Position numbers and translations under genes: made by a program
Part shown: positions 1-64,000 of the stretch, piece after piece
How the letters are laid out: every line of letters begins with the position of its first letter
Position numbering within the stretch: the first letter of the stretch is position 1
Origin: Chitinophagales bacterium
Lineage (GTDB): Bacteria > Bacteroidota > Bacteroidia > Chitinophagales > JADIYW01
Length of the DNA stretch: 64,000 nucleotides
Direction: 5' to 3'
NCBI GenBank assembly: GCA_020636535.1
Contig: JACJXT010000011.1
Coordinates: 1,202,151-1,266,150, forward strand
The notes under the pieces: model-generated
Told to the model about the DNA's origin: nothing
What the model saw: the letters and a program-made list of their open reading frames with translations, nothing else
Databases searched by the model: none

Positions 1-570
1 AGTTAAAACTATGCACTTTAGTGCATTTCGCTTTAGCTTCTAAAAATGTTTACTTTTGTAGTATGGAATACCAAAGAGTCAATGGTCATAGCGTATCACG
101 GCTTACAGTACATATTGTATGGGCTACAAAATATAGATATGCAGTATTGGAAGGAGATATAAAAGTAAGGTGTAGAAGTCTTTTGATACAAATATGTGAA
201 GCAGAAGATATTTTAATATTGAAAGGAGTGGTATCCAAAGATCATATTCATATGCATATAGAATATCGTCCATCACAATCAATAAGTAGCATGGTAAAAT
301 TATTGAAAGGACGCAGTTCACGAAAATTACAGATAGAGTTTCCAGAGTTAAAGAAGAGATATTGGGGGCGTCATTTTTGGGCAATAGGTTATGGTTGCTG
401 GAGTACAGGTAATATAACAGATGAAATGGTAAATGAATACTTAGAACATCATAGGAATCCAAATACGAACTCAAATGATAATTTTATAATTGAATAGAGA
501 AGTACTGTCCGAAATAGGACTTTCAGTCCGTAACAAAACTATGGACTTTTAGTCCATAGTGGTTTATTTG
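1..570 (+). mobile_element. IS200/IS605-family insertion sequence, copy 1 (left edge coincides with window start, so true left end unknown)
   Basis: 1-570 matches 13771-14340 at about 98% identity (about 10 substitutions). Subterminal hairpins: atgcac-ttta-gtgcat (11-26), ggact-ttc-agtcc (517-529), atggact-ttt-agtccat (541-557). Left and right hairpins are both preceded by aaaact. Carries a single Y1-transposase gene. Confidence 0.85.
63..497 (+). CDS. tnpA: IS200/IS605 family Y1 (HUH) transposase TnpA
   Basis: About 144 aa with the IS200 pattern: HIVWATKYRY, then the HUH-like KDHIHMHIEY, then FWAIGYGCWSTG. I start at the ATG at 63 (MEYQRVNGHS) because 21-62 overlaps the left-end hairpin. 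Confidence 0.85.
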   Translation: MEYQRVNGHSVSRLTVHIVWATKYRYAVLEGDIKVRCRSLLIQICEAEDILILKGVVSKDHIHMHIEYRPSQSISSMVKLLKGRSSRKLQIEFPELKKRYWGRHFWAIGYGCWSTGNITDEMVNEYLEHHRNPNTNSNDNFIIE

Positions 571-789
571 TATTAATAAACAGGTTAAAGATTGGTTTCC
601 AACTAACGATAAAGCATATTCTTCAGAATTTACAATAGATTTTTCCGAAAAAGAGAAAAATTATAAAATCGAATTTAAAAATGGGAAATTAAATGACTGT
701 ACCAATTACTATGCATGATATAGCAATCAAAGAAGTACTAGTAAGGAGAGTGTACTATTTAATTAAATTAAAAAAATAATCATGCTAAA

Positions 790-1449
790 ATGAATATTCC
801 AAGAGTTAAAATTTGTTGTATCAGTAGTATAGAAGAAGCTAAAATGGCTATAGCTTGTGGTGCTGCTGCATTGGGTTTAGTTGGACATATGCCAAGTGGT
901 CCAGGAGTAATAAAAGACGAGTTAATTGCCGAGATTGTTAAAATAGTTCCGCCACCTATTGCAACATTTTTATTAACAAGTGAAACAAATTCAAGAAACA
1001 TTATCAATCATTATAAAAAAACAAATACTACTACCATTCAAATTGTAGATGAATTAGAAGAACGAGCATACGATTTGCTACGAAAAGAATTGCCTAATGT
1101 AAAACTGGTGCAAGTAATTCATGTTATTGATGAACATTCAGTAAAGGAAGCAATTGAAATATCTAAGTTTGTAGATGCCATATTATTAGATAGTGGCAAT
1201 CCGAATTTATCGGTTAAAGAATTAGGAGGTACAGGCAGAACACACGACTGGGAACTCAGTACGCAAATTAGAAATTCAATTGCTATTCCAATTTTTCTTG
1301 CAGGCGGACTAAATAAAGACAATGTAAAAGAAGCCATTACAAAAGTACAACCATTTGGATTAGATTTGTGTAGTAGTGTACGCACCAATGGCAAACTCGA
1401 CAATCAAAAGTTAACAGCATTCTTTAATGCAATCGAAGCAATAAAATAA
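790..1449 (+). CDS. trpF: phosphoribosylanthranilate isomerase-like (TrpF family)
   Basis: VKICCISS N-terminus, LDSG...GGTGRTHDW and FLAGGLNKDNV motifs typical of PRAI. No other trp genes are nearby. Confidence 0.65.
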   Translation: MNIPRVKICCISSIEEAKMAIACGAAALGLVGHMPSGPGVIKDELIAEIVKIVPPPIATFLLTSETNSRNIINHYKKTNTTTIQIVDELEERAYDLLRKELPNVKLVQVIHVIDEHSVKEAIEISKFVDAILLDSGNPNLSVKELGGTGRTHDWELSTQIRNSIAIPIFLAGGLNKDNVKEAITKVQPFGLDLCSSVRTNGKLDNQKLTAFFNAIEAIK

Positions 1450-1598
1450 TTACTAATACTTTTACAACTGCTTTCAAATACTTGGAAAATAGTTTAATTG
1501 TCTCACTATTTTTAGTGATTTTTTAGTACTTCTTAACTATTTAGAAACATTTTAGCTCGTTTTTGCGTAGAAACCAATGAACTAAACTTTGTTATTTT

Positions 1599-2474
1599 AT
1601 GAAACAACTTAAAATAAACACTAGAATTACATCTAGAGATAGCGTATCTGTAGATAAATATTTGAACGAAATTTCCAAACTTTCTTTACTTAATGAAGAG
1701 CAAGAAGTTGCTTTAGCAAAAAGAGTGAGGCAAGGTGATGCAAAAGCTTTAAATGATTTAATTAAAGCCAATTTGCGTTTTGTGGTTTCTGTTGCCAAAC
1801 AATATCAAAGTCAAGGTTTGTCGTTAAACGATTTAATTAATGAAGGCAATATTGGGTTGATAAAAGCAGCCTCCAAATTTGATGAAACCAAAGGATTTAA
1901 ATTTATTTCTTATGCTGTTTGGTGGATTCGTCAGTCAATTTTACAAGCATTAATAGAGCAACCAAGAGTAGTGCGTTTGCCAATGAACAAAGCTACTTTT
2001 TATAATAAAATTTTGGTAGCTTCTCAAGAGTTCGAGCAAAAAAACGAGCGAGAACCATCTAATATGGAATTAGCAGAAATTTTAAATGTAGATGCTACCG
2101 ACTTAGCTTTCTTAAGAAGTACGCTAGCTTATCACTTGTCAATAGATTCGCCATTAGATAATAATAGTGATGAAGATAGTTCAACGACCAACTTAGATTT
2201 AATGCAAGATTATAATGTAGAAAATCCAGATGATGAATTAATGAAACAATCAATGCGTCATGAAATAGAAAATGCCTTGCATCAGCTTACAGATAGAGAA
2301 AGAGAAATTTTAGAACTCTATTTTGGTATCAACAATAACAAATTGGCATATAGCTTAGATGAAATTGGTAGCAAATTAAGCTTAACAAGAGAAAGAGTAC
2401 GACAACTTAAAGACAAAGCACTTAGAAAAATTAAAAGACACGCTAAAAATAACAGCTTAAATGTTTATTTGTAG
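1599..2474 (+). CDS. rpoD: RNA polymerase sigma-70 family factor (primary sigma, Bacteroidota short type)
   Basis: Region 2 (NLRFVVSVAKQY...GNIGLIKAASKFD...FISYAVWWIRQSI) and region 4 (LTDREREILELYFG...LDEIGSKLSLTRERVRQLKDKALRKI). Confidence 0.85.
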   Translation: MKQLKINTRITSRDSVSVDKYLNEISKLSLLNEEQEVALAKRVRQGDAKALNDLIKANLRFVVSVAKQYQSQGLSLNDLINEGNIGLIKAASKFDETKGFKFISYAVWWIRQSILQALIEQPRVVRLPMNKATFYNKILVASQEFEQKNEREPSNMELAEILNVDATDLAFLRSTLAYHLSIDSPLDNNSDEDSSTTNLDLMQDYNVENPDDELMKQSMRHEIENALHQLTDREREILELYFGINNNKLAYSLDEIGSKLSLTRERVRQLKDKALRKIKRHAKNNSLNVYL

Positions 2475-2498
2475 CAAAAGAAAACTTTTATAATCTAG

Positions 2499-2638
2499 TT
2501 GTGCATTTAGATACAAAAAAAAGTAAAAATCGTCATTCTCAACTTGATTGGGAATCTTTTTTACGATTTTTACGACAGATTCCAGATAAATTTCTCCGTT
2601 ATACTACGAAATTTTCTGGAATGACGCCCAATGCACAA
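2499..2638. repeat. compound palindromic element between convergent rpoD and thioesterase genes
   Basis: Outer inverted repeat ttgtgcatt (2499-2507) / aatgcacaa (2630-2638). It encloses an 11-bp stem gtaaaaatcgt/acgatttttac (2523-2533 / 2563-2573) and a 15-bp bulged stem attccagataaatttc/gaaattttctggaat (2579-2594 / 2608-2622). Confidence 0.6.
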
Positions 2639-2645
2639 CAGGTTT

Positions 2646-3074
2646 TTATACATACTGATTAAAAGCATCAATTAGTTTATCTGTCCAAGGAATAGATTGT
2701 TTGCCATTAGTAGCTACAATAATGCCTTCACCATGTGCTGCAATTTCATTATTTTTACTACAATTTTTTACCACATGATGTACTATTAAACTCGTATTAC
2801 CTACTTTTTTTATAGCAACGCTTATTTCAATCTCATTAGGATATTTTACTTCTCTAACAAAATTGCATTCTAGTTTGGCTACTACAATTTTTATTTGCTC
2901 AGCAGCCAACAGTTTCCAAATACCGCTTTCATTAAAAAAGGTAATTCTGCCAGTTTCAAAATATCTAAAATATTGTACATTATTAATGTGATTAAAAGCA
3001 TCCATTTCGCCCCAATAAACTTGCTGTTTTATAGGAAACGGAAATTGCAACTGGTCTAATTCTTGAATTTGCAT
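2646..3074 (-). CDS. acyl-CoA thioesterase (4HBT/YbgC-like hotdog fold)
   Basis: 142 aa. N-terminal VYWGEMDAFNHINNVQYFRYFE is typical of 4HBT thioesterases. Confidence 0.65.
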   Translation of the reverse strand: MQIQELDQLQFPFPIKQQVYWGEMDAFNHINNVQYFRYFETGRITFFNESGIWKLLAAEQIKIVVAKLECNFVREVKYPNEIEISVAIKKVGNTSLIVHHVVKNCSKNNEIAAHGEGIIVATNGKQSIPWTDKLIDAFNQYV

Positions 3075-3142
3075 GTGCGAAGATAAAAAAAATAGTCATT
3101 TGATTAATGATTACAAATACTCAAACAACTATTTTATAGAAT

Positions 3143-3904
3143 CTAAAATTCTTCTTTATCCACATCTTTAGCTAAGTTTTCTATAGCTTCTTTATTGAGT
3201 AATATTTCTAGTGTGTCATCAGGCAAAGTATCGGTTGGCTCATTTATAATAGCTTTATCTTCTTTTTGATATTTTTTATATTTTCTTTCCTTATATTTTT
3301 CTTTGCGTTTTTCTAAGGCAGCTTTGCGTTTCGCTCTTTGCTCTGCTTGTTTTAACTTTTTCAACTCAAGCTGTGCTTCTAACTCTTTTTGTTTTTCTGC
3401 TCGTCTTAAAGCTTTGGCTTGTTTTTCTTCTTCGGTCATTGGTTCAACCATTTTCACTTGATGTGGTTTAACTTCAAATCTATCGTCAACAGGAACTTCA
3501 AATGTCCACCATAAAAATTGTATTAAACATGTACCAACACTACGCATTTGCACACTAAACGACAATAAATGATTGAGTGCTTGAAAAAAAGCAGAGATAT
3601 TACTTAGATGAGTTGTAGTTTTAAAAATTTCGGTACTATTGCCTTTAATTTTTTTAGGATAATGGTAATTCATTCTTCCTATAACTAAATCAGAACTATT
3701 ATATACATCAGTTTCTATAGATAAAATTTTTATAGGCAAAAAAAACGAATTAGTAATTCGTATATCTGTTTCAGTTTCAACTTGTGTTAAGCCAATTTTT
3801 TTAGTGCGTACTTCAATAATATCTACCATAGGTCTAGACTGTGCTTTTTTAATCACAATCTTGTGTATCCATCTTTTAATAAATCCAAACATATTGATTA
3901 TCAA
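3143..3904 (-). CDS. hypothetical protein with Lys/Glu-rich C-terminal half
   Basis: Long ORF. The C-terminal ~100 aa are a low-complexity K/E/A coiled region. No motif recognised. Confidence 0.4.
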   Translation of the reverse strand: MIINMFGFIKRWIHKIVIKKAQSRPMVDIIEVRTKKIGLTQVETETDIRITNSFFLPIKILSIETDVYNSSDLVIGRMNYHYPKKIKGNSTEIFKTTTHLSNISAFFQALNHLLSFSVQMRSVGTCLIQFLWWTFEVPVDDRFEVKPHQVKMVEPMTEEEKQAKALRRAEKQKELEAQLELKKLKQAEQRAKRKAALEKRKEKYKERKYKKYQKEDKAIINEPTDTLPDDTLEILLNKEAIENLAKDVDKEEF

Positions 3905-3976
3905 TTATCTGTTAAAATAAAGCAAATTATTTTATAAATTCCTATGCATTAGTTAATTTCAAGATAAATTATAACT

Positions 3977-5215
3977 ATGGAAACAATTATTGCAATTCCT
4001 GTTTTTGTATTATTACTTTTGTTGGAGTTTTTTTATATGCGAAAAAAACAGAAACATTATTATCGATTGAATGATGCCATTACTAATTTGAATATAGGTA
4101 TTGGTCATGTTATTTCTAAAGTTGTAGTAGGTCTTTTGCTTATTGGCGTATATGATTTTGTGTATACACATCGAATAATTACCTTACCTAATAATATATT
4201 AACTATTTTATTTTGTTTAGTAGCTTACGATTTCTTTTTTTATTGGGCACACAGAATTGGTCATGAAATGAACTTTTTTTGGGGAGCTCATGGTGTACAT
4301 CATCAAAGCGAAGATTATAATTTAAGCGTAGCATTAAGACAGTCTTGGTTACATGCATCTATTGCTTTTTTTATATTTTTGCCAATTCCATTTGTAGGTG
4401 TTTCGGCAGAAGTTTTTTTTCCAGTATTAGCAATTAATTCTTTTTATCAATTTTGGATACATACCGATGTTATTAATAGAATGCCAAAGTGGTTTGAAGC
4501 AATTTTTAATTCGCCTACGCATCACAGAGTGCATCATGGTAGAAATCCCAAATACATCGACAAAAATCATGCTGGTATGTTTATTATTTGGGATAAACTA
4601 TTTGGAACATTTCAAGAAGAAGAAGAAAAACCAACTTATGGTATTACTAAACCTCTCAATTCTTGGAATCCGTTTTATGCAAATATAGAATACTATTTAA
4701 GTATGTTTAAAGCATCAAAACAAATGAAATGGAAAGATAAACTGAAATTTATTTTTGCAAAACCAGGTTGGCAACCAGATTATTTAGGTGGAGAAATTCC
4801 TGTGCCATCAATAGAAAATGAAACGATAAAGTATGATGTAAAACCAAGAACAAACGGAATAAACATATATGTTTTAGTGCAGTTTATTTTTATTATTATT
4901 GGATTGATGGCATATCTTTATTACTACGATACACTACCATTATTTCATAAAATATTTTGGTTTGCAATGGTTATGCTCTCTATTTTTTCAAGTAGTGCTA
5001 TAATTGAACAAAAAAAATGGGCAAGGTATGTAGAGATTATTCGACTGATTATTATTGTTGTAGGATTAAATATCTTATATTTTTCTAATTATTATAATTG
5101 GGCAATAGTTACAGCTGTAATCTCTATTCCAATAACCATTTATTTCATAGTATGGTATCTATTAAATTTAAAAGACAAATACATTTTTGGATTTATGTCA
5201 AAACAAACAGCATAA
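3977..5215 (+). CDS. fatty acid hydroxylase / sterol desaturase family membrane protein
   Basis: Three histidine boxes (HRIGHE, HGVHHQ, HHRVHH) in a polytopic N-terminal domain, plus an extra hydrophobic C-terminal domain. Confidence 0.75.
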   Translation: METIIAIPVFVLLLLLEFFYMRKKQKHYYRLNDAITNLNIGIGHVISKVVVGLLLIGVYDFVYTHRIITLPNNILTILFCLVAYDFFFYWAHRIGHEMNFFWGAHGVHHQSEDYNLSVALRQSWLHASIAFFIFLPIPFVGVSAEVFFPVLAINSFYQFWIHTDVINRMPKWFEAIFNSPTHHRVHHGRNPKYIDKNHAGMFIIWDKLFGTFQEEEEKPTYGITKPLNSWNPFYANIEYYLSMFKASKQMKWKDKLKFIFAKPGWQPDYLGGEIPVPSIENETIKYDVKPRTNGINIYVLVQFIFIIIGLMAYLYYYDTLPLFHKIFWFAMVMLSIFSSSAIIEQKKWARYVEIIRLIIIVVGLNILYFSNYYNWAIVTAVISIPITIYFIVWYLLNLKDKYIFGFMSKQTA

Positions 5216-5258
5216 TGTGATTTTTTTGAAAAGATTCAGAATTTATTTTAAAATCTCT

Positions 5259-5277
5259 TTCTGAACTTGTTTCAGAA
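5259..5277. terminator. hairpin between convergent genes (possible bidirectional terminator)
   Basis: ttctgaa-cttgt-ttcagaa stem-loop flanked by T/A runs. It lies between the 3' ends of 3977-5215 (+) and 5338-5736 (-). Confidence 0.4.
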
Positions 5278-5337
5278 TCTCTTTTTAAATTTATCATTGG
5301 AAAGATAGAATTGCTAAGTCTCTACAATAAATTCATA

Positions 5338-5736
5338 CTATTTCATTTTCTGACACAACTCAATCAATACACCATTAGCACTTTTTGGATGTACAAAACA
5401 AACCAATTTATTCATTGCACCTTTATAAGGTTGTTCGCTTAGCAATTTAAAACCTTCTTCTTTTAAACGATGCATTTCCGCATAAATATCTTCCACTTCA
5501 AAACATACATGATGCATACCATCACCTTTTTGTAAAAACTTATGTATTGCACTCTTTTCAGATAAAGAACTAATTAATTCCACTTTGGTATCTTCTAATT
5601 CATAAAACAATACTTTTAAATGCTGTGCTTCCATGGTTTCTTCATGAAAAGGTTGTTTATTTAATAATTTATTATATAATTGTTCTGCAGTATTTAAATC
5701 ATTCACAGCAATACCAATATGGTCTATTTTTTTCAT
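5338..5736 (-). CDS. mce: methylmalonyl-CoA epimerase (VOC/glyoxalase fold)
   Basis: 132 aa. IDHIGIAVNDL start and HHVCFEVEDI metal-binding pattern are typical of the epimerase subgroup. Confidence 0.65.
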   Translation of the reverse strand: MKKIDHIGIAVNDLNTAEQLYNKLLNKQPFHEETMEAQHLKVLFYELEDTKVELISSLSEKSAIHKFLQKGDGMHHVCFEVEDIYAEMHRLKEEGFKLLSEQPYKGAMNKLVCFVHPKSANGVLIELCQKMK

Positions 5737-5785
5737 TGTTGTAATCTATTTTTTACAAAGCTAAATATAATTACTAATTTTACTG

Positions 5786-6907
5786 ATGATTTATCTAGAT
5801 TATAACGCTACAACACCAGTCGACGAAAAGGTACTTCAAGCAATGTTACCTTATTTTACTACACATTTTGGCAATGCTGCTAGTGCAACTCATACATTTG
5901 GTTGGATTGCAAAAGATGTGGTAGAAACTGCACGCAACAATATTGCTCAACATTTAAATTGTAGCGAAAGCGAAATCATATTTACTTCTGGTGCTACCGA
6001 AAGTTTAAATTTAGCAATTAAAGGTATTTATGAAAGATATCAAACCAAAGGCAATCACATTATAACATGTAAAACAGAACACAATGCAGTACTCGATACT
6101 TGTAAATATTTAGAAACAAAAGGTGCTACTATTTCGTATTTATCTGTTGATGAAAATGGACTAATCAATCTTGATGAATTAGAAAAATGCATTACAGATA
6201 AAACAATATTAGTAGCTATAATGTTGGCAAATAACGAAACTGGAGTAATACAACCGATTCAAGACATTGCCAAAATTACACATCAAAAAAATACTATTTT
6301 ATGTTGCGATGCTACACAAGCACTAGGTAAAATTCCAGTAGATGTACAACAACTAAATGTAGATGTAATGGCATTTTCTGGACATAAAATGTATGCACCA
6401 AAAGGCATTGGAGCTTTGTATATTAGAAGAAGAAATCCAAGAGTAACACTTACGCCTTTATTACATGGTGGAGGTCATGAAAAATCGTATCGTAGTGGTA
6501 CGCTAAATGTTCCAGCAATTGTTGGCTTGTCAAAAGCAGTTGATATTATTTCGTTTGATAATCAGCTAGCTACAATGCGTAATGATTTAGAAAATAAGTT
6601 ATTAGATAAATTTGGTGATAAAATAAAAATCAATGGAATTAATGCACCAAGACTTCCCAATACAAGCAATATATTGTTTCCAATAGATGCAGTAGATATC
6701 ATCAAACAAATAAAAATGAAAGTAGCAGTATCAACTGGTTCTGCTTGTACATCAGCAGAAAACAAACCATCTCATGTATTAACTGCTATGCACTTAACAG
6801 AACAAGAAGCAAAAAAATGCATTCGATTTAGCTTTGGTAAATACAATACTATGGAAGATGTAGAACAAGTACTCACAATATTGAGCAATACAATCAATAT
6901 TGATTAA
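5786..6907 (+). CDS. cysteine desulfurase (NifS/IscS class V aminotransferase)
   Basis: IYLDYNATTP start, PLP-lysine motif FSGHKMYAPKGIG, catalytic loop STGSACTS. Confidence 0.85.
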   Translation: MIYLDYNATTPVDEKVLQAMLPYFTTHFGNAASATHTFGWIAKDVVETARNNIAQHLNCSESEIIFTSGATESLNLAIKGIYERYQTKGNHIITCKTEHNAVLDTCKYLETKGATISYLSVDENGLINLDELEKCITDKTILVAIMLANNETGVIQPIQDIAKITHQKNTILCCDATQALGKIPVDVQQLNVDVMAFSGHKMYAPKGIGALYIRRRNPRVTLTPLLHGGGHEKSYRSGTLNVPAIVGLSKAVDIISFDNQLATMRNDLENKLLDKFGDKIKINGINAPRLPNTSNILFPIDAVDIIKQIKMKVAVSTGSACTSAENKPSHVLTAMHLTEQEAKKCIRFSFGKYNTMEDVEQVLTILSNTINID

Positions 6908-7096
6908 TAATTAAAATTATATATATTAATAAAAATATTTTACATTTCGAACATTCTCTAATTTTGAAGTATGAGAAATGTACCGAATCTATTTATTCGA
7001 AGAGAATACCTGAGGATCTGCCTCGGAGTGAAAGAGGAAAAGTATGAAAAACGGATGGTTTTTCATAACACTTTGAAAAAAGTGTAGCTTTGAGTT

Positions 7097-7632
7097 ATGG
7101 ATGACCACATTAAAAAACGGCATAACAAAACCTTACTTCTATATCATATTGTTTTCCCAGTGAAATATAGGAAATCTGTGATTACAAAAGAGTTTAGCAA
7201 TGGCTTGAAGGAGATATGTCTTGATATATCGGAACGATATGAAATTAACTTTATAGAGATTGGCTATGAAGAGAACCATGTTCATTTTTAGTACAGAGAG
7301 TTCCTTTAATGTCGGTTAGCTAAATATGTATGAAGGTAAAAAGTATAACAGCAAAAGAAATATTCAGACGTTTACCTGAAGTAAAAACTAAATTGTGGGG
7401 AGGGAATTTTTGGACAAGTGGTTATTATACAAATACAGTTGGACAGTATGGAAATAAAGATGTTATAAAAAAGTATATTGAAAACAAAGGAAAAGAAAAG
7501 GAATACAAAAAAGTTTATGAAGATCAACTCACACTTTTTGGGACAGTATACCCAAACCAGAAAAACAGCCATAAAAGCAATAGAAATAAGCCAAAAAACA
7601 CTAAAAAACACCATAAAAAGCTTAATCTTTAA
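7097..7632 (+). pseudogene. decayed IS200-like Y1 transposase gene (a different lineage from the two intact copies)
   Basis: 7097-7291 encodes YHIVFPVKYRK...HVHF, then a stop. Shifting one base in the T-run at about 7283-7288 gives LVQRVPLMSVS, then a TAA at about 7320. The same frame continues as MKVKSITAKEIF...LWGGNFWTSGYYTNTVGQ (7330-7632). That is one frameshift plus one nonsense. A 10-bp stem tatgaaaaac/gtttttcata lies upstream at about 7043-7067. Confidence 0.7.
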
Positions 7633-7959
7633 CATTTGTGTACCAGTAAGCTACTAAAAGTACCACACAAAAATATTATGCCTTATAAAATACTGTTTAT
7701 CAAAAATTTAAATTTAAACGAATCTTAAAAGGTGATACAGCTACGCTGTATTTTATAAATTTTTCTATCCTTTCTATTAAGGTTGAAGTGCTACGCACTT
7801 ATTAAGTTAATAAAATAATTTAATATAATAGATCCCGTATATTTTTCGTTTCTCAAAATTACAGAAAGACGAAAACACAGTTACTAAAAACCTACTTTTA
7901 CTTTATCTTGTCCTTATAAATGCACAATAGATAGAATATAGTAAGCTTCTTATAAATTA

Positions 7960-9324
7960 TTAAAGCAATGTGCCTTTTAGCAATAAAGTGGCTACTGTAA
8001 AATAGATGAGTAATCCTGTAACATCTACTATAGTTGCTACAAATGGAGCTGAACTTGTAGCTGGATCAAAACCAACTCTTTTTAGTACAAATGGCAACAT
8101 TGAGCCAATAAATGTTCCAAGCAATACAATTCCTACTAATGTTATTCCTACTGTTAATCCAATTAAAACTGCATTATCACCATAAACTCCACTCATTTCA
8201 TTCCATATAAAAACACGCATAAATCCTAATGCACCTAAAATTCCGCCTAACATTAAGCCCGACAAAAATTCTCGTTTCATTACATACCACCAATCTTCTA
8301 ATTTAATTTCGGCAATGGCTAATGAACGAATAATTAGTGTTGCTGCTTGCGAACCAGAATTTCCTCCACTAGAAATAATTAAAGGAATAAAGGTAGCGAG
8401 AACGACTGCTTTTGCAATTTCATCTTCAAAAAAAGCCATTGCTGTTGCAGTTAATAATTCGCCCAAGAAAAGAATGACTAACCAACCTGCTCTTTTCTTT
8501 ACCATTTCTAATAATGGTGTTTCTTCATAGGTTGTTTCTAAAGAATCCATACCACCAAATTTTTGCATGTCTTCGGTAGTTTCTTCTTCTTCAATATCCA
8601 TGATATCATCGAATGTTATAATACCAACTAGCACTTGGTCGCCAGCTAAAACTGGTAGTGCTTGTCTATCATATTGTTTAAATGTTTGAACTACTTCTTC
8701 TATATCATCATTTACATTTACATATATGAATCGTTCGTCCATTAAATCTTTGACCATAGTATTTGGTTCAGCAAATAAAAAATGACCTATTCTAATATCA
8801 TCAATTAGTCTGCCTTTGTTGTCTACCACATAAATCATGTTGACAGTTTCACTTTTCTTGCCAAATTTTCTAATATGGTCGAACACTTGTTGCACTGTCC
8901 AATCTTGTTTTACTGCAACATAGTAAGGAGTCATATATCTACCGACAGAATACTCTGGATAACCTAATAATTCGGTAGCAATTTTTCTTTCTTCATCCGA
9001 CAATAAATTCATTGTCTTTCTTAAAACTTTGCTTGGCAACTCTTCTAGTAACTGAGTTCTGTCATCTGGCGACATTCGATTTAAGATGTCGGTCATTTTT
9101 GCCTGACCTAACAACTTTAACATTTCTACTTGCGTATTTAGATCGATGTCTTCGAAAGTTCTAGCAGCCATTTTTAATGGCAAGATTCTAAAAACGACTA
9201 CTTGGTCTTCTACTTCTAGTGATTCGATAAATTCGGCAACTTCACTAGGATGCATAGCGGTTAGCTCTGTTCTAAGCTGAAACCATTGCTCCTCGTTTAG
9301 TAATTGCTCCAATTTATCAAACAT
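7960..9324 (-). CDS. mgtE: magnesium transporter MgtE
   Basis: N-domain, two CBS-like segments and a C-terminal 5-TM domain with the GGNSGSQAATL and PFVATIVDVTGL motifs. Confidence 0.9.
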   Translation of the reverse strand: MFDKLEQLLNEEQWFQLRTELTAMHPSEVAEFIESLEVEDQVVVFRILPLKMAARTFEDIDLNTQVEMLKLLGQAKMTDILNRMSPDDRTQLLEELPSKVLRKTMNLLSDEERKIATELLGYPEYSVGRYMTPYYVAVKQDWTVQQVFDHIRKFGKKSETVNMIYVVDNKGRLIDDIRIGHFLFAEPNTMVKDLMDERFIYVNVNDDIEEVVQTFKQYDRQALPVLAGDQVLVGIITFDDIMDIEEEETTEDMQKFGGMDSLETTYEETPLLEMVKKRAGWLVILFLGELLTATAMAFFEDEIAKAVVLATFIPLIISSGGNSGSQAATLIIRSLAIAEIKLEDWWYVMKREFLSGLMLGGILGALGFMRVFIWNEMSGVYGDNAVLIGLTVGITLVGIVLLGTFIGSMLPFVLKRVGFDPATSSAPFVATIVDVTGLLIYFTVATLLLKGTLL

Positions 9325-9531
9325 GGTGCAAAGATAGGCAAATTTTGGTCTATTCGTTACTAGTCATGGCTAAAGAATCACTTCTTGTGTATTCAGTCGC
9401 TATAGTTTATCAGTGTTTCTATTACTAGTTTTATACTAGGATTTTATGTATCACATTATAATGCTGTAATGATACTCAAACTTAAGCTATTAATAGATAC
9501 TAATCAATTGATATTTTAATATCTTTATTGA

Positions 9532-10023
9532 ATGAAACAACAAGAATGGAAAAGTATTTATACCATGTATGAAACTTTAGAGGAATTGCCAGTGCATTTG
9601 CAAGCATTAATTTTAGCAGCACAAAAAGCACAGTTGGCAAGCTATGCACCTTATTCTAATTTTTATGTAGGTGCGGCAATTTTGTTAGACAACGGACAAA
9701 TAATAGAAGGTAGCAATCAAGAAAATGCATCTTATCCAATTGGTTTGTGTGCAGAAAGAACAGTTTTAAGTGCAAAGGTTGCTGTAGCACCAAATCAAAA
9801 AATACAAACAATAGCTATTGTTGCTAAGTCAGATTTTATACAAGTAGAAAAGCCAGTTGCACCTTGTGGTATTTGCAGACAAACGCTTTTAGAAACAGAA
9901 TTACAACAAGAACAAGCTATTCAAATAGTATTGTACGGAAATAATGGAACTTCTTTTGTATTTAATAGCGTAAAAGAAATTTTGCCATTACATTTCGACG
10001 CATCAGAAACATTTAAACTATAA
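9532..10023 (+). CDS. cdd: cytidine deaminase
   Basis: Zinc motifs CAERTVL and PCGICRQ. Size 163 aa. Confidence 0.8.
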   Translation: MKQQEWKSIYTMYETLEELPVHLQALILAAQKAQLASYAPYSNFYVGAAILLDNGQIIEGSNQENASYPIGLCAERTVLSAKVAVAPNQKIQTIAIVAKSDFIQVEKPVAPCGICRQTLLETELQQEQAIQIVLYGNNGTSFVFNSVKEILPLHFDASETFKL

Positions 10024-10028
10024 CAAAT

Positions 10029-10412
10029 ATGAAAAAAGTTACAGGAATTGGTGGCATTTTTTTTAAATGTAACGACTCAAAAGCAGTAAAAGATTGGTAC
10101 AAAGAGCATTTAGGTTTTAATACAGACGACTATGGTGCTTCTTTTCAATTTATAGATGCAGATAAAAAGACCAAAGCAATTTTACAATGGAGCCCGTTTG
10201 CAAAAGATACTAAGTATTTCCAACCATCAGAAAAAGAATTTATGATTAACTACAGAGTAGAAAACATAGAAGCTTTAGTAGAAGAATTAAAAGCCAATGG
10301 CGTTACTGTTTTAGATGAAATTGCAAGCTATGACTATGGTAAATTTGTACATATCTTAGACTTAGAAAATAACAAAATAGAACTTTGGGAACCAATAGAT
10401 GAAGTCTTATAA
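10029..10412 (+). CDS. VOC (glyoxalase/bleomycin-resistance) family protein
   Basis: 127 aa. GIGGIFFKCND start and a KIELWEP end are typical of small VOC proteins. Confidence 0.55.
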   Translation: MKKVTGIGGIFFKCNDSKAVKDWYKEHLGFNTDDYGASFQFIDADKKTKAILQWSPFAKDTKYFQPSEKEFMINYRVENIEALVEELKANGVTVLDEIASYDYGKFVHILDLENNKIELWEPIDEVL

Positions 10413-10435
10413 TAAATGAGTTAAAATAATATACT

Positions 10436-11254
10436 ATGAGAAATTTTTATTTACTACTAATAGTGATGTTTTTTATAACAGCATGTACACCTGATGATAT
10501 TGCAACTCAAGTTGATAATAGAATTAAATCTTTAACTATAATTTCTGGTGTAGATTCAGTCAAATATGATTTTTTATACAATAACAACCAAGTAGTACAA
10601 GTATTAAAAAATAATAACTTATATGCAGATGTAAATTATGGAAATCTAAATGCTACAATTATTAAATACTATCCATATACCGACACATTTTTAGTAAGTT
10701 ATACTATAAACAATTATATAAATACAATTATTGGCGAAAATAGAATAAAAAGCTTTTATAGAAACAATACAGAAGAACTTGATTCTATACGAAATATTGA
10801 CAATAGTATTTCTTTATATCATAATAATATTTCATTAGAAAAAAATAATATTATATATTATAATCAATTATTACCGTACACTTGTGGTTTTTATAATACT
10901 TGTTATTCAGATTCAAGAGATACAATTTTGTATACAAACTATGCCATACAAACTAATCTTCCAGAGCAATTTATTAGTGTGCCAATAAGTGAAGGTATTA
11001 GTTTGTTTGAATTAAATCCTATTTATATTATGCAATTAAGTGGTATCTTATCGTATAAACCATGTAAGAACTTAAGAGCAGAATGGAAAACTCGATATTC
11101 TATTTTAATTACACAATCAACTCCAAACAGATTTCATTTTAAATATGAATACCTATATGATAATATTAATAGAGTAACTAAAATCAATATTTTTAATATT
11201 GCAAATAACGAAAATTATTTGTTTAAAACTTATTTGATTTCATATTTTTTATAA
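10436..11254 (+). CDS. hypothetical lipoprotein
   Basis: Signal peptide with lipobox (FFITAC). Asn/Tyr-rich. No motif recognised. Confidence 0.4.
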   Translation: MRNFYLLLIVMFFITACTPDDIATQVDNRIKSLTIISGVDSVKYDFLYNNNQVVQVLKNNNLYADVNYGNLNATIIKYYPYTDTFLVSYTINNYINTIIGENRIKSFYRNNTEELDSIRNIDNSISLYHNNISLEKNNIIYYNQLLPYTCGFYNTCYSDSRDTILYTNYAIQTNLPEQFISVPISEGISLFELNPIYIMQLSGILSYKPCKNLRAEWKTRYSILITQSTPNRFHFKYEYLYDNINRVTKINIFNIANNENYLFKTYLISYFL

Positions 11255-11352
11255 AAAGATAGGATTTCAGTTTTGATACATTATTTATACTGTTTAAAAA
11301 TATTTTTCTCCATTTAGTAAACATTTTAGCTACTCTGTTGTTCTCTTTGTCG

Positions 11353-13734
11353 ATGAAGCAATTATTTTTTCTAATAAGTCAATTTACTTTAATTAGTTTA
11401 TTTGCACAAACAGGTGTTATTACTGGTACTATATACGATGAAATTAATAATGAACCATTAATTGGAGCTAATATTTTAATTCAAAATACCAATTATGGAG
11501 CCATTACAGATGTAGATGGAAACTATACCATCGAAAATTTACCTACTGGTTTGTATAATGTACAAGTAACTTATATAGGATATCAAACACAAACTCGTTT
11601 TGAAGTAGAAGTAACCAATGCAAAGCCAGTCATCATCAACTTTGCAATGGCAGAAGAAACTATGTTTTTAGATTCTATCGTAATTAAAGCTAATCCATTT
11701 GAAAAAAAATCAGAATCACCTTTGTCATTTGTAGAAATTGGTATTGATGAAATTCAAAGAAATCCAGGTGGAAATAGAGATATTTCTAGAGCCATACAAA
11801 ACTTACCAGGCGTAGCAACTGGCGTAGGTTATAGAAACGATTTATTAGTAAGAGGTGGTGCTCCAAGCGAAAATAAATTTTTGTTAGATGATATAGAAAT
11901 TCCTACAATAAATCACTTTGCAACTCAAGGAGCTTCTGGTGGCTCTAACGGAATTTTAAATGTAGATTTTATTAATAATGCAAGTTTTTATACTGGAGCA
12001 TTTCCTGCCAATTATAGCAATGCCATGAGTTCTGTGCTTAAATTAACTCAAAAAGAAGGTAGAAAAGACAAGCTAGGCATGAACTTTACTTTAGGTGCTA
12101 GCGAAGCTGGAATTACACTAGAAGGTCCTTTAACCAAGAAAAAGAAAACTACTTTCTTACTAAATGGTCGCTATTCTTATTTACAAGGATTATTTAAGTT
12201 GATTGGTTTGCCATTTCTTCCATCTTATACTGATGTGCAAACTAAAGTAATGCATAAGTTCAACAATAAACACGACATTACATTTATAGGTGTTGGTGCT
12301 TTTGATAAATTGAGATTAAATAAAAACCTTACAGAAACAGCAGACCAACGATATTTACTTAGAACTTTACCACAACAAGAACAGTGGAATTATACTATTG
12401 GTGCTAGATATAGATACTATAAAGACAATAGCAATATGTTATTTGTTTTGAGCAGAAGTAGTTTTGGAAATCATATTTATAAATATAACAATAATATTGA
12501 AACTAATAATGAATTATATGATTTGAATGCTAAAGAAAGCGAAAATAAATTTAGATTTGAACATACTTATAGAGTCAATAGCTATAAAATTGCGTATGGA
12601 TTAAATGCAGAATATAATTATTATAACACTACTACCAGTAATTTTGTATTAATAGATTCCAATTTAGTCGATATTAACTACAAGTCTAATTTAAACTTAG
12701 CAAAGTATGGTTTATTTGCTCAAGTAAGTAGAAGTTTTATAGATGATAAGTTGAGTTTATCTTTTGGCGTTCGTCTCGATGGATTATCGTACAATAAAAA
12801 AATGGCAAATCTGTTGAATCAAATTTCACCAAGATTTTCTTTAAGCTATGCTATATTACCACAACTCAGTTTTAATTTTAATACAGGAATTTATTATCAA
12901 ACACCACAATACACAACACTTGGCTATAGAGATAACAACAATAATTTAGTCAATAAAAATCAATTAGAATATATTAGAAACTACCAAGTAGTAGCAGGTT
13001 TCTCTTCTTCCTTCACAAGTAATACCAAAGTATCTGTAGAAGCATTTTATAAGTATTATAATCAATATCCATACTTAATTGAAAAAGGCATTGCATTAGC
13101 TAATTTAGGTGGCAATTATGGTTGGGTAGGCGATGAGCCAACTACATCTACAGCAAAAGGAAAAACTTATGGTATAGAAGTTGCTGTTCAACAAAAACTG
13201 TGGAAAGGAATTTATGGTATTGCTTCTTACACTTGGTTTAGAAGTTTATTTACCGATAAAACACAAAGCTATCAGCCAAGTAGTTGGGACGCAAGACATG
13301 TTTTAAACATTACAACAGGTTATAAATTTAAACGCAATTGGGAAATTGGCATTAGATTTAATGTACAAGGTGCTTTGCCATACACACCATACGATACTAC
13401 TAATTTGGCTTTAATAGATGTTTGGAATGCAAGTAATGGTTTGCCTTTTTATAATTATGATGAAATTAATGCTATGCGACTTAAAGTACAGCATTCATTA
13501 AATTTAAGAGTAGATAAAAAATGGTTCTTTCAAAAATGGAATTTTAATATATACTTAGATATACAAAATTTGTACGCTAGTAAATTTCCAAATCAACCAA
13601 ATATAGATGTAGTACGAGATGCTAATGATACACCAATAGCCAATCCTAGCAATCCAAATAGTTATCAGTTGATATATTTAGAAAATAATAGTGGTAGTAC
13701 TATTCCATCAATAGGATTAGTCATTGGATTTTAG
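11353..13734 (+). CDS. TonB-dependent receptor with N-terminal carboxypeptidase-regulatory-like domain
   Basis: Signal peptide from the ATG at 11353 (the track ORF starts at an upstream TTG). GVITGTIYDE...GANILIQNTNYGAITDVDGNYTIENLPTGLYNVQVTYIGY is a CarboxypepD_reg domain. A plug region and an aromatic-terminal beta-barrel follow (ends ...GLVIGF). Confidence 0.8.
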   Translation: MKQLFFLISQFTLISLFAQTGVITGTIYDEINNEPLIGANILIQNTNYGAITDVDGNYTIENLPTGLYNVQVTYIGYQTQTRFEVEVTNAKPVIINFAMAEETMFLDSIVIKANPFEKKSESPLSFVEIGIDEIQRNPGGNRDISRAIQNLPGVATGVGYRNDLLVRGGAPSENKFLLDDIEIPTINHFATQGASGGSNGILNVDFINNASFYTGAFPANYSNAMSSVLKLTQKEGRKDKLGMNFTLGASEAGITLEGPLTKKKKTTFLLNGRYSYLQGLFKLIGLPFLPSYTDVQTKVMHKFNNKHDITFIGVGAFDKLRLNKNLTETADQRYLLRTLPQQEQWNYTIGARYRYYKDNSNMLFVLSRSSFGNHIYKYNNNIETNNELYDLNAKESENKFRFEHTYRVNSYKIAYGLNAEYNYYNTTTSNFVLIDSNLVDINYKSNLNLAKYGLFAQVSRSFIDDKLSLSFGVRLDGLSYNKKMANLLNQISPRFSLSYAILPQLSFNFNTGIYYQTPQYTTLGYRDNNNNLVNKNQLEYIRNYQVVAGFSSSFTSNTKVSVEAFYKYYNQYPYLIEKGIALANLGGNYGWVGDEPTTSTAKGKTYGIEVAVQQKLWKGIYGIASYTWFRSLFTDKTQSYQPSSWDARHVLNITTGYKFKRNWEIGIRFNVQGALPYTPYDTTNLALIDVWNASNGLPFYNYDEINAMRLKVQHSLNLRVDKKWFFQKWNFNIYLDIQNLYASKFPNQPNIDVVRDANDTPIANPSNPNSYQLIYLENNSGSTIPSIGLVIGF

Positions 13735-13770
13735 TATATAGGTATATTCATATTTATTGGTCTCAAAAAT

Positions 13771-14340
13771 AGTTAAAACTATGCACTTTAGTGCATTTCG
13801 CTTTAGCTTCTAAAAATGTTTACTTTTGTAGTATGGAATACCAAAGGGTCAATGGTCATAGCATATCACGGCTTACAGTACATATTGTTTGGGCTACAAA
13901 ATATAGATATGCAGTATTGGAAGGAGATATAAAAGTAAGGTGTAGAAGTCTTTTGATGCAAATATGTGAAGCAGAAGATATTGTAATATTGAAAGGAGTA
14001 GTATCCAAAGATCATATTCATATGCATATAGAATATCGTCCATCACAATCAATAAGTAGCATGGTAAAATTATTGAAAGGACGCAGTTCACGAAAAATAC
14101 AGATAGAGTTTCCAGAGTTAAAGAAGAGATATTGGGGTCGTCATTTTTGGGCAATAGGTTATGGTTGCTGGAGTACAGGTAATATAACAGATGAAATGGT
14201 AAATGAATATTTAGAACATCATAGGAATCCAAATACGAACTCAAATGATAATTTTATAATTGAATAGAGAAGTACTGTCCGAAATAGGACTTTCAGTCCG
14301 TAACAAAACTATGGACTTTTAGTCCATAGTGGTTTATTTG
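13771..14340 (+). mobile_element. IS200/IS605-family insertion sequence, copy 2
   Basis: Same orientation and hairpins as copy 1. Identity with 1-570 ends exactly at ggtttatttg (14340 / 570). Confidence 0.85.
13833..14267 (+). CDS. tnpA: IS200/IS605 family Y1 transposase TnpA
   Basis: 4 aa differences from copy 1 (V/I, I/M, L/V, L/I). Same motifs. Confidence 0.85.
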   Translation: MEYQRVNGHSISRLTVHIVWATKYRYAVLEGDIKVRCRSLLMQICEAEDIVILKGVVSKDHIHMHIEYRPSQSISSMVKLLKGRSSRKIQIEFPELKKRYWGRHFWAIGYGCWSTGNITDEMVNEYLEHHRNPNTNSNDNFIIE

Positions 14341-14384
14341 ATTTTTATCATCAGTTAAAATCAATAAAATATTTATATTTGTAC

Positions 14385-15176
14385 ATGCAAAAACTGACTG
14401 TAGTAAAAATTGGTGGTAATGTAATAGATGACGAAACTCAATTACAACAGTTTTTACAAGTGTTTAGCACTATTCCAAATCCAAAAATACTAATTCATGG
14501 TGGAGGAAAGCTAGCTACTGCTATGGCAAAGCAACTCAATATTGCAAGTCAATTAGTAGATGGCAGAAGAATTACCGATGCAGCAACACTAAAAGTAGTA
14601 ACTATGGTATATGCTGGATTAATCAATAAAAATATAGTAGCAACACTACAAGCACAACAAAATAATGCAATTGGATTAACTGGTGCTGATGCTAATCTAA
14701 TACAAGCTCACAAAAGAGAAAATGCAAGTATTGATTATGGTTATGTTGGAGATATAGATATTGTTAATAGTAATTTTTTGAATGATTTATTGACTCAAAA
14801 TATAGTTCCAGTAATTGCTCCAATTACGCATAATAAACAAGGACAGCTACTCAATACCAATGCAGATACCATTGCTTCTTCTATTGCAATTGCATTATCC
14901 AATCAATATCAAGTGAGTTTGTTTTATTGTTTTGAAAAAAAAGGATTGCTTTACGATGTAGCTAATGATGAAAGCATCATCTCAAATATTACTTTAAGTG
15001 AAATAGAGGAATTGATTGACAAACAGATTATTACAGATGGCATGATTCCCAAAGTAAAAAACATAGAAAAAGCTATCAACAATGGTGTGCAAAAAATTAT
15101 TCTGTGTAATGCACACGATTTATTTTTAGTTAACGAGGATAATGCTATTTTTGGCACAACATTTTCAAAGGCATGA
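14385..15176 (+). CDS. argB: acetylglutamate kinase
   Basis: VVKIGGN start, HGGG motif, NTNADT motif. I use the ATG at 14385 rather than the upstream TTG. Confidence 0.85.
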   Translation: MQKLTVVKIGGNVIDDETQLQQFLQVFSTIPNPKILIHGGGKLATAMAKQLNIASQLVDGRRITDAATLKVVTMVYAGLINKNIVATLQAQQNNAIGLTGADANLIQAHKRENASIDYGYVGDIDIVNSNFLNDLLTQNIVPVIAPITHNKQGQLLNTNADTIASSIAIALSNQYQVSLFYCFEKKGLLYDVANDESIISNITLSEIEELIDKQIITDGMIPKVKNIEKAINNGVQKIILCNAHDLFLVNEDNAIFGTTFSKA

Positions 15177-16228
15177 ATGTAAACGAAGAACATATTATCA
15201 ACCTACTCAAATCACTTATAGAAACACCTTCTTATAGTAAAGAAGAAAAAGTGGCTGCTAAAATCGTTAGAGACTTTCTAAAACAAAATAAAATTGCTTT
15301 TGAAACTTCTGAAAATAATACTTGGAGCAAAAACAAACACTTTGATGTATCTAAACCTACAATTCTACTAAACTCTCATATTGATACAGTAAAACCAGTA
15401 AGTACTTGGAAAAAAAATCCACATAAAGCGACTAGTACTAAAGAAAAATTGTATGGCTTAGGTAGTAATGATGCTGGTGCTGCTTTAGTTTGTTTGCTAG
15501 GTACATTTTTACATTTTTACGACAAAGAAGATTTAAAATACAATTTAATATTTGCAGCTACTGCCGAAGAAGAAATTTCTGGTGCTAATGGTGTTGCATT
15601 ATTAGAAGAAGTAATAAAGTCGTGTAGCTTTGCCATAGTAGGTGAGCCAACAGAAATGAAAATGGCTGTAGCAGAAAAAGGTTTAATGGTAATTGATGCA
15701 GTAGTAAAAGGAAAATCTGGTCACGCTGCAAGAAATGAAGGCATTAATGCAATTTATAAAACAATGACTGATTTAGATTGGATTCAGAATTATCAATTTA
15801 AAAAGATAAATTCAGTATTAGGACCTATAAAAATGACGGTTACACAAATTAATGCAGGCACACAACACAATGTTATTCCAGATACTTGTAACTATGTAAT
15901 TGATATTCGTTCAATTCCTGAGTATACACATGAGCAAATTTTAGAAATTTTAACTGGAAATTTAAAAGCAGAAATAAAACCTCGTTCTACTAGATTAAAT
16001 CCATCAGCAATAGCAGAAGATCATCCAATTGCAGTTGCAGCAGATAAATTAGCCATAGAAAAATTTGGCTCTTCTACTTTGTCAGATCAAGCACTATTAA
16101 GTATTCCAAGTGTAAAAATTGGTCCAGGAAAATCAGAAAGATCACATACCGCTGATGAATATATTGAGTTTGCAGAAATCAAACAAGGATTAAAAATATA
16201 CACTAAACTCTTAGAGCAATTACTTTAA
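15173..16228 (+). CDS. argE: M20-family deacylase (acetylornithine deacetylase-like)
   Basis: LNSHIDTV, GSNDAGAA and AEEE metal-ligand motifs. The ATGA start overlaps the argB stop. Confidence 0.7.
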   Translation: MNVNEEHIINLLKSLIETPSYSKEEKVAAKIVRDFLKQNKIAFETSENNTWSKNKHFDVSKPTILLNSHIDTVKPVSTWKKNPHKATSTKEKLYGLGSNDAGAALVCLLGTFLHFYDKEDLKYNLIFAATAEEEISGANGVALLEEVIKSCSFAIVGEPTEMKMAVAEKGLMVIDAVVKGKSGHAARNEGINAIYKTMTDLDWIQNYQFKKINSVLGPIKMTVTQINAGTQHNVIPDTCNYVIDIRSIPEYTHEQILEILTGNLKAEIKPRSTRLNPSAIAEDHPIAVAADKLAIEKFGSSTLSDQALLSIPSVKIGPGKSERSHTADEYIEFAEIKQGLKIYTKLLEQLL

Positions 16229-16444
16229 TTTTTTCCAACAATATATTGGATAATGATAGCCAATATCATCAATTACTTCAAATTGACTACCACAATTAGT
16301 GCAAGAAATGTAGTATTTGGTATAATATTCTTGCTCGTAAACTACTCTTTTGTCAATGGTAATTTTACCTTCGTTTTCTAAATTCGTAGGAAATCTATTT
16401 ACGAAACCACCACCACTATCAAAGCTATCACAGTAACAACTCAT
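16220..16444 (-). CDS. small hypothetical protein, possible 4-Cys zinc ribbon
   Basis: 74 aa with CYC...CTNC cysteine pairs. Its 3' end overlaps the argE 3' end by 9 bp (convergent). Confidence 0.3.
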   Translation of the reverse strand: MSCYCDSFDSGGGFVNRFPTNLENEGKITIDKRVVYEQEYYTKYYISCTNCGSQFEVIDDIGYHYPIYCWKKLK

Positions 16445-16449
16445 GCTAT

Positions 16450-16908
16450 TTACTTTCCACCAAACAAATTGCCAAAATTGCCAAATAAGTCTTTGGCTTT
16501 TTCTTGTAAATCGTTGAGGTCTATTTTTTGCATAATTTTCTGAAAATCGAAATTGCCATTTTCATCAGTTAATTCTTTTTGTAAATTATCAAATAAAGAA
16601 TTTACCTGAAAGTCTTTTAGTTTGCTAGCAACATCTTCTGGCAATCCAACTTTAGTTTGTAAATCGTTAAATAAATTTTCTTTTAAATTATTTATTTTAG
16701 GATTATCTTTTATACTTTGAATGCCATTGCTAAGCAAATCGGTTACATTAGCAATGTTGCCTTTTAAAATATCATCTTTAAAGAAGTTTCTAAAATTATC
16801 AAACAAAACATTAACACTTTGCGTAGTTTGGTCGCTGTTCAATCCAAATTTATCTTGTACTTGCTGTTGTATAGTAGACTCTATATTCTTAAATAATTCC
16901 TCAATCAT
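16450..16908 (-). CDS. hypothetical protein
   Basis: 152-aa acidic, helical-looking ORF ending in a GNFGNLFGGK tail. No motif recognised. Confidence 0.4.
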   Translation of the reverse strand: MIEELFKNIESTIQQQVQDKFGLNSDQTTQSVNVLFDNFRNFFKDDILKGNIANVTDLLSNGIQSIKDNPKINNLKENLFNDLQTKVGLPEDVASKLKDFQVNSLFDNLQKELTDENGNFDFQKIMQKIDLNDLQEKAKDLFGNFGNLFGGK

Positions 16909-16966
16909 AAAAATCTTTTTAAATTCGTTATAAATTTAATACTTTAATTGCAATTAAAACAAGAAT

Positions 16967-18358
16967 ATGCAGATACAATTTTGTGGAGCAGCTAAAACAG
17001 TAACAGGTAGTTGTCATTTATTAACGCTAGATAATGGTAAAAAAATATTATTAGATTGTGGTTTATATCAAGGAAGTTCAATTGAAATGAGAGATTTTAA
17101 TAGTATATGGTATTTTAATCCTGCGGAAATTGATACCATTATATTGTCTCATGCACACATCGATCATTCTGGCAGAATTCCAAAATTGGTAAAAGATGGT
17201 TTTAGAGGAAAAATTTACTGTACTTCTGCTACACGAGATTTATGTGCTATTATGTTGTTAGATAGTGCTTTTATTCAAGAAAGTGAAGCTAGACAGCAAT
17301 CGAAAAGAGAACACAAAGAAATAAAACCATTGTATACAGAAGATGATGTGAAGCTAACCTTAAAACTATTTAGAACTGTAGAATATGATAAACATTTTTA
17401 TATAGAAAATAATGTAAAAGTTTGTTTTAGAGATGCAGGTCATATTTTAGGAAGTGCTACAGTTACACTAGATATTGAAACTGAAAATAAAAATATAAGA
17501 ATTGGTTTTACTGGAGATGTTGGACGATACGACAGACCTATTTTAAAAGATCCAACACCAATGCCAATTTGCGATTATCTTATTTCTGAGTCGACTTATG
17601 GTGGTGTAACACATGAAGAAAGTCCGGTAGAAAATGATAAGCTAGTAAAAATTATATATGAAACATGTATAGATAATAAAGGGAAATTAATTATTCCAGC
17701 TTTTAGTGTAGGAAGAACACAAGAAATTTTACATCGATTAGATCAATTAGAACACGATGGTATTTTGCCTAATATTCCAGTGTATGTAGATAGTCCGTTG
17801 GCAATAAATGCTACAGAAATTTTTAGAATACATCCAGAATGTATGGACGATGATATGCACAAATATATGTTGCACGATGATAATCCATTTGGTTGGAACA
17901 ATATGAAATATGTAAAAAATAGCGAACGATCTAAAGCAATTAATCAGTCAGATGAAGCTTGTATTATCATAGCAGCATCAGGAATGGCAGAAGCTGGTAG
18001 AGTGAAGCATCATATATTTCATCAAATAGAGAATGCAAACAATACTATTTTAATAGTGGGTTATTGTGCCGAAAATACACTAGGAGCTAAGTTGGTGAAA
18101 AAGCCAGATGAAGTTAAAATTTTTGGTATATTAAAAAAGGTAAATGCTAGAATTGAAGTTTTAGGTAGTATGAGTGCACATGCAGATACACCAGAACTAC
18201 TACGATTTTTTGAAAGTCAAAATAAAAGTAGCATGAAGCAATTTTTCTTAGTGCATGGCGAAGAAAAACGACAAGTACGATTGAAAAACATTTTAGAAGA
18301 ACAAGGATATCACGATATTGTTATTCCAGAGCTAGGAGAGAGTTTTGTTATTGAGTAA
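16967..18358 (+). CDS. MBL-fold metallo-hydrolase of the beta-CASP (RNA-metabolising) type
   Basis: HAHIDHSG zinc motif, a later DAGHILGS, SESTYG, and a C-terminal SAHAD...VHGE pattern as in beta-CASP nucleases. Confidence 0.8.
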   Translation: MQIQFCGAAKTVTGSCHLLTLDNGKKILLDCGLYQGSSIEMRDFNSIWYFNPAEIDTIILSHAHIDHSGRIPKLVKDGFRGKIYCTSATRDLCAIMLLDSAFIQESEARQQSKREHKEIKPLYTEDDVKLTLKLFRTVEYDKHFYIENNVKVCFRDAGHILGSATVTLDIETENKNIRIGFTGDVGRYDRPILKDPTPMPICDYLISESTYGGVTHEESPVENDKLVKIIYETCIDNKGKLIIPAFSVGRTQEILHRLDQLEHDGILPNIPVYVDSPLAINATEIFRIHPECMDDDMHKYMLHDDNPFGWNNMKYVKNSERSKAINQSDEACIIIAASGMAEAGRVKHHIFHQIENANNTILIVGYCAENTLGAKLVKKPDEVKIFGILKKVNARIEVLGSMSAHADTPELLRFFESQNKSSMKQFFLVHGEEKRQVRLKNILEEQGYHDIVIPELGESFVIE

Positions 18359-18367
18359 ATTACAGTC

Positions 18368-18932
18368 TTCCTTCTAAAAATCTATTAAATTATTTTTTAT
18401 AGTATATTTTACTATATTTATGCCATGGTTCGTGTCTCACGAAACAAATATGAAGTAAAAATTTTCGTAATAAATTTCTAATGCTTAGGTATATTCAAGC
18501 AATTTTTCTTAGTGCATGGAGAAGAAAAAAGACAAGTACTTTCTTCTAAAAATCTATTAAATTATTTTTATAGCATATTTTACTATATTTATGCCATGGT
18601 TCGTGTCTCACGAAACAAATATGAAGTAAAAATTTTCGTAATAAATTTCTAATGCTTAGGTATATTCAAGCAATTTTCTTTATTACACGGCGAAGAAAAA
18701 CAACAAGTACTTTCTTCTAAAAATCTATTAAATTATTTTTTATAGCATATTTTACTATATTTATGCCATGGTTCGTGTCTCACGAAACAAATATGAAGTA
18801 AAATTTTTCACAATAAGTTTCTAATACTTAGGTATATTCAAGCAATTTTCTTTATTACACGGAGAAGAAAAACAACAAGTACTTTCTTCTAAAAATCTAT
18901 TAAATTATTCTTTATAGCATATTTTACTATAT
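18368..18932. repeat. tandem array, 3 full units of 171-172 bp plus a terminal partial unit
   Basis: Units start at 18368, 18540, 18711 and 18883. Each unit has three parts. B (50 nt) is a copy of the last 14 codons, stop and 6 nt of the response-regulator gene. C (79 nt) carries the hairpin ttcgtg-tct-cacgaa. A (43 nt) is a copy of 18236-18278 inside the MBL gene. The last B is the real 3' end of 18889-19530. Confidence 0.9.
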
Positions 18933-19530
18933 CCAGAGTTGTGCTAACACCTAGTTTATCAAAGATTTTGTATTTGTGAGTGTCTACTGTACTCGTAGAT
19001 AGATTAAGCGTATTGGCAATTTCTTTGTACGACATACCTTCTGCAAACAGTCGTACTATTTCTAATTCTCTATCAGTAAGTATTTTGTCTTTATATAAAT
19101 TCGGATTGATATCTTGTTCTGCTTTAATATTTTGTATTTGTGCTACAATATCACTAGAAAAATAAGATTGATGATTTAATACAGTTGCTATAGCAATCAG
19201 TAATTCATCGTTAGAAGAAGATTTGCTTACAAAACCATCGAAACCAATTTTAGTACATTGTGCAAGCGTATGATCATCAGTAGAAGAGGAGAGTCCTATA
19301 ATTTTTATACTTAGATTGTCTTTTTTAATTTGTTTAGCAATATAAATACCAGAATCACCACCTAAACGAATATCTAATAATATAATATGTATTTCATTAT
19401 TGTTTAATGCATCTTCTAAAGCCATCAAATCACTAACCATTGCTATAACTTTGTATTGGCTACCTAAAAGCAATGCTTTAATTCCTTGTGCTACAATTTT
19501 ATGGTCTTCAACAATAATTACACTATACAT
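18889..19530 (-). CDS. LuxR/NarL-family response regulator (REC + HTH)
   Basis: REC domain (IIVEDH...ILLDIRLGGDSG...), then LTDRELEIVRLFAEGMSYKEIANTLNLSTSTVDTHKYKIFDKLGV. It starts 1 nt after the kinase stop. Confidence 0.85.
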   Translation of the reverse strand: MYSVIIVEDHKIVAQGIKALLLGSQYKVIAMVSDLMALEDALNNNEIHIILLDIRLGGDSGIYIAKQIKKDNLSIKIIGLSSSTDDHTLAQCTKIGFDGFVSKSSSNDELLIAIATVLNHQSYFSSDIVAQIQNIKAEQDINPNLYKDKILTDRELEIVRLFAEGMSYKEIANTLNLSTSTVDTHKYKIFDKLGVSTTLDIVKYAIKNNLIDF

Positions 19531-19531
19531 A

Positions 19532-21544
19532 TTACATATTGAAAATAATATAAAAATCGCTACCTTGTTTTATCTCACTGTTAAAACCAACATTAGCGTT
19601 CATTTTTTCTGCTAGCTCTTTACATAAAATCAAACCTAAACCAGTACCTTTTTCGCTAGAATTACCAACAGTGCTAGTATCTGCTTCTATATTAAAAATT
19701 TTTTGTTGGTCATTTTCACTAATACCAATTCCATTGTCTTTTACACCAACTTTAATTTTTTTATCATTTAAAATTTCAGAATATAATAAAATAGTACCAT
19801 TGTTTGGTGTAAACTTTATAGCATTAGATATATAATTTCGTATAATAGTTTCAATTATATTATCATCTATATTGGCTTGTATGGTATTGTCAATAGTATT
19901 ATTGATAGTAATGTTCTTTTCTGCTGCATTGTATTGAAGTGCATCAACTGCTTTTTGACTTATAGGTAAAATTGCTTGTTCTTGAAGATTAACTTTTATA
20001 TTATTGGTTTGCGATAAAGACCATTTTAGCATATTTTGTAGTAGTTCAAATAGTTTGTTAGAGGAATCATTTATTGTAAGCAGAAATTCATTAATTTCTT
20101 CTTTAGATAAATTGAATATTTGTTTTTGTAATGCATTAGTGATATTTCTAAAAGCAGACAATGGATTTTTTAAATCGTGAGCTACTATAGAAAAGAGTTT
20201 GTCTTTTGTAGCATTAAGTGTTTTTAATTGTTGATTTTTTTCTTGTAGTATAGCATTGGTCTCTGTTTTAAATTGATTGCTTTTTCTAAGTACATTTACT
20301 AGATATAGAAGTAGTAAAGAAAGTAATGCAATAGCAATTAAAATAATCATATTGCGTTTTAACTTACTTTGTTTTAATAGGTTGTCTTTTTCTAATAAAT
20401 TAATTTGTGTTTCTTTTTTTTCTGTTTCATAGTATTCATCTAAGTAATAAATGTCAGAAGCTAATGCAGCATTGGCAATAGAGTCTTCTATGGTTTTGTA
20501 TCTTTTATAATACTCCAAACTTAATTTATAGTTTTCTTTGTCATTATTCAATAAATATAAATTGTATAGATTGTCTTTTAATCCATCATAATCTTCAAAA
20601 GCTTCTAATGCATTCTTACATTTTAATAAATATTGTTCAGCAGTAGAAAACTCTTTTTTAACTCTATAAATATTGCCTTTAATATCGTAGCAATAAGCTA
20701 AAGCAAAATCATCATTAATAGATCTAAAATAATTAATAGCCGAGTCAATATATTGATTCGCTAAATTTATTTGATTGGTTTCTGCTAAAAAGTTAGCATA
20801 ACTAATATAAGTGTTATTTAATTTATAAGTAAAATCACTTTTTTTGTCTAAGGTCATACTTTTATCAAAGTATTTTTTTGCATTTGAATAATCTTTGCTT
20901 TCTAAATAATTTATAGACAAATTATTTAATAGACTACTTTTTATAGAAGGAATACTAGCAACAGCTAAACCTTTTTTAATATATTTATTAGAAGTTTCGT
21001 ATTGTTTTAAATTAGCATAGTTAATACTTAAACTATTATAAAAATAAGGCAGCACTTCTGCATTTATACTGTCTTTATGTTGTTCGTAATATTTTATAGC
21101 ATCTAATAAGTATTTGCTAGATAACTTATAGGCACTTAAATCAGAATAGGTTAAACCAAGATCACCTAAAATACTGGTAATTTTTAAATGGTCATTAATT
21201 GCATAAGCAATATCAAGTGCTCTATTAAAATATACTAAAGCAGAATCTTGTTTCTCTAACGATACAAAAGCGAGACCTTTAGTTCTAAGTGCTACACAAT
21301 TTTGAAATGAATTTTGCTTTAATTTATTGATTTTAAAAATATTATTTATAATAATAATAGAAGAATCAGGATTATATTTCCAATACAGCTCTGCTAACTT
21401 TAATTGTGCATCAATTTTCTTATCTGTTGATTTACTTTGCCGAATAACTTTATTCAAGCTATCAATTGTAGTATTAGCATTTAATTGTGAACTAAATAAA
21501 CAAAAAAGTAAAAACCATATGTAGTTTAACTTCAAAGATTTCAA
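19532..21544 (-). CDS. sensor histidine kinase with extracytoplasmic TPR-like repeat domain
   Basis: Signal peptide, ~370 aa of TPR-like repeats, one TM (MIILIAIALLSLLLLYLV), the H-box FSIVAHDLKNPL, and N and G boxes (GTGLGLILCKELAEKM). Apparent TTG start. Confidence 0.85.
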   Translation of the reverse strand: MKSLKLNYIWFLLFCLFSSQLNANTTIDSLNKVIRQSKSTDKKIDAQLKLAELYWKYNPDSSIIIINNIFKINKLKQNSFQNCVALRTKGLAFVSLEKQDSALVYFNRALDIAYAINDHLKITSILGDLGLTYSDLSAYKLSSKYLLDAIKYYEQHKDSINAEVLPYFYNSLSINYANLKQYETSNKYIKKGLAVASIPSIKSSLLNNLSINYLESKDYSNAKKYFDKSMTLDKKSDFTYKLNNTYISYANFLAETNQINLANQYIDSAINYFRSINDDFALAYCYDIKGNIYRVKKEFSTAEQYLLKCKNALEAFEDYDGLKDNLYNLYLLNNDKENYKLSLEYYKRYKTIEDSIANAALASDIYYLDEYYETEKKETQINLLEKDNLLKQSKLKRNMIILIAIALLSLLLLYLVNVLRKSNQFKTETNAILQEKNQQLKTLNATKDKLFSIVAHDLKNPLSAFRNITNALQKQIFNLSKEEINEFLLTINDSSNKLFELLQNMLKWSLSQTNNIKVNLQEQAILPISQKAVDALQYNAAEKNITINNTIDNTIQANIDDNIIETIIRNYISNAIKFTPNNGTILLYSEILNDKKIKVGVKDNGIGISENDQQKIFNIEADTSTVGNSSEKGTGLGLILCKELAEKMNANVGFNSEIKQGSDFYIIFNM

Positions 21545-21599
21545 TATTCATAGTTTTGATATGATAAATTTACCTTTTTTTATTGAGTTAAAAAAATTA

Positions 21600-21646
21600 T
21601 AGTGAAAAATCACTATGGTACAAAAAGAAGCATCATTATACCTTTA
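21600..21646 (+). promoter_or_regulatory. island cis element P1: palindrome TAGTGAAAAATCACTA + fixed-distance CTTTA
   Basis: Perfect 6-4-6 inverted repeat at 21600-21615. CTTTA at 21642-21646, 28 nt after the T of TATGG. 22 nt lie between CTTTA and the ATG at 21669. The site sits in the divergent region shared with the kinase gene. Confidence 0.6.
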
Positions 21647-21668
21647 CATTAACAAAAACAAAAACATT

Positions 21669-22130
21669 ATGAAAACAATCACATTCATTTTAGTTAGCTT
21701 ACTAGGTTTTGCTAGCTACGCACAAGACAACTTTGCTTTTTATCAAGCACAACACAACAACAGTTCGTATCAAAATCAAATGGTAACCATTTATGATATA
21801 GCTGATGCGTCGTTATTAAAATCTACTATTGATTTTAGTAATAAAGAACAATCGTACAAAAATTTTATCGCAAAGAATTACAACGAAACAAGTATTCAGT
21901 TTTATGTAAATACTTTAGACCAAAATGTAGGTATTGATATTAAAGGCAATCAACTAAACCATTACATTACTAAAATTATGGATGCTAATGGAGCTGTACT
22001 ATCTCAATTACCAGCAACTGATAATTTAAATGCAAAGCTATGTACTAAAAATTGGGACAAAGGTACTTATCTCATTCAAATTGTAGATACTAACTATGAG
22101 GTACTAGCAACAGCAATGGTAGAAAAATAA
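21669..22130 (+). CDS. small secreted protein with probable T9SS C-terminal sorting domain
   Basis: Signal peptide MKTITFILVSLLGFASYAQ (I use the ATG at 21669, not 21615). The C-terminus ...KGTYLIQIVDTNYEVLATAMVEK resembles the type A CTD of 24586-25062. Confidence 0.6.
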   Translation: MKTITFILVSLLGFASYAQDNFAFYQAQHNNSSYQNQMVTIYDIADASLLKSTIDFSNKEQSYKNFIAKNYNETSIQFYVNTLDQNVGIDIKGNQLNHYITKIMDANGAVLSQLPATDNLNAKLCTKNWDKGTYLIQIVDTNYEVLATAMVEK

Positions 22131-22159
22131 CAAGAGTTCTTTATGTATCAACCTTTTTT

Positions 22160-22189
22160 GAGAGGTATTATATAATGCCTCTCTTTTTT
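22160..22189 (+). terminator. rho-independent terminator after 21669-22130
   Basis: gagaggtattatataatgcctctc near-perfect palindrome followed by a tttttt run. Confidence 0.6.
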
Positions 22190-22284
22190 AAATTATATTA
22201 TTTCTATAGATAAATTTTCATAGTTTTTGGTGAGTAGTCTTATTAATGTTCTAAAATATTTTTAGGACTGCTTTTTATAAAAAT

Positions 22285-22331
22285 TAGCGAAAAAATACTA
22301 TGGAATATTTATTTAAAAACAATCAACTTTA
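22285..22331 (+). promoter_or_regulatory. island cis element P2
   Basis: TAGCGAAAAAATACTA (degenerate, 5-nt spacer) at 22285-22300. CTTTA at 22327-22331, the same 28-nt offset from TATGG. 33 nt to the ATG at 22365. Confidence 0.5.
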
Positions 22332-22364
22332 AATTATTAATCAATAAATAAAAACAAAAAAATC

Positions 22365-22808
22365 ATGAAAAATATAATTAAAATTACGCTACTACTTTTT
22401 GCATGTACTTTACTACTAAATGCTTGTAAAAAAGAAAACATCATTTTTAAAAATGAGTTTATGCACACTTGGTATCTTCAAAAATATGAAGAAAATGGAG
22501 TAGACAAAACACAAGAGTTTGACTCAGTTTACCATAACTATACGCTAACATTTGATAATGTAAAAAACTATGCTACAGATGAATATGATGATATTTTTAT
22601 AGAATCTTTTTATCATCACGGAACATTGTTCGTAGAATATTATGGCTTTTTTCAGTTCTTACGACCAGACAAACTAAAGCTACAATATAGTGGTAGTACA
22701 TATAATACAAAAGCATTTACAATAGAATTTGTAAACAAAGGTAGCGACGAATTTATCATCAATGAGGTGAGTGGTATTACTACCAAACGCTATTCCTTTA
22801 GAAAATAA
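22365..22808 (+). CDS. hypothetical lipoprotein
   Basis: Signal peptide with lipobox LLNAC. 147 aa, beta-rich. No motif recognised. Confidence 0.5.
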   Translation: MKNIIKITLLLFACTLLLNACKKENIIFKNEFMHTWYLQKYEENGVDKTQEFDSVYHNYTLTFDNVKNYATDEYDDIFIESFYHHGTLFVEYYGFFQFLRPDKLKLQYSGSTYNTKAFTIEFVNKGSDEFIINEVSGITTKRYSFRK

Positions 22809-22872
22809 ATATTCAAATATAAGATAATATAAAATATTTTTTACCGACATAAAGAAGCGTAAAAAGTAAAAT

Positions 22873-22919
22873 TAGCGAAAAATTACTATGGTAAAGTCGT
22901 ATAGCATTTATAAGCTTTA
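22873..22919 (+). promoter_or_regulatory. island cis element P3
   Basis: TAGCGAAAAATTACTA at 22873-22888. CTTTA at 22915-22919 (same offset). 27 nt to the ATG at 22947. Confidence 0.5.
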
Positions 22920-22946
22920 TACTATTATAAATTTAAACAAAAAATT

Positions 22947-24575
22947 ATGAAAACAATTTTAAAAACAAGTTTCTTTTTAGTGGTATTATTAATTACTACA
23001 ACTATTGTAGCACAAACACCACAATCATTCTCTTATCAAACTGTAATAAGAGATAACACAGGTAATCCATTAGCTAATCAAAGTATAAGCTTAAAAATAA
23101 GTATACTAAAAGGAGAATCAAATGGAACTACTGTTTATTCAGAAACACATAATAAAACAACTAATGCTTTTGGGTTAGTCAATTTAAATATTGGAGATGG
23201 TAGTGTTGTAAGTGGCAACTTTGCTAACATTAATTGGGGAAACGACATCTATTTTGTTAAAACAGAATTAGATGCTACTGGTGGAAACAATTTTACAGTA
23301 ATGGGCGTGCAACAGTTATTATCAGTTCCTTATGCATTACATGCCAAAACTGTAGCAATAGATAATGTAAACGATGCAGATGCCAATCCAACAAATGAAT
23401 TACAAGATTTATCTTTCAATAATTCAACTGGAGTATTAAGTATTAGCAACGGAAATTCTGTTACATTACCAACAACTTCTGGTGGTGATAATTGGGGAAC
23501 ACAAACCGTACAACACAATACAACACTAAGTGGAAACGGAACAACAGCAAGTCCATTACAAGTGGTAGGCGATTTAACCGACGACCAAACACTTTCATTG
23601 AGTGGGAATAACTTATCTATTAGCGGAGGAAATTCAGTTAATTTAAATAGTATAGATAATCAAATACTTACATTAAGTGGCGATAATTTAACTATAAGTA
23701 ATGGTAATACTGCAAATTTAAGTAGTATCGATAATCAAACGCTTTCGTATAATAGCGTATCTGGTCAGTTGAGTATTGTTAATGGAAATAGTGTTACCAT
23801 TCCATCTTCTGCGGATAATTGGGGTAGTCAAACAGTACAACACAATACAACACTAAGTGGAAATGGAACAACAGCAAGTCCATTACAAGTGGTAGGCGAT
23901 TTAACTGATGATCAAACACTTGCACTAAGTGGAAATACCTTAAGTATAAGTGACGGAAATAATGTAGATATGTCTGGTATATCATCTTTTATTTATAGAC
24001 AAATAAATTTAGATCCAAGTTATCCTGAGTTAGATGATGTCAATCAAATTGTATACTTAAATGGTACTACAAGTACAGTAGCACTGCCTTCAGATCCAAC
24101 AATAGGTAGAATTGTATATTTAACTTCCTCTGCTTCTGCAACTAAAATTTCATCGAACGGTAAAGCTTTACGAAAAGATGGAACTACTTATTTAGGAGAT
24201 ACTATTATTACTATGCAAAATTTAGCTAATGGAACTGGAATAATTGGTTTAATATATACAGGCAATCAATGGATGCTATTTTCTAATGAATCAAATGCTG
24301 GATTGAAAACTAAAGTTCAAGGTAAAGTAGATGCAACTGGTTTTGCAGGAGCATTCTATGTTTCTAAACCTGTTGTTGGTACTAAGGTCAGTACTGGCAC
24401 TTATAGATTAAGTATAGATTCAGAAAATATGAATATATATAACTGCATGGTAACTACAAAAACAGAAGGAACAATTGCATCCGTTTCTAATAGTGCAGAC
24501 TATATAACTATTTATATATATGATATATTTACAAATTTGAAAGTAGATTCTGAATTTAATTTTATCCTATATTAA
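22947..24575 (+). CDS. secreted repeat protein (fibre/adhesin-like), function unknown
   Basis: Signal peptide. Multiple short D(N/D)QxLSLSGNxLSISxGNSVxL-type repeats. A ~109-aa internal duplication. No T9SS CTD seen. Confidence 0.55.
   Translation: MKTILKTSFFLVVLLITTTIVAQTPQSFSYQTVIRDNTGNPLANQSISLKISILKGESNGTTVYSETHNKTTNAFGLVNLNIGDGSVVSGNFANINWGNDIYFVKTELDATGGNNFTVMGVQQLLSVPYALHAKTVAIDNVNDADANPTNELQDLSFNNSTGVLSISNGNSVTLPTTSGGDNWGTQTVQHNTTLSGNGTTASPLQVVGDLTDDQTLSLSGNNLSISGGNSVNLNSIDNQILTLSGDNLTISNGNTANLSSIDNQTLSYNSVSGQLSIVNGNSVTIPSSADNWGSQTVQHNTTLSGNGTTASPLQVVGDLTDDQTLALSGNTLSISDGNNVDMSGISSFIYRQINLDPSYPELDDVNQIVYLNGTTSTVALPSDPTIGRIVYLTSSASATKISSNGKALRKDGTTYLGDTIITMQNLANGTGIIGLIYTGNQWMLFSNESNAGLKTKVQGKVDATGFAGAFYVSKPVVGTKVSTGTYRLSIDSENMNIYNCMVTTKTEGTIASVSNSADYITIYIYDIFTNLKVDSEFNFILY
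23487..23977 (+). repeat. internal direct duplication inside 22947-24575
   Basis: About 165 nt starting at 23487 (gataattggggaacacaaaccgtacaacacaat...) recur at 23814, an offset of 327 nt, with few substitutions. Confidence 0.8.
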
Positions 24576-24585
24576 ACTAAAAAAC

Positions 24586-25062
24586 ATGAAAAATATACTA
24601 TTTATAATCATATTTTTATTTACTATTAAAGCTTACACACAAGAAGTAATTGCTACAACTGGAAATCATTATAGCAATACCAATTATAGCATGAGTTTTA
24701 CTATTGGCGAACCTATTATTACTACTTATACTACTAGTAATATTATAATGACACAAGGTTTTCATCAAACAAAATTGACAGATATTGCTAGTTTTATTAA
24801 AAACTTTTATAGTGATGCGACTATTAGTGTGTTTCCAAATCCAGCAGTAAACAGTGTACAAATTAATTTGAAGAGTGATAAACTAATTCAATACAAAACC
24901 AATGTATATGATATTAGTGGAAAATTAATTTACCAAACAGCATTATTAAATGCCACTCAACAACAAATAGAAGTTAGTCATTGGTCTGTTGGTACTTATA
25001 TTATACAAGTAGTCGATGATAAAAACCAAGCACTAGCAACTGCAAAAATTATTAAACAATAA
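24586..25062 (+). CDS. small T9SS C-terminal-target-domain protein
   Basis: Signal peptide. The GEPIITT...MTQGFHQ motif is common in small Bacteroidota secreted proteins. Clear type A CTD: VFPNPAVNSVQINL...GTYIIQVVDDKNQALATAKIIKQ. Confidence 0.75.
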   Translation: MKNILFIIIFLFTIKAYTQEVIATTGNHYSNTNYSMSFTIGEPIITTYTTSNIIMTQGFHQTKLTDIASFIKNFYSDATISVFPNPAVNSVQINLKSDKLIQYKTNVYDISGKLIYQTALLNATQQQIEVSHWSVGTYIIQVVDDKNQALATAKIIKQ

Positions 25063-25066
25063 AATT

Positions 25067-26104
25067 ATGAAAAATATATTTTTATTAGTTATGATTTTGT
25101 TGAGTACTCAATTTGTAATTCAAGCAGAAGAAAATCAAGTGTGCGAAAAACAAATGGCAACACTTTATAACGAACTGTCTGATATTGATGGCATAAGCAA
25201 TATTTATGAAGAAAATAAAAGTGATTACGACTATTACGAGTTGCGAGATCAATACATTACTATTATAGATAATTGTAATTATGGCGACATATGTAAAAAC
25301 GATAAACTTTTTGCCAGACACTTATTTTGGTCGCAACTCTATTTAGCTAATTTGGCATTAGAAGCAGAACGATTTGGTGAAGCTGAACAATTTATTACCA
25401 ATACTTTAGATAATTATAGACTAATTAATAATGATATAGCATTAACTGAAGATGAAAAAAAAGAAATTTTTACTATACAAAATAATGCCATTGATTTACT
25501 TAAAATGTATAATACAAATGCAGATGTAAATTATATGATTAATACAATGTATATCAATGCAAAAAACTATACAGATAATAGCATTTTTACAGATGTTGGT
25601 TTGTCATGTGTCAATATGAAATTACCAACAAGCGTTCCTTTTTCTAAATTAATGAATATAAAATCAGTATTTAGTAATGATGATATGCTTTTATTAGATG
25701 ATTATGCAATGTATATTATTAAAAATAAAATTTATGAATATACTTCTGTCGATTTATCTTATAAAGAAGTACTAGTATATACTTTGGTTTATAGTGCTTT
25801 TAATAAAATACAAAACAATTCATTAGATAGTGTTGCTCAATATATTCAACCATTAAACGAAATTTGTGTTGGTTTACCTTATATGTTTCCAGCAATCACT
25901 TCTGTTTACTTATTTCAAATCGAATATTATTTACAACAAAAAGATTATTTAAAAGCATATTCATTTTTAAGTCAAATTATATTGTATTTTAATTATTTCG
26001 ATGCAGAAAAATACGAGTTAGATTTAATTAAAAACTACATTTTTAGCAATTACAATCTCTGTGTAGAAAAGCTCAACAGAAAGGATTTAATCACTAATAA
26101 ATAA
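25067..26104 (+). CDS. secreted hypothetical protein (paralog of 26111-27178)
   Basis: Signal peptide ending with AEEN. The C-terminus ...QQKDYLKAYSF...NYNLCVEKLNRKDLITNK aligns with the next gene. Confidence 0.5.
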   Translation: MKNIFLLVMILLSTQFVIQAEENQVCEKQMATLYNELSDIDGISNIYEENKSDYDYYELRDQYITIIDNCNYGDICKNDKLFARHLFWSQLYLANLALEAERFGEAEQFITNTLDNYRLINNDIALTEDEKKEIFTIQNNAIDLLKMYNTNADVNYMINTMYINAKNYTDNSIFTDVGLSCVNMKLPTSVPFSKLMNIKSVFSNDDMLLLDDYAMYIIKNKIYEYTSVDLSYKEVLVYTLVYSAFNKIQNNSLDSVAQYIQPLNEICVGLPYMFPAITSVYLFQIEYYLQQKDYLKAYSFLSQIILYFNYFDAEKYELDLIKNYIFSNYNLCVEKLNRKDLITNK

Positions 26105-26110
26105 AATATT

Positions 26111-27178
26111 ATGAAATACTTATGCTTACTATTTAGCTTGATTTGTATAAATACTTATGCAGAAGAAAATTCGTATAACGATTGCTTTGCAAAGATAGGT
26201 CTACTTCATGAAGAAGTGTTGTATAATTTAGCACACAACGATCCAGATTTTCCAGAATACTACAAAGGTGTTTATGCAAACCAAAATTATTTAAACTACG
26301 ATTCACTATTAATACTTTACAATAAAACATATAAAACTTGCATATTTGTAGATGAAGTAAATTCAATTGCTGAATACAAAGATTATATGTTTCAACTACA
26401 AATAGATTTAGGAAATCTATCTATCATTAACAAAAACTATAAAAATGCATTATTAATTTTAGATAGAAATTTTGTTTTACTAGACCATTTAAATCAAGAT
26501 GACCTATTTAATGAAGAAGCATTATTCGATTTTTTTGAATATTATATTAATTGTTTAACAGCAAAAGATACTAGTACTTATGTTGACCAATATGAAGTGC
26601 AAATACTTGAAAAACTAATACAGTATGTAGATAAAATTCAAATAGATAATAAAATAAAACTCAAAGCAGAAGTTTTAAATTTAATTTGTAGATATATATC
26701 ACAAATAAAAACATTTAACCTTAATAAACTACATGATGTTAATAGTAATTATTCAAATTTTGAACTTACTTTTTTTAATAACTATGCACAATTTATTATA
26801 GATAATAATTTAATTGCTTACGATTACGACAATTATGACTACTACACAGCAATAGCTTTTCCATTCATTATAAATGCACAAAAAGCACTACAAAATAAAG
26901 ATATAAAAACAGCAGAAAACTACATACACTATTTTGATAAATTGAGTATTGCAGGAAAATATTTAAGAATACCAATTAATTATATATATATTACTTATGC
27001 TGATTATTATATTCAACAACAAGATTATTTAAGTGCTTTTATTTATATAGGTACATTTGTAAAATATGCATATCTATTTAAAAATGCTGGAGATATTGCT
27101 ACTTATAATTATCTAATAGACAATTATAATTTCTGTGCAGAAAAGCTCAACAGAAAAGATTTACTACTACAAAAATAG
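26111..27178 (+). CDS. secreted hypothetical protein (paralog of 25067-26104)
   Basis: Signal peptide ending with AEEN. The C-terminus ...QQQDYLSAFIY...NYNFCAEKLNRKDLLLQK. Confidence 0.5.
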   Translation: MKYLCLLFSLICINTYAEENSYNDCFAKIGLLHEEVLYNLAHNDPDFPEYYKGVYANQNYLNYDSLLILYNKTYKTCIFVDEVNSIAEYKDYMFQLQIDLGNLSIINKNYKNALLILDRNFVLLDHLNQDDLFNEEALFDFFEYYINCLTAKDTSTYVDQYEVQILEKLIQYVDKIQIDNKIKLKAEVLNLICRYISQIKTFNLNKLHDVNSNYSNFELTFFNNYAQFIIDNNLIAYDYDNYDYYTAIAFPFIINAQKALQNKDIKTAENYIHYFDKLSIAGKYLRIPINYIYITYADYYIQQQDYLSAFIYIGTFVKYAYLFKNAGDIATYNYLIDNYNFCAEKLNRKDLLLQK

Positions 27179-27222
27179 CGAAAAATCACTATGGTATATC
27201 CAATCAAAAACATTCAACTTTA
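27176..27222 (+). promoter_or_regulatory. island cis element P4
   Basis: TAGCGAAAAATCACTA at 27176-27191 (one mismatch from a perfect palindrome). It overlaps the stop codon of 26111-27178. CTTTA at 27218-27222. 30 nt to the ATG at 27253. Confidence 0.55.
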
Positions 27223-27252
27223 AACTATTACAAAACAATTAAAACAAAAATT

Positions 27253-27903
27253 ATGAAAACAATTATTAAAATCGCAATGTGTTTATCTTTCTTTCTTGTA
27301 CTAAGCTGTACTAAAGATAACGAAGTAACACCAGAAGAAAACCAACCAATTCAACCAACAGAAACAACAACTTATACTATAAAACCATTTCAAAGTTTAT
27401 GGACAGATAAACAAGAAATACAACAAGTTGCCAATATGCATGTTGCAGGTAGTTACGAAGCTGGTAATCTGTTGTACTTTACTACATCAGGTAAAATTAC
27501 TCAATTAGGTGTTTTTGCTGGTGAAGCAGGTAAATTTAGAGTTACTCTTTGGGATGTAACTACGCAATCTGTTATTCGTTCTATACTTATAGATGCACCA
27601 ACTGCTAACAATACTTATTATGCTAATATAGATGCAGTTGATGTTATAGCAAATAAACAGTATATTTTATCAACTAATAATAAAAACTTTGAAGATAATA
27701 CTACAACTACACAACCTTACATTTATAAATTAGAAAACGGAGAACGAGTTTATGATCCAATCTATCCAATTACTTATGATAAAGTTACTTATATAAATGC
27801 AGTAGAAAAAGTTGGAGATGCTTTAAGTTATCCAACACCAAGTTCATTAGTTAATAATAAATTTATGGGTGTACCAGATTTAGTTTTTGTATATGAAGAA
27901 TAA
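27253..27903 (+). CDS. hypothetical lipoprotein
   Basis: Lipobox LVLSC. 216 aa. No motif I can name with confidence. Confidence 0.5.
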   Translation: MKTIIKIAMCLSFFLVLSCTKDNEVTPEENQPIQPTETTTYTIKPFQSLWTDKQEIQQVANMHVAGSYEAGNLLYFTTSGKITQLGVFAGEAGKFRVTLWDVTTQSVIRSILIDAPTANNTYYANIDAVDVIANKQYILSTNNKNFEDNTTTTQPYIYKLENGERVYDPIYPITYDKVTYINAVEKVGDALSYPTPSSLVNNKFMGVPDLVFVYEE

Positions 27904-27921
27904 CTAAGTAAACATTTTCCT

Positions 27922-27949
27922 CGCAGAGTCTCTCTTAGAGGACTCTGCG
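27922..27949. repeat. GTCTCTC-loop hairpin element
   Basis: cgcagagtc-tctcttagag-gactctgcg, a 9-bp stem right after the stop of 27253-27903. No T-run follows. Homologous to 40402-40427. Confidence 0.6.
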
Positions 27950-27978
27950 AAATCTGAAACAACTAAAAACAAAAAATC

Positions 27979-28470
27979 ATGAAAACAATTAAAATACTAA
28001 GTTTGCTTTTTTCTACGATACTATTTGTACATCAAAGTTTTGCAGGAAACAAACTCAATGAAGACATCTTTCTAGGAACATTAAATCGTAATGAATTTAA
28101 TAGCACTATTAATTTTATGATACTAGCCGATAGTAAATTAAATTTTGTAGTAGGAGATACTTTAGATTTATATCGCTTAAATATAACTTATAATGATAAA
28201 TCAAGTCAAGAAGAAGTGGAAACCTGTTGGCAAAATAATATAGCTAATAAAAATCAAAGTAAAATAGCAAGAGTACGAATCACAGGTTTCAATCAAAATA
28301 TAATTTTTATTACATTAATAAGAGATTATTTTTTAAATCTTAAGCCAACAAGCCATTATTTTAATTATCAAATACTATTTGAAAAACCTATTTTTTTCAA
28401 TGCACAACAAGCAAAAGAAGTAAATCAAATGTATAATAATTTAAAAAAACCATTATTAAAAAAACCATAG
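27979..28470 (+). CDS. secreted hypothetical protein
   Basis: Signal peptide (...HQSFAG). 163 aa. Confidence 0.45.
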   Translation: MKTIKILSLLFSTILFVHQSFAGNKLNEDIFLGTLNRNEFNSTINFMILADSKLNFVVGDTLDLYRLNITYNDKSSQEEVETCWQNNIANKNQSKIARVRITGFNQNIIFITLIRDYFLNLKPTSHYFNYQILFEKPIFFNAQQAKEVNQMYNNLKKPLLKKP

Positions 28471-28474
28471 AACT

Positions 28475-29110
28475 ATGAAAAATACAATTTTAATCTTAGT
28501 AATTATTGCAACTATAGTAAGTTGCACAAAAGAAAACAATACAACAAACACTACACCATTACCAACACCACGCGATTTAAAAATTCGTTCTAACGATGTA
28601 TTAGATACAGTCCGACAAATCTTTTACATTGATGTCCCAAACCAAATAGCAGAAACACAAGGTCTAATAGATGAATATGGTAGTTCTATGTTTTCTATGA
28701 CAGCTATTTTTATAACAGCTCTACAACGCTATCAAACCAATAAAAGTATAGGCATTAAAGATGTAATAGCTTGTTGTCATACTACGCTACTCATTAATTC
28801 ATCAAGTGCAGACAGCTACAATGGCTACGATTTAACTTCTGGCGGAAAAAGTACACTCAGCACACAAATTTCAAGCTATCCAAAAACACCATATATTTAT
28901 ATGAAAGGTGCAACACCAAGCAATAACTATACACCAACACTACCAATTACTATCGAAATGTATGCCGATCCAATAAATACAACAACTACATATGCTAAAA
29001 TATTTATTTACACACAAGGAGCAGACTCACCACGACCATTACATTTAAAGAAAGAAAATGGCATTTGGAAAGTATCTAACTTTAGTAGCTTATTAACAGG
29101 TTATAGATAA
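28475..29110 (+). CDS. hypothetical lipoprotein
   Basis: Lipobox IVSC. 211 aa. Confidence 0.5.
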   Translation: MKNTILILVIIATIVSCTKENNTTNTTPLPTPRDLKIRSNDVLDTVRQIFYIDVPNQIAETQGLIDEYGSSMFSMTAIFITALQRYQTNKSIGIKDVIACCHTTLLINSSSADSYNGYDLTSGGKSTLSTQISSYPKTPYIYMKGATPSNNYTPTLPITIEMYADPINTTTTYAKIFIYTQGADSPRPLHLKKENGIWKVSNFSSLLTGYR

Positions 29111-29123
29111 ATACATCATAGAT

Positions 29124-29161
29124 AATATTGTCAAAGTTTTAAACTTTGACAATATTTTTAT
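29124..29161 (+). terminator. strong rho-independent terminator after 28475-29110
   Basis: aatattgtcaaagttt / aaactttgacaatatt arms of up to 16 bp, followed by ttttta. Confidence 0.7.
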
Positions 29162-29172
29162 ATGCTCTGTAC

Positions 29173-29234
29173 ATCAATGTTCTACAAAGTGGATATTGAT
29201 GTTTCCCAACTAGAATAACACAAAAACTGCGTAG
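29173..29234 (+). repeat. about 62-bp direct repeat, copy 1
   Basis: atcaatgttctacaaagtggatattgatgtttcccaactagaataacacaaaaactgcgtag. It contains a stem acatcaat/attgatgt. It recurs at 29497-29560 with a few changes. Confidence 0.8.
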
Positions 29235-29428
29235 GTGTATGATTTTTCCTATAATTAAATAGTTTGTCTTTTAATGAATAATATTAAAAAATAATTATTG
29301 GCTAAAGAAGCGTAGGAAGAAAAAATGCGGCAGCTGAGCGTAGGCAATAAGCGTGGAGCGATCATTTTTTCTTGACTTTTTTGTTACTTTTTGTGTCAAG
29401 ACAAAAAGTAAAATTAAAATCTATGCCT

Positions 29429-29449
29429 TGTTTCGTGTCTCACGAAACA
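29429..29449 (+). repeat. copy of the cgtgtctcacg hairpin element
   Basis: tgtttcgtg-tct-cacgaaaca, a 9-bp stem. The flanks (ctatgcc...aata) match the copies in the 18.4-18.8 kb array. Confidence 0.75.
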
Positions 29450-29496
29450 ATACTTTTGTGTCATGTCAAGTGTTTTCCACTTGACAACTTACTTAA

Positions 29497-29560
29497 ATCA
29501 ATATCTCACAAAGTGGATATTGATGTTAGCCAATACTAGAATAACACAAAAACTGCGTAG
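29497..29560 (+). repeat. about 62-bp direct repeat, copy 2
   Basis: atcaatatctcacaaagtggatattgatgttagccaatactagaataacacaaaaactgcgtag. Confidence 0.8.
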
Positions 29561-29850
29561 CAGTTTATAATTAATATTGAGTAATAGCATTGTAAACAAA
29601 GTCTAATATCTAATAATCTTGATTCTAGAAATCTTACAACAAAAAGTCTTATTACTCACTACTATTTACCTAAATACTACAAAAAAAACTGACCGTTTAA
29701 TGATATCGGTCGGTGTCCTCACCGAAAGAAATATTATTTAACTATAGCCAAATCTATATAAAATATCATTCCTTCAAAAGAAGGAATCTATAAATTTATT
29801 CAATATTGGTTTTTTTATGTTATGACAAATTATTGAGATGCTACACCATA

Positions 29851-29867
29851 TTTCGTGTCTCACGAAA
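29851..29867 (+). repeat. copy of the cgtgtctcacg hairpin element
   Basis: tttcgtg-tct-cacgaaa with conserved flanks (ctacaccata ... caaatat). Confidence 0.75.
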
Positions 29868-30044
29868 CAAATATTATAGTACTCTTGTATTAAATAAAAT
29901 CTTAATATATTTATTTATTCGTTCTAAAATTGACCGTTCACTCAATATTTCGTCCGTTCACTCATTATTTTTGACTTTCTATATATAATCGTCTAAGTTG
30001 CAAAAGATATAAACGATTTATTATAATGAATCATTTTTAAATAA

Positions 30045-30091
30045 TAGTGAATTTTCACTATGGTATAAAACGCTTCACTTATTGAACTTTA
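30045..30091 (+). promoter_or_regulatory. island cis element P5 (in front of the giant gene)
   Basis: Perfect inverted repeat TAGTGA-ATTT-TCACTA at 30045-30060. CTTTA at 30087-30091 (same 28-nt offset). 22 nt to the ATG at 30114. Confidence 0.6.
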
Positions 30092-30113
30092 TACCAAGCA
30101 AAATTATAAAACT

Positions 30114-33100
30114 ATGAAAAACATTTTTACACTACTTTTTTTAATGGTAATGGCATATGTATTACCAAAAAATGCAAATGCACAAGCATTCATTACTACT
30201 TGGAAAACAGATAATGCAGGTTCGTCTTCTAGTACATCTATAACCATTCCAACTCTTGCTGGCGAAACATACAACTACGATGTAGACTGGAACAACGATG
30301 GTATTTTCGATGAATTTGGCTTAACAGGCGATGTTACACACGACTTTGGAGTTGCTGGTACTTACACCATTCGCATACAAGGTACTTTTCCACGCATCTA
30401 TTTCAATAACACAGGAGATAGACAAAAAATACTAAGTATAGACCAATGGGGTAATATTGCTTGGACAAGCATGCATAGTGCTTTCCATGGTTGTACCAAC
30501 CTAAATCTAACAGCCATTGATGCACCAGATTTGTCCAATGTAACTTCATTAGGTTATATGTTTAATAGTTGTACTAACTTTAATGCAAACATCAATCATT
30601 GGGATGTTAGTAACATAACAGATATGATAGCTATGTTTGATAGTGCTTATGTGTTCAATCAGCCATTAAATGATTGGAATGTAAGTAATGTTACCAATAT
30701 GGCCGAAATGTTTTATTGGGCAGTATCGTTCAATCAGCCATTAAATAATTGGGATGTAAGTAATGTTACACAAATGGCAAAAATGTTTTATAATGCAAAT
30801 AAATTTGATCAATCATTAAATAATTGGGATGTTAGTAGTGTAACGAATATGTCATATATGTTCTGTAATGCAAATAAATTTAATCAACCATTAAATAATT
30901 GGAATGTCAGTAATATAAAATATATGGCATATATGTTCGCATCTGCTTCAACTTTTAATCAACCGCTAAATAATTGGGATGTTTCTAATGTAGGCGTTAT
31001 GGAAGGGATGTTTTATTATGCTATATCATTTAATCAACCATTAAATAATTGGGATGTGTCTAATGTAATACGAATGAATAGTATGTTTTCACATGCAACA
31101 TCCTTTAATCAACCTTTATTTTTATGGAATGTAAGTAAAGTACAATATATAGACTATATGTTTTACTATGCATCTTCTTTTAACCAAAATTTAGGTAATT
31201 GGAATATTAAGAATACTATTTACAGTACTAATAAATTAAAATATATGCTATCTTACTCTGGTTTAGATTGTATCAATTATTCGGCAACTTTAATAGGTTG
31301 GAGTAACAATACTTCAACTCCAAATGGGCTACAACTTTCTGCTCAAAATCTACAATATGGTACAAATGCGCTTACTGCTAGGAATAAATTACTGGCAAAA
31401 GGTTGGACAATTATTGGAGACAGCCCAAGTGGCACAGGTTGTTCTTTACCATTCATTACTACATGGAAAACAGATAATACAGGTGTATCATCTAGTACTT
31501 CTATTACAATTCCAACCACAGGTACTGGCTACTACTATGATGTAGATTGGAACAATGATGGCATTTTTGACAATTTTGGTGTTACTGGTAGTATTACACA
31601 CAATTATGGAGTAGCAGGTAGTTATCAAGTAGCTATTAGAGGAGATTTTCCTAGAATTTACTTTAACAATACAGGTGATAAGCAAAAAATACTAAGTATA
31701 GACCAATGGGGAGATATTCAATGGTCTTCTATGGAAAATGCTTTTTATGGTTGTAGAAATTTAAACTTTTCTTTAATACCAGCACCATATCTTGGTAATG
31801 TAACCTCATTAAAAAGTATGTTTTTTGCTTGTTTTAATCTTAATGCTAATCTTAATCATTGGAATACTAGTACTATTACAGATATGTCTAACTTATTTAA
31901 TTTAGCCAATTCATTTAACCAACCATTAAACAATTGGAATGTCAGTAATGTAACCAATATGTCAAAAATGTTCGCGAGTATACCTTTGTTTAATCAACCA
32001 CTAAATGATTGGGATGTAAGTAGCGTAACAGATATGTCTAGTATGTTTAATACAGTACAAGCATTCAACCAACCATTAAATAATTGGGATGTTAGTAATG
32101 TAACAAATATGAGATATATGTTTTTTAATGAAACTTCCTTTAACCAACCATTAGATAATTGGACAGTAAGTAGTGTAACAGATATGTATGGTATGTTTAA
32201 TTCTGCATCATCATTCAACCAAAGCTTGGCTACTTGGTCATTAAATCCAATAGTAAATATGTCTATAATGCTTAATTATTCTGGCTTAGATGTTAGTAAC
32301 TATGATGCTACGCTAATCGGTTGGGAAGCTCAAGGTATTTCAAACAGAACATTAGGTGCTACAAACTTAAATTATTGTAATGCAGCATTACAAAGAAGTA
32401 ATTTAATTACTACTTATGGATGGACAATCACTGGAGATACTAAAATTTGTGGAGCATCTTTCATTACTACTTGGAAAACAGACAATGCAGGTTCGTCTTC
32501 TAGTACTTCAATAACTATTCCAACTTTTGTTGGCGAATCGTACAACTATGATGTAGACTGGAATAACGATGGTATTTTTGACGATTTTGGAGTTACTGGA
32601 GATATTACACACGACTATGGAGTGGCAGGTACTTATCAAGTAGCTATTAGAGGAGGCTTTCCAAGAATTTATTTTAATGCTACTGGCGATAGACTAAAAA
32701 TATTAAGTGTAGACCAATGGGGAGATATTACTTGGTCTTCTATGGAAAGTGCTTTCAATAGTTGTAGCAATTTAAACATTACAGCTATAGATGCACCAGA
32801 CTTAAGTGGAGCCACTTCGCTTAGAAGAATGTTTGCTGGTTGTTCTAGTCTAAATGCCAATATCAATCATTGGAATACTACTACTATTACAGATATGTCT
32901 TATCTATTTAATGGAGCCAATACATTTAATCAGCCATTAAATAATTGGAATGTTAGTAATGTAACTAATATGTATGCTATATTTTCTGGTGCAACCGCTT
33001 TTAATGGCAACATCACTTCTTGGGATGTAAGTAAAGTACAATTATTTACTTTAGCGTTTAATGCAGCTACAAACTTTAATCAAGATATTGCTGCTTGGAA

Positions 33101-36100
33101 TACCGTAGCAGCAAATTCTTTTCAAAATATGTTTAGAAATGCAATAAATTTTAATCAAAATTTAGCCAATTGGACATTAAAACCAACAGTAAATATGTTA
33201 CTAATGCTCGATAATGCTGGCTTAGATGTCAATAACTACGATGCTACACTTATTGGTTGGGAAGCTCAAGGCATTACTGGTAGAAATTTGGGTGCTTTAA
33301 ACTTAAAATATTGTGCTGCAGCACTACAAAGAAATAATTTAATTACTACTTATGGTTGGACAATTACTGGAGATAGTAGAGATTGTGGTGATCCTTTTAT
33401 TACTACTTGGAAAACAGACAATACAGGTATTTCTTCTAGTACTTCTATTACAATTCCAACTACAGGTACTGGCTACTACTACGATGTAGATTGGAACAAC
33501 GATGGTATTTTCGATGAATTTGGTATTACTGGCGATGTTACGCACGATTTTGGTGTTGCTGGTACTTATACTATTCGCATACAAGGTGCTTTTCCTAGAA
33601 TCTATTTCAACAATAGTGCTAGTTCAGATAAAGCAAAACTACTAGAAGTCAATCAATGGGGAGATGTTGTTTGGACAAGTATGAACGGTGCTTTCGCTGG
33701 CTGTACCAACTTAAGGGTTTTTGCTACAGATGCACCAGACTTATCTAGCGTTACAGATATGACTTCAATGTTTGCAAGATGTAGCTATATGAATGATAAT
33801 ATCAATCATTGGGATGTAAGCAATGTTACCAATATGACTTATTTATTCCTTTTTGCTTCACGATTTAACCAGCCATTAAATGATTGGAATGTAAGTAATG
33901 TAAATAATATGACAGGTGTTTTTCAATATGCATCAAAATTTAATCAAGACATAAGCGATTGGGAGGTAGATAATGTTATACGCTTTAGTTCTATGTTTAG
34001 GTATGCACCAGTGTTTAATCAACCACTAAATACATGGAATGTAAGTAATGGAATCTACTTTACAAATATGTTTAATGGAGCATATGCTTTTAATCAACCA
34101 TTAAGTACATGGAATATAAGCAATACAACAAGTTTAAAAGAAATGTTTTACTATGCTACTAGCTTTAATCAAAATCTAAGTAATTGGAATATAGCAGGAG
34201 TTACAGATATGACAAATATGTTATCTTATTCAGCTTTAGATGTTGCTAATTACGATGTTACACTTATTGGTTGGGAAGCACAAACAGTTCAAAATAATGT
34301 TCCTTTAGGTGCTATTAATTTAAGATATTGTGCAGCAGAGATACAAAGAAGCAATTTAATCACTACAAATACATGGACAATTACTGGAGATGCTAGAGCT
34401 TGTGGTAATCCATTTGTCACTACATGGAAAACAGACAATGCAGGTACTTCATCTAGTACTTCTATTACAATTCCAACTACAGGAACAGGTTACTACTATG
34501 ATGTAGATTGGAACAATGACGGTATTTTTGATGAATTTGGCTTAACTGGTGATGTAACTCATAATTTTGGTACAGCAGGTACTTACCAAATTGCTATCAG
34601 AGGTGATTTTCCTAGAATATATTTTAATAATGCTGGCGATAAAGATAAAATACTAAGTATAGACCAATGGGGAGACATTGAATGGACTTCAATGGAAAAT
34701 GCTTTCCATGGTTGTACTAATTTAATATCTTCAGCTATAGATGCACCAGATTTAAGCATCTGTACCATTTTAGATGGAATGTTTGCTCGTTGTACTAATT
34801 TTAATGCTAGCATTAATCATTGGAATGTAATTACTATTACTGATATGTCGGCTATGTTTTATCTAGCATATGCTTTTAATCAACCATTAGATAATTGGAA
34901 TGTAAGTAATGTAACAGATATGCATAGAATGTTTAGTGCCGCAATAGCATTTAATCAACCATTAAATAATTGGGATGTAAGTAATGTAATAGATATGTCA
35001 TATATGTTTTACAATACAGATGTTTTTAATCAATCACTAAACAATTGGAATACAAGTAGCGTAATCAATATGTCATATATGTTTTCTTATTCTAATGTTT
35101 TTGATCAGCCACTAAATAATTGGAATACTAGTAGTGTAATAGATATGTCAGAGATGTTTCATAATGCAGATGCTTTTAATCAACTATTAAATAATTGGAA
35201 TGTTAGTAGTGTTACTAATATGTCAGCTATGTTTTTTTCGGCAAACGCCTTTAATCAACCATTAAATACTTGGAATGTAAGTAGCGTAACTAATATGTCA
35301 GAGATGTTTATATACGCATCATCATTTAATCAACCATTAAATACTTGGAATGTAAGTAGCGTAACTAATATGTCATATATGTTTAATCATGCAACAGTAT
35401 TCAATCAATCATTAGCTAACTGGAATATTACAGCTGTAACAGATATGACAGATATGTTGTCTTTCTCTGGTTTAGATGTGGATAATTACGATAATACACT
35501 AATTGCTTGGGAAGCTCAAACAGTACAAAACAATGTGCCTCTCGGTGCTACATATCTTAAATATTGTGCAGCAGATGTGCAAAGAAGCAACTTAATAAGC
35601 ACTTATGGCTGGACAATTACTGGAGATAATAAAATTTGCGGTGAGCCATTCATCACTACATGGAAAACAGATAATGCAGGTGTTTCTTCTAGTACTTCTA
35701 TTACCATACCTACAACAGGCACTGGTTACAATTACGATGTAGATTGGAACAACGATGGTATTTTTGATGAATTTAATATTACTGGCAATGTTACACACGA
35801 CTTTGGCGTTGCTGGTACTTATACCATTCGCATACAAGGTGCTTTTCCTAGAATATATTTTCATGCTACTGGCGATAAAGACAAAATATTAAGCGTAAAT
35901 AAATGGGGCGATATTCAATGGTCTTCTATGGAATATGCTTTTGGGGATTGTAGCAATTTAAATGTTATCGCAACAGATGCTCCAGATTTATCTAATGTAA
36001 CTTCTCTTCATTCTATGTTTTCAAATTGCACTAATTTCGATGCTAATATTAATCATTGGGATGTTAGTAATGTAACCAATATGTCATATATGTTTTCAAG

Positions 36101-38147
36101 AGCAGATGCTTTTAATCAACCATTAAATAACTGGAATGTAAGTAGTGTAATTGATTTGTCAGGTATGTTTTATAATGCAATTGCATTTAATCAACCATTA
36201 AATAATTGGGATGTTAGTAGTGTAACAGATATGTCATATATATTTAATAATGCAACTCTATTTAATCAACCATTAAATAACTGGAATGTAAGTAATGTAA
36301 CTAATATGTCATTTATGTTTAATAACGCGAGTGAATTCAATCAATCTTTAAATACATGGAATGTAAGTAATGTAACAGAGATGATTTGGATGTTAAATTA
36401 TAGTGGCTTAGATATTCTCAATTACGATGCTACACTTATTGGCTGGGAAGCACAAACTGTACAAAATAATGTTTCATTAGGAGCTATTAATTTAAGATAT
36501 TGTGCAGCAGATATACAAAGAAATAATTTAATTACTACAAATGGTTGGATAATTAATGGCGATGGCAAAGCTTGTGGGGAGCCATTTATTACCACTTGGA
36601 AAACAGATAATGCAGGTTCATCTTCTAATACATCTATTACAATTCCAGCTTCAAGTACTGGTTTCGGATACGATGTAGACTGGAACAATGATGGTGTTTT
36701 TGATGAATTGGGTATTGGAAGCAGTATTACTCATGATTTTGGTGTGGCTGGCACATATACTATTCGTATACGAGGTAACCTCTCAATGCTTTATTTTAAT
36801 AATACGGATGATAAAGATAAAATTTTAAGTGTAGACCAATGGGGAGATATTGAGTGGACAAGTATGTATTTTGCATTTAATGGCTGTAGTAACTTAAATG
36901 TAACAGCAATAGATGCTCCAGATTTAAGTGGCGTAACTTCTTTAAGAGGTATGTTTTATAAATGTACAAGTTTAAATGCCAACATTAATCATTGGGATGT
37001 AAGTACTATTACTGATATGGCATCAATATTTTATGAAGCAACTGCATTTAACCAACCATTAAATAATTGGAATGTAAGCAATGTAACCGATATGTTAGCT
37101 ATGTTTTATAATACAAGTTCCTTTAACCAAGATTTATCTTCGTGGAATGTAAGTAAGGTAACTAGTATGGCATATATGTTTAATGGAGCTAGTAGTCAGC
37201 AATTAAGAACTGCTAATAATAACACTTTACAGAATAATTTCTCAGCTTTAAATATAAGTTCGTGGGATGTAAGTAATGTTACAAACATGTTTGCTATGTT
37301 TAGAAATGCTACGGCTTTTAATGGAAATATTAGTACTTGGAATACGAGTAGCGTAACAGATATGGCTTTAATGTTTGAAAATGCAAGTTCATTTAACCAA
37401 AATTTAGGAACTTGGGATATCTCCAATGTTGCAGATATGACCAATATGTTAGACAACACCGCATTATCTTTAGCTAACTACGATAATATATTAATAGGAT
37501 GGGAAGCACAAACAGTACAAAATAATGTTTCGCTTGGTGCTTTAAACTTAAATTATTGTGCTGGTGCTACTGCAAGACAAAATTTAATTGACAATAGCTC
37601 GTGGACAATTACCGGCGATAATTTAATGTGTGTGTTGCCAGTAGAGTTGCTTTCATTTACAGCAACAGAAAATAATAATGAAGTAATACTAAATTGGGAA
37701 ACTGCTACAGAAATCAACAATAAAGGTTTTGAAATTGAGTACAGTACAGATGCTATTAATTGGATTACTATAGGTTTTGTAGAAGGACAAGGCAACGCTT
37801 CATTTAATACTTCTTATGATTTTACACATCAAACACCAGAAAATGGCAACAACTACTATCGCTTAAAACAAATAGATTTAGATGAAACATTTACTTATTC
37901 TGATATAGCAATAGTTAATATAGAAAACAATCATCATGTGGAGGAATTTAGTATTTATCCAAATCCAGTAATCAATATTTTAAATATTAAAGGAAAAGAT
38001 AATTTTAATGCTACTATTATAAATGAAATTGGACAAATAATTAAGCAGTTTGCTAACATAAAACAAATAGATGTAAGCAATTTTGCCAAAGGCATGTATA
38101 TTATTCAGTTTGATGATGCTAGTACAATTAAGTTTATTAAAAATTAA
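30114..38147 (+). CDS. giant (2677 aa) T9SS-secreted BspA-family / DUF285-type repeat surface protein
   Basis: Signal peptide. Seven modules, each made of three parts: an N-terminal (A/P)F(I/V)TTWKTDN...YDVDWNNDGIFDEF...FPRIYF domain; a variable number of ~23-aa FNQPLNNWDVSNVTNMxxMF repeats (the DUF285/BspA LRR-like pattern); and a YDATLIGWEAQ...WTITGD cap. A VLPVELLSF...YYRLKQIDLD domain and a type A T9SS CTD follow (FSIYPNPVINILNI...GMYIIQFDDASTIKFIKN). Confidence 0.85.
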   Translation: MKNIFTLLFLMVMAYVLPKNANAQAFITTWKTDNAGSSSSTSITIPTLAGETYNYDVDWNNDGIFDEFGLTGDVTHDFGVAGTYTIRIQGTFPRIYFNNTGDRQKILSIDQWGNIAWTSMHSAFHGCTNLNLTAIDAPDLSNVTSLGYMFNSCTNFNANINHWDVSNITDMIAMFDSAYVFNQPLNDWNVSNVTNMAEMFYWAVSFNQPLNNWDVSNVTQMAKMFYNANKFDQSLNNWDVSSVTNMSYMFCNANKFNQPLNNWNVSNIKYMAYMFASASTFNQPLNNWDVSNVGVMEGMFYYAISFNQPLNNWDVSNVIRMNSMFSHATSFNQPLFLWNVSKVQYIDYMFYYASSFNQNLGNWNIKNTIYSTNKLKYMLSYSGLDCINYSATLIGWSNNTSTPNGLQLSAQNLQYGTNALTARNKLLAKGWTIIGDSPSGTGCSLPFITTWKTDNTGVSSSTSITIPTTGTGYYYDVDWNNDGIFDNFGVTGSITHNYGVAGSYQVAIRGDFPRIYFNNTGDKQKILSIDQWGDIQWSSMENAFYGCRNLNFSLIPAPYLGNVTSLKSMFFACFNLNANLNHWNTSTITDMSNLFNLANSFNQPLNNWNVSNVTNMSKMFASIPLFNQPLNDWDVSSVTDMSSMFNTVQAFNQPLNNWDVSNVTNMRYMFFNETSFNQPLDNWTVSSVTDMYGMFNSASSFNQSLATWSLNPIVNMSIMLNYSGLDVSNYDATLIGWEAQGISNRTLGATNLNYCNAALQRSNLITTYGWTITGDTKICGASFITTWKTDNAGSSSSTSITIPTFVGESYNYDVDWNNDGIFDDFGVTGDITHDYGVAGTYQVAIRGGFPRIYFNATGDRLKILSVDQWGDITWSSMESAFNSCSNLNITAIDAPDLSGATSLRRMFAGCSSLNANINHWNTTTITDMSYLFNGANTFNQPLNNWNVSNVTNMYAIFSGATAFNGNITSWDVSKVQLFTLAFNAATNFNQDIAAWNTVAANSFQNMFRNAINFNQNLANWTLKPTVNMLLMLDNAGLDVNNYDATLIGWEAQGITGRNLGALNLKYCAAALQRNNLITTYGWTITGDSRDCGDPFITTWKTDNTGISSSTSITIPTTGTGYYYDVDWNNDGIFDEFGITGDVTHDFGVAGTYTIRIQGAFPRIYFNNSASSDKAKLLEVNQWGDVVWTSMNGAFAGCTNLRVFATDAPDLSSVTDMTSMFARCSYMNDNINHWDVSNVTNMTYLFLFASRFNQPLNDWNVSNVNNMTGVFQYASKFNQDISDWEVDNVIRFSSMFRYAPVFNQPLNTWNVSNGIYFTNMFNGAYAFNQPLSTWNISNTTSLKEMFYYATSFNQNLSNWNIAGVTDMTNMLSYSALDVANYDVTLIGWEAQTVQNNVPLGAINLRYCAAEIQRSNLITTNTWTITGDARACGNPFVTTWKTDNAGTSSSTSITIPTTGTGYYYDVDWNNDGIFDEFGLTGDVTHNFGTAGTYQIAIRGDFPRIYFNNAGDKDKILSIDQWGDIEWTSMENAFHGCTNLISSAIDAPDLSICTILDGMFARCTNFNASINHWNVITITDMSAMFYLAYAFNQPLDNWNVSNVTDMHRMFSAAIAFNQPLNNWDVSNVIDMSYMFYNTDVFNQSLNNWNTSSVINMSYMFSYSNVFDQPLNNWNTSSVIDMSEMFHNADAFNQLLNNWNVSSVTNMSAMFFSANAFNQPLNTWNVSSVTNMSEMFIYASSFNQPLNTWNVSSVTNMSYMFNHATVFNQSLANWNITAVTDMTDMLSFSGLDVDNYDNTLIAWEAQTVQNNVPLGATYLKYCAADVQRSNLISTYGWTITGDNKICGEPFITTWKTDNAGVSSSTSITIPTTGTGYNYDVDWNNDGIFDEFNITGNVTHDFGVAGTYTIRIQGAFPRIYFHATGDKDKILSVNKWGDIQWSSMEYAFGDCSNLNVIATDAPDLSNVTSLHSMFSNCTNFDANINHWDVSNVTNMSYMFSRADAFNQPLNNWNVSSVIDLSGMFYNAIAFNQPLNNWDVSSVTDMSYIFNNATLFNQPLNNWNVSNVTNMSFMFNNASEFNQSLNTWNVSNVTEMIWMLNYSGLDILNYDATLIGWEAQTVQNNVSLGAINLRYCAADIQRNNLITTNGWIINGDGKACGEPFITTWKTDNAGSSSNTSITIPASSTGFGYDVDWNNDGVFDELGIGSSITHDFGVAGTYTIRIRGNLSMLYFNNTDDKDKILSVDQWGDIEWTSMYFAFNGCSNLNVTAIDAPDLSGVTSLRGMFYKCTSLNANINHWDVSTITDMASIFYEATAFNQPLNNWNVSNVTDMLAMFYNTSSFNQDLSSWNVSKVTSMAYMFNGASSQQLRTANNNTLQNNFSALNISSWDVSNVTNMFAMFRNATAFNGNISTWNTSSVTDMALMFENASSFNQNLGTWDISNVADMTNMLDNTALSLANYDNILIGWEAQTVQNNVSLGALNLNYCAGATARQNLIDNSSWTITGDNLMCVLPVELLSFTATENNNEVILNWETATEINNKGFEIEYSTDAINWITIGFVEGQGNASFNTSYDFTHQTPENGNNYYRLKQIDLDETFTYSDIAIVNIENNHHVEEFSIYPNPVINILNIKGKDNFNATIINEIGQIIKQFANIKQIDVSNFAKGMYIIQFDDASTIKFIKN
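30189..37632 (+). repeat. seven tandem coding modules within the giant gene
   Basis: Module starts (the TTWKTDN-encoding ttcattactacttggaaaaca and variants) at 30189, 31449, 32459, 33393, 34410, 35646 and 36582. Module lengths are about 934-1260 nt. Confidence 0.85.
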
Positions 38148-38152
38148 TAACA

Positions 38153-39019
38153 ATGAATAAAAAGTATTTAATAATAGCATTGTTTTTATTTCTTTTTGCT
38201 ACTTTAAAAAGTCAAGAATTACCACAAATAAAATCAATTACAGTTTTGGCAGATAAAGCAATGTATCATACTCAAGGTTTTCAAGTGCAAATAATTTTTA
38301 CTAAGTCATTAAGCACTTATATAACTGAATTCAATAATGCACCATTGCAAATAGAAGTATATCCAAAATATAGAAAAAAGAAAAATAAATTTGTGAGAAT
38401 TGAAAATCCTAAATGGTTTGATGATTTACGAAACTCATTTAGTATCAGTAGAATTACTTCTGATACAGCAGTAATAGATTTCTCTTATATTAATTTTACA
38501 CAATTTTCAAATAAAAATATAGACCTTCTATTTGATGTTGAACTCAAACAGTCTGATTATAAAAATCCATTAAATAATAAGTATTTTGTGTTAGATGCTA
38601 GTAATCAAATTGTAAACAGTGTGGCAATTCCAAAATTATATAATTTAAATTTATTAGTTAATGAATATAATGTTTCAAAAATTAATACCGATGTAAAAAT
38701 TTTGGGTTATGGCAACAAAAAACCAGATTCCTATTTTATTATAAAATATCCTGCATTTCAAGAATTTAAATCAAAGGTTTTTAAAAATACACTTCAAGTA
38801 GAAAATACTGAATCTAGTAATGGTACACTTACATCAAACGATTCAATAAAAATTCTATTTTATGATAGAGATAAAATAACATTTGATGATTTTTTAGATA
38901 AATATGAGTTTTCTATAAATGAATTGCTGTTAAATAAATCTTCAGTTATAAATGTTAACTTAGATGCTATTAATAACTTGGAGATAACATACACTATAAA
39001 AGAAGCAACAAAAAAGTAA
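38153..39019 (+). CDS. secreted hypothetical protein
   Basis: Signal peptide (...ATLKSQE). Starts 5 nt after the giant gene's stop. Confidence 0.5.
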   Translation: MNKKYLIIALFLFLFATLKSQELPQIKSITVLADKAMYHTQGFQVQIIFTKSLSTYITEFNNAPLQIEVYPKYRKKKNKFVRIENPKWFDDLRNSFSISRITSDTAVIDFSYINFTQFSNKNIDLLFDVELKQSDYKNPLNNKYFVLDASNQIVNSVAIPKLYNLNLLVNEYNVSKINTDVKILGYGNKKPDSYFIIKYPAFQEFKSKVFKNTLQVENTESSNGTLTSNDSIKILFYDRDKITFDDFLDKYEFSINELLLNKSSVINVNLDAINNLEITYTIKEATKK

Positions 39020-39688
39020 ATGGAGAATAAAGTCGAAAAAAATAAGGTTTTAAAAGATACAGCAATACCATCATTATTTAGTATTGTTTTAGACTTAATA
39101 TTTTTTGTACTAATACCGTTTATTGTAGTAGCAAGTATAGTGTTAATTATTAGTGGCTTTTATTTTACAGTAAAAGGCAATAATTATTTTAACGGTAAAA
39201 ATCCAATTTTAGATTTTATATTCTTTTTACACATTATATTTTATTTGTTTATTTTAATTATATATCCAACCGTAAAAATTGCAGGCACTATAGATTACTA
39301 TGGAGAAATTGATGAACAACCAACTACTCAAAAACTATTGTTTATTATTGGATTATTACTGCCTTTTGTAGCTGTTTTATTAATTAATTCCTTAGAAGAA
39401 TTTAACTTTAAAATATTTGTTTTAGAAGTCTTTTTTATAGATGTAATAGGTTTAGTACTTGGAGCAGTAGCATCTTCTGTAATAAGTTATAAATCTTCAA
39501 ATGCTAATGATGAAAGTAATTTTATTTTTTCTTATGGTTTGTTTTTTACAATTCCAACTATGATGATAGTATATATAAAAATAATATCATTAACTACATT
39601 TATGCCAAATATAGGTTTTATTTTATTAGCTATATTAGCCATTACAACTTATAATAATTATAAAATAATGAAAGTAGTATGTTTATGA
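39020..39688 (+). CDS. polytopic membrane protein (about 6 TM), unknown function
   Basis: Starts immediately after the previous stop. Several long hydrophobic segments. Confidence 0.5.
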   Translation: MENKVEKNKVLKDTAIPSLFSIVLDLIFFVLIPFIVVASIVLIISGFYFTVKGNNYFNGKNPILDFIFFLHIIFYLFILIIYPTVKIAGTIDYYGEIDEQPTTQKLLFIIGLLLPFVAVLLINSLEEFNFKIFVLEVFFIDVIGLVLGAVASSVISYKSSNANDESNFIFSYGLFFTIPTMMIVYIKIISLTTFMPNIGFILLAILAITTYNNYKIMKVVCL

Positions 39689-40371
39689 TGAAGATAAATA
39701 TAATAATATTATTTAATATGCTTTTTTCTTTGTCGTGCAAGCAGAAAACTAGTATTCAAGATAAAGTTAAAACTAGTATTGTTGATACAATGCCAAACCA
39801 AACTAAAAAAAATGTATTAAAAGACACCAATGAAATTAAAAAATATTTTAAAATCTATGATGCAAATTTATTTCTTCTGCAAGATGTAAACTTCGATGGT
39901 ATAAAAGATGCAATGACTATAGTTATAGATACTATTCTTAATGAAGATAACATAGTTACCAGTGTCGCCATTTTTGAAGGTAATAAAAACCAAACATTCA
40001 ACCAACCAAAATTCTTTTATTCAGATGATGATAATCAAACCTTTTCAGTTAATAAAAAAGGTGTTATAGCAATAAGCTATCAAGCAATGCGTAACGATGT
40101 AACACTTAAAATAAGATATGATGCTAAGTACAATAACTACATGGTTATTGGAAAAGATATTTTATATTACCAAAGTGGAGATTGCGATTATAATAAGTAT
40201 AGCATGAACTATTTAACAGGAAAAGCTATACATGAAGAAAGTTGTTGGGATGTTACAATTCAAAATCAAAAAGTAAATACAGATACAATAAATTTTAAAC
40301 CAACGCTATATTCATTCGAAGATATTCCAAACTTTGACGACTTTTTATATGAAACACCTTTTTATAATTAA
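39679..40371 (+). CDS. hypothetical lipoprotein
   Basis: Lipobox FSLSC. Overlaps the previous gene by 10 nt. The start could also be 39685 or 39688. Confidence 0.5.
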   Translation: MFMMKINIIILFNMLFSLSCKQKTSIQDKVKTSIVDTMPNQTKKNVLKDTNEIKKYFKIYDANLFLLQDVNFDGIKDAMTIVIDTILNEDNIVTSVAIFEGNKNQTFNQPKFFYSDDDNQTFSVNKKGVIAISYQAMRNDVTLKIRYDAKYNNYMVIGKDILYYQSGDCDYNKYSMNYLTGKAIHEESCWDVTIQNQKVNTDTINFKPTLYSFEDIPNFDDFLYETPFYN

Positions 40372-40401
40372 AAAATTAAATAAATTATGTATATATTCTT
40401 A

Positions 40402-40427
40402 GCAGTGTCTCTCGAAGAGGACGCTGC
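40402..40427. repeat. GTCTCTC-loop hairpin element
   Basis: gcagtgtc-tctcgaagag-gacgctgc (one G:T pair) right after the stop of 39679-40371. Homologous to 27922-27949. Confidence 0.6.
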
Positions 40428-40496
40428 GTTTAATGATAACTATATTACACAAATATCAATTGTTTTCATTTGATGGAACTTTTAAAACAAATAAAA

Positions 40497-41090
40497 ATGA
40501 AAAAAATACTATATATAACACTCATAATCTTAACTTCTTCTTGCACAGTACTCAATACGCTAAGTCAGAAAGAAGAAAAAATATTTTTGAAAGAAGCAGA
40601 ACCAATTAAAATTTCTATAGACGAAGGCGAATTGCCAAACGAATATATGATAAGTTTTGATGATGGCTTAGCAGAAAACTTAAACGAATTTGTCTATACT
40701 GAAGAATTATACAAAGATGATGCTATTGCTATTGCTGCACTTTGGATGTTAGCAGTACGAGAGTATAATGTAGACAATAGTTGGTACTTATCATATTTTG
40801 CTACAATTTTAGATAATGATTTTTTTAACTATAACAAGGGTAGGAAAGGAGAATTAAAAGAAACAACTAAAACAAAACTCAATTCGTATTTAAAAAACAC
40901 TAATTTTTCTAACTATAAACTATCATGTTGGCAAAAACAATACAGTTTAAATTTTTGTTTATGGATGGCAATAGTTGATGGAGTAAACACTGGCGAGTTT
41001 ATTGTAAGAATACGAGACAAAAACTTCAAATACAAAACACTAGTACTCAACAATACAAAAAATGGATATAAAGTAATTGATTTTTTATAA
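40497..41090 (+). CDS. hypothetical lipoprotein
   Basis: MKKILYITLIILTSSC lipobox from the ATG at 40497. The track ORF begins at an upstream TTG. Confidence 0.5.
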   Translation: MKKILYITLIILTSSCTVLNTLSQKEEKIFLKEAEPIKISIDEGELPNEYMISFDDGLAENLNEFVYTEELYKDDAIAIAALWMLAVREYNVDNSWYLSYFATILDNDFFNYNKGRKGELKETTKTKLNSYLKNTNFSNYKLSCWQKQYSLNFCLWMAIVDGVNTGEFIVRIRDKNFKYKTLVLNNTKNGYKVIDFL

Positions 41091-41323
41091 TATATAAATA
41101 ACTACTAATCAATTGTCATTAACTTCTAACTAACTAAATCTTCTAAAAATGATTTGTCCATTTTTACAGTAGCTTTTAGTTGATATAAGATAGCGTACAT
41201 ACCAAAAAATGTTCGATGCAAATAAATAGCATCTCTATTACCACGAATGGCTTTTGGTTTTCTAAACTCTTTGTTCGTACTCAATTGTTCGCCTTCTCGA
41301 TTCAGTTGATTGGTATATTCTTC
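40973..41323. repeat. left copy of the ~350-bp target-site duplication flanking the IS1634-family element
   Basis: Base-for-base identical, as far as I can read, to 43155-43505. It abuts the IS left inverted repeat. Confidence 0.85.
41126..41323 (-). pseudogene. duplicated 3' piece of the ABC1/UbiB-kinase gene fragment (part of the target duplication)
   Basis: Encodes ...EEYTNQLNREGEQLSTNKEFRKPKAIRGNRDAIYLHRTFFGMYAILYQLKATVKMDKSFLEDLVS. Identical to 43308-43505. Confidence 0.8.
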
Positions 41324-43154
41324 TCGAGTTTGACACCTTTTCATAAAATATGACTGAGAACGCCTTATTTTATTGAGTTTTGTTTTTATTTTTTCAAATT
41401 TGTAGTGAGCCGATTTTTTTTTGGTTGCTTTTATAATTAGTTTATCCGCTCTATTTTTGCAGTATGTCATTTTTGCGGATAGAGAAAAAATCATCAGGCA
41501 CGTATTTGCGTATCTTAGAAAGCTATCGAAATGATGAGGGCAAATCAAAGCACAAAATATTACACACACTTGGCAAAGTAGAAGATTATAAACCAGCCCA
41601 ATTGCGAGCCATCGGTATCCAATTATTTGAGTTAGGTGGTGGCGAAGTAAAGGCATTGCTAACTGGCGATTTGTTAGAATTAGGCAGATACAATTATGGC
41701 TATCAATACCTCTACCAAAAAGTATTACAGCATTATGGTTTGCAAGATGTGTTTCGCAGAATAGCCTCAAAAAACAAACTACAATTTAATTTTTCGGATG
41801 CTGTTTTGTTGATGCTTTTAGAGCGATTACAAGATCCGTGTAGTAAACATCAAAATTATCTACATCAGTCGGAATATCTTAATTTGCCTACTGTTTCGCT
41901 ACATCACTTGTATCGAACTTTAGATAAATTAGCCGACAATCAATCGCTCATTCAACAACAAATTTTCCAAACAGGCAGAGATTTATTTAATCAAAAATTG
42001 GATGTTGTATTTTATGATGTAACCACTTTGTATTTTGAAAGTGAAGTAGAACAACAAGGCAAACTTAGGCAAAAAGGATTTAGTAAAGATGGCAAAATAG
42101 GAAACACACAAATCTTGTTTTGTATGCTCATAGATACTGATAAAAATCCGATTGGTTATCAAATTTTTGAAGGCAATACCTACGAAGGACATACTTTTGA
42201 AAAAGCATTAATCGATTTAAAAAAACAATATCAAATAGAAAAAATAATTATGGTAGCAGATAGAGGTATGTTATCGAAACATAACATCGAAATTACCAAA
42301 AACAATGGCTACGAATTTATACTTGGCGAACGCATCAAAAGTTTACCTAAAACATTACAAACCGAGCTTACCGATTTAGCTTCTTTTACCAAACAATGGA
42401 TATACCATGATACAACTGGCGAAGCCATTGTAATTACATATAAAACCGTAGAACACGATGGTAAAACAATCATCGTAACACACAGCCAAAAACGAGCAAA
42501 AAAAGACAAACAAGATAGAGAAGACAAAGAAGCTACAGCTAAAATACTATTAAAAAATACAGCTCTAATTACCAAAAAAGCAAGTAGGTTTTATATACAA
42601 CAAAACCCAAAAGGCAGCTATGAACTGAATGAACAAAAACTAATAAACGATGCAAAGTACGATGGCATTTTGGCTATTAGCACCAACAACAAAACCCTTA
42701 CAGCAACACAAGTATTAGAACAATACAAACAACTTTATAAAATAGAACACACCTTTAGAACCTTTAAAGCACACTTAGAAATAAGACCCATGTTTCATTG
42801 GACAGACAAACGAATTAAAGGACATATTTGTTTATGCTATATCGCTTATACACTATTAAACTACACACTACAAAGAACCAATAAAAGCGGACTAAAACTC
42901 ACAGAGAATACGCTAAGAACTACGCTAAATAAAATGCAAGTAAGCTTGTTACAACACAATAAAGAGCAAATCTATGTACGTTCAAGACCAACAGAAAACG
43001 AAATTGCACTTCAAAGAGCAATAGGTTTAATGCCATTACAACCCATCATTCCAAAAGACAAACTAACACTATAAAATCCAATTTGTAGTGAGCCAATCCA
43101 ATAACACTATTGTTGATAATCAATTAATTAACTCAATATCGTGTCAAACTTGAG
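41324..43154 (+). mobile_element. IS1634-family (IS4-related DDE) insertion sequence, about 1.83 kb
   Basis: Terminal inverted repeats (tc)tcgagtttgacac at the left end and gtgtcaaacttgag(a) at the right end. Subterminal direct copies of aatttgtagtgagcc at 41397-41411 and 43080-43094. Single transposase ORF. Ends are uncertain by +/-2 nt. Confidence 0.8.
41464..43074 (+). CDS. IS1634-family DDE transposase
   Basis: 536 aa. The N-terminus MSFLRIEKKSSGTYLRILESYRNDEGKSKHKILHTLGK is characteristic of IS1634-type transposases. DDE-like segments: FYDVTTLYFES, MVADRGMLS, YKQLYKIEHTFRTFK. Confidence 0.8.
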   Translation: MSFLRIEKKSSGTYLRILESYRNDEGKSKHKILHTLGKVEDYKPAQLRAIGIQLFELGGGEVKALLTGDLLELGRYNYGYQYLYQKVLQHYGLQDVFRRIASKNKLQFNFSDAVLLMLLERLQDPCSKHQNYLHQSEYLNLPTVSLHHLYRTLDKLADNQSLIQQQIFQTGRDLFNQKLDVVFYDVTTLYFESEVEQQGKLRQKGFSKDGKIGNTQILFCMLIDTDKNPIGYQIFEGNTYEGHTFEKALIDLKKQYQIEKIIMVADRGMLSKHNIEITKNNGYEFILGERIKSLPKTLQTELTDLASFTKQWIYHDTTGEAIVITYKTVEHDGKTIIVTHSQKRAKKDKQDREDKEATAKILLKNTALITKKASRFYIQQNPKGSYELNEQKLINDAKYDGILAISTNNKTLTATQVLEQYKQLYKIEHTFRTFKAHLEIRPMFHWTDKRIKGHICLCYIAYTLLNYTLQRTNKSGLKLTENTLRTTLNKMQVSLLQHNKEQIYVRSRPTENEIALQRAIGLMPLQPIIPKDKLTL

Positions 43155-43505
43155 AGTTGATGGAGTAAACACTGGCGAGTTTATTGTAAGAATACGAGAC
43201 AAAAACTTCAAATACAAAACACTAGTACTCAACAATACAAAAAATGGATATAAAGTAATTGATTTTTTATAATATATAAATAACTACTAATCAATTGTCA
43301 TTAACTTCTAACTAACTAAATCTTCTAAAAATGATTTGTCCATTTTTACAGTAGCTTTTAGTTGATATAAGATAGCGTACATACCAAAAAATGTTCGATG
43401 CAAATAAATAGCATCTCTATTACCACGAATGGCTTTTGGTTTTCTAAACTCTTTGTTCGTACTCAATTGTTCGCCTTCTCGATTCAGTTGATTGGTATAT
43501 TCTTC
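43155..43505. repeat. right copy of the ~350-bp target-site duplication
   Basis: Identical to 40973-41323. It includes a second copy of the last 118 nt of lipoprotein gene 40497-41090. Confidence 0.85.
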
Positions 43506-43589
43506 ATCACCAAAATAAAAAGTGTCATGTTTTAGTGGTTCAGTAATAATATTAATTAATTTTTTAGCTGTACTATAAAATAAATACAT
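43308..43589 (-). pseudogene. 3'-terminal fragment of an ABC1/UbiB-family kinase gene (diverged duplicate of the end of 45939-47252)
   Basis: 43312-43594 aligns without gaps to 45943-46225 (283 nt, about 92% identity). The 93 encoded residues differ at only 4 positions from the C-terminus of the full-length gene. No N-terminal kinase part is present. Confidence 0.85.
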
Positions 43590-43615
43590 ATCTTTGAGTT
43601 CTAAGAAAATAATAG

Positions 43616-45019
43616 ATGTTATTTAATAGTTTTTCATTTGTTGGATTAGTATTAATCACAATGCTGATTTATTATATTCCTAAACTATCTAAATATCAAG
43701 TGAATATTCTTATTATATCAAGTTTGATTTTCTATTCATGGAATAATATTGCTCTTGTTACCTTATTGTTGTTTTCTGCAGGTATTAATATATTAAGTAG
43801 TTATTATATATTTTCAGAAAAAACTAAAAATAAAAAATTAGTTGCTTGGATTGGTGTTAGTTCAAATCTTCTTATTTTAGCTTTTTATAAGTATGCTGGA
43901 TTAATATCTTTTACCTTTTTTAAGGATACCGATCTTAGTGATTTTCTTATTACAATTCCTTTGCCCATTGGCATTTCATTTTTTACATTTCAAGGAATTA
44001 GTTTAGTAGTAGATGTCTATAAAGGAATTAACTCTAATGAAGATAAGATTATTTCAGAATCATTATATCAGCATGCAAAGAATACACTTTTTTTTATTTC
44101 ATTCTTTCCACAGTTAGTTGCTGGCCCGATAGTAAAAGCACATGAATTTTATCCTCAAATAAAAGAAAAGAAATTTAGTGCAATAAATTGGGAGAAGAGT
44201 TTTAAGGAAATAGTCTTGGGATATTTTCTTAAAGTCGTAGTAGCTGATAATTTAAAAGACTTTACTTTTTGGATTGAGTATCCTTATTTTCAAAATCAAG
44301 ATAGCTATAGTTTAATAATGATGTTATTTGGATATTCTTGTCAAATTTATGCTGATTTTGCTGGATATTCGTTAATAGCTATAGGAATAGCAAGACTATT
44401 TGGTTATAACTTAAGTGACAACTTTAATTTTCCATATATTTCAACTTCTTTTAAAGAATTTTGGAAAAGGTGGCATATTTCTCTTTCTTCCTTTTTGCAA
44501 GAATATTTATATATTCCTTTAGGTGGAAATAAAAAAGGAAAAGCAAGGACATATATAAATCTAATGATGACAATGATTCTCGGAGGTCTTTGGCATGGTG
44601 CATCTTGGAGTTATGCTGTATGGGGGGCTTTTCATGGATTGGTTCTAGCAATTGAAAGGTTTTTCATGAAAGAAGAACAGATAGAAAGAAGCTTTATAGT
44701 AACTGGTATTAGAATGCTATTTGTATTTTTTATGGTATCACTTGCATGGTTACTATTTAAACTACCTGAATTTAGTCATGTAGTTGACTATATAAAATGT
44801 ATATTTACAAATACATACAAAAGCCCTAATATTCAATTAATTTCTAATATATTTATTTTTTCATTGCCTGTTATTTTGCACCACTTGTTTTATTTGTATA
44901 CTTTTTACTTTAATAGTAGATTAATTAAAAAATATCAATTTGTTTTTTACGGAATGTTATTGTTCCTAATAATAACAAATGCTGGAGTCCCTGGAAGTTT
45001 TATTTATTTTCAATTTTAA
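43616..45019 (+). CDS. MBOAT-family membrane O-acyltransferase (AlgI/DltB-like)
   Basis: Polytopic. Conserved FWKRWHISLSSFLQEYLYIPLGGN and GLWHGASW motifs, including the catalytic His. Confidence 0.85.
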   Translation: MLFNSFSFVGLVLITMLIYYIPKLSKYQVNILIISSLIFYSWNNIALVTLLLFSAGINILSSYYIFSEKTKNKKLVAWIGVSSNLLILAFYKYAGLISFTFFKDTDLSDFLITIPLPIGISFFTFQGISLVVDVYKGINSNEDKIISESLYQHAKNTLFFISFFPQLVAGPIVKAHEFYPQIKEKKFSAINWEKSFKEIVLGYFLKVVVADNLKDFTFWIEYPYFQNQDSYSLIMMLFGYSCQIYADFAGYSLIAIGIARLFGYNLSDNFNFPYISTSFKEFWKRWHISLSSFLQEYLYIPLGGNKKGKARTYINLMMTMILGGLWHGASWSYAVWGAFHGLVLAIERFFMKEEQIERSFIVTGIRMLFVFFMVSLAWLLFKLPEFSHVVDYIKCIFTNTYKSPNIQLISNIFIFSLPVILHHLFYLYTFYFNSRLIKKYQFVFYGMLLFLIITNAGVPGSFIYFQF

Positions 45020-45023
45020 TTGT

Positions 45024-45920
45024 ATGATAAGAAAGACTATAATATTTACAATATTTCTTTTGCTCACTTGGAGTATCTTCCTTAGATATAATTCATTTAG
45101 TATATCTCAACATCAATGGCAAGCCAATATAGTGAATGCAGAAAAGTTTATTTACGATACAGACAGTTTTGATAATGTAATAGTTGGTTCTTCATTAGCT
45201 CAAAGACTTCAGATGGATAGCTTGCCTAACTTTTATAATCTTTCACTTAGCGGTCAATGTATATTTGATGGCTTAAATATTATAAAAAACAAAAACAAAC
45301 TACCAAAAAATATTTACATAGAAATAAATGTCATCAATCGTGAAGAGAATAAAAACTTTAATGAGATAATATCTTCTCCTATACTAAATGTGCTTAAAAA
45401 GAATTTTTTGATTTTTAGAACTGACAAACATCCACTTTCTTATGTAGAAAATAGATTTTTCTATCCAGTCACAAATTTTATTTTAGATATATTACATTAT
45501 GGTTTAAAAAATAGAATTAAATTATTTTTTGATTTAAAAAATAAAGAAAATATAGCTGATAACTCAGTTTTTTATAAAATGTTAAACCTACAAATAAATT
45601 ATTATTCAGAAAAAACTGACACAATGAAGATGGATAAATTATTTAATAAGCTTAAAAATAATATTGAGTTTTTGGAATCCAAGGGTTCAAAAGTTATCTT
45701 TTTTGAAATGCCTGTAAATCCTAAACTAGTACAATTAACCAGAGCATGTTATTTGCGTAATAGAATAGCAAATGATTTTCCTAATAATTTATTTATTAAA
45801 CTTCCAAGTAATATTAAACTTTATAAAACAAGCGATGGTGTACATTTAACACCTAATGAGGCAAAGATATATTCTGATTACTTAAAAGACAAGATAATTT
45901 CTTTATCTCTTGATAATTAA
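45024..45920 (+). CDS. MBOAT partner protein, possibly SGNH/DltD/AlgJ-like
   Basis: N-terminal membrane anchor from the ATG at 45024. VIVGSSLAQ (block I-like) and a C-terminal SDGVHLT (DxxH block V-like). The assignment is weak. Confidence 0.4.
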   Translation: MIRKTIIFTIFLLLTWSIFLRYNSFSISQHQWQANIVNAEKFIYDTDSFDNVIVGSSLAQRLQMDSLPNFYNLSLSGQCIFDGLNIIKNKNKLPKNIYIEINVINREENKNFNEIISSPILNVLKKNFLIFRTDKHPLSYVENRFFYPVTNFILDILHYGLKNRIKLFFDLKNKENIADNSVFYKMLNLQINYYSEKTDTMKMDKLFNKLKNNIEFLESKGSKVIFFEMPVNPKLVQLTRACYLRNRIANDFPNNLFIKLPSNIKLYKTSDGVHLTPNEAKIYSDYLKDKIISLSLDN

Positions 45921-45938
45921 AAAAAAGAATATTTATAT

Positions 45939-47252
45939 TTATCTAACTAAATCTTCTAAAAATGATTTGTCCATTTTTACAGTAGCTTTTAGTTGATATA
46001 AGATAGCGTACATACCAAAAAATGCTCGATGTAAATAAATAGCATCTCTATTACCACGAATAGCTTTTGGTTTTCTAAACTCTTTGTTAGTACTCAATTG
46101 TTCACCTTCTCGATTCAATTGATTGGTATATTCTTCATCACCAAAATAAAAAGTATCGTGCTTTAAAGGTTCAGTAATTATATCAATTAATTTCTTTGCT
46201 GTACTATAAAACAATTGCATATCTTCCTTGCTGTCATCAGCTCTAAGCATGTCTAATTTTATCAACTGTTCTTTAATTTTAGCTTCATCTTGTTGTAGAT
46301 TTTCATCGGCTAAAGAAAAATAAGTTTTATAAAAATCTTCTGAAATACTTTTCATACAACCAAAATCAAGCACAACCAATTTGTAATCATTAGTTACTAA
46401 AAAATTTCCTGGATGTGGATCTGCATGAAATCGCTTTGCATGATGTATTTGTTGAAATACAAAATCTACCAAAGTTTGTCCAATTTTATTTTTAATAGCT
46501 TGACTAACATCAGAATTAATAAAATCTTGCAATGGCATTCCTTCAATCCAATCCATTGTCAATACTCTATCAGAAGATAATTCTTTATAGTAATTCGGAA
46601 TCACTACATTGTCTAATGACTGACAAAGTGCAGCTACTTCCAAACCATTTTGCAACTCTAAATTGTAGTCGCACTCTTCTGTTAATCTTGCTTCAAACTC
46701 TTCTGCGTAATAATCTAAAAACGAAGTAGGCACACCAATTAGTCGAGCAGCCAAAGGTTTTACCATATTAATATCGTTGTGAATAGCATCAGCAACGCCA
46801 GGATATTGAATTTTTACAGCCAACTTTTTACCATCTTTATACGCTTCATGAACTTGACCAATAGAAGCAGCGTGTTTTGCAGTAGCATCAAATTCATCGT
46901 AAATAGCATTGGGTGCTTTGCCAAATTGCTTGATAAAAGTATTGGTAATTAATGGACCAGACAAAGCCATGGCATTGTTCTGTGCTTGTGCAAACTTTTC
47001 GGCATACTCTTTTGGTAACAAGCCAGTGTCCATGCTCATCATCTGAGCTACTTTTAAGGCACTTCCTTTTAGTTGATTGAGCAATTCAAAAATTTCGTCG
47101 GCATTTTTTTTGTCTAAATCTGCTTTATTGGTTTCTGAAACCATAGATTTTGCAGCATATTTTACATAGTTGCTACCAACTTTAACACCAGTTTTTAAAA
47201 ATCTAGATGCTCTTTGCACTTTGGAAGTAGGAATTTTGTTTTGCTCTTTCAT
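45939..47252 (-). CDS. ABC1/UbiB-family atypical kinase (AarF domain)
   Basis: 437 aa. AASIGQVH, KIQYPGV and FHADPHPGNF motifs of ABC1 kinases. Confidence 0.85.
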   Translation of the reverse strand: MKEQNKIPTSKVQRASRFLKTGVKVGSNYVKYAAKSMVSETNKADLDKKNADEIFELLNQLKGSALKVAQMMSMDTGLLPKEYAEKFAQAQNNAMALSGPLITNTFIKQFGKAPNAIYDEFDATAKHAASIGQVHEAYKDGKKLAVKIQYPGVADAIHNDINMVKPLAARLIGVPTSFLDYYAEEFEARLTEECDYNLELQNGLEVAALCQSLDNVVIPNYYKELSSDRVLTMDWIEGMPLQDFINSDVSQAIKNKIGQTLVDFVFQQIHHAKRFHADPHPGNFLVTNDYKLVVLDFGCMKSISEDFYKTYFSLADENLQQDEAKIKEQLIKLDMLRADDSKEDMQLFYSTAKKLIDIITEPLKHDTFYFGDEEYTNQLNREGEQLSTNKEFRKPKAIRGNRDAIYLHRAFFGMYAILYQLKATVKMDKSFLEDLVR

Positions 47253-47254
47253 CT

Positions 47255-47737
47255 TTACTTATTGTTTAACTGAATCAAAAACTTTGCCAAATCAAAACCA
47301 GAGTCAAATGCATTTGGAGCAATAGAATCGTAAGCAAAATGTACTGCTTTTTCAATCATCACATCAGTATCTTCTTGTTGATTTGATGCATCTTTCGACC
47401 AAGTTTGTAGCACTACAATAAAACTCCACCATAACACTTCTATATACGATTTTTCTACGAAAGCTCTTTTTTGCACTTCGCCAGTGTGTAGTGCATCTTC
47501 TAATATTGGATGCATTACATCAACATAAGCCGTTTTTAATTGCTTTACATCATCATCTAAAAATATTAAAAATAAGTTTTTACTAAATATAGGTTTAAAC
47601 TGTTCAGCATATTGATTGATTTGTTGAATAAAAGTAAAATAGAAAGCTAGTGTTTTTTCTCTAGAACTGTATTCAAAAAAAGCAACATCTTCGTGGCAAA
47701 TAGCAATACTTTGTTCTGTTATTGTTTTAAAATTCAT
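47255..47737 (-). CDS. hypothetical protein (operonic with the ABC1 kinase gene)
   Basis: 160-aa helical ORF ending 3 nt before the kinase start. No motif recognised. Confidence 0.4.
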   Translation of the reverse strand: MNFKTITEQSIAICHEDVAFFEYSSREKTLAFYFTFIQQINQYAEQFKPIFSKNLFLIFLDDDVKQLKTAYVDVMHPILEDALHTGEVQKRAFVEKSYIEVLWWSFIVVLQTWSKDASNQQEDTDVMIEKAVHFAYDSIAPNAFDSGFDLAKFLIQLNNK

Positions 47738-47822
47738 AGTGATTCAATTCGTTATCTAAAATTATTATAGAATATGCAATTATAGTTTACCAAAAGGTTT
47801 AATTTTGTTAGAAATAGTTAAG

Positions 47823-48797
47823 ATGTTATTAATTGATGATTTGCGAAGCGTTTTTTTAGATTATTTACAAGCACAACAACTGCCTACAACACCAAATGAA
47901 TTATATGAACCCAATACTTATTTTTTAAATATTGGTGGAAAAAGACTGCGACCGATTCTATTATTATTAGCCAATCAATTATACAAAGGAAATGTAAATG
48001 ATGCATTACCAGCAGCTTTAGCCATAGAGTATTTTCATAATTTTACATTAATTCATGATGATGTAATGGATGATGCACCTTTGCGAAGAAATCAGCAAAC
48101 AGTACATGAAAAATACAATATCAATACAGCAATTTTAAGTGGCGATGTTCTGTTGATTAAAGCTTACGAATTACTATCAAAAATAGATAATGAAAAATTA
48201 ACTTTAGTATTTAAAATATTTAATCAAACAGCAATAGAAGTTTGTGAAGGTCAGCAATACGATATAAATTTTGAAACGCAAACTGTAGTAACTGAAGCAG
48301 ATTATATTTATATGATTACATTAAAAACTTCAGTTTTAATTGCAGCAGCTATGCAAATTGGTGCTTTACTTGGAAATGCTACAACAGAAGATGCGAATTT
48401 ATTATACGATTATGCATTGAACTTAGGTATTGCCTTTCAAATACAAGACGATATTTTAGATTGTTATGGTGATAATAAACAAGTTGGTAAACAAATTGGT
48501 GGCGACATCATTCAAAATAAAAAAACATTGTTAATGATTAAAGCATTAGCAGACAGTAGTATTAAAGATGATAGTGAATTATCTGATATTTTATTATCAA
48601 ATACTATTAATAATGATGATAAAATAAATCAAGTATTGACTATTTTTGAATGCTACAACATCAAAGCGAAAGTAATAAAAACCAGAGACAGTTATATTGC
48701 AAAAGCCAAAACAAACTTAGCACAATTAAATTTAGACAATACTAACAAAGCTATTTTAGAAAGCTTAATCCATCATTTGGTATTGAGAGCGTATTGA
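47823..48797 (+). CDS. polyprenyl diphosphate synthase (trans-isoprenyl diphosphate synthase family)
   Basis: FARM motif LIHDDVMDD and SARM motif FQIQDDILD. I use the ATG at 47823 rather than the upstream TTG. Confidence 0.85.
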   Translation: MLLIDDLRSVFLDYLQAQQLPTTPNELYEPNTYFLNIGGKRLRPILLLLANQLYKGNVNDALPAALAIEYFHNFTLIHDDVMDDAPLRRNQQTVHEKYNINTAILSGDVLLIKAYELLSKIDNEKLTLVFKIFNQTAIEVCEGQQYDINFETQTVVTEADYIYMITLKTSVLIAAAMQIGALLGNATTEDANLLYDYALNLGIAFQIQDDILDCYGDNKQVGKQIGGDIIQNKKTLLMIKALADSSIKDDSELSDILLSNTINNDDKINQVLTIFECYNIKAKVIKTRDSYIAKAKTNLAQLNLDNTNKAILESLIHHLVLRAY

Positions 48798-48863
48798 AAA
48801 GTGCGTGCTGATAATTAACCTTTCTTAACACAGCTAATATTTTATTTATAATCACCTTTGTAT

Positions 48864-49613
48864 ATGGAAACTTTAAATAAAGTAGCTAAAATAACCTTGC
48901 TCTTTTGGTTAATGAAAATAGTAGCTACAACACTCGGAGAAACGCTTGGCGATTTTATTTCAATGACACTTAACTTAGGTTACGCCACTGGAATTGGTAT
49001 AACACTTATATTTTTTATTATCGTATTAATAGCTCAATTAAATGTAAAAAAGTATATTCCATATATATATTGGTTAGTCATTATAGGTACAACTACACTT
49101 GGTACAGAAATATCAGATTTTATAGATCGAAGCTTACATTTAGGTTATGCTTATGGTAGTCTATTATTAACTATAGGTTTGGCTGTTACCTTATTACTGT
49201 GGTACAAAAAATTTAAAAATTTAGAAGTATATCCAATCATCAATAAACAAAAAGAAATATATTATTGGATAGCTATTTTGTTTTCTAATAGTTTAGGTAC
49301 AGCTTTTGGTGATTTTTTAAGTGATAATATTGGATTGAGCTATCTTAATGGTGCAATAGTAACTGGAGTAATTATTCTTATCGTTATTTTATTACATTAT
49401 TTTACCAAGCTAAATGAAATACTATTGTTTTGGATAGCATTTATTTTTACTAGACCATTTGGTGCAACTTTTGGCGATTTCCTAACAAAACCACACGCAA
49501 AAGGTGGACTAGACTTAGGTACATTAACAGCTTCATTAGTTGCTATTATTTTGATGGTAGTACTTATTTATTTTTCTAATAAAGAACATCAAAAGTCAAT
49601 TAATAACACATAA
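48864..49613 (+). CDS. membrane protein with four internal repeats
   Basis: Four repeats of TM-TxLG(E/T/A)xxGDF(I/L)-x-LG(Y)-TM (GETLGDFIS, GTEISDFID, GTAFGDFLS, GATFGDFLT). I use the ATG at 48864. Confidence 0.55.
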   Translation: METLNKVAKITLLFWLMKIVATTLGETLGDFISMTLNLGYATGIGITLIFFIIVLIAQLNVKKYIPYIYWLVIIGTTTLGTEISDFIDRSLHLGYAYGSLLLTIGLAVTLLLWYKKFKNLEVYPIINKQKEIYYWIAILFSNSLGTAFGDFLSDNIGLSYLNGAIVTGVIILIVILLHYFTKLNEILLFWIAFIFTRPFGATFGDFLTKPHAKGGLDLGTLTASLVAIILMVVLIYFSNKEHQKSINNT

Positions 49614-49646
49614 TTTTTAATTTAGATAAACATTATATCATAATAA

Positions 49647-50069
49647 ATGAAAACATATCAGTTTTATGCAGTTATTTCCATGTTTTTTGCAGGAGTTACA
49701 GCTGTTATTGCTAAAGCTGGACTTAAAAATGTAAGTGCAGATACAGGTTTGGCTATTAGAACTTGTTTTGTGTTCTTATTTGTTTGGATAAATATTTTTG
49801 TATTCAATCCACTTAAAGATTTTTCCAACTTAACAACAAAAGATATTAGTTACTTAGGAATTTCTGCATTAACAACAACACTTTCTTGGATTTTTTACTA
49901 CAGAGCAATAAAAATTGGAAATGTATCTGAAGTTGCTTTAATAGATAAAGCGAGTATTATTGTAACACTTATACTTTCTTTTTTATTTTTAAATGAACAG
50001 TTTACTTGGCGTATTGCATTAGGTGCTACATTAATGCTAAGTGGATTTTTAGTTTTAACAGTTAAATGA
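49647..50069 (+). CDS. EamA-like (DMT superfamily) small transporter
   Basis: 140 aa with 4-5 TM segments and the single EamA domain pattern (ISALTTTLSWIFYYRAIKIGNVSEVALIDKASI). Confidence 0.65.
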   Translation: MKTYQFYAVISMFFAGVTAVIAKAGLKNVSADTGLAIRTCFVFLFVWINIFVFNPLKDFSNLTTKDISYLGISALTTTLSWIFYYRAIKIGNVSEVALIDKASIIVTLILSFLFLNEQFTWRIALGATLMLSGFLVLTVK

Positions 50070-50111
50070 TTAAGTTATTTTCAATTTTAACTAATTTATA
50101 TTATAATAAAA

Positions 50112-50599
50112 TTAGATTATTGATTCGTTGTGTAGCTCAAGTAATTTATTTAATAGATTTATAGAATAGTATCTATTTCTTTCTAGTAAAGTTTGAAAAA
50201 TTGGTCTTAATTCTTTTATAATATTTTTGTCTTTAGCTGTTGATAGAATTCCTAAAGTACCTATGCATTATATATTAAAATTTTCTGCAATTTTTCTTGC
50301 TTTTTTATCATCAATGAGTAAAAAGTTAGCATTTAATTCTTTATATAGAATTATTGATTCAGATTCTCCATAGTCCATTATAAATGATAAATCATTAAAT
50401 CCTTTAATTGAAACAATTCTCGATTCAAAAAAGAATTTTATTGTATTATAAAACTCAGTGCTTTTATCTAAAGTTATTTCTTCCCAAACTGCTTTTGAGA
50501 TTTTTTTTCATCAAAAAGTTGATTTAATAAATCTAATTTATCAATTATTGCTAATGAAAAAATTGGTCCAGCATCTGCAATTAAAAGCCCATTTTTCAT
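50112..50599 (-). pseudogene. decayed DUF3368/PIN-like toxin gene
   Basis: ATG at 50599-50597 overlaps the antitoxin stop (TAATG). It reads MKNGLLIADAGPIFSLAIIDKLDLLNQLFDEKK, then shifts frame in the run of 8 T (+ strand 50501-50508). The shifted frame continues ISKAVWEEITLDKS...ARKIAENFNI, hits an in-frame TAA at about 50267-50269, then GTLGILSTAKDKNIIKELRPIFQTLLE... to a stop at 50112. Confidence 0.7.
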
Positions 50600-50859
50600 T
50601 ATTTCAATTTTTCAATATCGTTTAAAACATCTTCTTCGTTTAAGTTTGAAATTGAAATTTTATTATTAGAAAGTTCTTTTTCAAACTCAAATCGAGACAT
50701 TTCAGATAGTTGAGCAGCTTTTCCAATGGTTAACTTTTGCAAGTCATAAAGTTGTATTGCTAAAATTAGCTTAATGCGTTTTTTTAGTTCATTTTCAGAC
50801 TCATTTAATGCTAAAAGAATATCATTTGGTAAGTCTAACGATATTTTTCGAGTTGTCAT
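50599..50859 (-). CDS. UPF0175-family antitoxin-like protein
   Basis: 86 aa. AIQLYDLQKLTIGKAAQLSEMSRFEFEKELSNNKISI matches the UPF0175 pattern. Confidence 0.7.
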   Translation of the reverse strand: MTTRKISLDLPNDILLALNESENELKKRIKLILAIQLYDLQKLTIGKAAQLSEMSRFEFEKELSNNKISISNLNEEDVLNDIEKLK

Positions 50860-50943
50860 TTTGATATGCTTTTATCAAATTTAATACTTTTTCATGAAGT
50901 TTAGTTTGATTTATAATTTTCAATACAGTAAAATTAAACCTAA

Positions 50944-51783
50944 TCAATCTACTTGTCTATAAAAATTCCAAATATCAATACATTCTTTTGCTGCTTTTAC
51001 ATCGTGAACTCTTAAAATAGAAGCACCATTTTGTAATGCCAACATATGTGCAGCAGTACTTGCATTTAATGCATCTTGTGGTTCAATAGCTAATAGTTTA
51101 TACAACATACTTTTTCTAGAAATACCAACTAAAATCGGACAATTAAATACATTAAATTTAGTTATATGTTTTAGTAGTATATAATTTTGAGCTATCGTTT
51201 TGCCAAAACCAAATCCAACATCAAGTATAATATCTTTAATGCCTTTATTTCTTAACTCAATTATTTTGTTGTTAAAGAAATCCATAATATCCAACACTAT
51301 ATCATTATAATTAGGATTGTCTTGCATATTGCTTGGTGTATTTTGCATGTGCATAATAATATATGGTAATTTAGATTTTGCTACAACATCAATTAATTGT
51401 TCATCTATATTTCCAGCACTAATATCATTAATAATGTCAATACCTTCGTCAATTGCAACGCTTGCCACTTCGCTTCTATAAGTATCAATAGAAATAAAAA
51501 TATTCGGAAATGCTTGTCTAATCTTTTTTAATGTAGGAATTACTCGATTAATTTCTGCTTCAACACTAATTTCTTGTGCATTCGGTCGAGAACTCATACC
51601 ACCAATATCAATAATCGTAGCACCATCATTAACCATTTGTTCTACATGTTTTAAAATAATTGCATCATTATTATACTGTCCACCATCAAAAAAAGAATCT
51701 GGTGTAAGGTTTAAAATTCCCATAATAATTGGCGTTTCACTATACAATAACTTACCATTGGCGTTGATACAAATGTTGTTCAT
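50944..51783 (-). CDS. folP: dihydropteroate synthase
   Basis: IMGILNLTPDSFFDGG, IIDIGGMSSRP and GISRKS motifs. Confidence 0.9.
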   Translation of the reverse strand: MNNICINANGKLLYSETPIIMGILNLTPDSFFDGGQYNNDAIILKHVEQMVNDGATIIDIGGMSSRPNAQEISVEAEINRVIPTLKKIRQAFPNIFISIDTYRSEVASVAIDEGIDIINDISAGNIDEQLIDVVAKSKLPYIIMHMQNTPSNMQDNPNYNDIVLDIMDFFNNKIIELRNKGIKDIILDVGFGFGKTIAQNYILLKHITKFNVFNCPILVGISRKSMLYKLLAIEPQDALNASTAAHMLALQNGASILRVHDVKAAKECIDIWNFYRQVD

Positions 51784-51840
51784 TAGAATATTTATCTTAA
51801 AATAAACTTATAAAAGTACAATTTCTTTATTTTTGTAGCA

Positions 51841-52395
51841 ATGTCTAGCCAAATTGAAATAACAATTAAACAATACGATGCTGTTTTTGACGCTTGTAGA
51901 GCCGTGTTTATAAAAAAAACAAAAGATTATGGCACTTCGTGGCGAATGTTGAGAGCAAGGTCAATTACCGACCAATTATATATTAAAGCCAAACGCATTA
52001 GAACGATTGACGAAAAAGGTGAACAGAAAATTGGCGACAGTATGGAAGACGAGTTTTTAGCTTGTGTAAACTATGGTATTATTGCATTGATACAACTAGA
52101 AATTCAGAACGACAATAGCATTAGCTATGAATTAACAGAAACAGAAGCTTTAGTATATTACAATAAATACTATACAATTATAAAAGATTTAATGATTGCT
52201 AAAAATCACGATTATGGCGAAGCTTGGCGAGATATGCGTATTAGTTCCTTCACCGATTTAATTTTGAGTAAACTACATCGTATCAAACAGATAGAAGACA
52301 ACCAAGGCAAAACCATAGCTTCCGAAGGAATTGATGCGAACTACATGGACATAGTCAACTACGCCATTTTTGCATTAATACAGATTGATAATTAG
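51841..52395 (+). CDS. DUF1599-type protein (two tandem domains)
   Basis: Two KxxDYG(T/E)(S/A)WR...S(I/F)TD(Q/L) repeats. Divergent from folP, as is common in Bacteroidota. Confidence 0.55.
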   Translation: MSSQIEITIKQYDAVFDACRAVFIKKTKDYGTSWRMLRARSITDQLYIKAKRIRTIDEKGEQKIGDSMEDEFLACVNYGIIALIQLEIQNDNSISYELTETEALVYYNKYYTIIKDLMIAKNHDYGEAWRDMRISSFTDLILSKLHRIKQIEDNQGKTIASEGIDANYMDIVNYAIFALIQIDN

Positions 52396-52461
52396 CTAAT
52401 TACATAATTAATCAATTAGCTAATTAATAAATTCACTTATCTTTAGACTTAGTTTGCATAT

Positions 52462-53184
52462 ATGAAGAACCTTTTAAACATATTACAAGAAGAAAAAAAT
52501 AGTAGATTAAAAGGTGGTATCTATCATCAAACACAAATTAAGTTGTCGTATAATACGAATAGAATTGAAGGAAGTCAGTTAACAGAAGAACAAACTAGAT
52601 ATATTTACGAAACGAATACTTTGTTTACAGAAGATGGCATTAACCATACTAATATAGATGACATATTAGAAACAGTTAATCACTTTGCTTGTTTCGATTA
52701 TATGTTAGATATTGCTAGTGAACCATTATCAGAAGCACATATAAAACAATTTCATTTGTTGCTTAAAAATAACACTTCTGATGCTAAAAAAACTTGGTTT
52801 AATATTGGAGATTATAAAACAAAACCTAATATAGTTGGTGGAATTGAGACTTCAAAACCGAAAAATGTTGCTAATGATATGAAGCAGTTGCTAGAAACAT
52901 ATCATAATATTGAACCTATTAAGATAAATGATATTATAGATTTCCATTATCAATTCGAGAAAATCCATCCATTTCAAGACGGCAATGGCAGAGTTGGAAG
53001 ATTGATACTATTTAAAGAATGTTTAACCAATGATATAGTACCATTTATTATAGAAGACGACCATAAGTTTTTCTATTATAGAGGATTAACAGAGTATCCA
53101 ACAATAAAAGAATATTTAATAGATACTTGTCTTCCAGCACAAGATAATTATCAATTGATGATAGATTACTTTTTTTCTAAATAA
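52462..53184 (+). CDS. Fic-family protein (AMPylase-type)
   Basis: Canonical HPFQDGNGRVGR motif. N-terminal TNRIEG matches the (S/T)xxxE(G/N) auto-inhibitory helix. Confidence 0.85.
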   Translation: MKNLLNILQEEKNSRLKGGIYHQTQIKLSYNTNRIEGSQLTEEQTRYIYETNTLFTEDGINHTNIDDILETVNHFACFDYMLDIASEPLSEAHIKQFHLLLKNNTSDAKKTWFNIGDYKTKPNIVGGIETSKPKNVANDMKQLLETYHNIEPIKINDIIDFHYQFEKIHPFQDGNGRVGRLILFKECLTNDIVPFIIEDDHKFFYYRGLTEYPTIKEYLIDTCLPAQDNYQLMIDYFFSK

Positions 53185-53264
53185 GCTTAATTACTTTTTA
53201 ATATGTATACCTTATAACCCTAAGTATTAAAATATTTTGTTATTTTGTTGCTGAAAAATAAACG

Positions 53265-54329
53265 ATGATACAATTTATAATCAAAAAGTTTTTTTATGGC
53301 ATCTTAGTTTTGCTAGGTGTCATCTTTGTCGTATTTGCCTTATTCAACATCTTACCTGTAGATCCTGCAAGACTAACACTTGGACAAAGAGCAGATGTTG
53401 AATCTGTAGAAGCTATTAATAAAGAGCTTGGTTTAGACAAACCATTTATGACTAAATTGGGTTTGTATTTAAACGACCTTTCGCCAATTTCTATCAATGA
53501 AAATACAGCAACAGCTAAAGAAAAATACCATTATACAAAATTGTTTGCTGTAGGAAAAGAGAATGCTTTAGTCATAAAAAAGCCATACTTAAGACGCTCT
53601 TATCAAAGTAAAGAACTAGTTAGTGAAAAAATAAAACGAGCATTACCTAAAACCATTTTGTTGGCTATTGCAGCAATGCTTATTGCTAGTTTAATTGGTG
53701 TTTTATTTGGTGTGTTAGCAGCTATCAAACAACATTCGTGGTTCGATACTATTGCTATGTCATTGTCTAATTTAGGTATTTCTGTACCGTCGTATTTCTC
53801 TGCTATAGTTTTAGGTTATATATTTGGAATTTTACTACATAATCTAACTGGTTTAGAACAAGTAGGCGATTTAACCACGATAGACGATTATGGAAATAAT
53901 GTCATCGTACTAAAAAATTTAATCTTACCAGCTATTGCATTAGGTACTCGTCCAATAGGAATTATTTTTCAGTTAACGCGTTCTGCCATGCTCGATGTAC
54001 TGTCGCAAGATTATATGCGTACTGCAAAAGCAAAAGGACTTTCTTTTAAAACCATTATGTTTAAACATGGATTACGCAATGCGATGAATCCAGTGGTAAC
54101 TACTATTTCTGGTTGGTTTGCTTCTTTACTTGCAGGTGCATTTTTTGTAGAAGTTATTTTCGATATCAAAGGATTAGGATATACTGCAGTTAATTCTTTA
54201 TTGAATTTTGATTTTCCAGTAACCATGGGTTGTGTATTATTTACAGCATTGGTATTTATTATTGTCAACTTTTTTGTAGATATTTTATACGGATTATTAG
54301 ATCCTAGAATTAGAATTGGTAAAGCTTAA
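53265..54329 (+). CDS. ABC transporter permease (peptide/nickel DppB-type)
   Basis: 6-TM BPD_transp_1 pattern with the EAA-like loop MLDVLSQDYMRTAKAKGLSFKTIMFKHGLRNA. Confidence 0.8.
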   Translation: MIQFIIKKFFYGILVLLGVIFVVFALFNILPVDPARLTLGQRADVESVEAINKELGLDKPFMTKLGLYLNDLSPISINENTATAKEKYHYTKLFAVGKENALVIKKPYLRRSYQSKELVSEKIKRALPKTILLAIAAMLIASLIGVLFGVLAAIKQHSWFDTIAMSLSNLGISVPSYFSAIVLGYIFGILLHNLTGLEQVGDLTTIDDYGNNVIVLKNLILPAIALGTRPIGIIFQLTRSAMLDVLSQDYMRTAKAKGLSFKTIMFKHGLRNAMNPVVTTISGWFASLLAGAFFVEVIFDIKGLGYTAVNSLLNFDFPVTMGCVLFTALVFIIVNFFVDILYGLLDPRIRIGKA

Positions 54330-54339
54330 ATTAATATAA

Positions 54340-54855
54340 ATGCTTATTTTTTTAATAGGATTTATGGGCTGTGGTAAATCGTATATTGGTAGAAACATTG
54401 CTCCAATATTGAATTACAATAATATCGACATGGATAAAGCTATTGAAGCAGAAATGCAATTATCTATCAGTGAGATTTTTGCACAATATGGAGAACAATA
54501 TTTTAGAACACTAGAACACAAATATATAGAATCGCTAGATATAAATGATAATTTAATTATTTCTACTGGTGGTGGTGCACCGTGTTTTAATAATAATATG
54601 GAATTGATGAATAGTAAAGGCATTACTGTTTACATTAATAGAAGTAAAGACAGAATTTTAGAACAATTGAAAAAAGGTATGCACAAACGACCTTTATTAC
54701 AAGGTTTAACCGAAGCAGAGCTGTCTGATTTTTACGATAAGAAATTAGCCGAACGAATAGATTTTTACAACCAAGCACAAATATTTACTAGCGATGCATC
54801 AGTAGAAACCATAGCAGAACAACTGAAAAGCAAAATTGAAGAATACTTTAGATAG
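54340..54855 (+). CDS. aroK: shikimate kinase
   Basis: Walker A GFMGCGKS, STGGG, RPLL motifs. 171 aa. Confidence 0.85.
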   Translation: MLIFLIGFMGCGKSYIGRNIAPILNYNNIDMDKAIEAEMQLSISEIFAQYGEQYFRTLEHKYIESLDINDNLIISTGGGAPCFNNNMELMNSKGITVYINRSKDRILEQLKKGMHKRPLLQGLTEAELSDFYDKKLAERIDFYNQAQIFTSDASVETIAEQLKSKIEEYFR

Positions 54856-55420
54856 TAGTAGTAGTGTAGTTTAATTTTCTTCTAAATACTAAATACAATA
54901 TTGATGCTATAAACAATCCGTAGCTAAAACCTACTAGAATATCGAATGGATAGTGTACGCCTACATAAATTTGTGCAAAGCCAACGAGTAATGCCCAATC
55001 TAAAATTAATGCTTTTATAAATATATTTTTACTAATATTCATATAGATTAATGCTGCTGATATTGCCATATGATTAGCAGCATGTGATGATGGAAAACTC
55101 CATTTTCCACCACAATGATTGAGTACTAAATTGACATATAACATTTCGTTATGACATGGTCGCAATCTATGAAAAAAAGGTTTTAATATATAATAATTTG
55201 TAAAGTCTGTTATAGCAAAACACAATGCTAAATAGGTAATAAAATAAATTGATTTTGATTTATGTTGTTTGATTAAACTGTAAAAAATAAAAAGATAAAC
55301 AGGAACCCAAGTATATCTGTTTCTTATAATTGGCATTATTAAATCGAAGAAACTATTGCTACAACTACTGTTTATTAGTGTGAACAATTTTTTATCTAAT
55401 AATTGCAATGTGTCTAGCAT
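54848..55420 (-). CDS. PAP2-family phosphatase
   Basis: Motifs KxxxxxxRP (KPFFHRLRP), PSSH (SFPSSHAAN) and VGVHYPFD. Confidence 0.8.
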   Translation of the reverse strand: MLDTLQLLDKKLFTLINSSCSNSFFDLIMPIIRNRYTWVPVYLFIFYSLIKQHKSKSIYFITYLALCFAITDFTNYYILKPFFHRLRPCHNEMLYVNLVLNHCGGKWSFPSSHAANHMAISAALIYMNISKNIFIKALILDWALLVGFAQIYVGVHYPFDILVGFSYGLFIASILYLVFRRKLNYTTTTI

Positions 55421-56070
55421 TACACCGCAATTTCAAATTCTAATCTATCAGTATACAATTGCCAAAATGCGTTGGCTATATTGGGTATATTCTCTTTATT
55501 GATATTGGTGATGTTGTTTACACACACAGTGCCTACAAATATATTTTTTTCTTTTAATGCATGATGTAAATTAATCACTATATTTCTAAGTGCCGCTTTA
55601 CTTGCAGATAATGCACCATAATTTATATCAGGATTTAATGCTTCGCTTGCTCCAGTTACCAAAATAGTACCTTCGTTTAGTGCTTCAAAATCAGACATTA
55701 CTTCGTGGTAAACTGTAAGCAAACCACTAGCATTTATTTTAAAATCTTTGGTTAAGCTGTCGTGTGTTTCGTCTAATATATTTACATTTTTTATTTTAGA
55801 AACATTATAGTGTAGTACACTAATGTCGCCTAATTTTTCATAAATGTCTTCAAAAGCATCTCTAACAGAAGCATCATCTGCAACATCGGCTAAAAATGGA
55901 AAAGCAATAATTTTATTTTTTTTCATATATTCTACCATAGCATCTAAATGTTTGTTGCTACGAGAAATGAGTGCAATTTTAAAACCTTTGCTACCAAATA
56001 ATTCTGCAACTGCATAGCTTATCGCATCGCCTGCACCTAAAATTGCCATTACTTTATTATTATTAGTCAT
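55420..56070 (-). CDS. SDR-like NAD(P)-binding oxidoreductase (atypical)
   Basis: Rossmann start AILGAGDAISYAVA and YGALSASKAAL. Short, at 216 aa. Confidence 0.5.
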   Translation of the reverse strand: MTNNNKVMAILGAGDAISYAVAELFGSKGFKIALISRSNKHLDAMVEYMKKNKIIAFPFLADVADDASVRDAFEDIYEKLGDISVLHYNVSKIKNVNILDETHDSLTKDFKINASGLLTVYHEVMSDFEALNEGTILVTGASEALNPDINYGALSASKAALRNIVINLHHALKEKNIFVGTVCVNNITNINKENIPNIANAFWQLYTDRLEFEIAV

Positions 56071-56812
56071 TGTTTAATTTTTTAGCAAGTAATATATATC
56101 TTGGTGATGTTTTAGCATTGAATTTGTTGAATTCATAGTCGCCAAATTCATCCACCAATGAAAAATGTGTATTGTTTAAAAACTGATGAAAATGATGTGG
56201 CATAAGTGCTTGTACTTCTTCTTTAAACAAATGTACTTCGTTTTCATCTTGTTCTATTTTAATGTGTTTAATGATTTTTCCGTCGTAAACTTCTCTACGA
56301 ATAAAAAAATCAATACCATCAATTTTCTTTTCTTCTCTTTCTACTAAGTTGTTGATTACTAGTTCTGTATTCATGAAATCAATGAGAAAATAGCCACCTT
56401 CTTTTAATCCAAGATGAACACTTTCAAATACTTTTTCATTGTCTTTTAAGTTTTTAAAATATCCTAAGCTAGTAAATAAATTCAAGACATAGTCGTAATA
56501 ATTTATTCTAAATGGCAAACGCATATCATGCACATAAAACTCTAAATTGTCTAGGTGATACATCTCGTTGGCAAAGTCAATACTATTTTCAGATAAATCA
56601 ATTCCAGTAACATCAAATCCTTTTTCTGCCAAGTAGTGTGCATGCCTTCCTTTTCCACAAGCTAAATCTAAAATAGTACCATATTCTACATTGGCTTTTT
56701 GTATAAGATTATCAATAAATGCAGTTGCTTCACCTACATTTCTGTTTTTATATAAAATGTGATAAAATGGAGAATTAAACCAAACTTCGAACCAAGACTT
56801 TTGTTTTTCCAT
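56063..56812 (-). CDS. class I SAM-dependent methyltransferase
   Basis: Motif I ILDLACGKGRHAHYLAEKGFDVTGIDLS. Confidence 0.8.
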   Translation of the reverse strand: MEKQKSWFEVWFNSPFYHILYKNRNVGEATAFIDNLIQKANVEYGTILDLACGKGRHAHYLAEKGFDVTGIDLSENSIDFANEMYHLDNLEFYVHDMRLPFRINYYDYVLNLFTSLGYFKNLKDNEKVFESVHLGLKEGGYFLIDFMNTELVINNLVEREEKKIDGIDFFIRREVYDGKIIKHIKIEQDENEVHLFKEEVQALMPHHFHQFLNNTHFSLVDEFGDYEFNKFNAKTSPRYILLAKKLNND

Positions 56813-56842
56813 AAAACGATATTCAGCACTAAAATATAAAAA

Positions 56843-58180
56843 TTAATCGTACGAAATGTATTTTTTCCAATGATTACTTCTTAAGTACCAAAGTGATAAA
56901 ATAAATAGTCCGAACCAATAAATAATTTCGCTTAGCCAAGAAACTAGCATGCCACTTCTTTTGTAATAGATGAAATACAAACAAAAGCTGATGTAAAAAA
57001 TAGACAATATAAATTCAAACAAAGCAGTAACCGTAGTTGCTCCTGTTCCAACAATACCTTGTGATAATACTAGTGTAAATGAAAAAATAAAAACACCTAT
57101 GCTTAATACATATTTACTTTGATTGAATAAGTCAATTACAATTTGGTCGTTGGTAAAAAAATGTAAGTATTGATTGCTGAAAATTAAGAACATTAAATTG
57201 GCAACCATAGTTAATGATACGCTTAGTATAATTACTTTTTTAATACTGTTTAGAATATCGTTACTTTTTCCTTGACCTATTAAGTTGCTGACTACCGTAC
57301 TTGCTGTTGCACCAAAACCCCAAACTGGAATTCCTATAAATATATAAATGCTTTTTAAAATACTAGAAGCAGCCAATTCATTTTGTCCGACTTTTTCTAT
57401 ACAAAGAAAAAATACTTGCCATGAACTAATGGCAATAATATTTTGTAGTACAATAGGCGAGGAGAGTTGTGTTATTCTTTTAAATAATTTTGTTTCTAAT
57501 GCTTTAAATTGAAATGCTTCAAACTGCTTTTGGTATTTTTGATAGATGAAGTATAATATATAAATCATCATCATTACAAATTCTGCTACAATACTAGAAA
57601 TTGCAGCACCTTTAATGCCTAATTTAGGAAACCCAAAATTTCCGAAAATAAATAAGTAACCAAAACCAATATTTACCAAAGCCATTATTACACTAGCATA
57701 AGTAATGATTTTTGTTTTAGCAATACCACTATAAAAAGCATTAAATCCGTAGCACATTAAAATAAAAGGAACACCAAATTTTCTAATTTGTAAGTAGTCT
57801 AATGATAAATCAACAATTTCAGTAGAATGCACTAGTTTTGGTATAATCCATTCTTCAGAAATATCTAATAAAATATAAATACTAAGTATGAGTAGTAAAG
57901 TTATTATTAGTAAATGGTCTATTGTTTTGCCAATTGCTTTTAAATTATTTTCGCCAGCTCTTTTAGCAATAATTACTTGGCAACCTCTAGTAAATCCAGT
58001 AGCTATAAAAGTAAGATTAAAGAAATATAATCCAGCTAAATTAGAAGCTCCTAAATTTGCAGTAGACACTCGTCCCATAAAAGCAGTATCAACCATTTGG
58101 TTAATGCTATGAGCAATGCTTCCTAGAATAATAGGATAGGCAATTTGCCAAATGGCTTTATACGAATTTTCTATCTGCAT
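56843..58180 (-). CDS. MATE-family efflux transporter
   Basis: 445 aa, 12-TM pattern, N-terminal WQIAYPIILGSIAHSINQMVDTAFMGR. Confidence 0.8.
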   Translation of the reverse strand: MQIENSYKAIWQIAYPIILGSIAHSINQMVDTAFMGRVSTANLGASNLAGLYFFNLTFIATGFTRGCQVIIAKRAGENNLKAIGKTIDHLLIITLLLILSIYILLDISEEWIIPKLVHSTEIVDLSLDYLQIRKFGVPFILMCYGFNAFYSGIAKTKIITYASVIMALVNIGFGYLFIFGNFGFPKLGIKGAAISSIVAEFVMMMIYILYFIYQKYQKQFEAFQFKALETKLFKRITQLSSPIVLQNIIAISSWQVFFLCIEKVGQNELAASSILKSIYIFIGIPVWGFGATASTVVSNLIGQGKSNDILNSIKKVIILSVSLTMVANLMFLIFSNQYLHFFTNDQIVIDLFNQSKYVLSIGVFIFSFTLVLSQGIVGTGATTVTALFEFILSIFYISFCLYFIYYKRSGMLVSWLSEIIYWFGLFILSLWYLRSNHWKKYISYD

Positions 58181-58183
58181 GAA

Positions 58184-58954
58184 TTACATCTTCCACTGGT
58201 CGCCCCACAATCTGTTCGCACCATCAACATACAAAGTTTCGCCATTAATATAACTTGCCATTGGCGAAGATAAAAACAAAACTGCCCAAGCAACTTCTTG
58301 CATGGTTCCCATTCTTTTTTCAGGAATTACATTAGTAACACCAGCTAAAAATTGTGGTGGATATTGGTCTAATCCAGAGCTTTCAATAATTCCTGGTGCA
58401 ACAGCATTTACTCTAAGATGAAATCTAGACCATTCTACTGCTAGTGTTTTAGTCAAATTATCAACGCCAGCTCTAGCAGCACCTGTATGTGCCATGCCTG
58501 GAAATCCTTTATAAATATTGGCAATAATGTTAACAATATTTCCAGATTGTTGTGGAATGAAAAATGTTTTAGCCATTACTTGTGTTACATTAAATGTACC
58601 TAATAAGTTGTTATTGACCACAGCTTTAAATCCGTTGAAAGAAATATTTTCGGCAGCAGATGGAAACTGTCCACCAGCATTATTGATTAAAATATCTAAT
58701 TTATCAGTATGTGCTTTTATTTTATCTGCTAGTGCTTGTACTTGTTCAGGTTCTCTAATGTCTGCAATTAGTCCGTGAACATTACCAAGTTGACTCAACT
58801 CACTACATGCTTTATCTATTTTTTCTTGATTTCGAGAAGCAATGAAAACCGTAGCACCTAATTTTAAATATTCGGTTGCAATAGTATAGCCAATACCACT
58901 TCCGCCACCAGTAACTAAAATTGTTTTATCTTGGAATAGATTCTCTTGAAACAT
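58184..58954 (-). CDS. SDR-family oxidoreductase (enoyl/dienoyl-CoA reductase-like)
   Basis: VTGGGSGIG, NNAGG and AAARAGVDNLTKTLAVEW patterns. Confidence 0.75.
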   Translation of the reverse strand: MFQENLFQDKTILVTGGGSGIGYTIATEYLKLGATVFIASRNQEKIDKACSELSQLGNVHGLIADIREPEQVQALADKIKAHTDKLDILINNAGGQFPSAAENISFNGFKAVVNNNLLGTFNVTQVMAKTFFIPQQSGNIVNIIANIYKGFPGMAHTGAARAGVDNLTKTLAVEWSRFHLRVNAVAPGIIESSGLDQYPPQFLAGVTNVIPEKRMGTMQEVAWAVLFLSSPMASYINGETLYVDGANRLWGDQWKM

Positions 58955-58987
58955 AATAGATTTTTTTCAAAAATAGGGAATTAAAAT

Positions 58988-59905
58988 TTAGCGTTTAGCT
59001 TTTGATTTAATATTTGCTTTGCTGATGAGTAAAATGCCTAGAATTACTAAAATAGTTCCTAGTAATTGCTGTAGTGTAAATGGTTCTTTTAAAAAATAAG
59101 TTGCCATAAAAATAGTAAGTATTGGTCCTATACTTGCTATGATTGACATATTGTTTGAACCAATGATTTTAATACCTTCTGCCATTATAAATGTAGGTAA
59201 TACGGTAGCAATAGTTGCTATAATAAAAGATAAAGCATATACTTGATATGGAAAATGAAATAAATCTAAACCATGAACAATACTGTAATGTATGATGACT
59301 ATAATGCTAGAAAAAATTAAAGAGTAGGCAGTAAATGGAATGCTACCAATTTTTATAATGGTGTTTTCGCTTTTAGACAAGTAGAATGCATAAGAAATAG
59401 CTGCTAAAAAAACGAGTATTGCACCTTTTACAGTTGCTTGATTATCGGTATAGTATTTTAAGTCAGATTGAAAAGCAATGGCAACACCAATATAAGTAAT
59501 AACTATTGCTACATATTGATAAGAGTAAGTTTTTCTTTTATATAATATTTTTCCGAATAATAAGACAATAGTTGGATAGATAAATAATATTAATCGTTCT
59601 AAGCTTGCTGAGATGAATTCTAAACCATAAAAATCTAAATAGCTAGCTAAGTAATAACCAAAGAAACCAGCAATTAAAATATCAGTATAGTCTTTTTTTG
59701 CAATACTGACTTTGTTTTTTCTGTTATACCAAAACAATATCACAATATAAAAAGGTAAAGAAAATAACATTCTTAAGCATAGAATTGTCAAGCCATCTAC
59801 ACCGTATGGAAAAATGAGTTTTGCAAAAATAGCTTTGGTAGAATATAGTGCAGCACCTAGTAATACTAGCACTATTCCTTTTAATTGTTGTTGCTCTTTT
59901 TGCAT
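58988..59905 (-). CDS. DMT/EamA-family transporter (10 TM)
   Basis: Two EamA-like halves. 305 aa. Confidence 0.75.
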   Translation of the reverse strand: MQKEQQQLKGIVLVLLGAALYSTKAIFAKLIFPYGVDGLTILCLRMLFSLPFYIVILFWYNRKNKVSIAKKDYTDILIAGFFGYYLASYLDFYGLEFISASLERLILFIYPTIVLLFGKILYKRKTYSYQYVAIVITYIGVAIAFQSDLKYYTDNQATVKGAILVFLAAISYAFYLSKSENTIIKIGSIPFTAYSLIFSSIIVIIHYSIVHGLDLFHFPYQVYALSFIIATIATVLPTFIMAEGIKIIGSNNMSIIASIGPILTIFMATYFLKEPFTLQQLLGTILVILGILLISKANIKSKAKR

Positions 59906-59954
59906 ACAACAAAATTAGACTTCTGTACTATTTAATTAGCGATGTGTTTATTAT

Positions 59955-59990
59955 TAAAACAAAAAATCCATCACTAAAAAATGATGGATT
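59955..59990 (-). terminator. rho-independent terminator of 60047-61042
   Basis: On the minus strand, the stem aatccatca/tgatggatt (59965-59973 / 59982-59990) is followed by ttttttgtttt. Confidence 0.65.
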
Positions 59991-60046
59991 TCAATATATA
60001 ATATAAGCAGTTTTGTGTCAATCGTTTTTTCTGCAAAAACAGAAAT

Positions 60047-61042
60047 CTATTTCAAAGTAAACGATGATTTACCAATCATAACACCTTCTTGATATACTTC
60101 TGTAGCATATTTACCAGCAGAGAAATTATAATTTTGATTCCAGTATGAACAAACTTGTTTTGTATCGCCATCAAATTTTGGAGTAATTGAATAGGTATAT
60201 GGAATAGATTTTCCTGTGTTTATATCTGTTAAAGTACCACTTCCTAAACTTGCAATTTGGATAGTAGAACCATCAGGACCCAAAAGTCTAACTTTTAATT
60301 CGGTAGCACCTTTTGGAGCAATTTTATTTTGTAATAAATCAAAACATACTTTTAATTTAGAAGCATCTTTCGCTTTTTTCACTTCTACTTCTTCACCTTT
60401 TTTATTGTTTTTTACTGGAGTTATAGAAAAATTAGCAGCAGTTAAAATTGATGCTTCATCAATTCTATTTTGCATTTGTTGTTTTAATTCTTCTATTTTA
60501 AGTTTTTCAGCAGAAATTTTATCTCTGTCTTCTTTAGTAGTCGTTAAATCATTATTTAAAGTAACATTATCGTCAAATAACTTTTGGTTTACTTGCATTA
60601 AAGAATCTAGTGTAGTTCTTAAATTTTCTTTTTCTTGCTGCAATTCTGCAATCAAAGCTTGAGCTTCTTTTAGTGCTTTACTGTCTTTATTTTTAGACAT
60701 TGCAACTTGTGCTAATAAACTTTCAATTTTTTGTTTCTTAGCATACAATTCATTTTCTTTTACATTCAACAAGCTATCTAAGCCAGCATTTTCTGCTTTA
60801 TAACTTTCAATATCAGCCAAAGCAGCATTAAATTTCATATCTAAATCATTCTTAGCAGCTTCAACTTCAGTTATTTTTTGTTCATTAACAACAATGGTAT
60901 CATTAGATTTTTTTAACTTTAATACAGTGAAAATTAGTCCACCAAGTAATAGAGCTAGCAATAACAATAACAACTTGTTTATTCCACCTTTTTTTTCTTG
61001 TTCTTGAACTTGTTGTTCGTTATTATCCTGATAATCTGACAT
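60047..61042 (-). CDS. membrane-anchored coiled-coil protein with C-terminal beta domain
   Basis: N-terminal TM (LLLLLALLLGGLIFTVL), about 170 aa of heptad-like coiled coil, then a ~130-aa beta-rich C-terminus. Confidence 0.5.
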   Translation of the reverse strand: MSDYQDNNEQQVQEQEKKGGINKLLLLLLALLLGGLIFTVLKLKKSNDTIVVNEQKITEVEAAKNDLDMKFNAALADIESYKAENAGLDSLLNVKENELYAKKQKIESLLAQVAMSKNKDSKALKEAQALIAELQQEKENLRTTLDSLMQVNQKLFDDNVTLNNDLTTTKEDRDKISAEKLKIEELKQQMQNRIDEASILTAANFSITPVKNNKKGEEVEVKKAKDASKLKVCFDLLQNKIAPKGATELKVRLLGPDGSTIQIASLGSGTLTDINTGKSIPYTYSITPKFDGDTKQVCSYWNQNYNFSAGKYATEVYQEGVMIGKSSFTLK

Positions 61043-61156
61043 AATAAAAGAGTTTAATTAGTTGTACTACAAAAATATGACTTATATTGCGTTTTTTTGA
61101 AGAAATGAGGAGTATCTCATATTAATTTTTAATTTTATAAGAAAATTTTAACAGTA

Positions 61157-61882
61157 ATGCTACAAGATATCAACATCAACAACTTATTAATCATAGATAT
61201 TGAAACGGTGCCATTTGCAAAAAGCTTTGATGAATTGAATAATTACGAACAAGAACTATGGGAAGAAAAGAAAGGAAAGCATAGAAACGAAGATGAAAAT
61301 AAGTCGGAATTTTATTTTAATAATGCAGGAATCCTAGCAGAGTTTGGAAAAATAGTTTGCATTTCTATTGCTACAATTACAAATGATGGTTTATTTAAAC
61401 AAATTAAATGTAATTCATTTTATGGTGATGATGAAAAACAAGTACTCATTCAATTTCAAGCATATTTAGAAAAAGTGTTTGCACAAAATTCAAGAACTTT
61501 ACTTTGTGGTCACAACATCAAAGAGTTTGATATACCATATATTTGCAGACGATTACTCATTAACGAAATGCAATTGAGCAGTCCTTTGTTAAACTTACAA
61601 TCTAAAAAACCTTGGGAAGTTGCTTTAGTTGATACTATGGATCAGTGGAAATTTGGCGATTATAAAAATTACATTTCACTTAAATTGTTAGCTTACTTAT
61701 TAAAAGTGCCATCGCCAAAAGACGATATTTCTGGTAAAGATGTAGGCAGAGTATATTGGCAGGAAAATGGTTTAGAACGCATTAAAAAATATTGCGAAAA
61801 AGATGTAGCTACAGTAGCACAAATTGTGTTAAAGTTAAAAGCCGACGACTTAATAGATGGAAATAATATTATTTTTTCCTAA
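61157..61882 (+). CDS. DnaQ/RNase H-fold 3'-5' exonuclease-like protein
   Basis: Exo I LLIIDIETVP, Exo II GHNIKEFDIPYI, Exo III YCEKDVATVAQI. Confidence 0.65.
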   Translation: MLQDININNLLIIDIETVPFAKSFDELNNYEQELWEEKKGKHRNEDENKSEFYFNNAGILAEFGKIVCISIATITNDGLFKQIKCNSFYGDDEKQVLIQFQAYLEKVFAQNSRTLLCGHNIKEFDIPYICRRLLINEMQLSSPLLNLQSKKPWEVALVDTMDQWKFGDYKNYISLKLLAYLLKVPSPKDDISGKDVGRVYWQENGLERIKKYCEKDVATVAQIVLKLKADDLIDGNNIIFS

Positions 61883-61904
61883 TTTGGCAGAATATAAGTC
61901 AACG

Positions 61905-63686
61905 ATGAGTAAATTATTAGAAGTACAAAATTTAGTTACCGAGTTTAATACCGAAAATGGTAATGTTAAAGCAGTTAACGATGTTTCTTTTCATATCAAT
62001 AAAAAGGAAGTAGTTGGTATAGTAGGTGAGTCAGGTTCTGGTAAATCAGTAACTTCTTTATCTATCATGCGATTGATTCCAAATCCACCAGGAAAAATTA
62101 CAAACGGTTCTATCATTTATCACGAAGCTGATGATAAATCGGTTGATTTAACTAAAATTTCTGACGAAGAAATGCGTAAGTACAGAGGTAATGAAATATC
62201 TATGATTTTTCAAGAACCAATGACTTCTTTAAATCCAGTGTTTACTTGTGGCAATCAAGTGATGGAAGCCATTATACTACATCAAAAATGTTCAAAAAAA
62301 GAAGCAGAAGAAAAAACATTGCAACTATTTGAACAAGTAAAATTACCTAATCCAGCAAGAATTTTAAAAGCATATCCACATCAATTATCTGGTGGTCAAA
62401 AGCAAAGAGTAATGATTGCTATGGCAATGTCATGTCAACCAAAAATATTAATTGCAGATGAACCAACAACAGCTTTAGATGTTACCGTTCAAAAAACCAT
62501 ACTAGAATTAATTGGCGATTTGAGCGAAGAAACAGGCATGTCTACCATTTTTATTACACACGATTTAGGTGTAATTGCAGAAATAGCAGATAGAGTTATT
62601 GTAATGTACAAAGGTAAAATTGTAGAGCAAGGTTCGGTTTTAGAAATCTTTTCAAATCCACAACATCCATACACCAAAGGACTTTTAGCTTGTCGTCCAC
62701 CATTAGGTAAAAGATTAAGAAAATTACCAGTTATTGCTGATTTCATGACAGTAGAACCAGATGGAACGCTAGTAGAAAAAGCAGCTAACATGGAAGAATT
62801 GATTGATGCTTTTGTAGTAACTGAAGCTCAAACCAAAGCACGATTGGAAGAATTACATCAAGGTAAAAAAATATTAGAAGTACAAAATTTGCAAACATGG
62901 TTTCCATCTAAAACGAATTTTTTTGGAAAAGCAACCGAGTATGTAAAAGCTGTAAATAATGTTTCTTTTGATGTTTACGAAGGTGAAACTTTAGGATTGG
63001 TTGGCGAATCTGGTTGTGGTAAAACAACTTTAGGTAGAACTATTTTGCGTTTGGTTGAACCAACAGCAGGAAAAGCTATTTTTGATGGTCAAGATATTTT
63101 TAATCTCGATAATAAATCGTTGAAAGCTTTACGCGAACACATGCAAATTATTTTTCAAGATCCATATTCTTCATTAAATCCAAGAATGACTATTGGCAAT
63201 GCCATTATGGAACCAATGATTGTGCATAATAAATACAGCAACGACAAAGAACGAAAGGAAAAAGTAATAGAGTTACTAGAAAAAGTAAACTTACAAGCTG
63301 ATCACTTTTTAAGATATCCTCACGAATTTTCTGGTGGTCAGCGACAAAGAATTTGTATAGCAAGAGCATTGGCATTAAATCCTAAATTTATTATTTGCGA
63401 TGAGTCGGTTTCTGCATTAGATGTTTCCGTTCAAGCACAAGTATTAAATCTATTGATTGAGTTGAGAAAAGAGTTTAAATTTACTTATATATTTATTTCT
63501 CACGATTTATCTGTAGTGAAATTTATGAGCGATAGAATGGTAGTAATGAACAAAGGCGAAATTGAAGAAATGGGTGCAGCTGATGAAATCTATAACAATC
63601 CACAAAAAGAATACACTAAGAAACTAATTGCAGCCATTCCAAAAGGTAACTTAGCAGATATTAAAGCAAGATTTTCAACCATCTAA
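61905..63686 (+). CDS. ABC transporter ATP-binding protein, two fused ATPase domains (peptide/nickel type)
   Basis: Two Walker A motifs (GESGSGKS, GESGCGKT), two signatures (LSGGQKQR, FSGGQRQR) and two Walker B motifs. I use the ATG at 61905 (MSKLLEVQNL). Confidence 0.85.
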   Translation: MSKLLEVQNLVTEFNTENGNVKAVNDVSFHINKKEVVGIVGESGSGKSVTSLSIMRLIPNPPGKITNGSIIYHEADDKSVDLTKISDEEMRKYRGNEISMIFQEPMTSLNPVFTCGNQVMEAIILHQKCSKKEAEEKTLQLFEQVKLPNPARILKAYPHQLSGGQKQRVMIAMAMSCQPKILIADEPTTALDVTVQKTILELIGDLSEETGMSTIFITHDLGVIAEIADRVIVMYKGKIVEQGSVLEIFSNPQHPYTKGLLACRPPLGKRLRKLPVIADFMTVEPDGTLVEKAANMEELIDAFVVTEAQTKARLEELHQGKKILEVQNLQTWFPSKTNFFGKATEYVKAVNNVSFDVYEGETLGLVGESGCGKTTLGRTILRLVEPTAGKAIFDGQDIFNLDNKSLKALREHMQIIFQDPYSSLNPRMTIGNAIMEPMIVHNKYSNDKERKEKVIELLEKVNLQADHFLRYPHEFSGGQRQRICIARALALNPKFIICDESVSALDVSVQAQVLNLLIELRKEFKFTYIFISHDLSVVKFMSDRMVVMNKGEIEEMGAADEIYNNPQKEYTKKLIAAIPKGNLADIKARFSTI

Positions 63687-63740
63687 TTTTTATCTAATGT
63701 ATAGGTTAGTATAAAATTAAAAACTTTATTTTTATAAATT

Positions 63741-64000
63741 ATGAAAGCAGATATTAAAAAAATATACGAAGCACATGTTGCTTTTGAATTAGCACAGTTT
63801 GAAGGAAAAACACTTCAAGAAAACATTAAAAATGAAGTAGAAGCTACTTGGTCTTGGTTTGAAAAAACAAAACTCAACGATATTTCTTCTGCTGATTATG
63901 TAATTAAATTTCTAGAAAGAAACTTAGAAGATAGAAAATTAACCAAACACCAAAAAGAATATTTGGTTGATTTAGGCATTGCTATTAGAGATTTAGCTGC
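63741..64000 (+). CDS. 5' part of an unidentified ORF running off the window
   Basis: ATG at 63741, then 86 open codons (MKADIKKIYEAHVAFELAQFEG...) to the window end. Confidence 0.35.
   Translation, partial: MKADIKKIYEAHVAFELAQFEGKTLQENIKNEVEATWSWFEKTKLNDISSADYVIKFLERNLEDRKLTKHQKEYLVDLGIAIRDLA

Follow-up and report, generated by a model that had tools for sequence, protein, structure and literature searches.

A close described counterpart of the locus analysed here is icd/icdC around the cryptic prophage e14 of E. coli K-12 (and likewise phage 21), where an intact housekeeping gene stands on one side of the insert and an orphan C-terminal fragment lies beyond it. The icd/icdC repeat, as measured here, is 165 nt long and 92.7 % identical; 2 of its 12 differences change an amino acid, and recombination between its copies gives a working chimeric gene (PMC13626634). 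The prophage e14 itself is 15.2 kb long and encodes intE and xisE. Another relevant process is homology-facilitated illegitimate recombination, in which a homology anchor lies in a conserved gene while the other end joins illegitimately, so that an older module is displaced and kept as an orphan (PMC5361080). This process needs no dedicated recombinase and probably leaves the orphan 3' modules of the T6SS effector-immunity arrays of Vibrio cholerae and of the orphan C-terminal arrays of Rhs and CDI systems.

In the window studied here, that is, the whole stretch of 64,000 nucleotides from a Chitinophagales bacterium, the 3' end of a kinase gene recurs as an orphan beyond a two-gene cassette. 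The relevant features are:

40497..41090, plus strand: hypothetical lipoprotein-like gene, 197 aa, NCBI H6553_05680 (ORF list, NCBI annotation)
40973..41323, no strand: target-site duplication copy A, 351 bp, 100 % identical to 43155-43505
41324..43154, plus strand: IS1634-family insertion sequence, about 1831 bp (transposase models, terminal inverted repeats)
43155..43505, no strand: target-site duplication copy B, 351 bp, 100 % identical to 40973-41323
43308..43594, minus strand: left repeat, orphan 3' end of an ABC1/UbiB-family kinase gene (repeat alignment, ORF list)
43589..43596, plus strand: match to the Bacteroidota -7 motif TAnnTTTG, TATCTTTG (motif match only)
43616..45019, plus strand: MBOAT-family membrane O-acyltransferase, 467 aa (PF03062, 87 bits)
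45024..45920, plus strand: membrane-anchored SGNH/DltD-like partner, 298 aa (residues, AlphaFold, Foldseek, synteny)
45939..47252, minus strand: intact ABC1/UbiB-family atypical kinase gene, 437 aa (PF03109, 194 bits)
47255..47737, minus strand: TetR_C_23-domain gene immediately upstream of the kinase gene (PF17931 match)

The stretches 43309-43594 and 45940-46225 form a gap-free direct repeat of 286 nt with 93.4 % identity (BLAST E=1e-119, far above chance) and a longest identical run of 82 nt. The preliminary description had recognised this repeat, but its figures of 283 nt, about 92 % and about 22 differences need correction: there are 19 coding differences plus the third base of the stop codon, which is TAG in the orphan and TAA in the intact gene. 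It correctly recognised the right copy as the genuine end of the kinase gene (its last 286 nt) and the left copy as an orphan fragment, whose 93-codon frame (43308-43589) is still open and carries the NCBI annotation hypothetical protein H6553_05695. The repeats do enclose the MBOAT gene and its partner, with spacers of 21 and 18 nt, once the start of the partner is set at 45024. Homology extends to the kinase stop codon at one end and, at the other, to a point 21 nt short of the MBOAT ATG, and an identical 8-nt block, CATATCTT, marks the gene-proximal boundary. Since similarity vanishes abruptly at the stop codon, just beyond a segment of only 3.3 % divergence, the limit there is a junction and not the result of gradual decay.

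Compared with icd/icdC, the kinase repeat has the same identity of about 93 %, and nearly all differences are synonymous in both. However, the insert here measures 2.3 kb and holds two cargo genes but no recombinase, the repeats diverge in mosaic fashion, and no other genome shows use of this gene end (0/60 loci). The likeness to the T6SS, Rhs and CDI arrays is limited in another way: those displace variable toxin ends repeatedly and under diversifying selection, whereas here a conserved gene end was duplicated once, with no recurrence seen in 60 kinase and 35 MBOAT-partner loci.

The divergence of the two copies bears the mark of coding constraint: by the Nei-Gojobori method 14 differences are synonymous and 5 non-synonymous (dN/dS 0.07, binomial p=4e-7), so that the two rates, whose comparison had been proposed in the preliminary description, are clearly not equal; its count of 4 amino-acid-changing codons stands. 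Simulated neutral decay and duplication followed by decay yield 12-14 changed codons, and four or fewer were reached in 0/3000 runs under neutral decay and in 0/3000 runs of local duplication with one decaying copy, while a simulation with both copies constrained gives 4.1. The copies therefore accumulated their differences while each belonged to a working gene, rather than through local duplication and decay, in agreement with the earlier view that the fragment changed as part of a functional gene. The further claim that the orphan is the transferred piece is not supported: under the att-like geometry that the preliminary description itself invokes, such as that of e14 in icd, the orphan would be native and the end of the intact gene foreign. 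The data fit either copy being the foreign one and cannot decide between them.

The repeat pair is also a mosaic. Divergence reaches 17 % in the gene-proximal 71 nt (12 differences in 43524-43594) versus 3.3 % in the other 215 nt (7 differences in 43309-43523), with a change point at 43523 (permutation p=0.006). Third positions differ at 9/30 gene-proximal versus 5/65 stop-proximal sites (p=0.01), and synonymous divergence, when the pair is split at 43505, is about 1.09 versus 0.14. At the differing sites the orphan is AT-richer gene-proximally (6 v 2) and GC-richer stop-proximally (1 v 6; p=0.04). A related strain, represented by the JGI contig L144, matches 46949-48011 at 98 % identity with 21 clustered mismatches: 12 lie within 133 nt of the kinase gene, the following 436 nt have none, and a further 139 nt then hold 8. 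As judged from these patchy imports in the kinase gene, homologous exchange is active in this population. GC3 is alike in cassette and flanks (0.12-0.23), and this common base composition points to a related donor.

The orphan has subsequently been split by the insertion sequence, which adds a third partial copy absent from the preliminary description. The transposase gene of this element (41464-43074, 536 aa) matches NF033559 with 350 bits (cut-off 100) as well as PF01609 DDE_Tnp_1, and an identical transposase is annotated at at least 4 loci of the same MAG. Its terminal inverted repeats, CTCGAGTTTGACAC and, as reverse complement, CTCAAGTTTGACAC, match at 13/14 positions, and the ends at 41324 and 43154 fit the family consensus C-----YT (PMC2266710). 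In copy A of the 351-bp duplication, a 35-nt spacer separates the 3' end of the lipoprotein-like gene from the final 197 nt of the orphan (41127-41323, minus strand; 96.4 % identical to 45940-46136), and NCBI calls a 72-aa ORF there, H6553_05685. The last 197 nt of the kinase gene are thus present three times because the element duplicated 351 bp when it split the orphan. Most members of the IS1634 family duplicate only 5-6 bp, but IS1634 and IS1549 produce long and variable target duplications of 8-514 bp (PMC2266710). The present element resembles these two in its equivalog transposase, its consensus-fitting ends and perfect direct repeats within that range, and differs in coming from Chitinophagales and not from Mycoplasma or Mycobacterium. 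Its insertion accounts only for the third copy, not for the 93 % repeat.

The cassette was described beforehand as an MBOAT and SGNH-like pair, and several observations beside the PF03062 match support this. The closest relatives of the MBOAT protein are 76 % identical, and it scores 160 bits with the DltB model TIGR04091, under the cut-off of 375. The partner matched no Pfam or NCBIfam model, but residues G55, S57, G83, N102, D271 and H274 are invariant in 46 homologues, its AlphaFold model (pLDDT 91) has DltD, GDSL-like hydrolases and PatB as top Foldseek matches in the PDB, and it lies directly downstream of the MBOAT gene in 63/81 other loci. As in DltB/DltD, PatA/PatB and AlgI/AlgJ/AlgX, the gene of a polytopic MBOAT protein precedes that of a membrane-anchored protein with a DltD-like fold, which here has the SGNH-type Ser/Gly/Asn/Asp-His set. 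In contrast to DltB/DltD and the Alg systems, no DltA/DltC carrier genes or alginate genes lie nearby, and the DltB and partner model results likewise set the pair apart from DltB/DltD. The cassette probably O-acylates a cell-envelope glycopolymer. The candidate -7 motif spans the 43594|43595 junction and runs from 27 nt (first base) to 19 nt (last base) ahead of the MBOAT start codon; chance alone would produce a match at about 5 % of such positions, and relatives do not conserve the motif in front of their MBOAT genes.

On the right, the kinase gene is in familiar surroundings. Its product scores 171 bits with the UbiB equivalog TIGR01982, under the cut-off of 487, and a TetR homologue lies directly upstream in about 45/55 Bacteroidota loci as well as in L144 and in the congener L146 (87 % identity). 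This conserved neighbour marks the right side as ancestral, and since L146 retains the order polyprenyl synthase, TetR, kinase, the right side is the resident one. On the left, the lipoprotein-like gene, for which Pfam and NCBIfam gave no match, converges on the orphan and provides a first downstream context. At 71 % identity, the nearest full-length homologues of the kinase have no downstream synteny in common with this locus. Among 60 other ABC1-kinase loci of Bacteroidota, none has a second kinase fragment or a tandem or nearby copy, and none has an MBOAT pair within 10 kb. Conversely, 0/81 other MBOAT-partner loci have a kinase gene within 6 kb, and comparable bracketing repeats were found at 0/35 testable ones. 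The arrangement of repeat and cassette is a one-off.

The explanation we favour, if only modestly, is a recombination scar in which two alternative contexts downstream of the kinase gene, itself of housekeeping type, now stand in tandem. Two related low-GC Chitinophagales lineages would have carried the same kinase gene with different downstream neighbours, the lipoprotein-like gene in one and the convergent MBOAT and SGNH-partner pair in the other. DNA of one lineage would have entered the other and undergone one homologous crossover inside the kinase gene, while the second joint would have been illegitimate, at a point 286 nt from the stop codon in one partner and, in the other, 21 nt ahead of the MBOAT start. 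The route could be homology-facilitated illegitimate recombination of a linear fragment or, equivalently, Campbell-type single-crossover integration of a circularised 2.63-kb piece. Either way, one intact kinase gene would remain, with a stranded allelic 3' end beyond the cassette; further short-patch exchanges would have made the pair mosaic, and an active IS1634-family element would later have inserted into the orphan, duplicating 351 bp and giving the third partial copy. The type of recombination, the two parental contexts and the order of events are what we infer from the present structure. Nested homologous-recombination imports, offered as an alternative in the preliminary description, thus turn out to be the best fit, given the mosaic pair and the patchy imports in the 98 % identical strain. 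Four points weigh on the other side: the nearest full-length kinase homologues are too distant to show either parental arrangement or an empty site, the two levels of divergence need at least one extra event, the scar does not account for the AT/GC switch along the orphan, and the MBOAT-to-kinase adjacency required of one parent was seen nowhere else in the kinase and MBOAT-partner loci surveyed.

A remnant or non-autonomous relative of a site-specific integrative element that targets the kinase 3' end and carries a replacement end is unlikely, although it deserves some weight. The last 286 nt of the intact gene would then be element-derived, the orphan would be the displaced native end, and the recombinase would have acted in trans or since been lost. 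Geometry and numbers nearly match icd/icdC, a replacement end would likewise remain under coding constraint, the 8-nt block lies at the gene-proximal boundary, and cell-surface modification genes are typical cargo beside att sites. However, the 2.3-kb insert lacks integrase, excisionase and other element genes, the cassette and the Pfam-scanned ORFs of the window yielded no site-specific recombinase or integrase, and spacers of 21 and 18 nt are too short for decayed remains. The absence of a second fragment from 60 kinase loci and of bracketing repeats from 35 MBOAT-partner loci means that no element family using this site is visible, and mosaic divergence is unexpected from a single site-specific event. 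The att-like element suggested earlier is for these reasons not borne out.

Improbable, too, is the former coexistence of two full-length kinase paralogues, from an old duplication or the acquisition of a whole copy, both long functional until a deletion or rearrangement left only the final 286 nt of one. Several ABC1-family genes per genome are common, and two functional paralogues would be expected to show a low dN/dS just as well. But no tandem or nearby second copy exists at the 60 kinase loci, and, besides the intact protein, the 90 % protein cluster of the kinase has just the two fragments of this locus as members. Moreover, similarity stops abruptly at the stop codon where a duplicated segment should carry flanks too, and the truncation must fall 21 nt before MBOAT.

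An assembly artefact, in which co-occurring strains were joined into a false tandem or a false 351-bp duplication in a hybrid MAG, is very improbable. The source is a metagenome-assembled genome with a 2.15-Mb contig, related strains (L144 and L146) exist in metagenomes other than the source sample, and the 351-bp repeats are perfect and cannot be spanned by short reads. Nevertheless, both inner junctions, orphan to MBOAT and partner to intact gene end, recur at 100 % identity in independent short-read contigs of three runs. Of these contigs, all 100 % identical to the locus, L061 equals 43494-45972, L145 equals 44944-45972 and L143 equals 46125-50688. Each ends exactly where the repeats force a 31-mer graph (k=31) to branch, and L143 joins the right-copy-specific stretch 46125-46225 to the body of the kinase gene. 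The repeat structure is real in the short-read assemblies. In addition, the IS ends with their proper inverted repeats adjoin the 351-bp duplication exactly, and long duplications are documented for the IS1634 family.

Finally, local duplication of the kinase 3' end, for example as a long target-site duplication at cassette insertion, with decay of the orphan in place, is practically negligible and is rejected by simulation. Direct repeats hundreds of bases long do arise in this genome, as the IS1634-family element lying 88 nt off shows. However, simulated orphans with 19 differences average 12.3 changed codons (four or fewer in 0/3000 runs) and keep an open frame in just 37 % of cases, homology terminates exactly at the stop codon, and the cassette has no flanking transposon ends.

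On the favoured reading, the repeat and its cassette are a known kind of scar, left by ordinary gene exchange between related bacteria. RecA-type recombination between the two repeats would delete the 2631-bp cassette precisely and would leave a working chimeric kinase gene.

The kinase gene, its two 3' ends and the genes lying between them occupy the following positions in the window.

43309-43594: left repeat, an orphan fragment of the kinase gene's 3' end
43616-45019, plus strand: MBOAT gene, first gene of the cassette
45024-45920, plus strand: SGNH/DltD-like partner gene, second gene of the cassette
45940-46225: right repeat, the last 286 nt of the intact kinase gene
45939-47252, minus strand: kinase gene, 437 codons, with a PF03109 ABC1 atypical-kinase domain (194 bits)

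Self-comparison of the window and a base-by-base alignment define the repeats as gap-free over 286 nt, with 19 mismatches and 93.4 % identity, and apart from small differences in these figures the preliminary description of a two-gene cassette bracketed by copies of a kinase-gene end is correct. At one boundary stands the stop codon, which reads TAG in the orphan and TAA in the intact gene; past it the alignment finds no alignable sequence between the two copies. The other is sharp (43594|43595): the orphan loses similarity after 43594, leaving 21 nt up to the MBOAT start codon. The partner gene starts 4 nt after the MBOAT gene and ends 18 nt from the kinase stop codon. Since only the ABC1 domain family is matched by the kinase, which misses the UbiB equivalog cut-offs (TIGR01982, 171 bits vs 487; NF003404, 128 vs 667), “ABC1/UbiB-family kinase” (ABC1/AarF/UbiB) is the safe name.

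The source is a metagenome-assembled Chitinophagales genome deposited at NCBI (2.15-Mb contig, locus tags H6553_05680 to _05715), which raises the question of an assembly artefact. Its sample belongs to an activated-sludge project that includes the runs SRR12358675 and SRR12358676. Three sequencing runs supply short-read contigs that are 100 % identical to the window over 43494-45972 (L061), 44944-45972 (L145) and 46125-50688 (L143), and each contig ends exactly at the first 31-mer common to the repeat copies, the behaviour that genuine repeats impose on a k=31 assembly graph. In addition, the segment specific to the right copy is joined to the kinase gene body in short-read contigs. An artefact is extremely improbable, given that these independent contigs carry both inner junctions, from orphan to MBOAT and from partner to intact kinase end.

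The differences between the two copies bear the marks of coding constraint. The preliminary description had argued from the scarcity of amino-acid changes that the fragment diverged while part of a functional gene, and had proposed a dN/dS comparison of the copies. Over 94 codons the Nei-Gojobori method counts 14 synonymous and 5 non-synonymous changes (dN 0.022, dS 0.31, dN/dS 0.07), so that the two rates are unequal; under neutrality about 81 % of the changes would be expected to be non-synonymous (binomial p=4e-7). Three histories were simulated with transition bias and AT bias, conditioned on 19 differences, in 3000 runs each, and compared with the 4 changed codons observed between the copies.

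Changed codons in simulated histories of the repeat pair
Both copies neutral: mean 14.3; runs with 4 or fewer, 0/3000
Local duplication, orphan neutral and intact gene constrained: mean 12.3; runs with 4 or fewer, 0/3000
Both copies constrained at the observed ratio: mean 4.1; runs with 4 or fewer, about 1,800/3000 (P = 0.595)

The argument from constraint is thus upheld, and a local duplication followed by decay of the orphan, which never yielded so few changed codons, is hardly credible. Nearly all divergence arose while both copies belonged to working genes; they are two alleles, each derived from a functional gene of its own, rather than products of a local duplication. Of the amino-acid changes, polarisation with outgroups (about 50-60 % identity over the stretch) assigns one to each of the two lineages; the other two are uninformative.

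The divergence is not evenly spread. The 71 nt next to the gene body (43524-43594) hold 12 of the 19 differences (17 %) and the remaining 215 nt hold 7 (3.3 %), with a best change point at 43523 (permutation p=0.006). Third-codon positions alone give the same picture (9/30 vs 5/65 differ, p=0.01), and with a split at 43505 the synonymous divergence is about 1.09 vs 0.14, synonymous change dominating in both segments. The more diverged segment differs as much as do congeneric species, represented by a relative (L146, from SRR20002566) that shares 87 % identity with the window along 1.7 kb. The mosaic requires at least one further exchange, matching patchy imports seen in another relative (L144). 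When the differing sites of 43308-43594 and 45939-46225 are compared by base, the intact copy is the GC-richer at 6 gene-proximal sites v 2, and the orphan at 6 stop-proximal sites v 1. This weak switch of polarity near 43524 (p=0.04) may fit a reciprocal crossover at that point, but is treated as unexplained.

L144 (JGI 3300010349) is 98 % identical to window positions 46949-48011, and its 21 mismatches are clustered: 12 fall in 133 nt of the kinase gene (46962-47094), none in the following 436 nt (47095-47530) and 8 in the next 139 nt (47531-47669). Such clustering, the usual signature of short imported patches, points to short stretches imported by recombination into the kinase gene and the TetR-like gene, so that homologous exchange with diverged relatives operates in the population.

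The surroundings of the kinase gene tell its two sides apart. Directly upstream lies a TetR_C_23 gene (47255-47737), as in about 45 of 55 Bacteroidota loci (L001-L055), and the two look like a conserved two-gene unit in menaquinone-using organisms. Because this neighbour is conserved and both L144 and L146 keep the order polyprenyl synthase, TetR, kinase, the right side is resident. On the downstream side of the kinase gene no neighbour is conserved, the nearest full-length homologues (67-71 %) included, and neither these nor the closest MBOAT homologue (76 %) have any flanking gene in common with the window. No relative above 71 % covers the kinase 3' end, L144 stopping 724 nt and L146 214 nt short of the repeat. 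A genome scan with the kinase protein, used for the TetR-linkage and second-fragment statistics only, gave a best match of 49 % identity. The association of kinase and cassette itself was not encountered elsewhere: an MBOAT pair occurs within 10 kb at 0/60 kinase loci, a kinase gene within 6 kb at 0/81 MBOAT-partner loci, and comparable bracketing repeats at 0/35 MBOAT-partner loci having enough flank. Around these 35 loci the search returned three weak 75 % matches (L069, L094, L109), none of which abuts the pair; that in L069 (about 4585-6849), 200 nt long, lies about 2.4 kb upstream of the pair vs 0.6 kb downstream and probably reflects paralogous genes. A degenerate DNA pattern scan for the lineage-specific peptide NQLNREGEQLSTNKEF had 0 hits in metagenomes, and an Rfam scan of the window had no matches.

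In the cassette, the MBOAT gene matches PF03062 (87 bits, cut-off 27), and its nearest named model is DltB, at a score below the cut-off (TIGR04091, 160 bits vs 375). The partner has no match among Pfam or NCBIfam models; its Gly55, Ser57, Gly83, Asn102, Asp271 and His274, invariant in an alignment of 46 homologues, form an SGNH-type set, and it has an N-terminal membrane helix. Since searching the PDB by sequence with the partner profile yielded two matches only, both at chance level, the fold was compared instead. The AlphaFold model is confident (pLDDT 91), and matches DltD first, followed by GDSL-like hydrolases and PatB, at probabilities of 0.97-1.0 with weak E-values (about 5e-3 or worse) and TM-scores of 0.36-0.42. 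From the MBOAT domain, the SGNH set and the DltD-like predicted fold, the cassette therefore probably works as an MBOAT plus SGNH partner acylation pair, in the manner of DltB/DltD, PatA/PatB and AlgI/AlgJ/AlgX. It is not a Dlt (D-alanylation) system, because DltA and DltC are absent, the neighbours being the kinase gene and hypothetical genes, and because the DltB equivalog score is not reached. The two genes constitute a tightly linked module: in 63 of 81 other loci the MBOAT gene immediately precedes the partner. Neither base composition nor GC3 (0.18-0.19 vs 0.12-0.23 in the flanks) differs between cassette and flanks.

A sequence formed across the left junction, TATCTTTG at 43589-43596, matches the Bacteroidota -7 promoter motif TAnnTTTG, the kinase fragment supplying TATCTT and the cassette side TG; the distance to the MBOAT start is 19 nt from its last base and 27 nt from its first. 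The starts at 41464 and 41841 (the latter also written 51841) are preceded by similar motifs at a distance of 12-13 nt. As an MBOAT promoter the junction motif is plausible, but it is near chance level and not conserved in relatives, and was not retained.

What can have produced this arrangement is constrained by four features: the allelic nature of the two ends, the coincidence of one boundary with the stop codon, the sharp joint 21 nt short of the MBOAT gene at the other, and the lack of a recombinase among the ORFs scanned. On balance, and with somewhat better than even confidence, we favour import by host recombination, of the homology-facilitated illegitimate or Campbell type. It would have begun with two related lineages carrying different genes downstream of the kinase gene, namely the lipoprotein-like gene (40497-41090, plus strand) now beside the orphan in one and the convergent MBOAT-partner pair in the other. 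The kinase gene would have served as the homologous anchor, to which one illegitimate joint was added. The substrate may have been a linear fragment, entering by homology-facilitated illegitimate recombination, a process that has been proposed for orphan immunity-gene arrays (PMC5361080), or a circularised 2.63-kb fragment integrating by a single crossover; both routes would give the observed product. If the cassette was imported, the orphan would be the native end, and if the context of the lipoprotein-like gene was imported, it would be the foreign end. The latter was assumed in the preliminary description, where the orphan is the arrival; this direction of transfer is unsupported, the scar alone giving no indication of its foreign side.

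The main competitor is a remnant of an integrative element that brought a replacement gene end, as prophage e14 does at icd in E. coli, and the resemblance is very close. The repeats are direct copies of the target 3' end, one completing the gene and one orphaned, with differences that are mainly synonymous; the same comparison of the last 165 nt of E. coli K-12 icd with icdC, at the far end of e14, gives 92.7 % identity and 12 differences, 2 of which change the protein. Deletion between the e14 repeats yields a working chimeric gene, and the same consequence is predicted here. However, e14 carries intE and xisE, whereas the present insert holds only the MBOAT gene and its partner, its cargo alone. 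Pfam detected no Phage_integrase, Resolvase or other site-specific recombinase in the ORFs scanned, which comprise most of the window's larger ones and include the cassette, and the same attachment gene is in use at 0/60 other Bacteroidota ABC1-kinase loci. As the defining recombinase is absent from the insert, the locus does not belong to the e14 type, and an origin of this kind is unlikely. Of the mechanisms first put forward, then, import by transfer and recombination carries the most weight, while the att-site reading is not supported, given the missing recombinase and a gene end that was not seen reused at other loci.

Two further possibilities have less to recommend them. That the two ends stem from coexisting paralogues of the kinase is quite improbable; it would equally account for the constraint on both copies, but a second kinase fragment within 10 kb was seen at 0/60 ABC1-kinase loci in Bacteroidota genomes and metagenomes. 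It is highly improbable, too, that the 2.63-kb unit, cassette plus one kinase 3' end, is an integrase-free mobile cassette that depends on the host's homologous recombination alone to pass from one strain to a related one. Its replacement gene end would then act as a homology handle: recombination across the 286-nt repeats would release a circle, one crossover would insert it into the next genome, and the housekeeping gene would stay intact throughout.

An import by host recombination, the favoured origin, would not be the last event recorded at the locus. The preliminary description missed both an insertion of the IS1634 family and a third copy of the kinase-gene end, which now occurs three times in the window. 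The elements concerned are as follows.

40973-41323 and 43155-43505: perfect direct repeats, 351 nt, 100 % identical (self-comparison of the window)
41324-43154: IS1634-family element, 1831 bp, with a 536-codon transposase gene, between the 351-nt stretches

The transposase scores 350 bits against the IS1634-family equivalog NF033559 (cut-off 100). The 14-nt terminal inverted repeats, CTCGAGTTTGACAC and, as reverse complement, CTCAAGTTTGACAC, match at 13/14 positions and begin C-----TT, which fits the family end consensus C-----YT (PMC2266710). IS1634 and IS1549 make long and variable target duplications of 8-514 bp, the family range being otherwise 5-6 bp (PMC2266710), so that the 351-bp duplication is textbook-unusual but documented. 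NCBI lists the identical 536-aa transposase under 4 accessions from the same MAG, where it is annotated at 4 or more loci, and 4 further ones are near-identical. The family match, the inverted repeats, the long duplication and the multiple genomic copies therefore identify a recent insertion of an active IS1634-family element into the orphan fragment, and in the process the terminal part of the lipoprotein-like gene, the spacer and the orphan's last 197 nt were duplicated. On its right side the duplication stops at 43505, within the 36-nt interval that holds the divergence change point; with a chance of about 12 %, this is treated as a coincidence. An ORF at 41126-41770 (minus strand, 214 codons) is a read-through artefact running from inside the IS into the kinase fragment of the left duplication copy (40973-41323), and a 72-aa piece of it is annotated by NCBI as H6553_05685.

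Further observations concern the host genome and the rest of the window. The MAG is a single contig of about 29 % GC with several active IS families. Complete genomes offer it no relative above about 70 % protein identity, and it may belong to a lineage of activated sludge that has a reduced genome or lives in association with a host. Two IS200-like copies (158-aa Y1 transposase, PF01797), 97.5 % identical, lie at 1-589, where the window edge cuts the first, and at 13771-14359. A tandem array of a 172-bp unit (18367-18932; 3.3 copies, 95 % identity) is found just upstream of a LuxR-type response regulator gene. A giant protein of 2677 aa (30114-38147) combines at least 16 DUF285 repeats with a type IX secretion C-terminal sorting domain. 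Repeats at the DNA level inside its gene are 72-82 % identical, and the gene is followed by four small hypothetical genes of very low GC (22-27 %; 38153-41090).

Taken as a whole, the locus adds one more case to a familiar type of scar, on which a long IS1634-type target duplication has been superimposed, and none of these findings overturns current understanding. The duplication extends the record of very long IS1634-family target duplications to the Bacteroidota. For the reading of such scars, an orphan gene end with low dN/dS is by itself no proof of an att site, nor does the scar alone reveal the direction of transfer. The locus offers a clean and quantifiable example of the way in which an accessory envelope-modification cassette can come to lie beside a conserved gene without a dedicated recombinase, and it does so in a Chitinophagales lineage that has been poorly sampled and has a small (2.15-Mb contig), low-GC genome. 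Its repeats predict that the cassette would be lost precisely and reversibly, leaving behind a chimeric but intact kinase gene.
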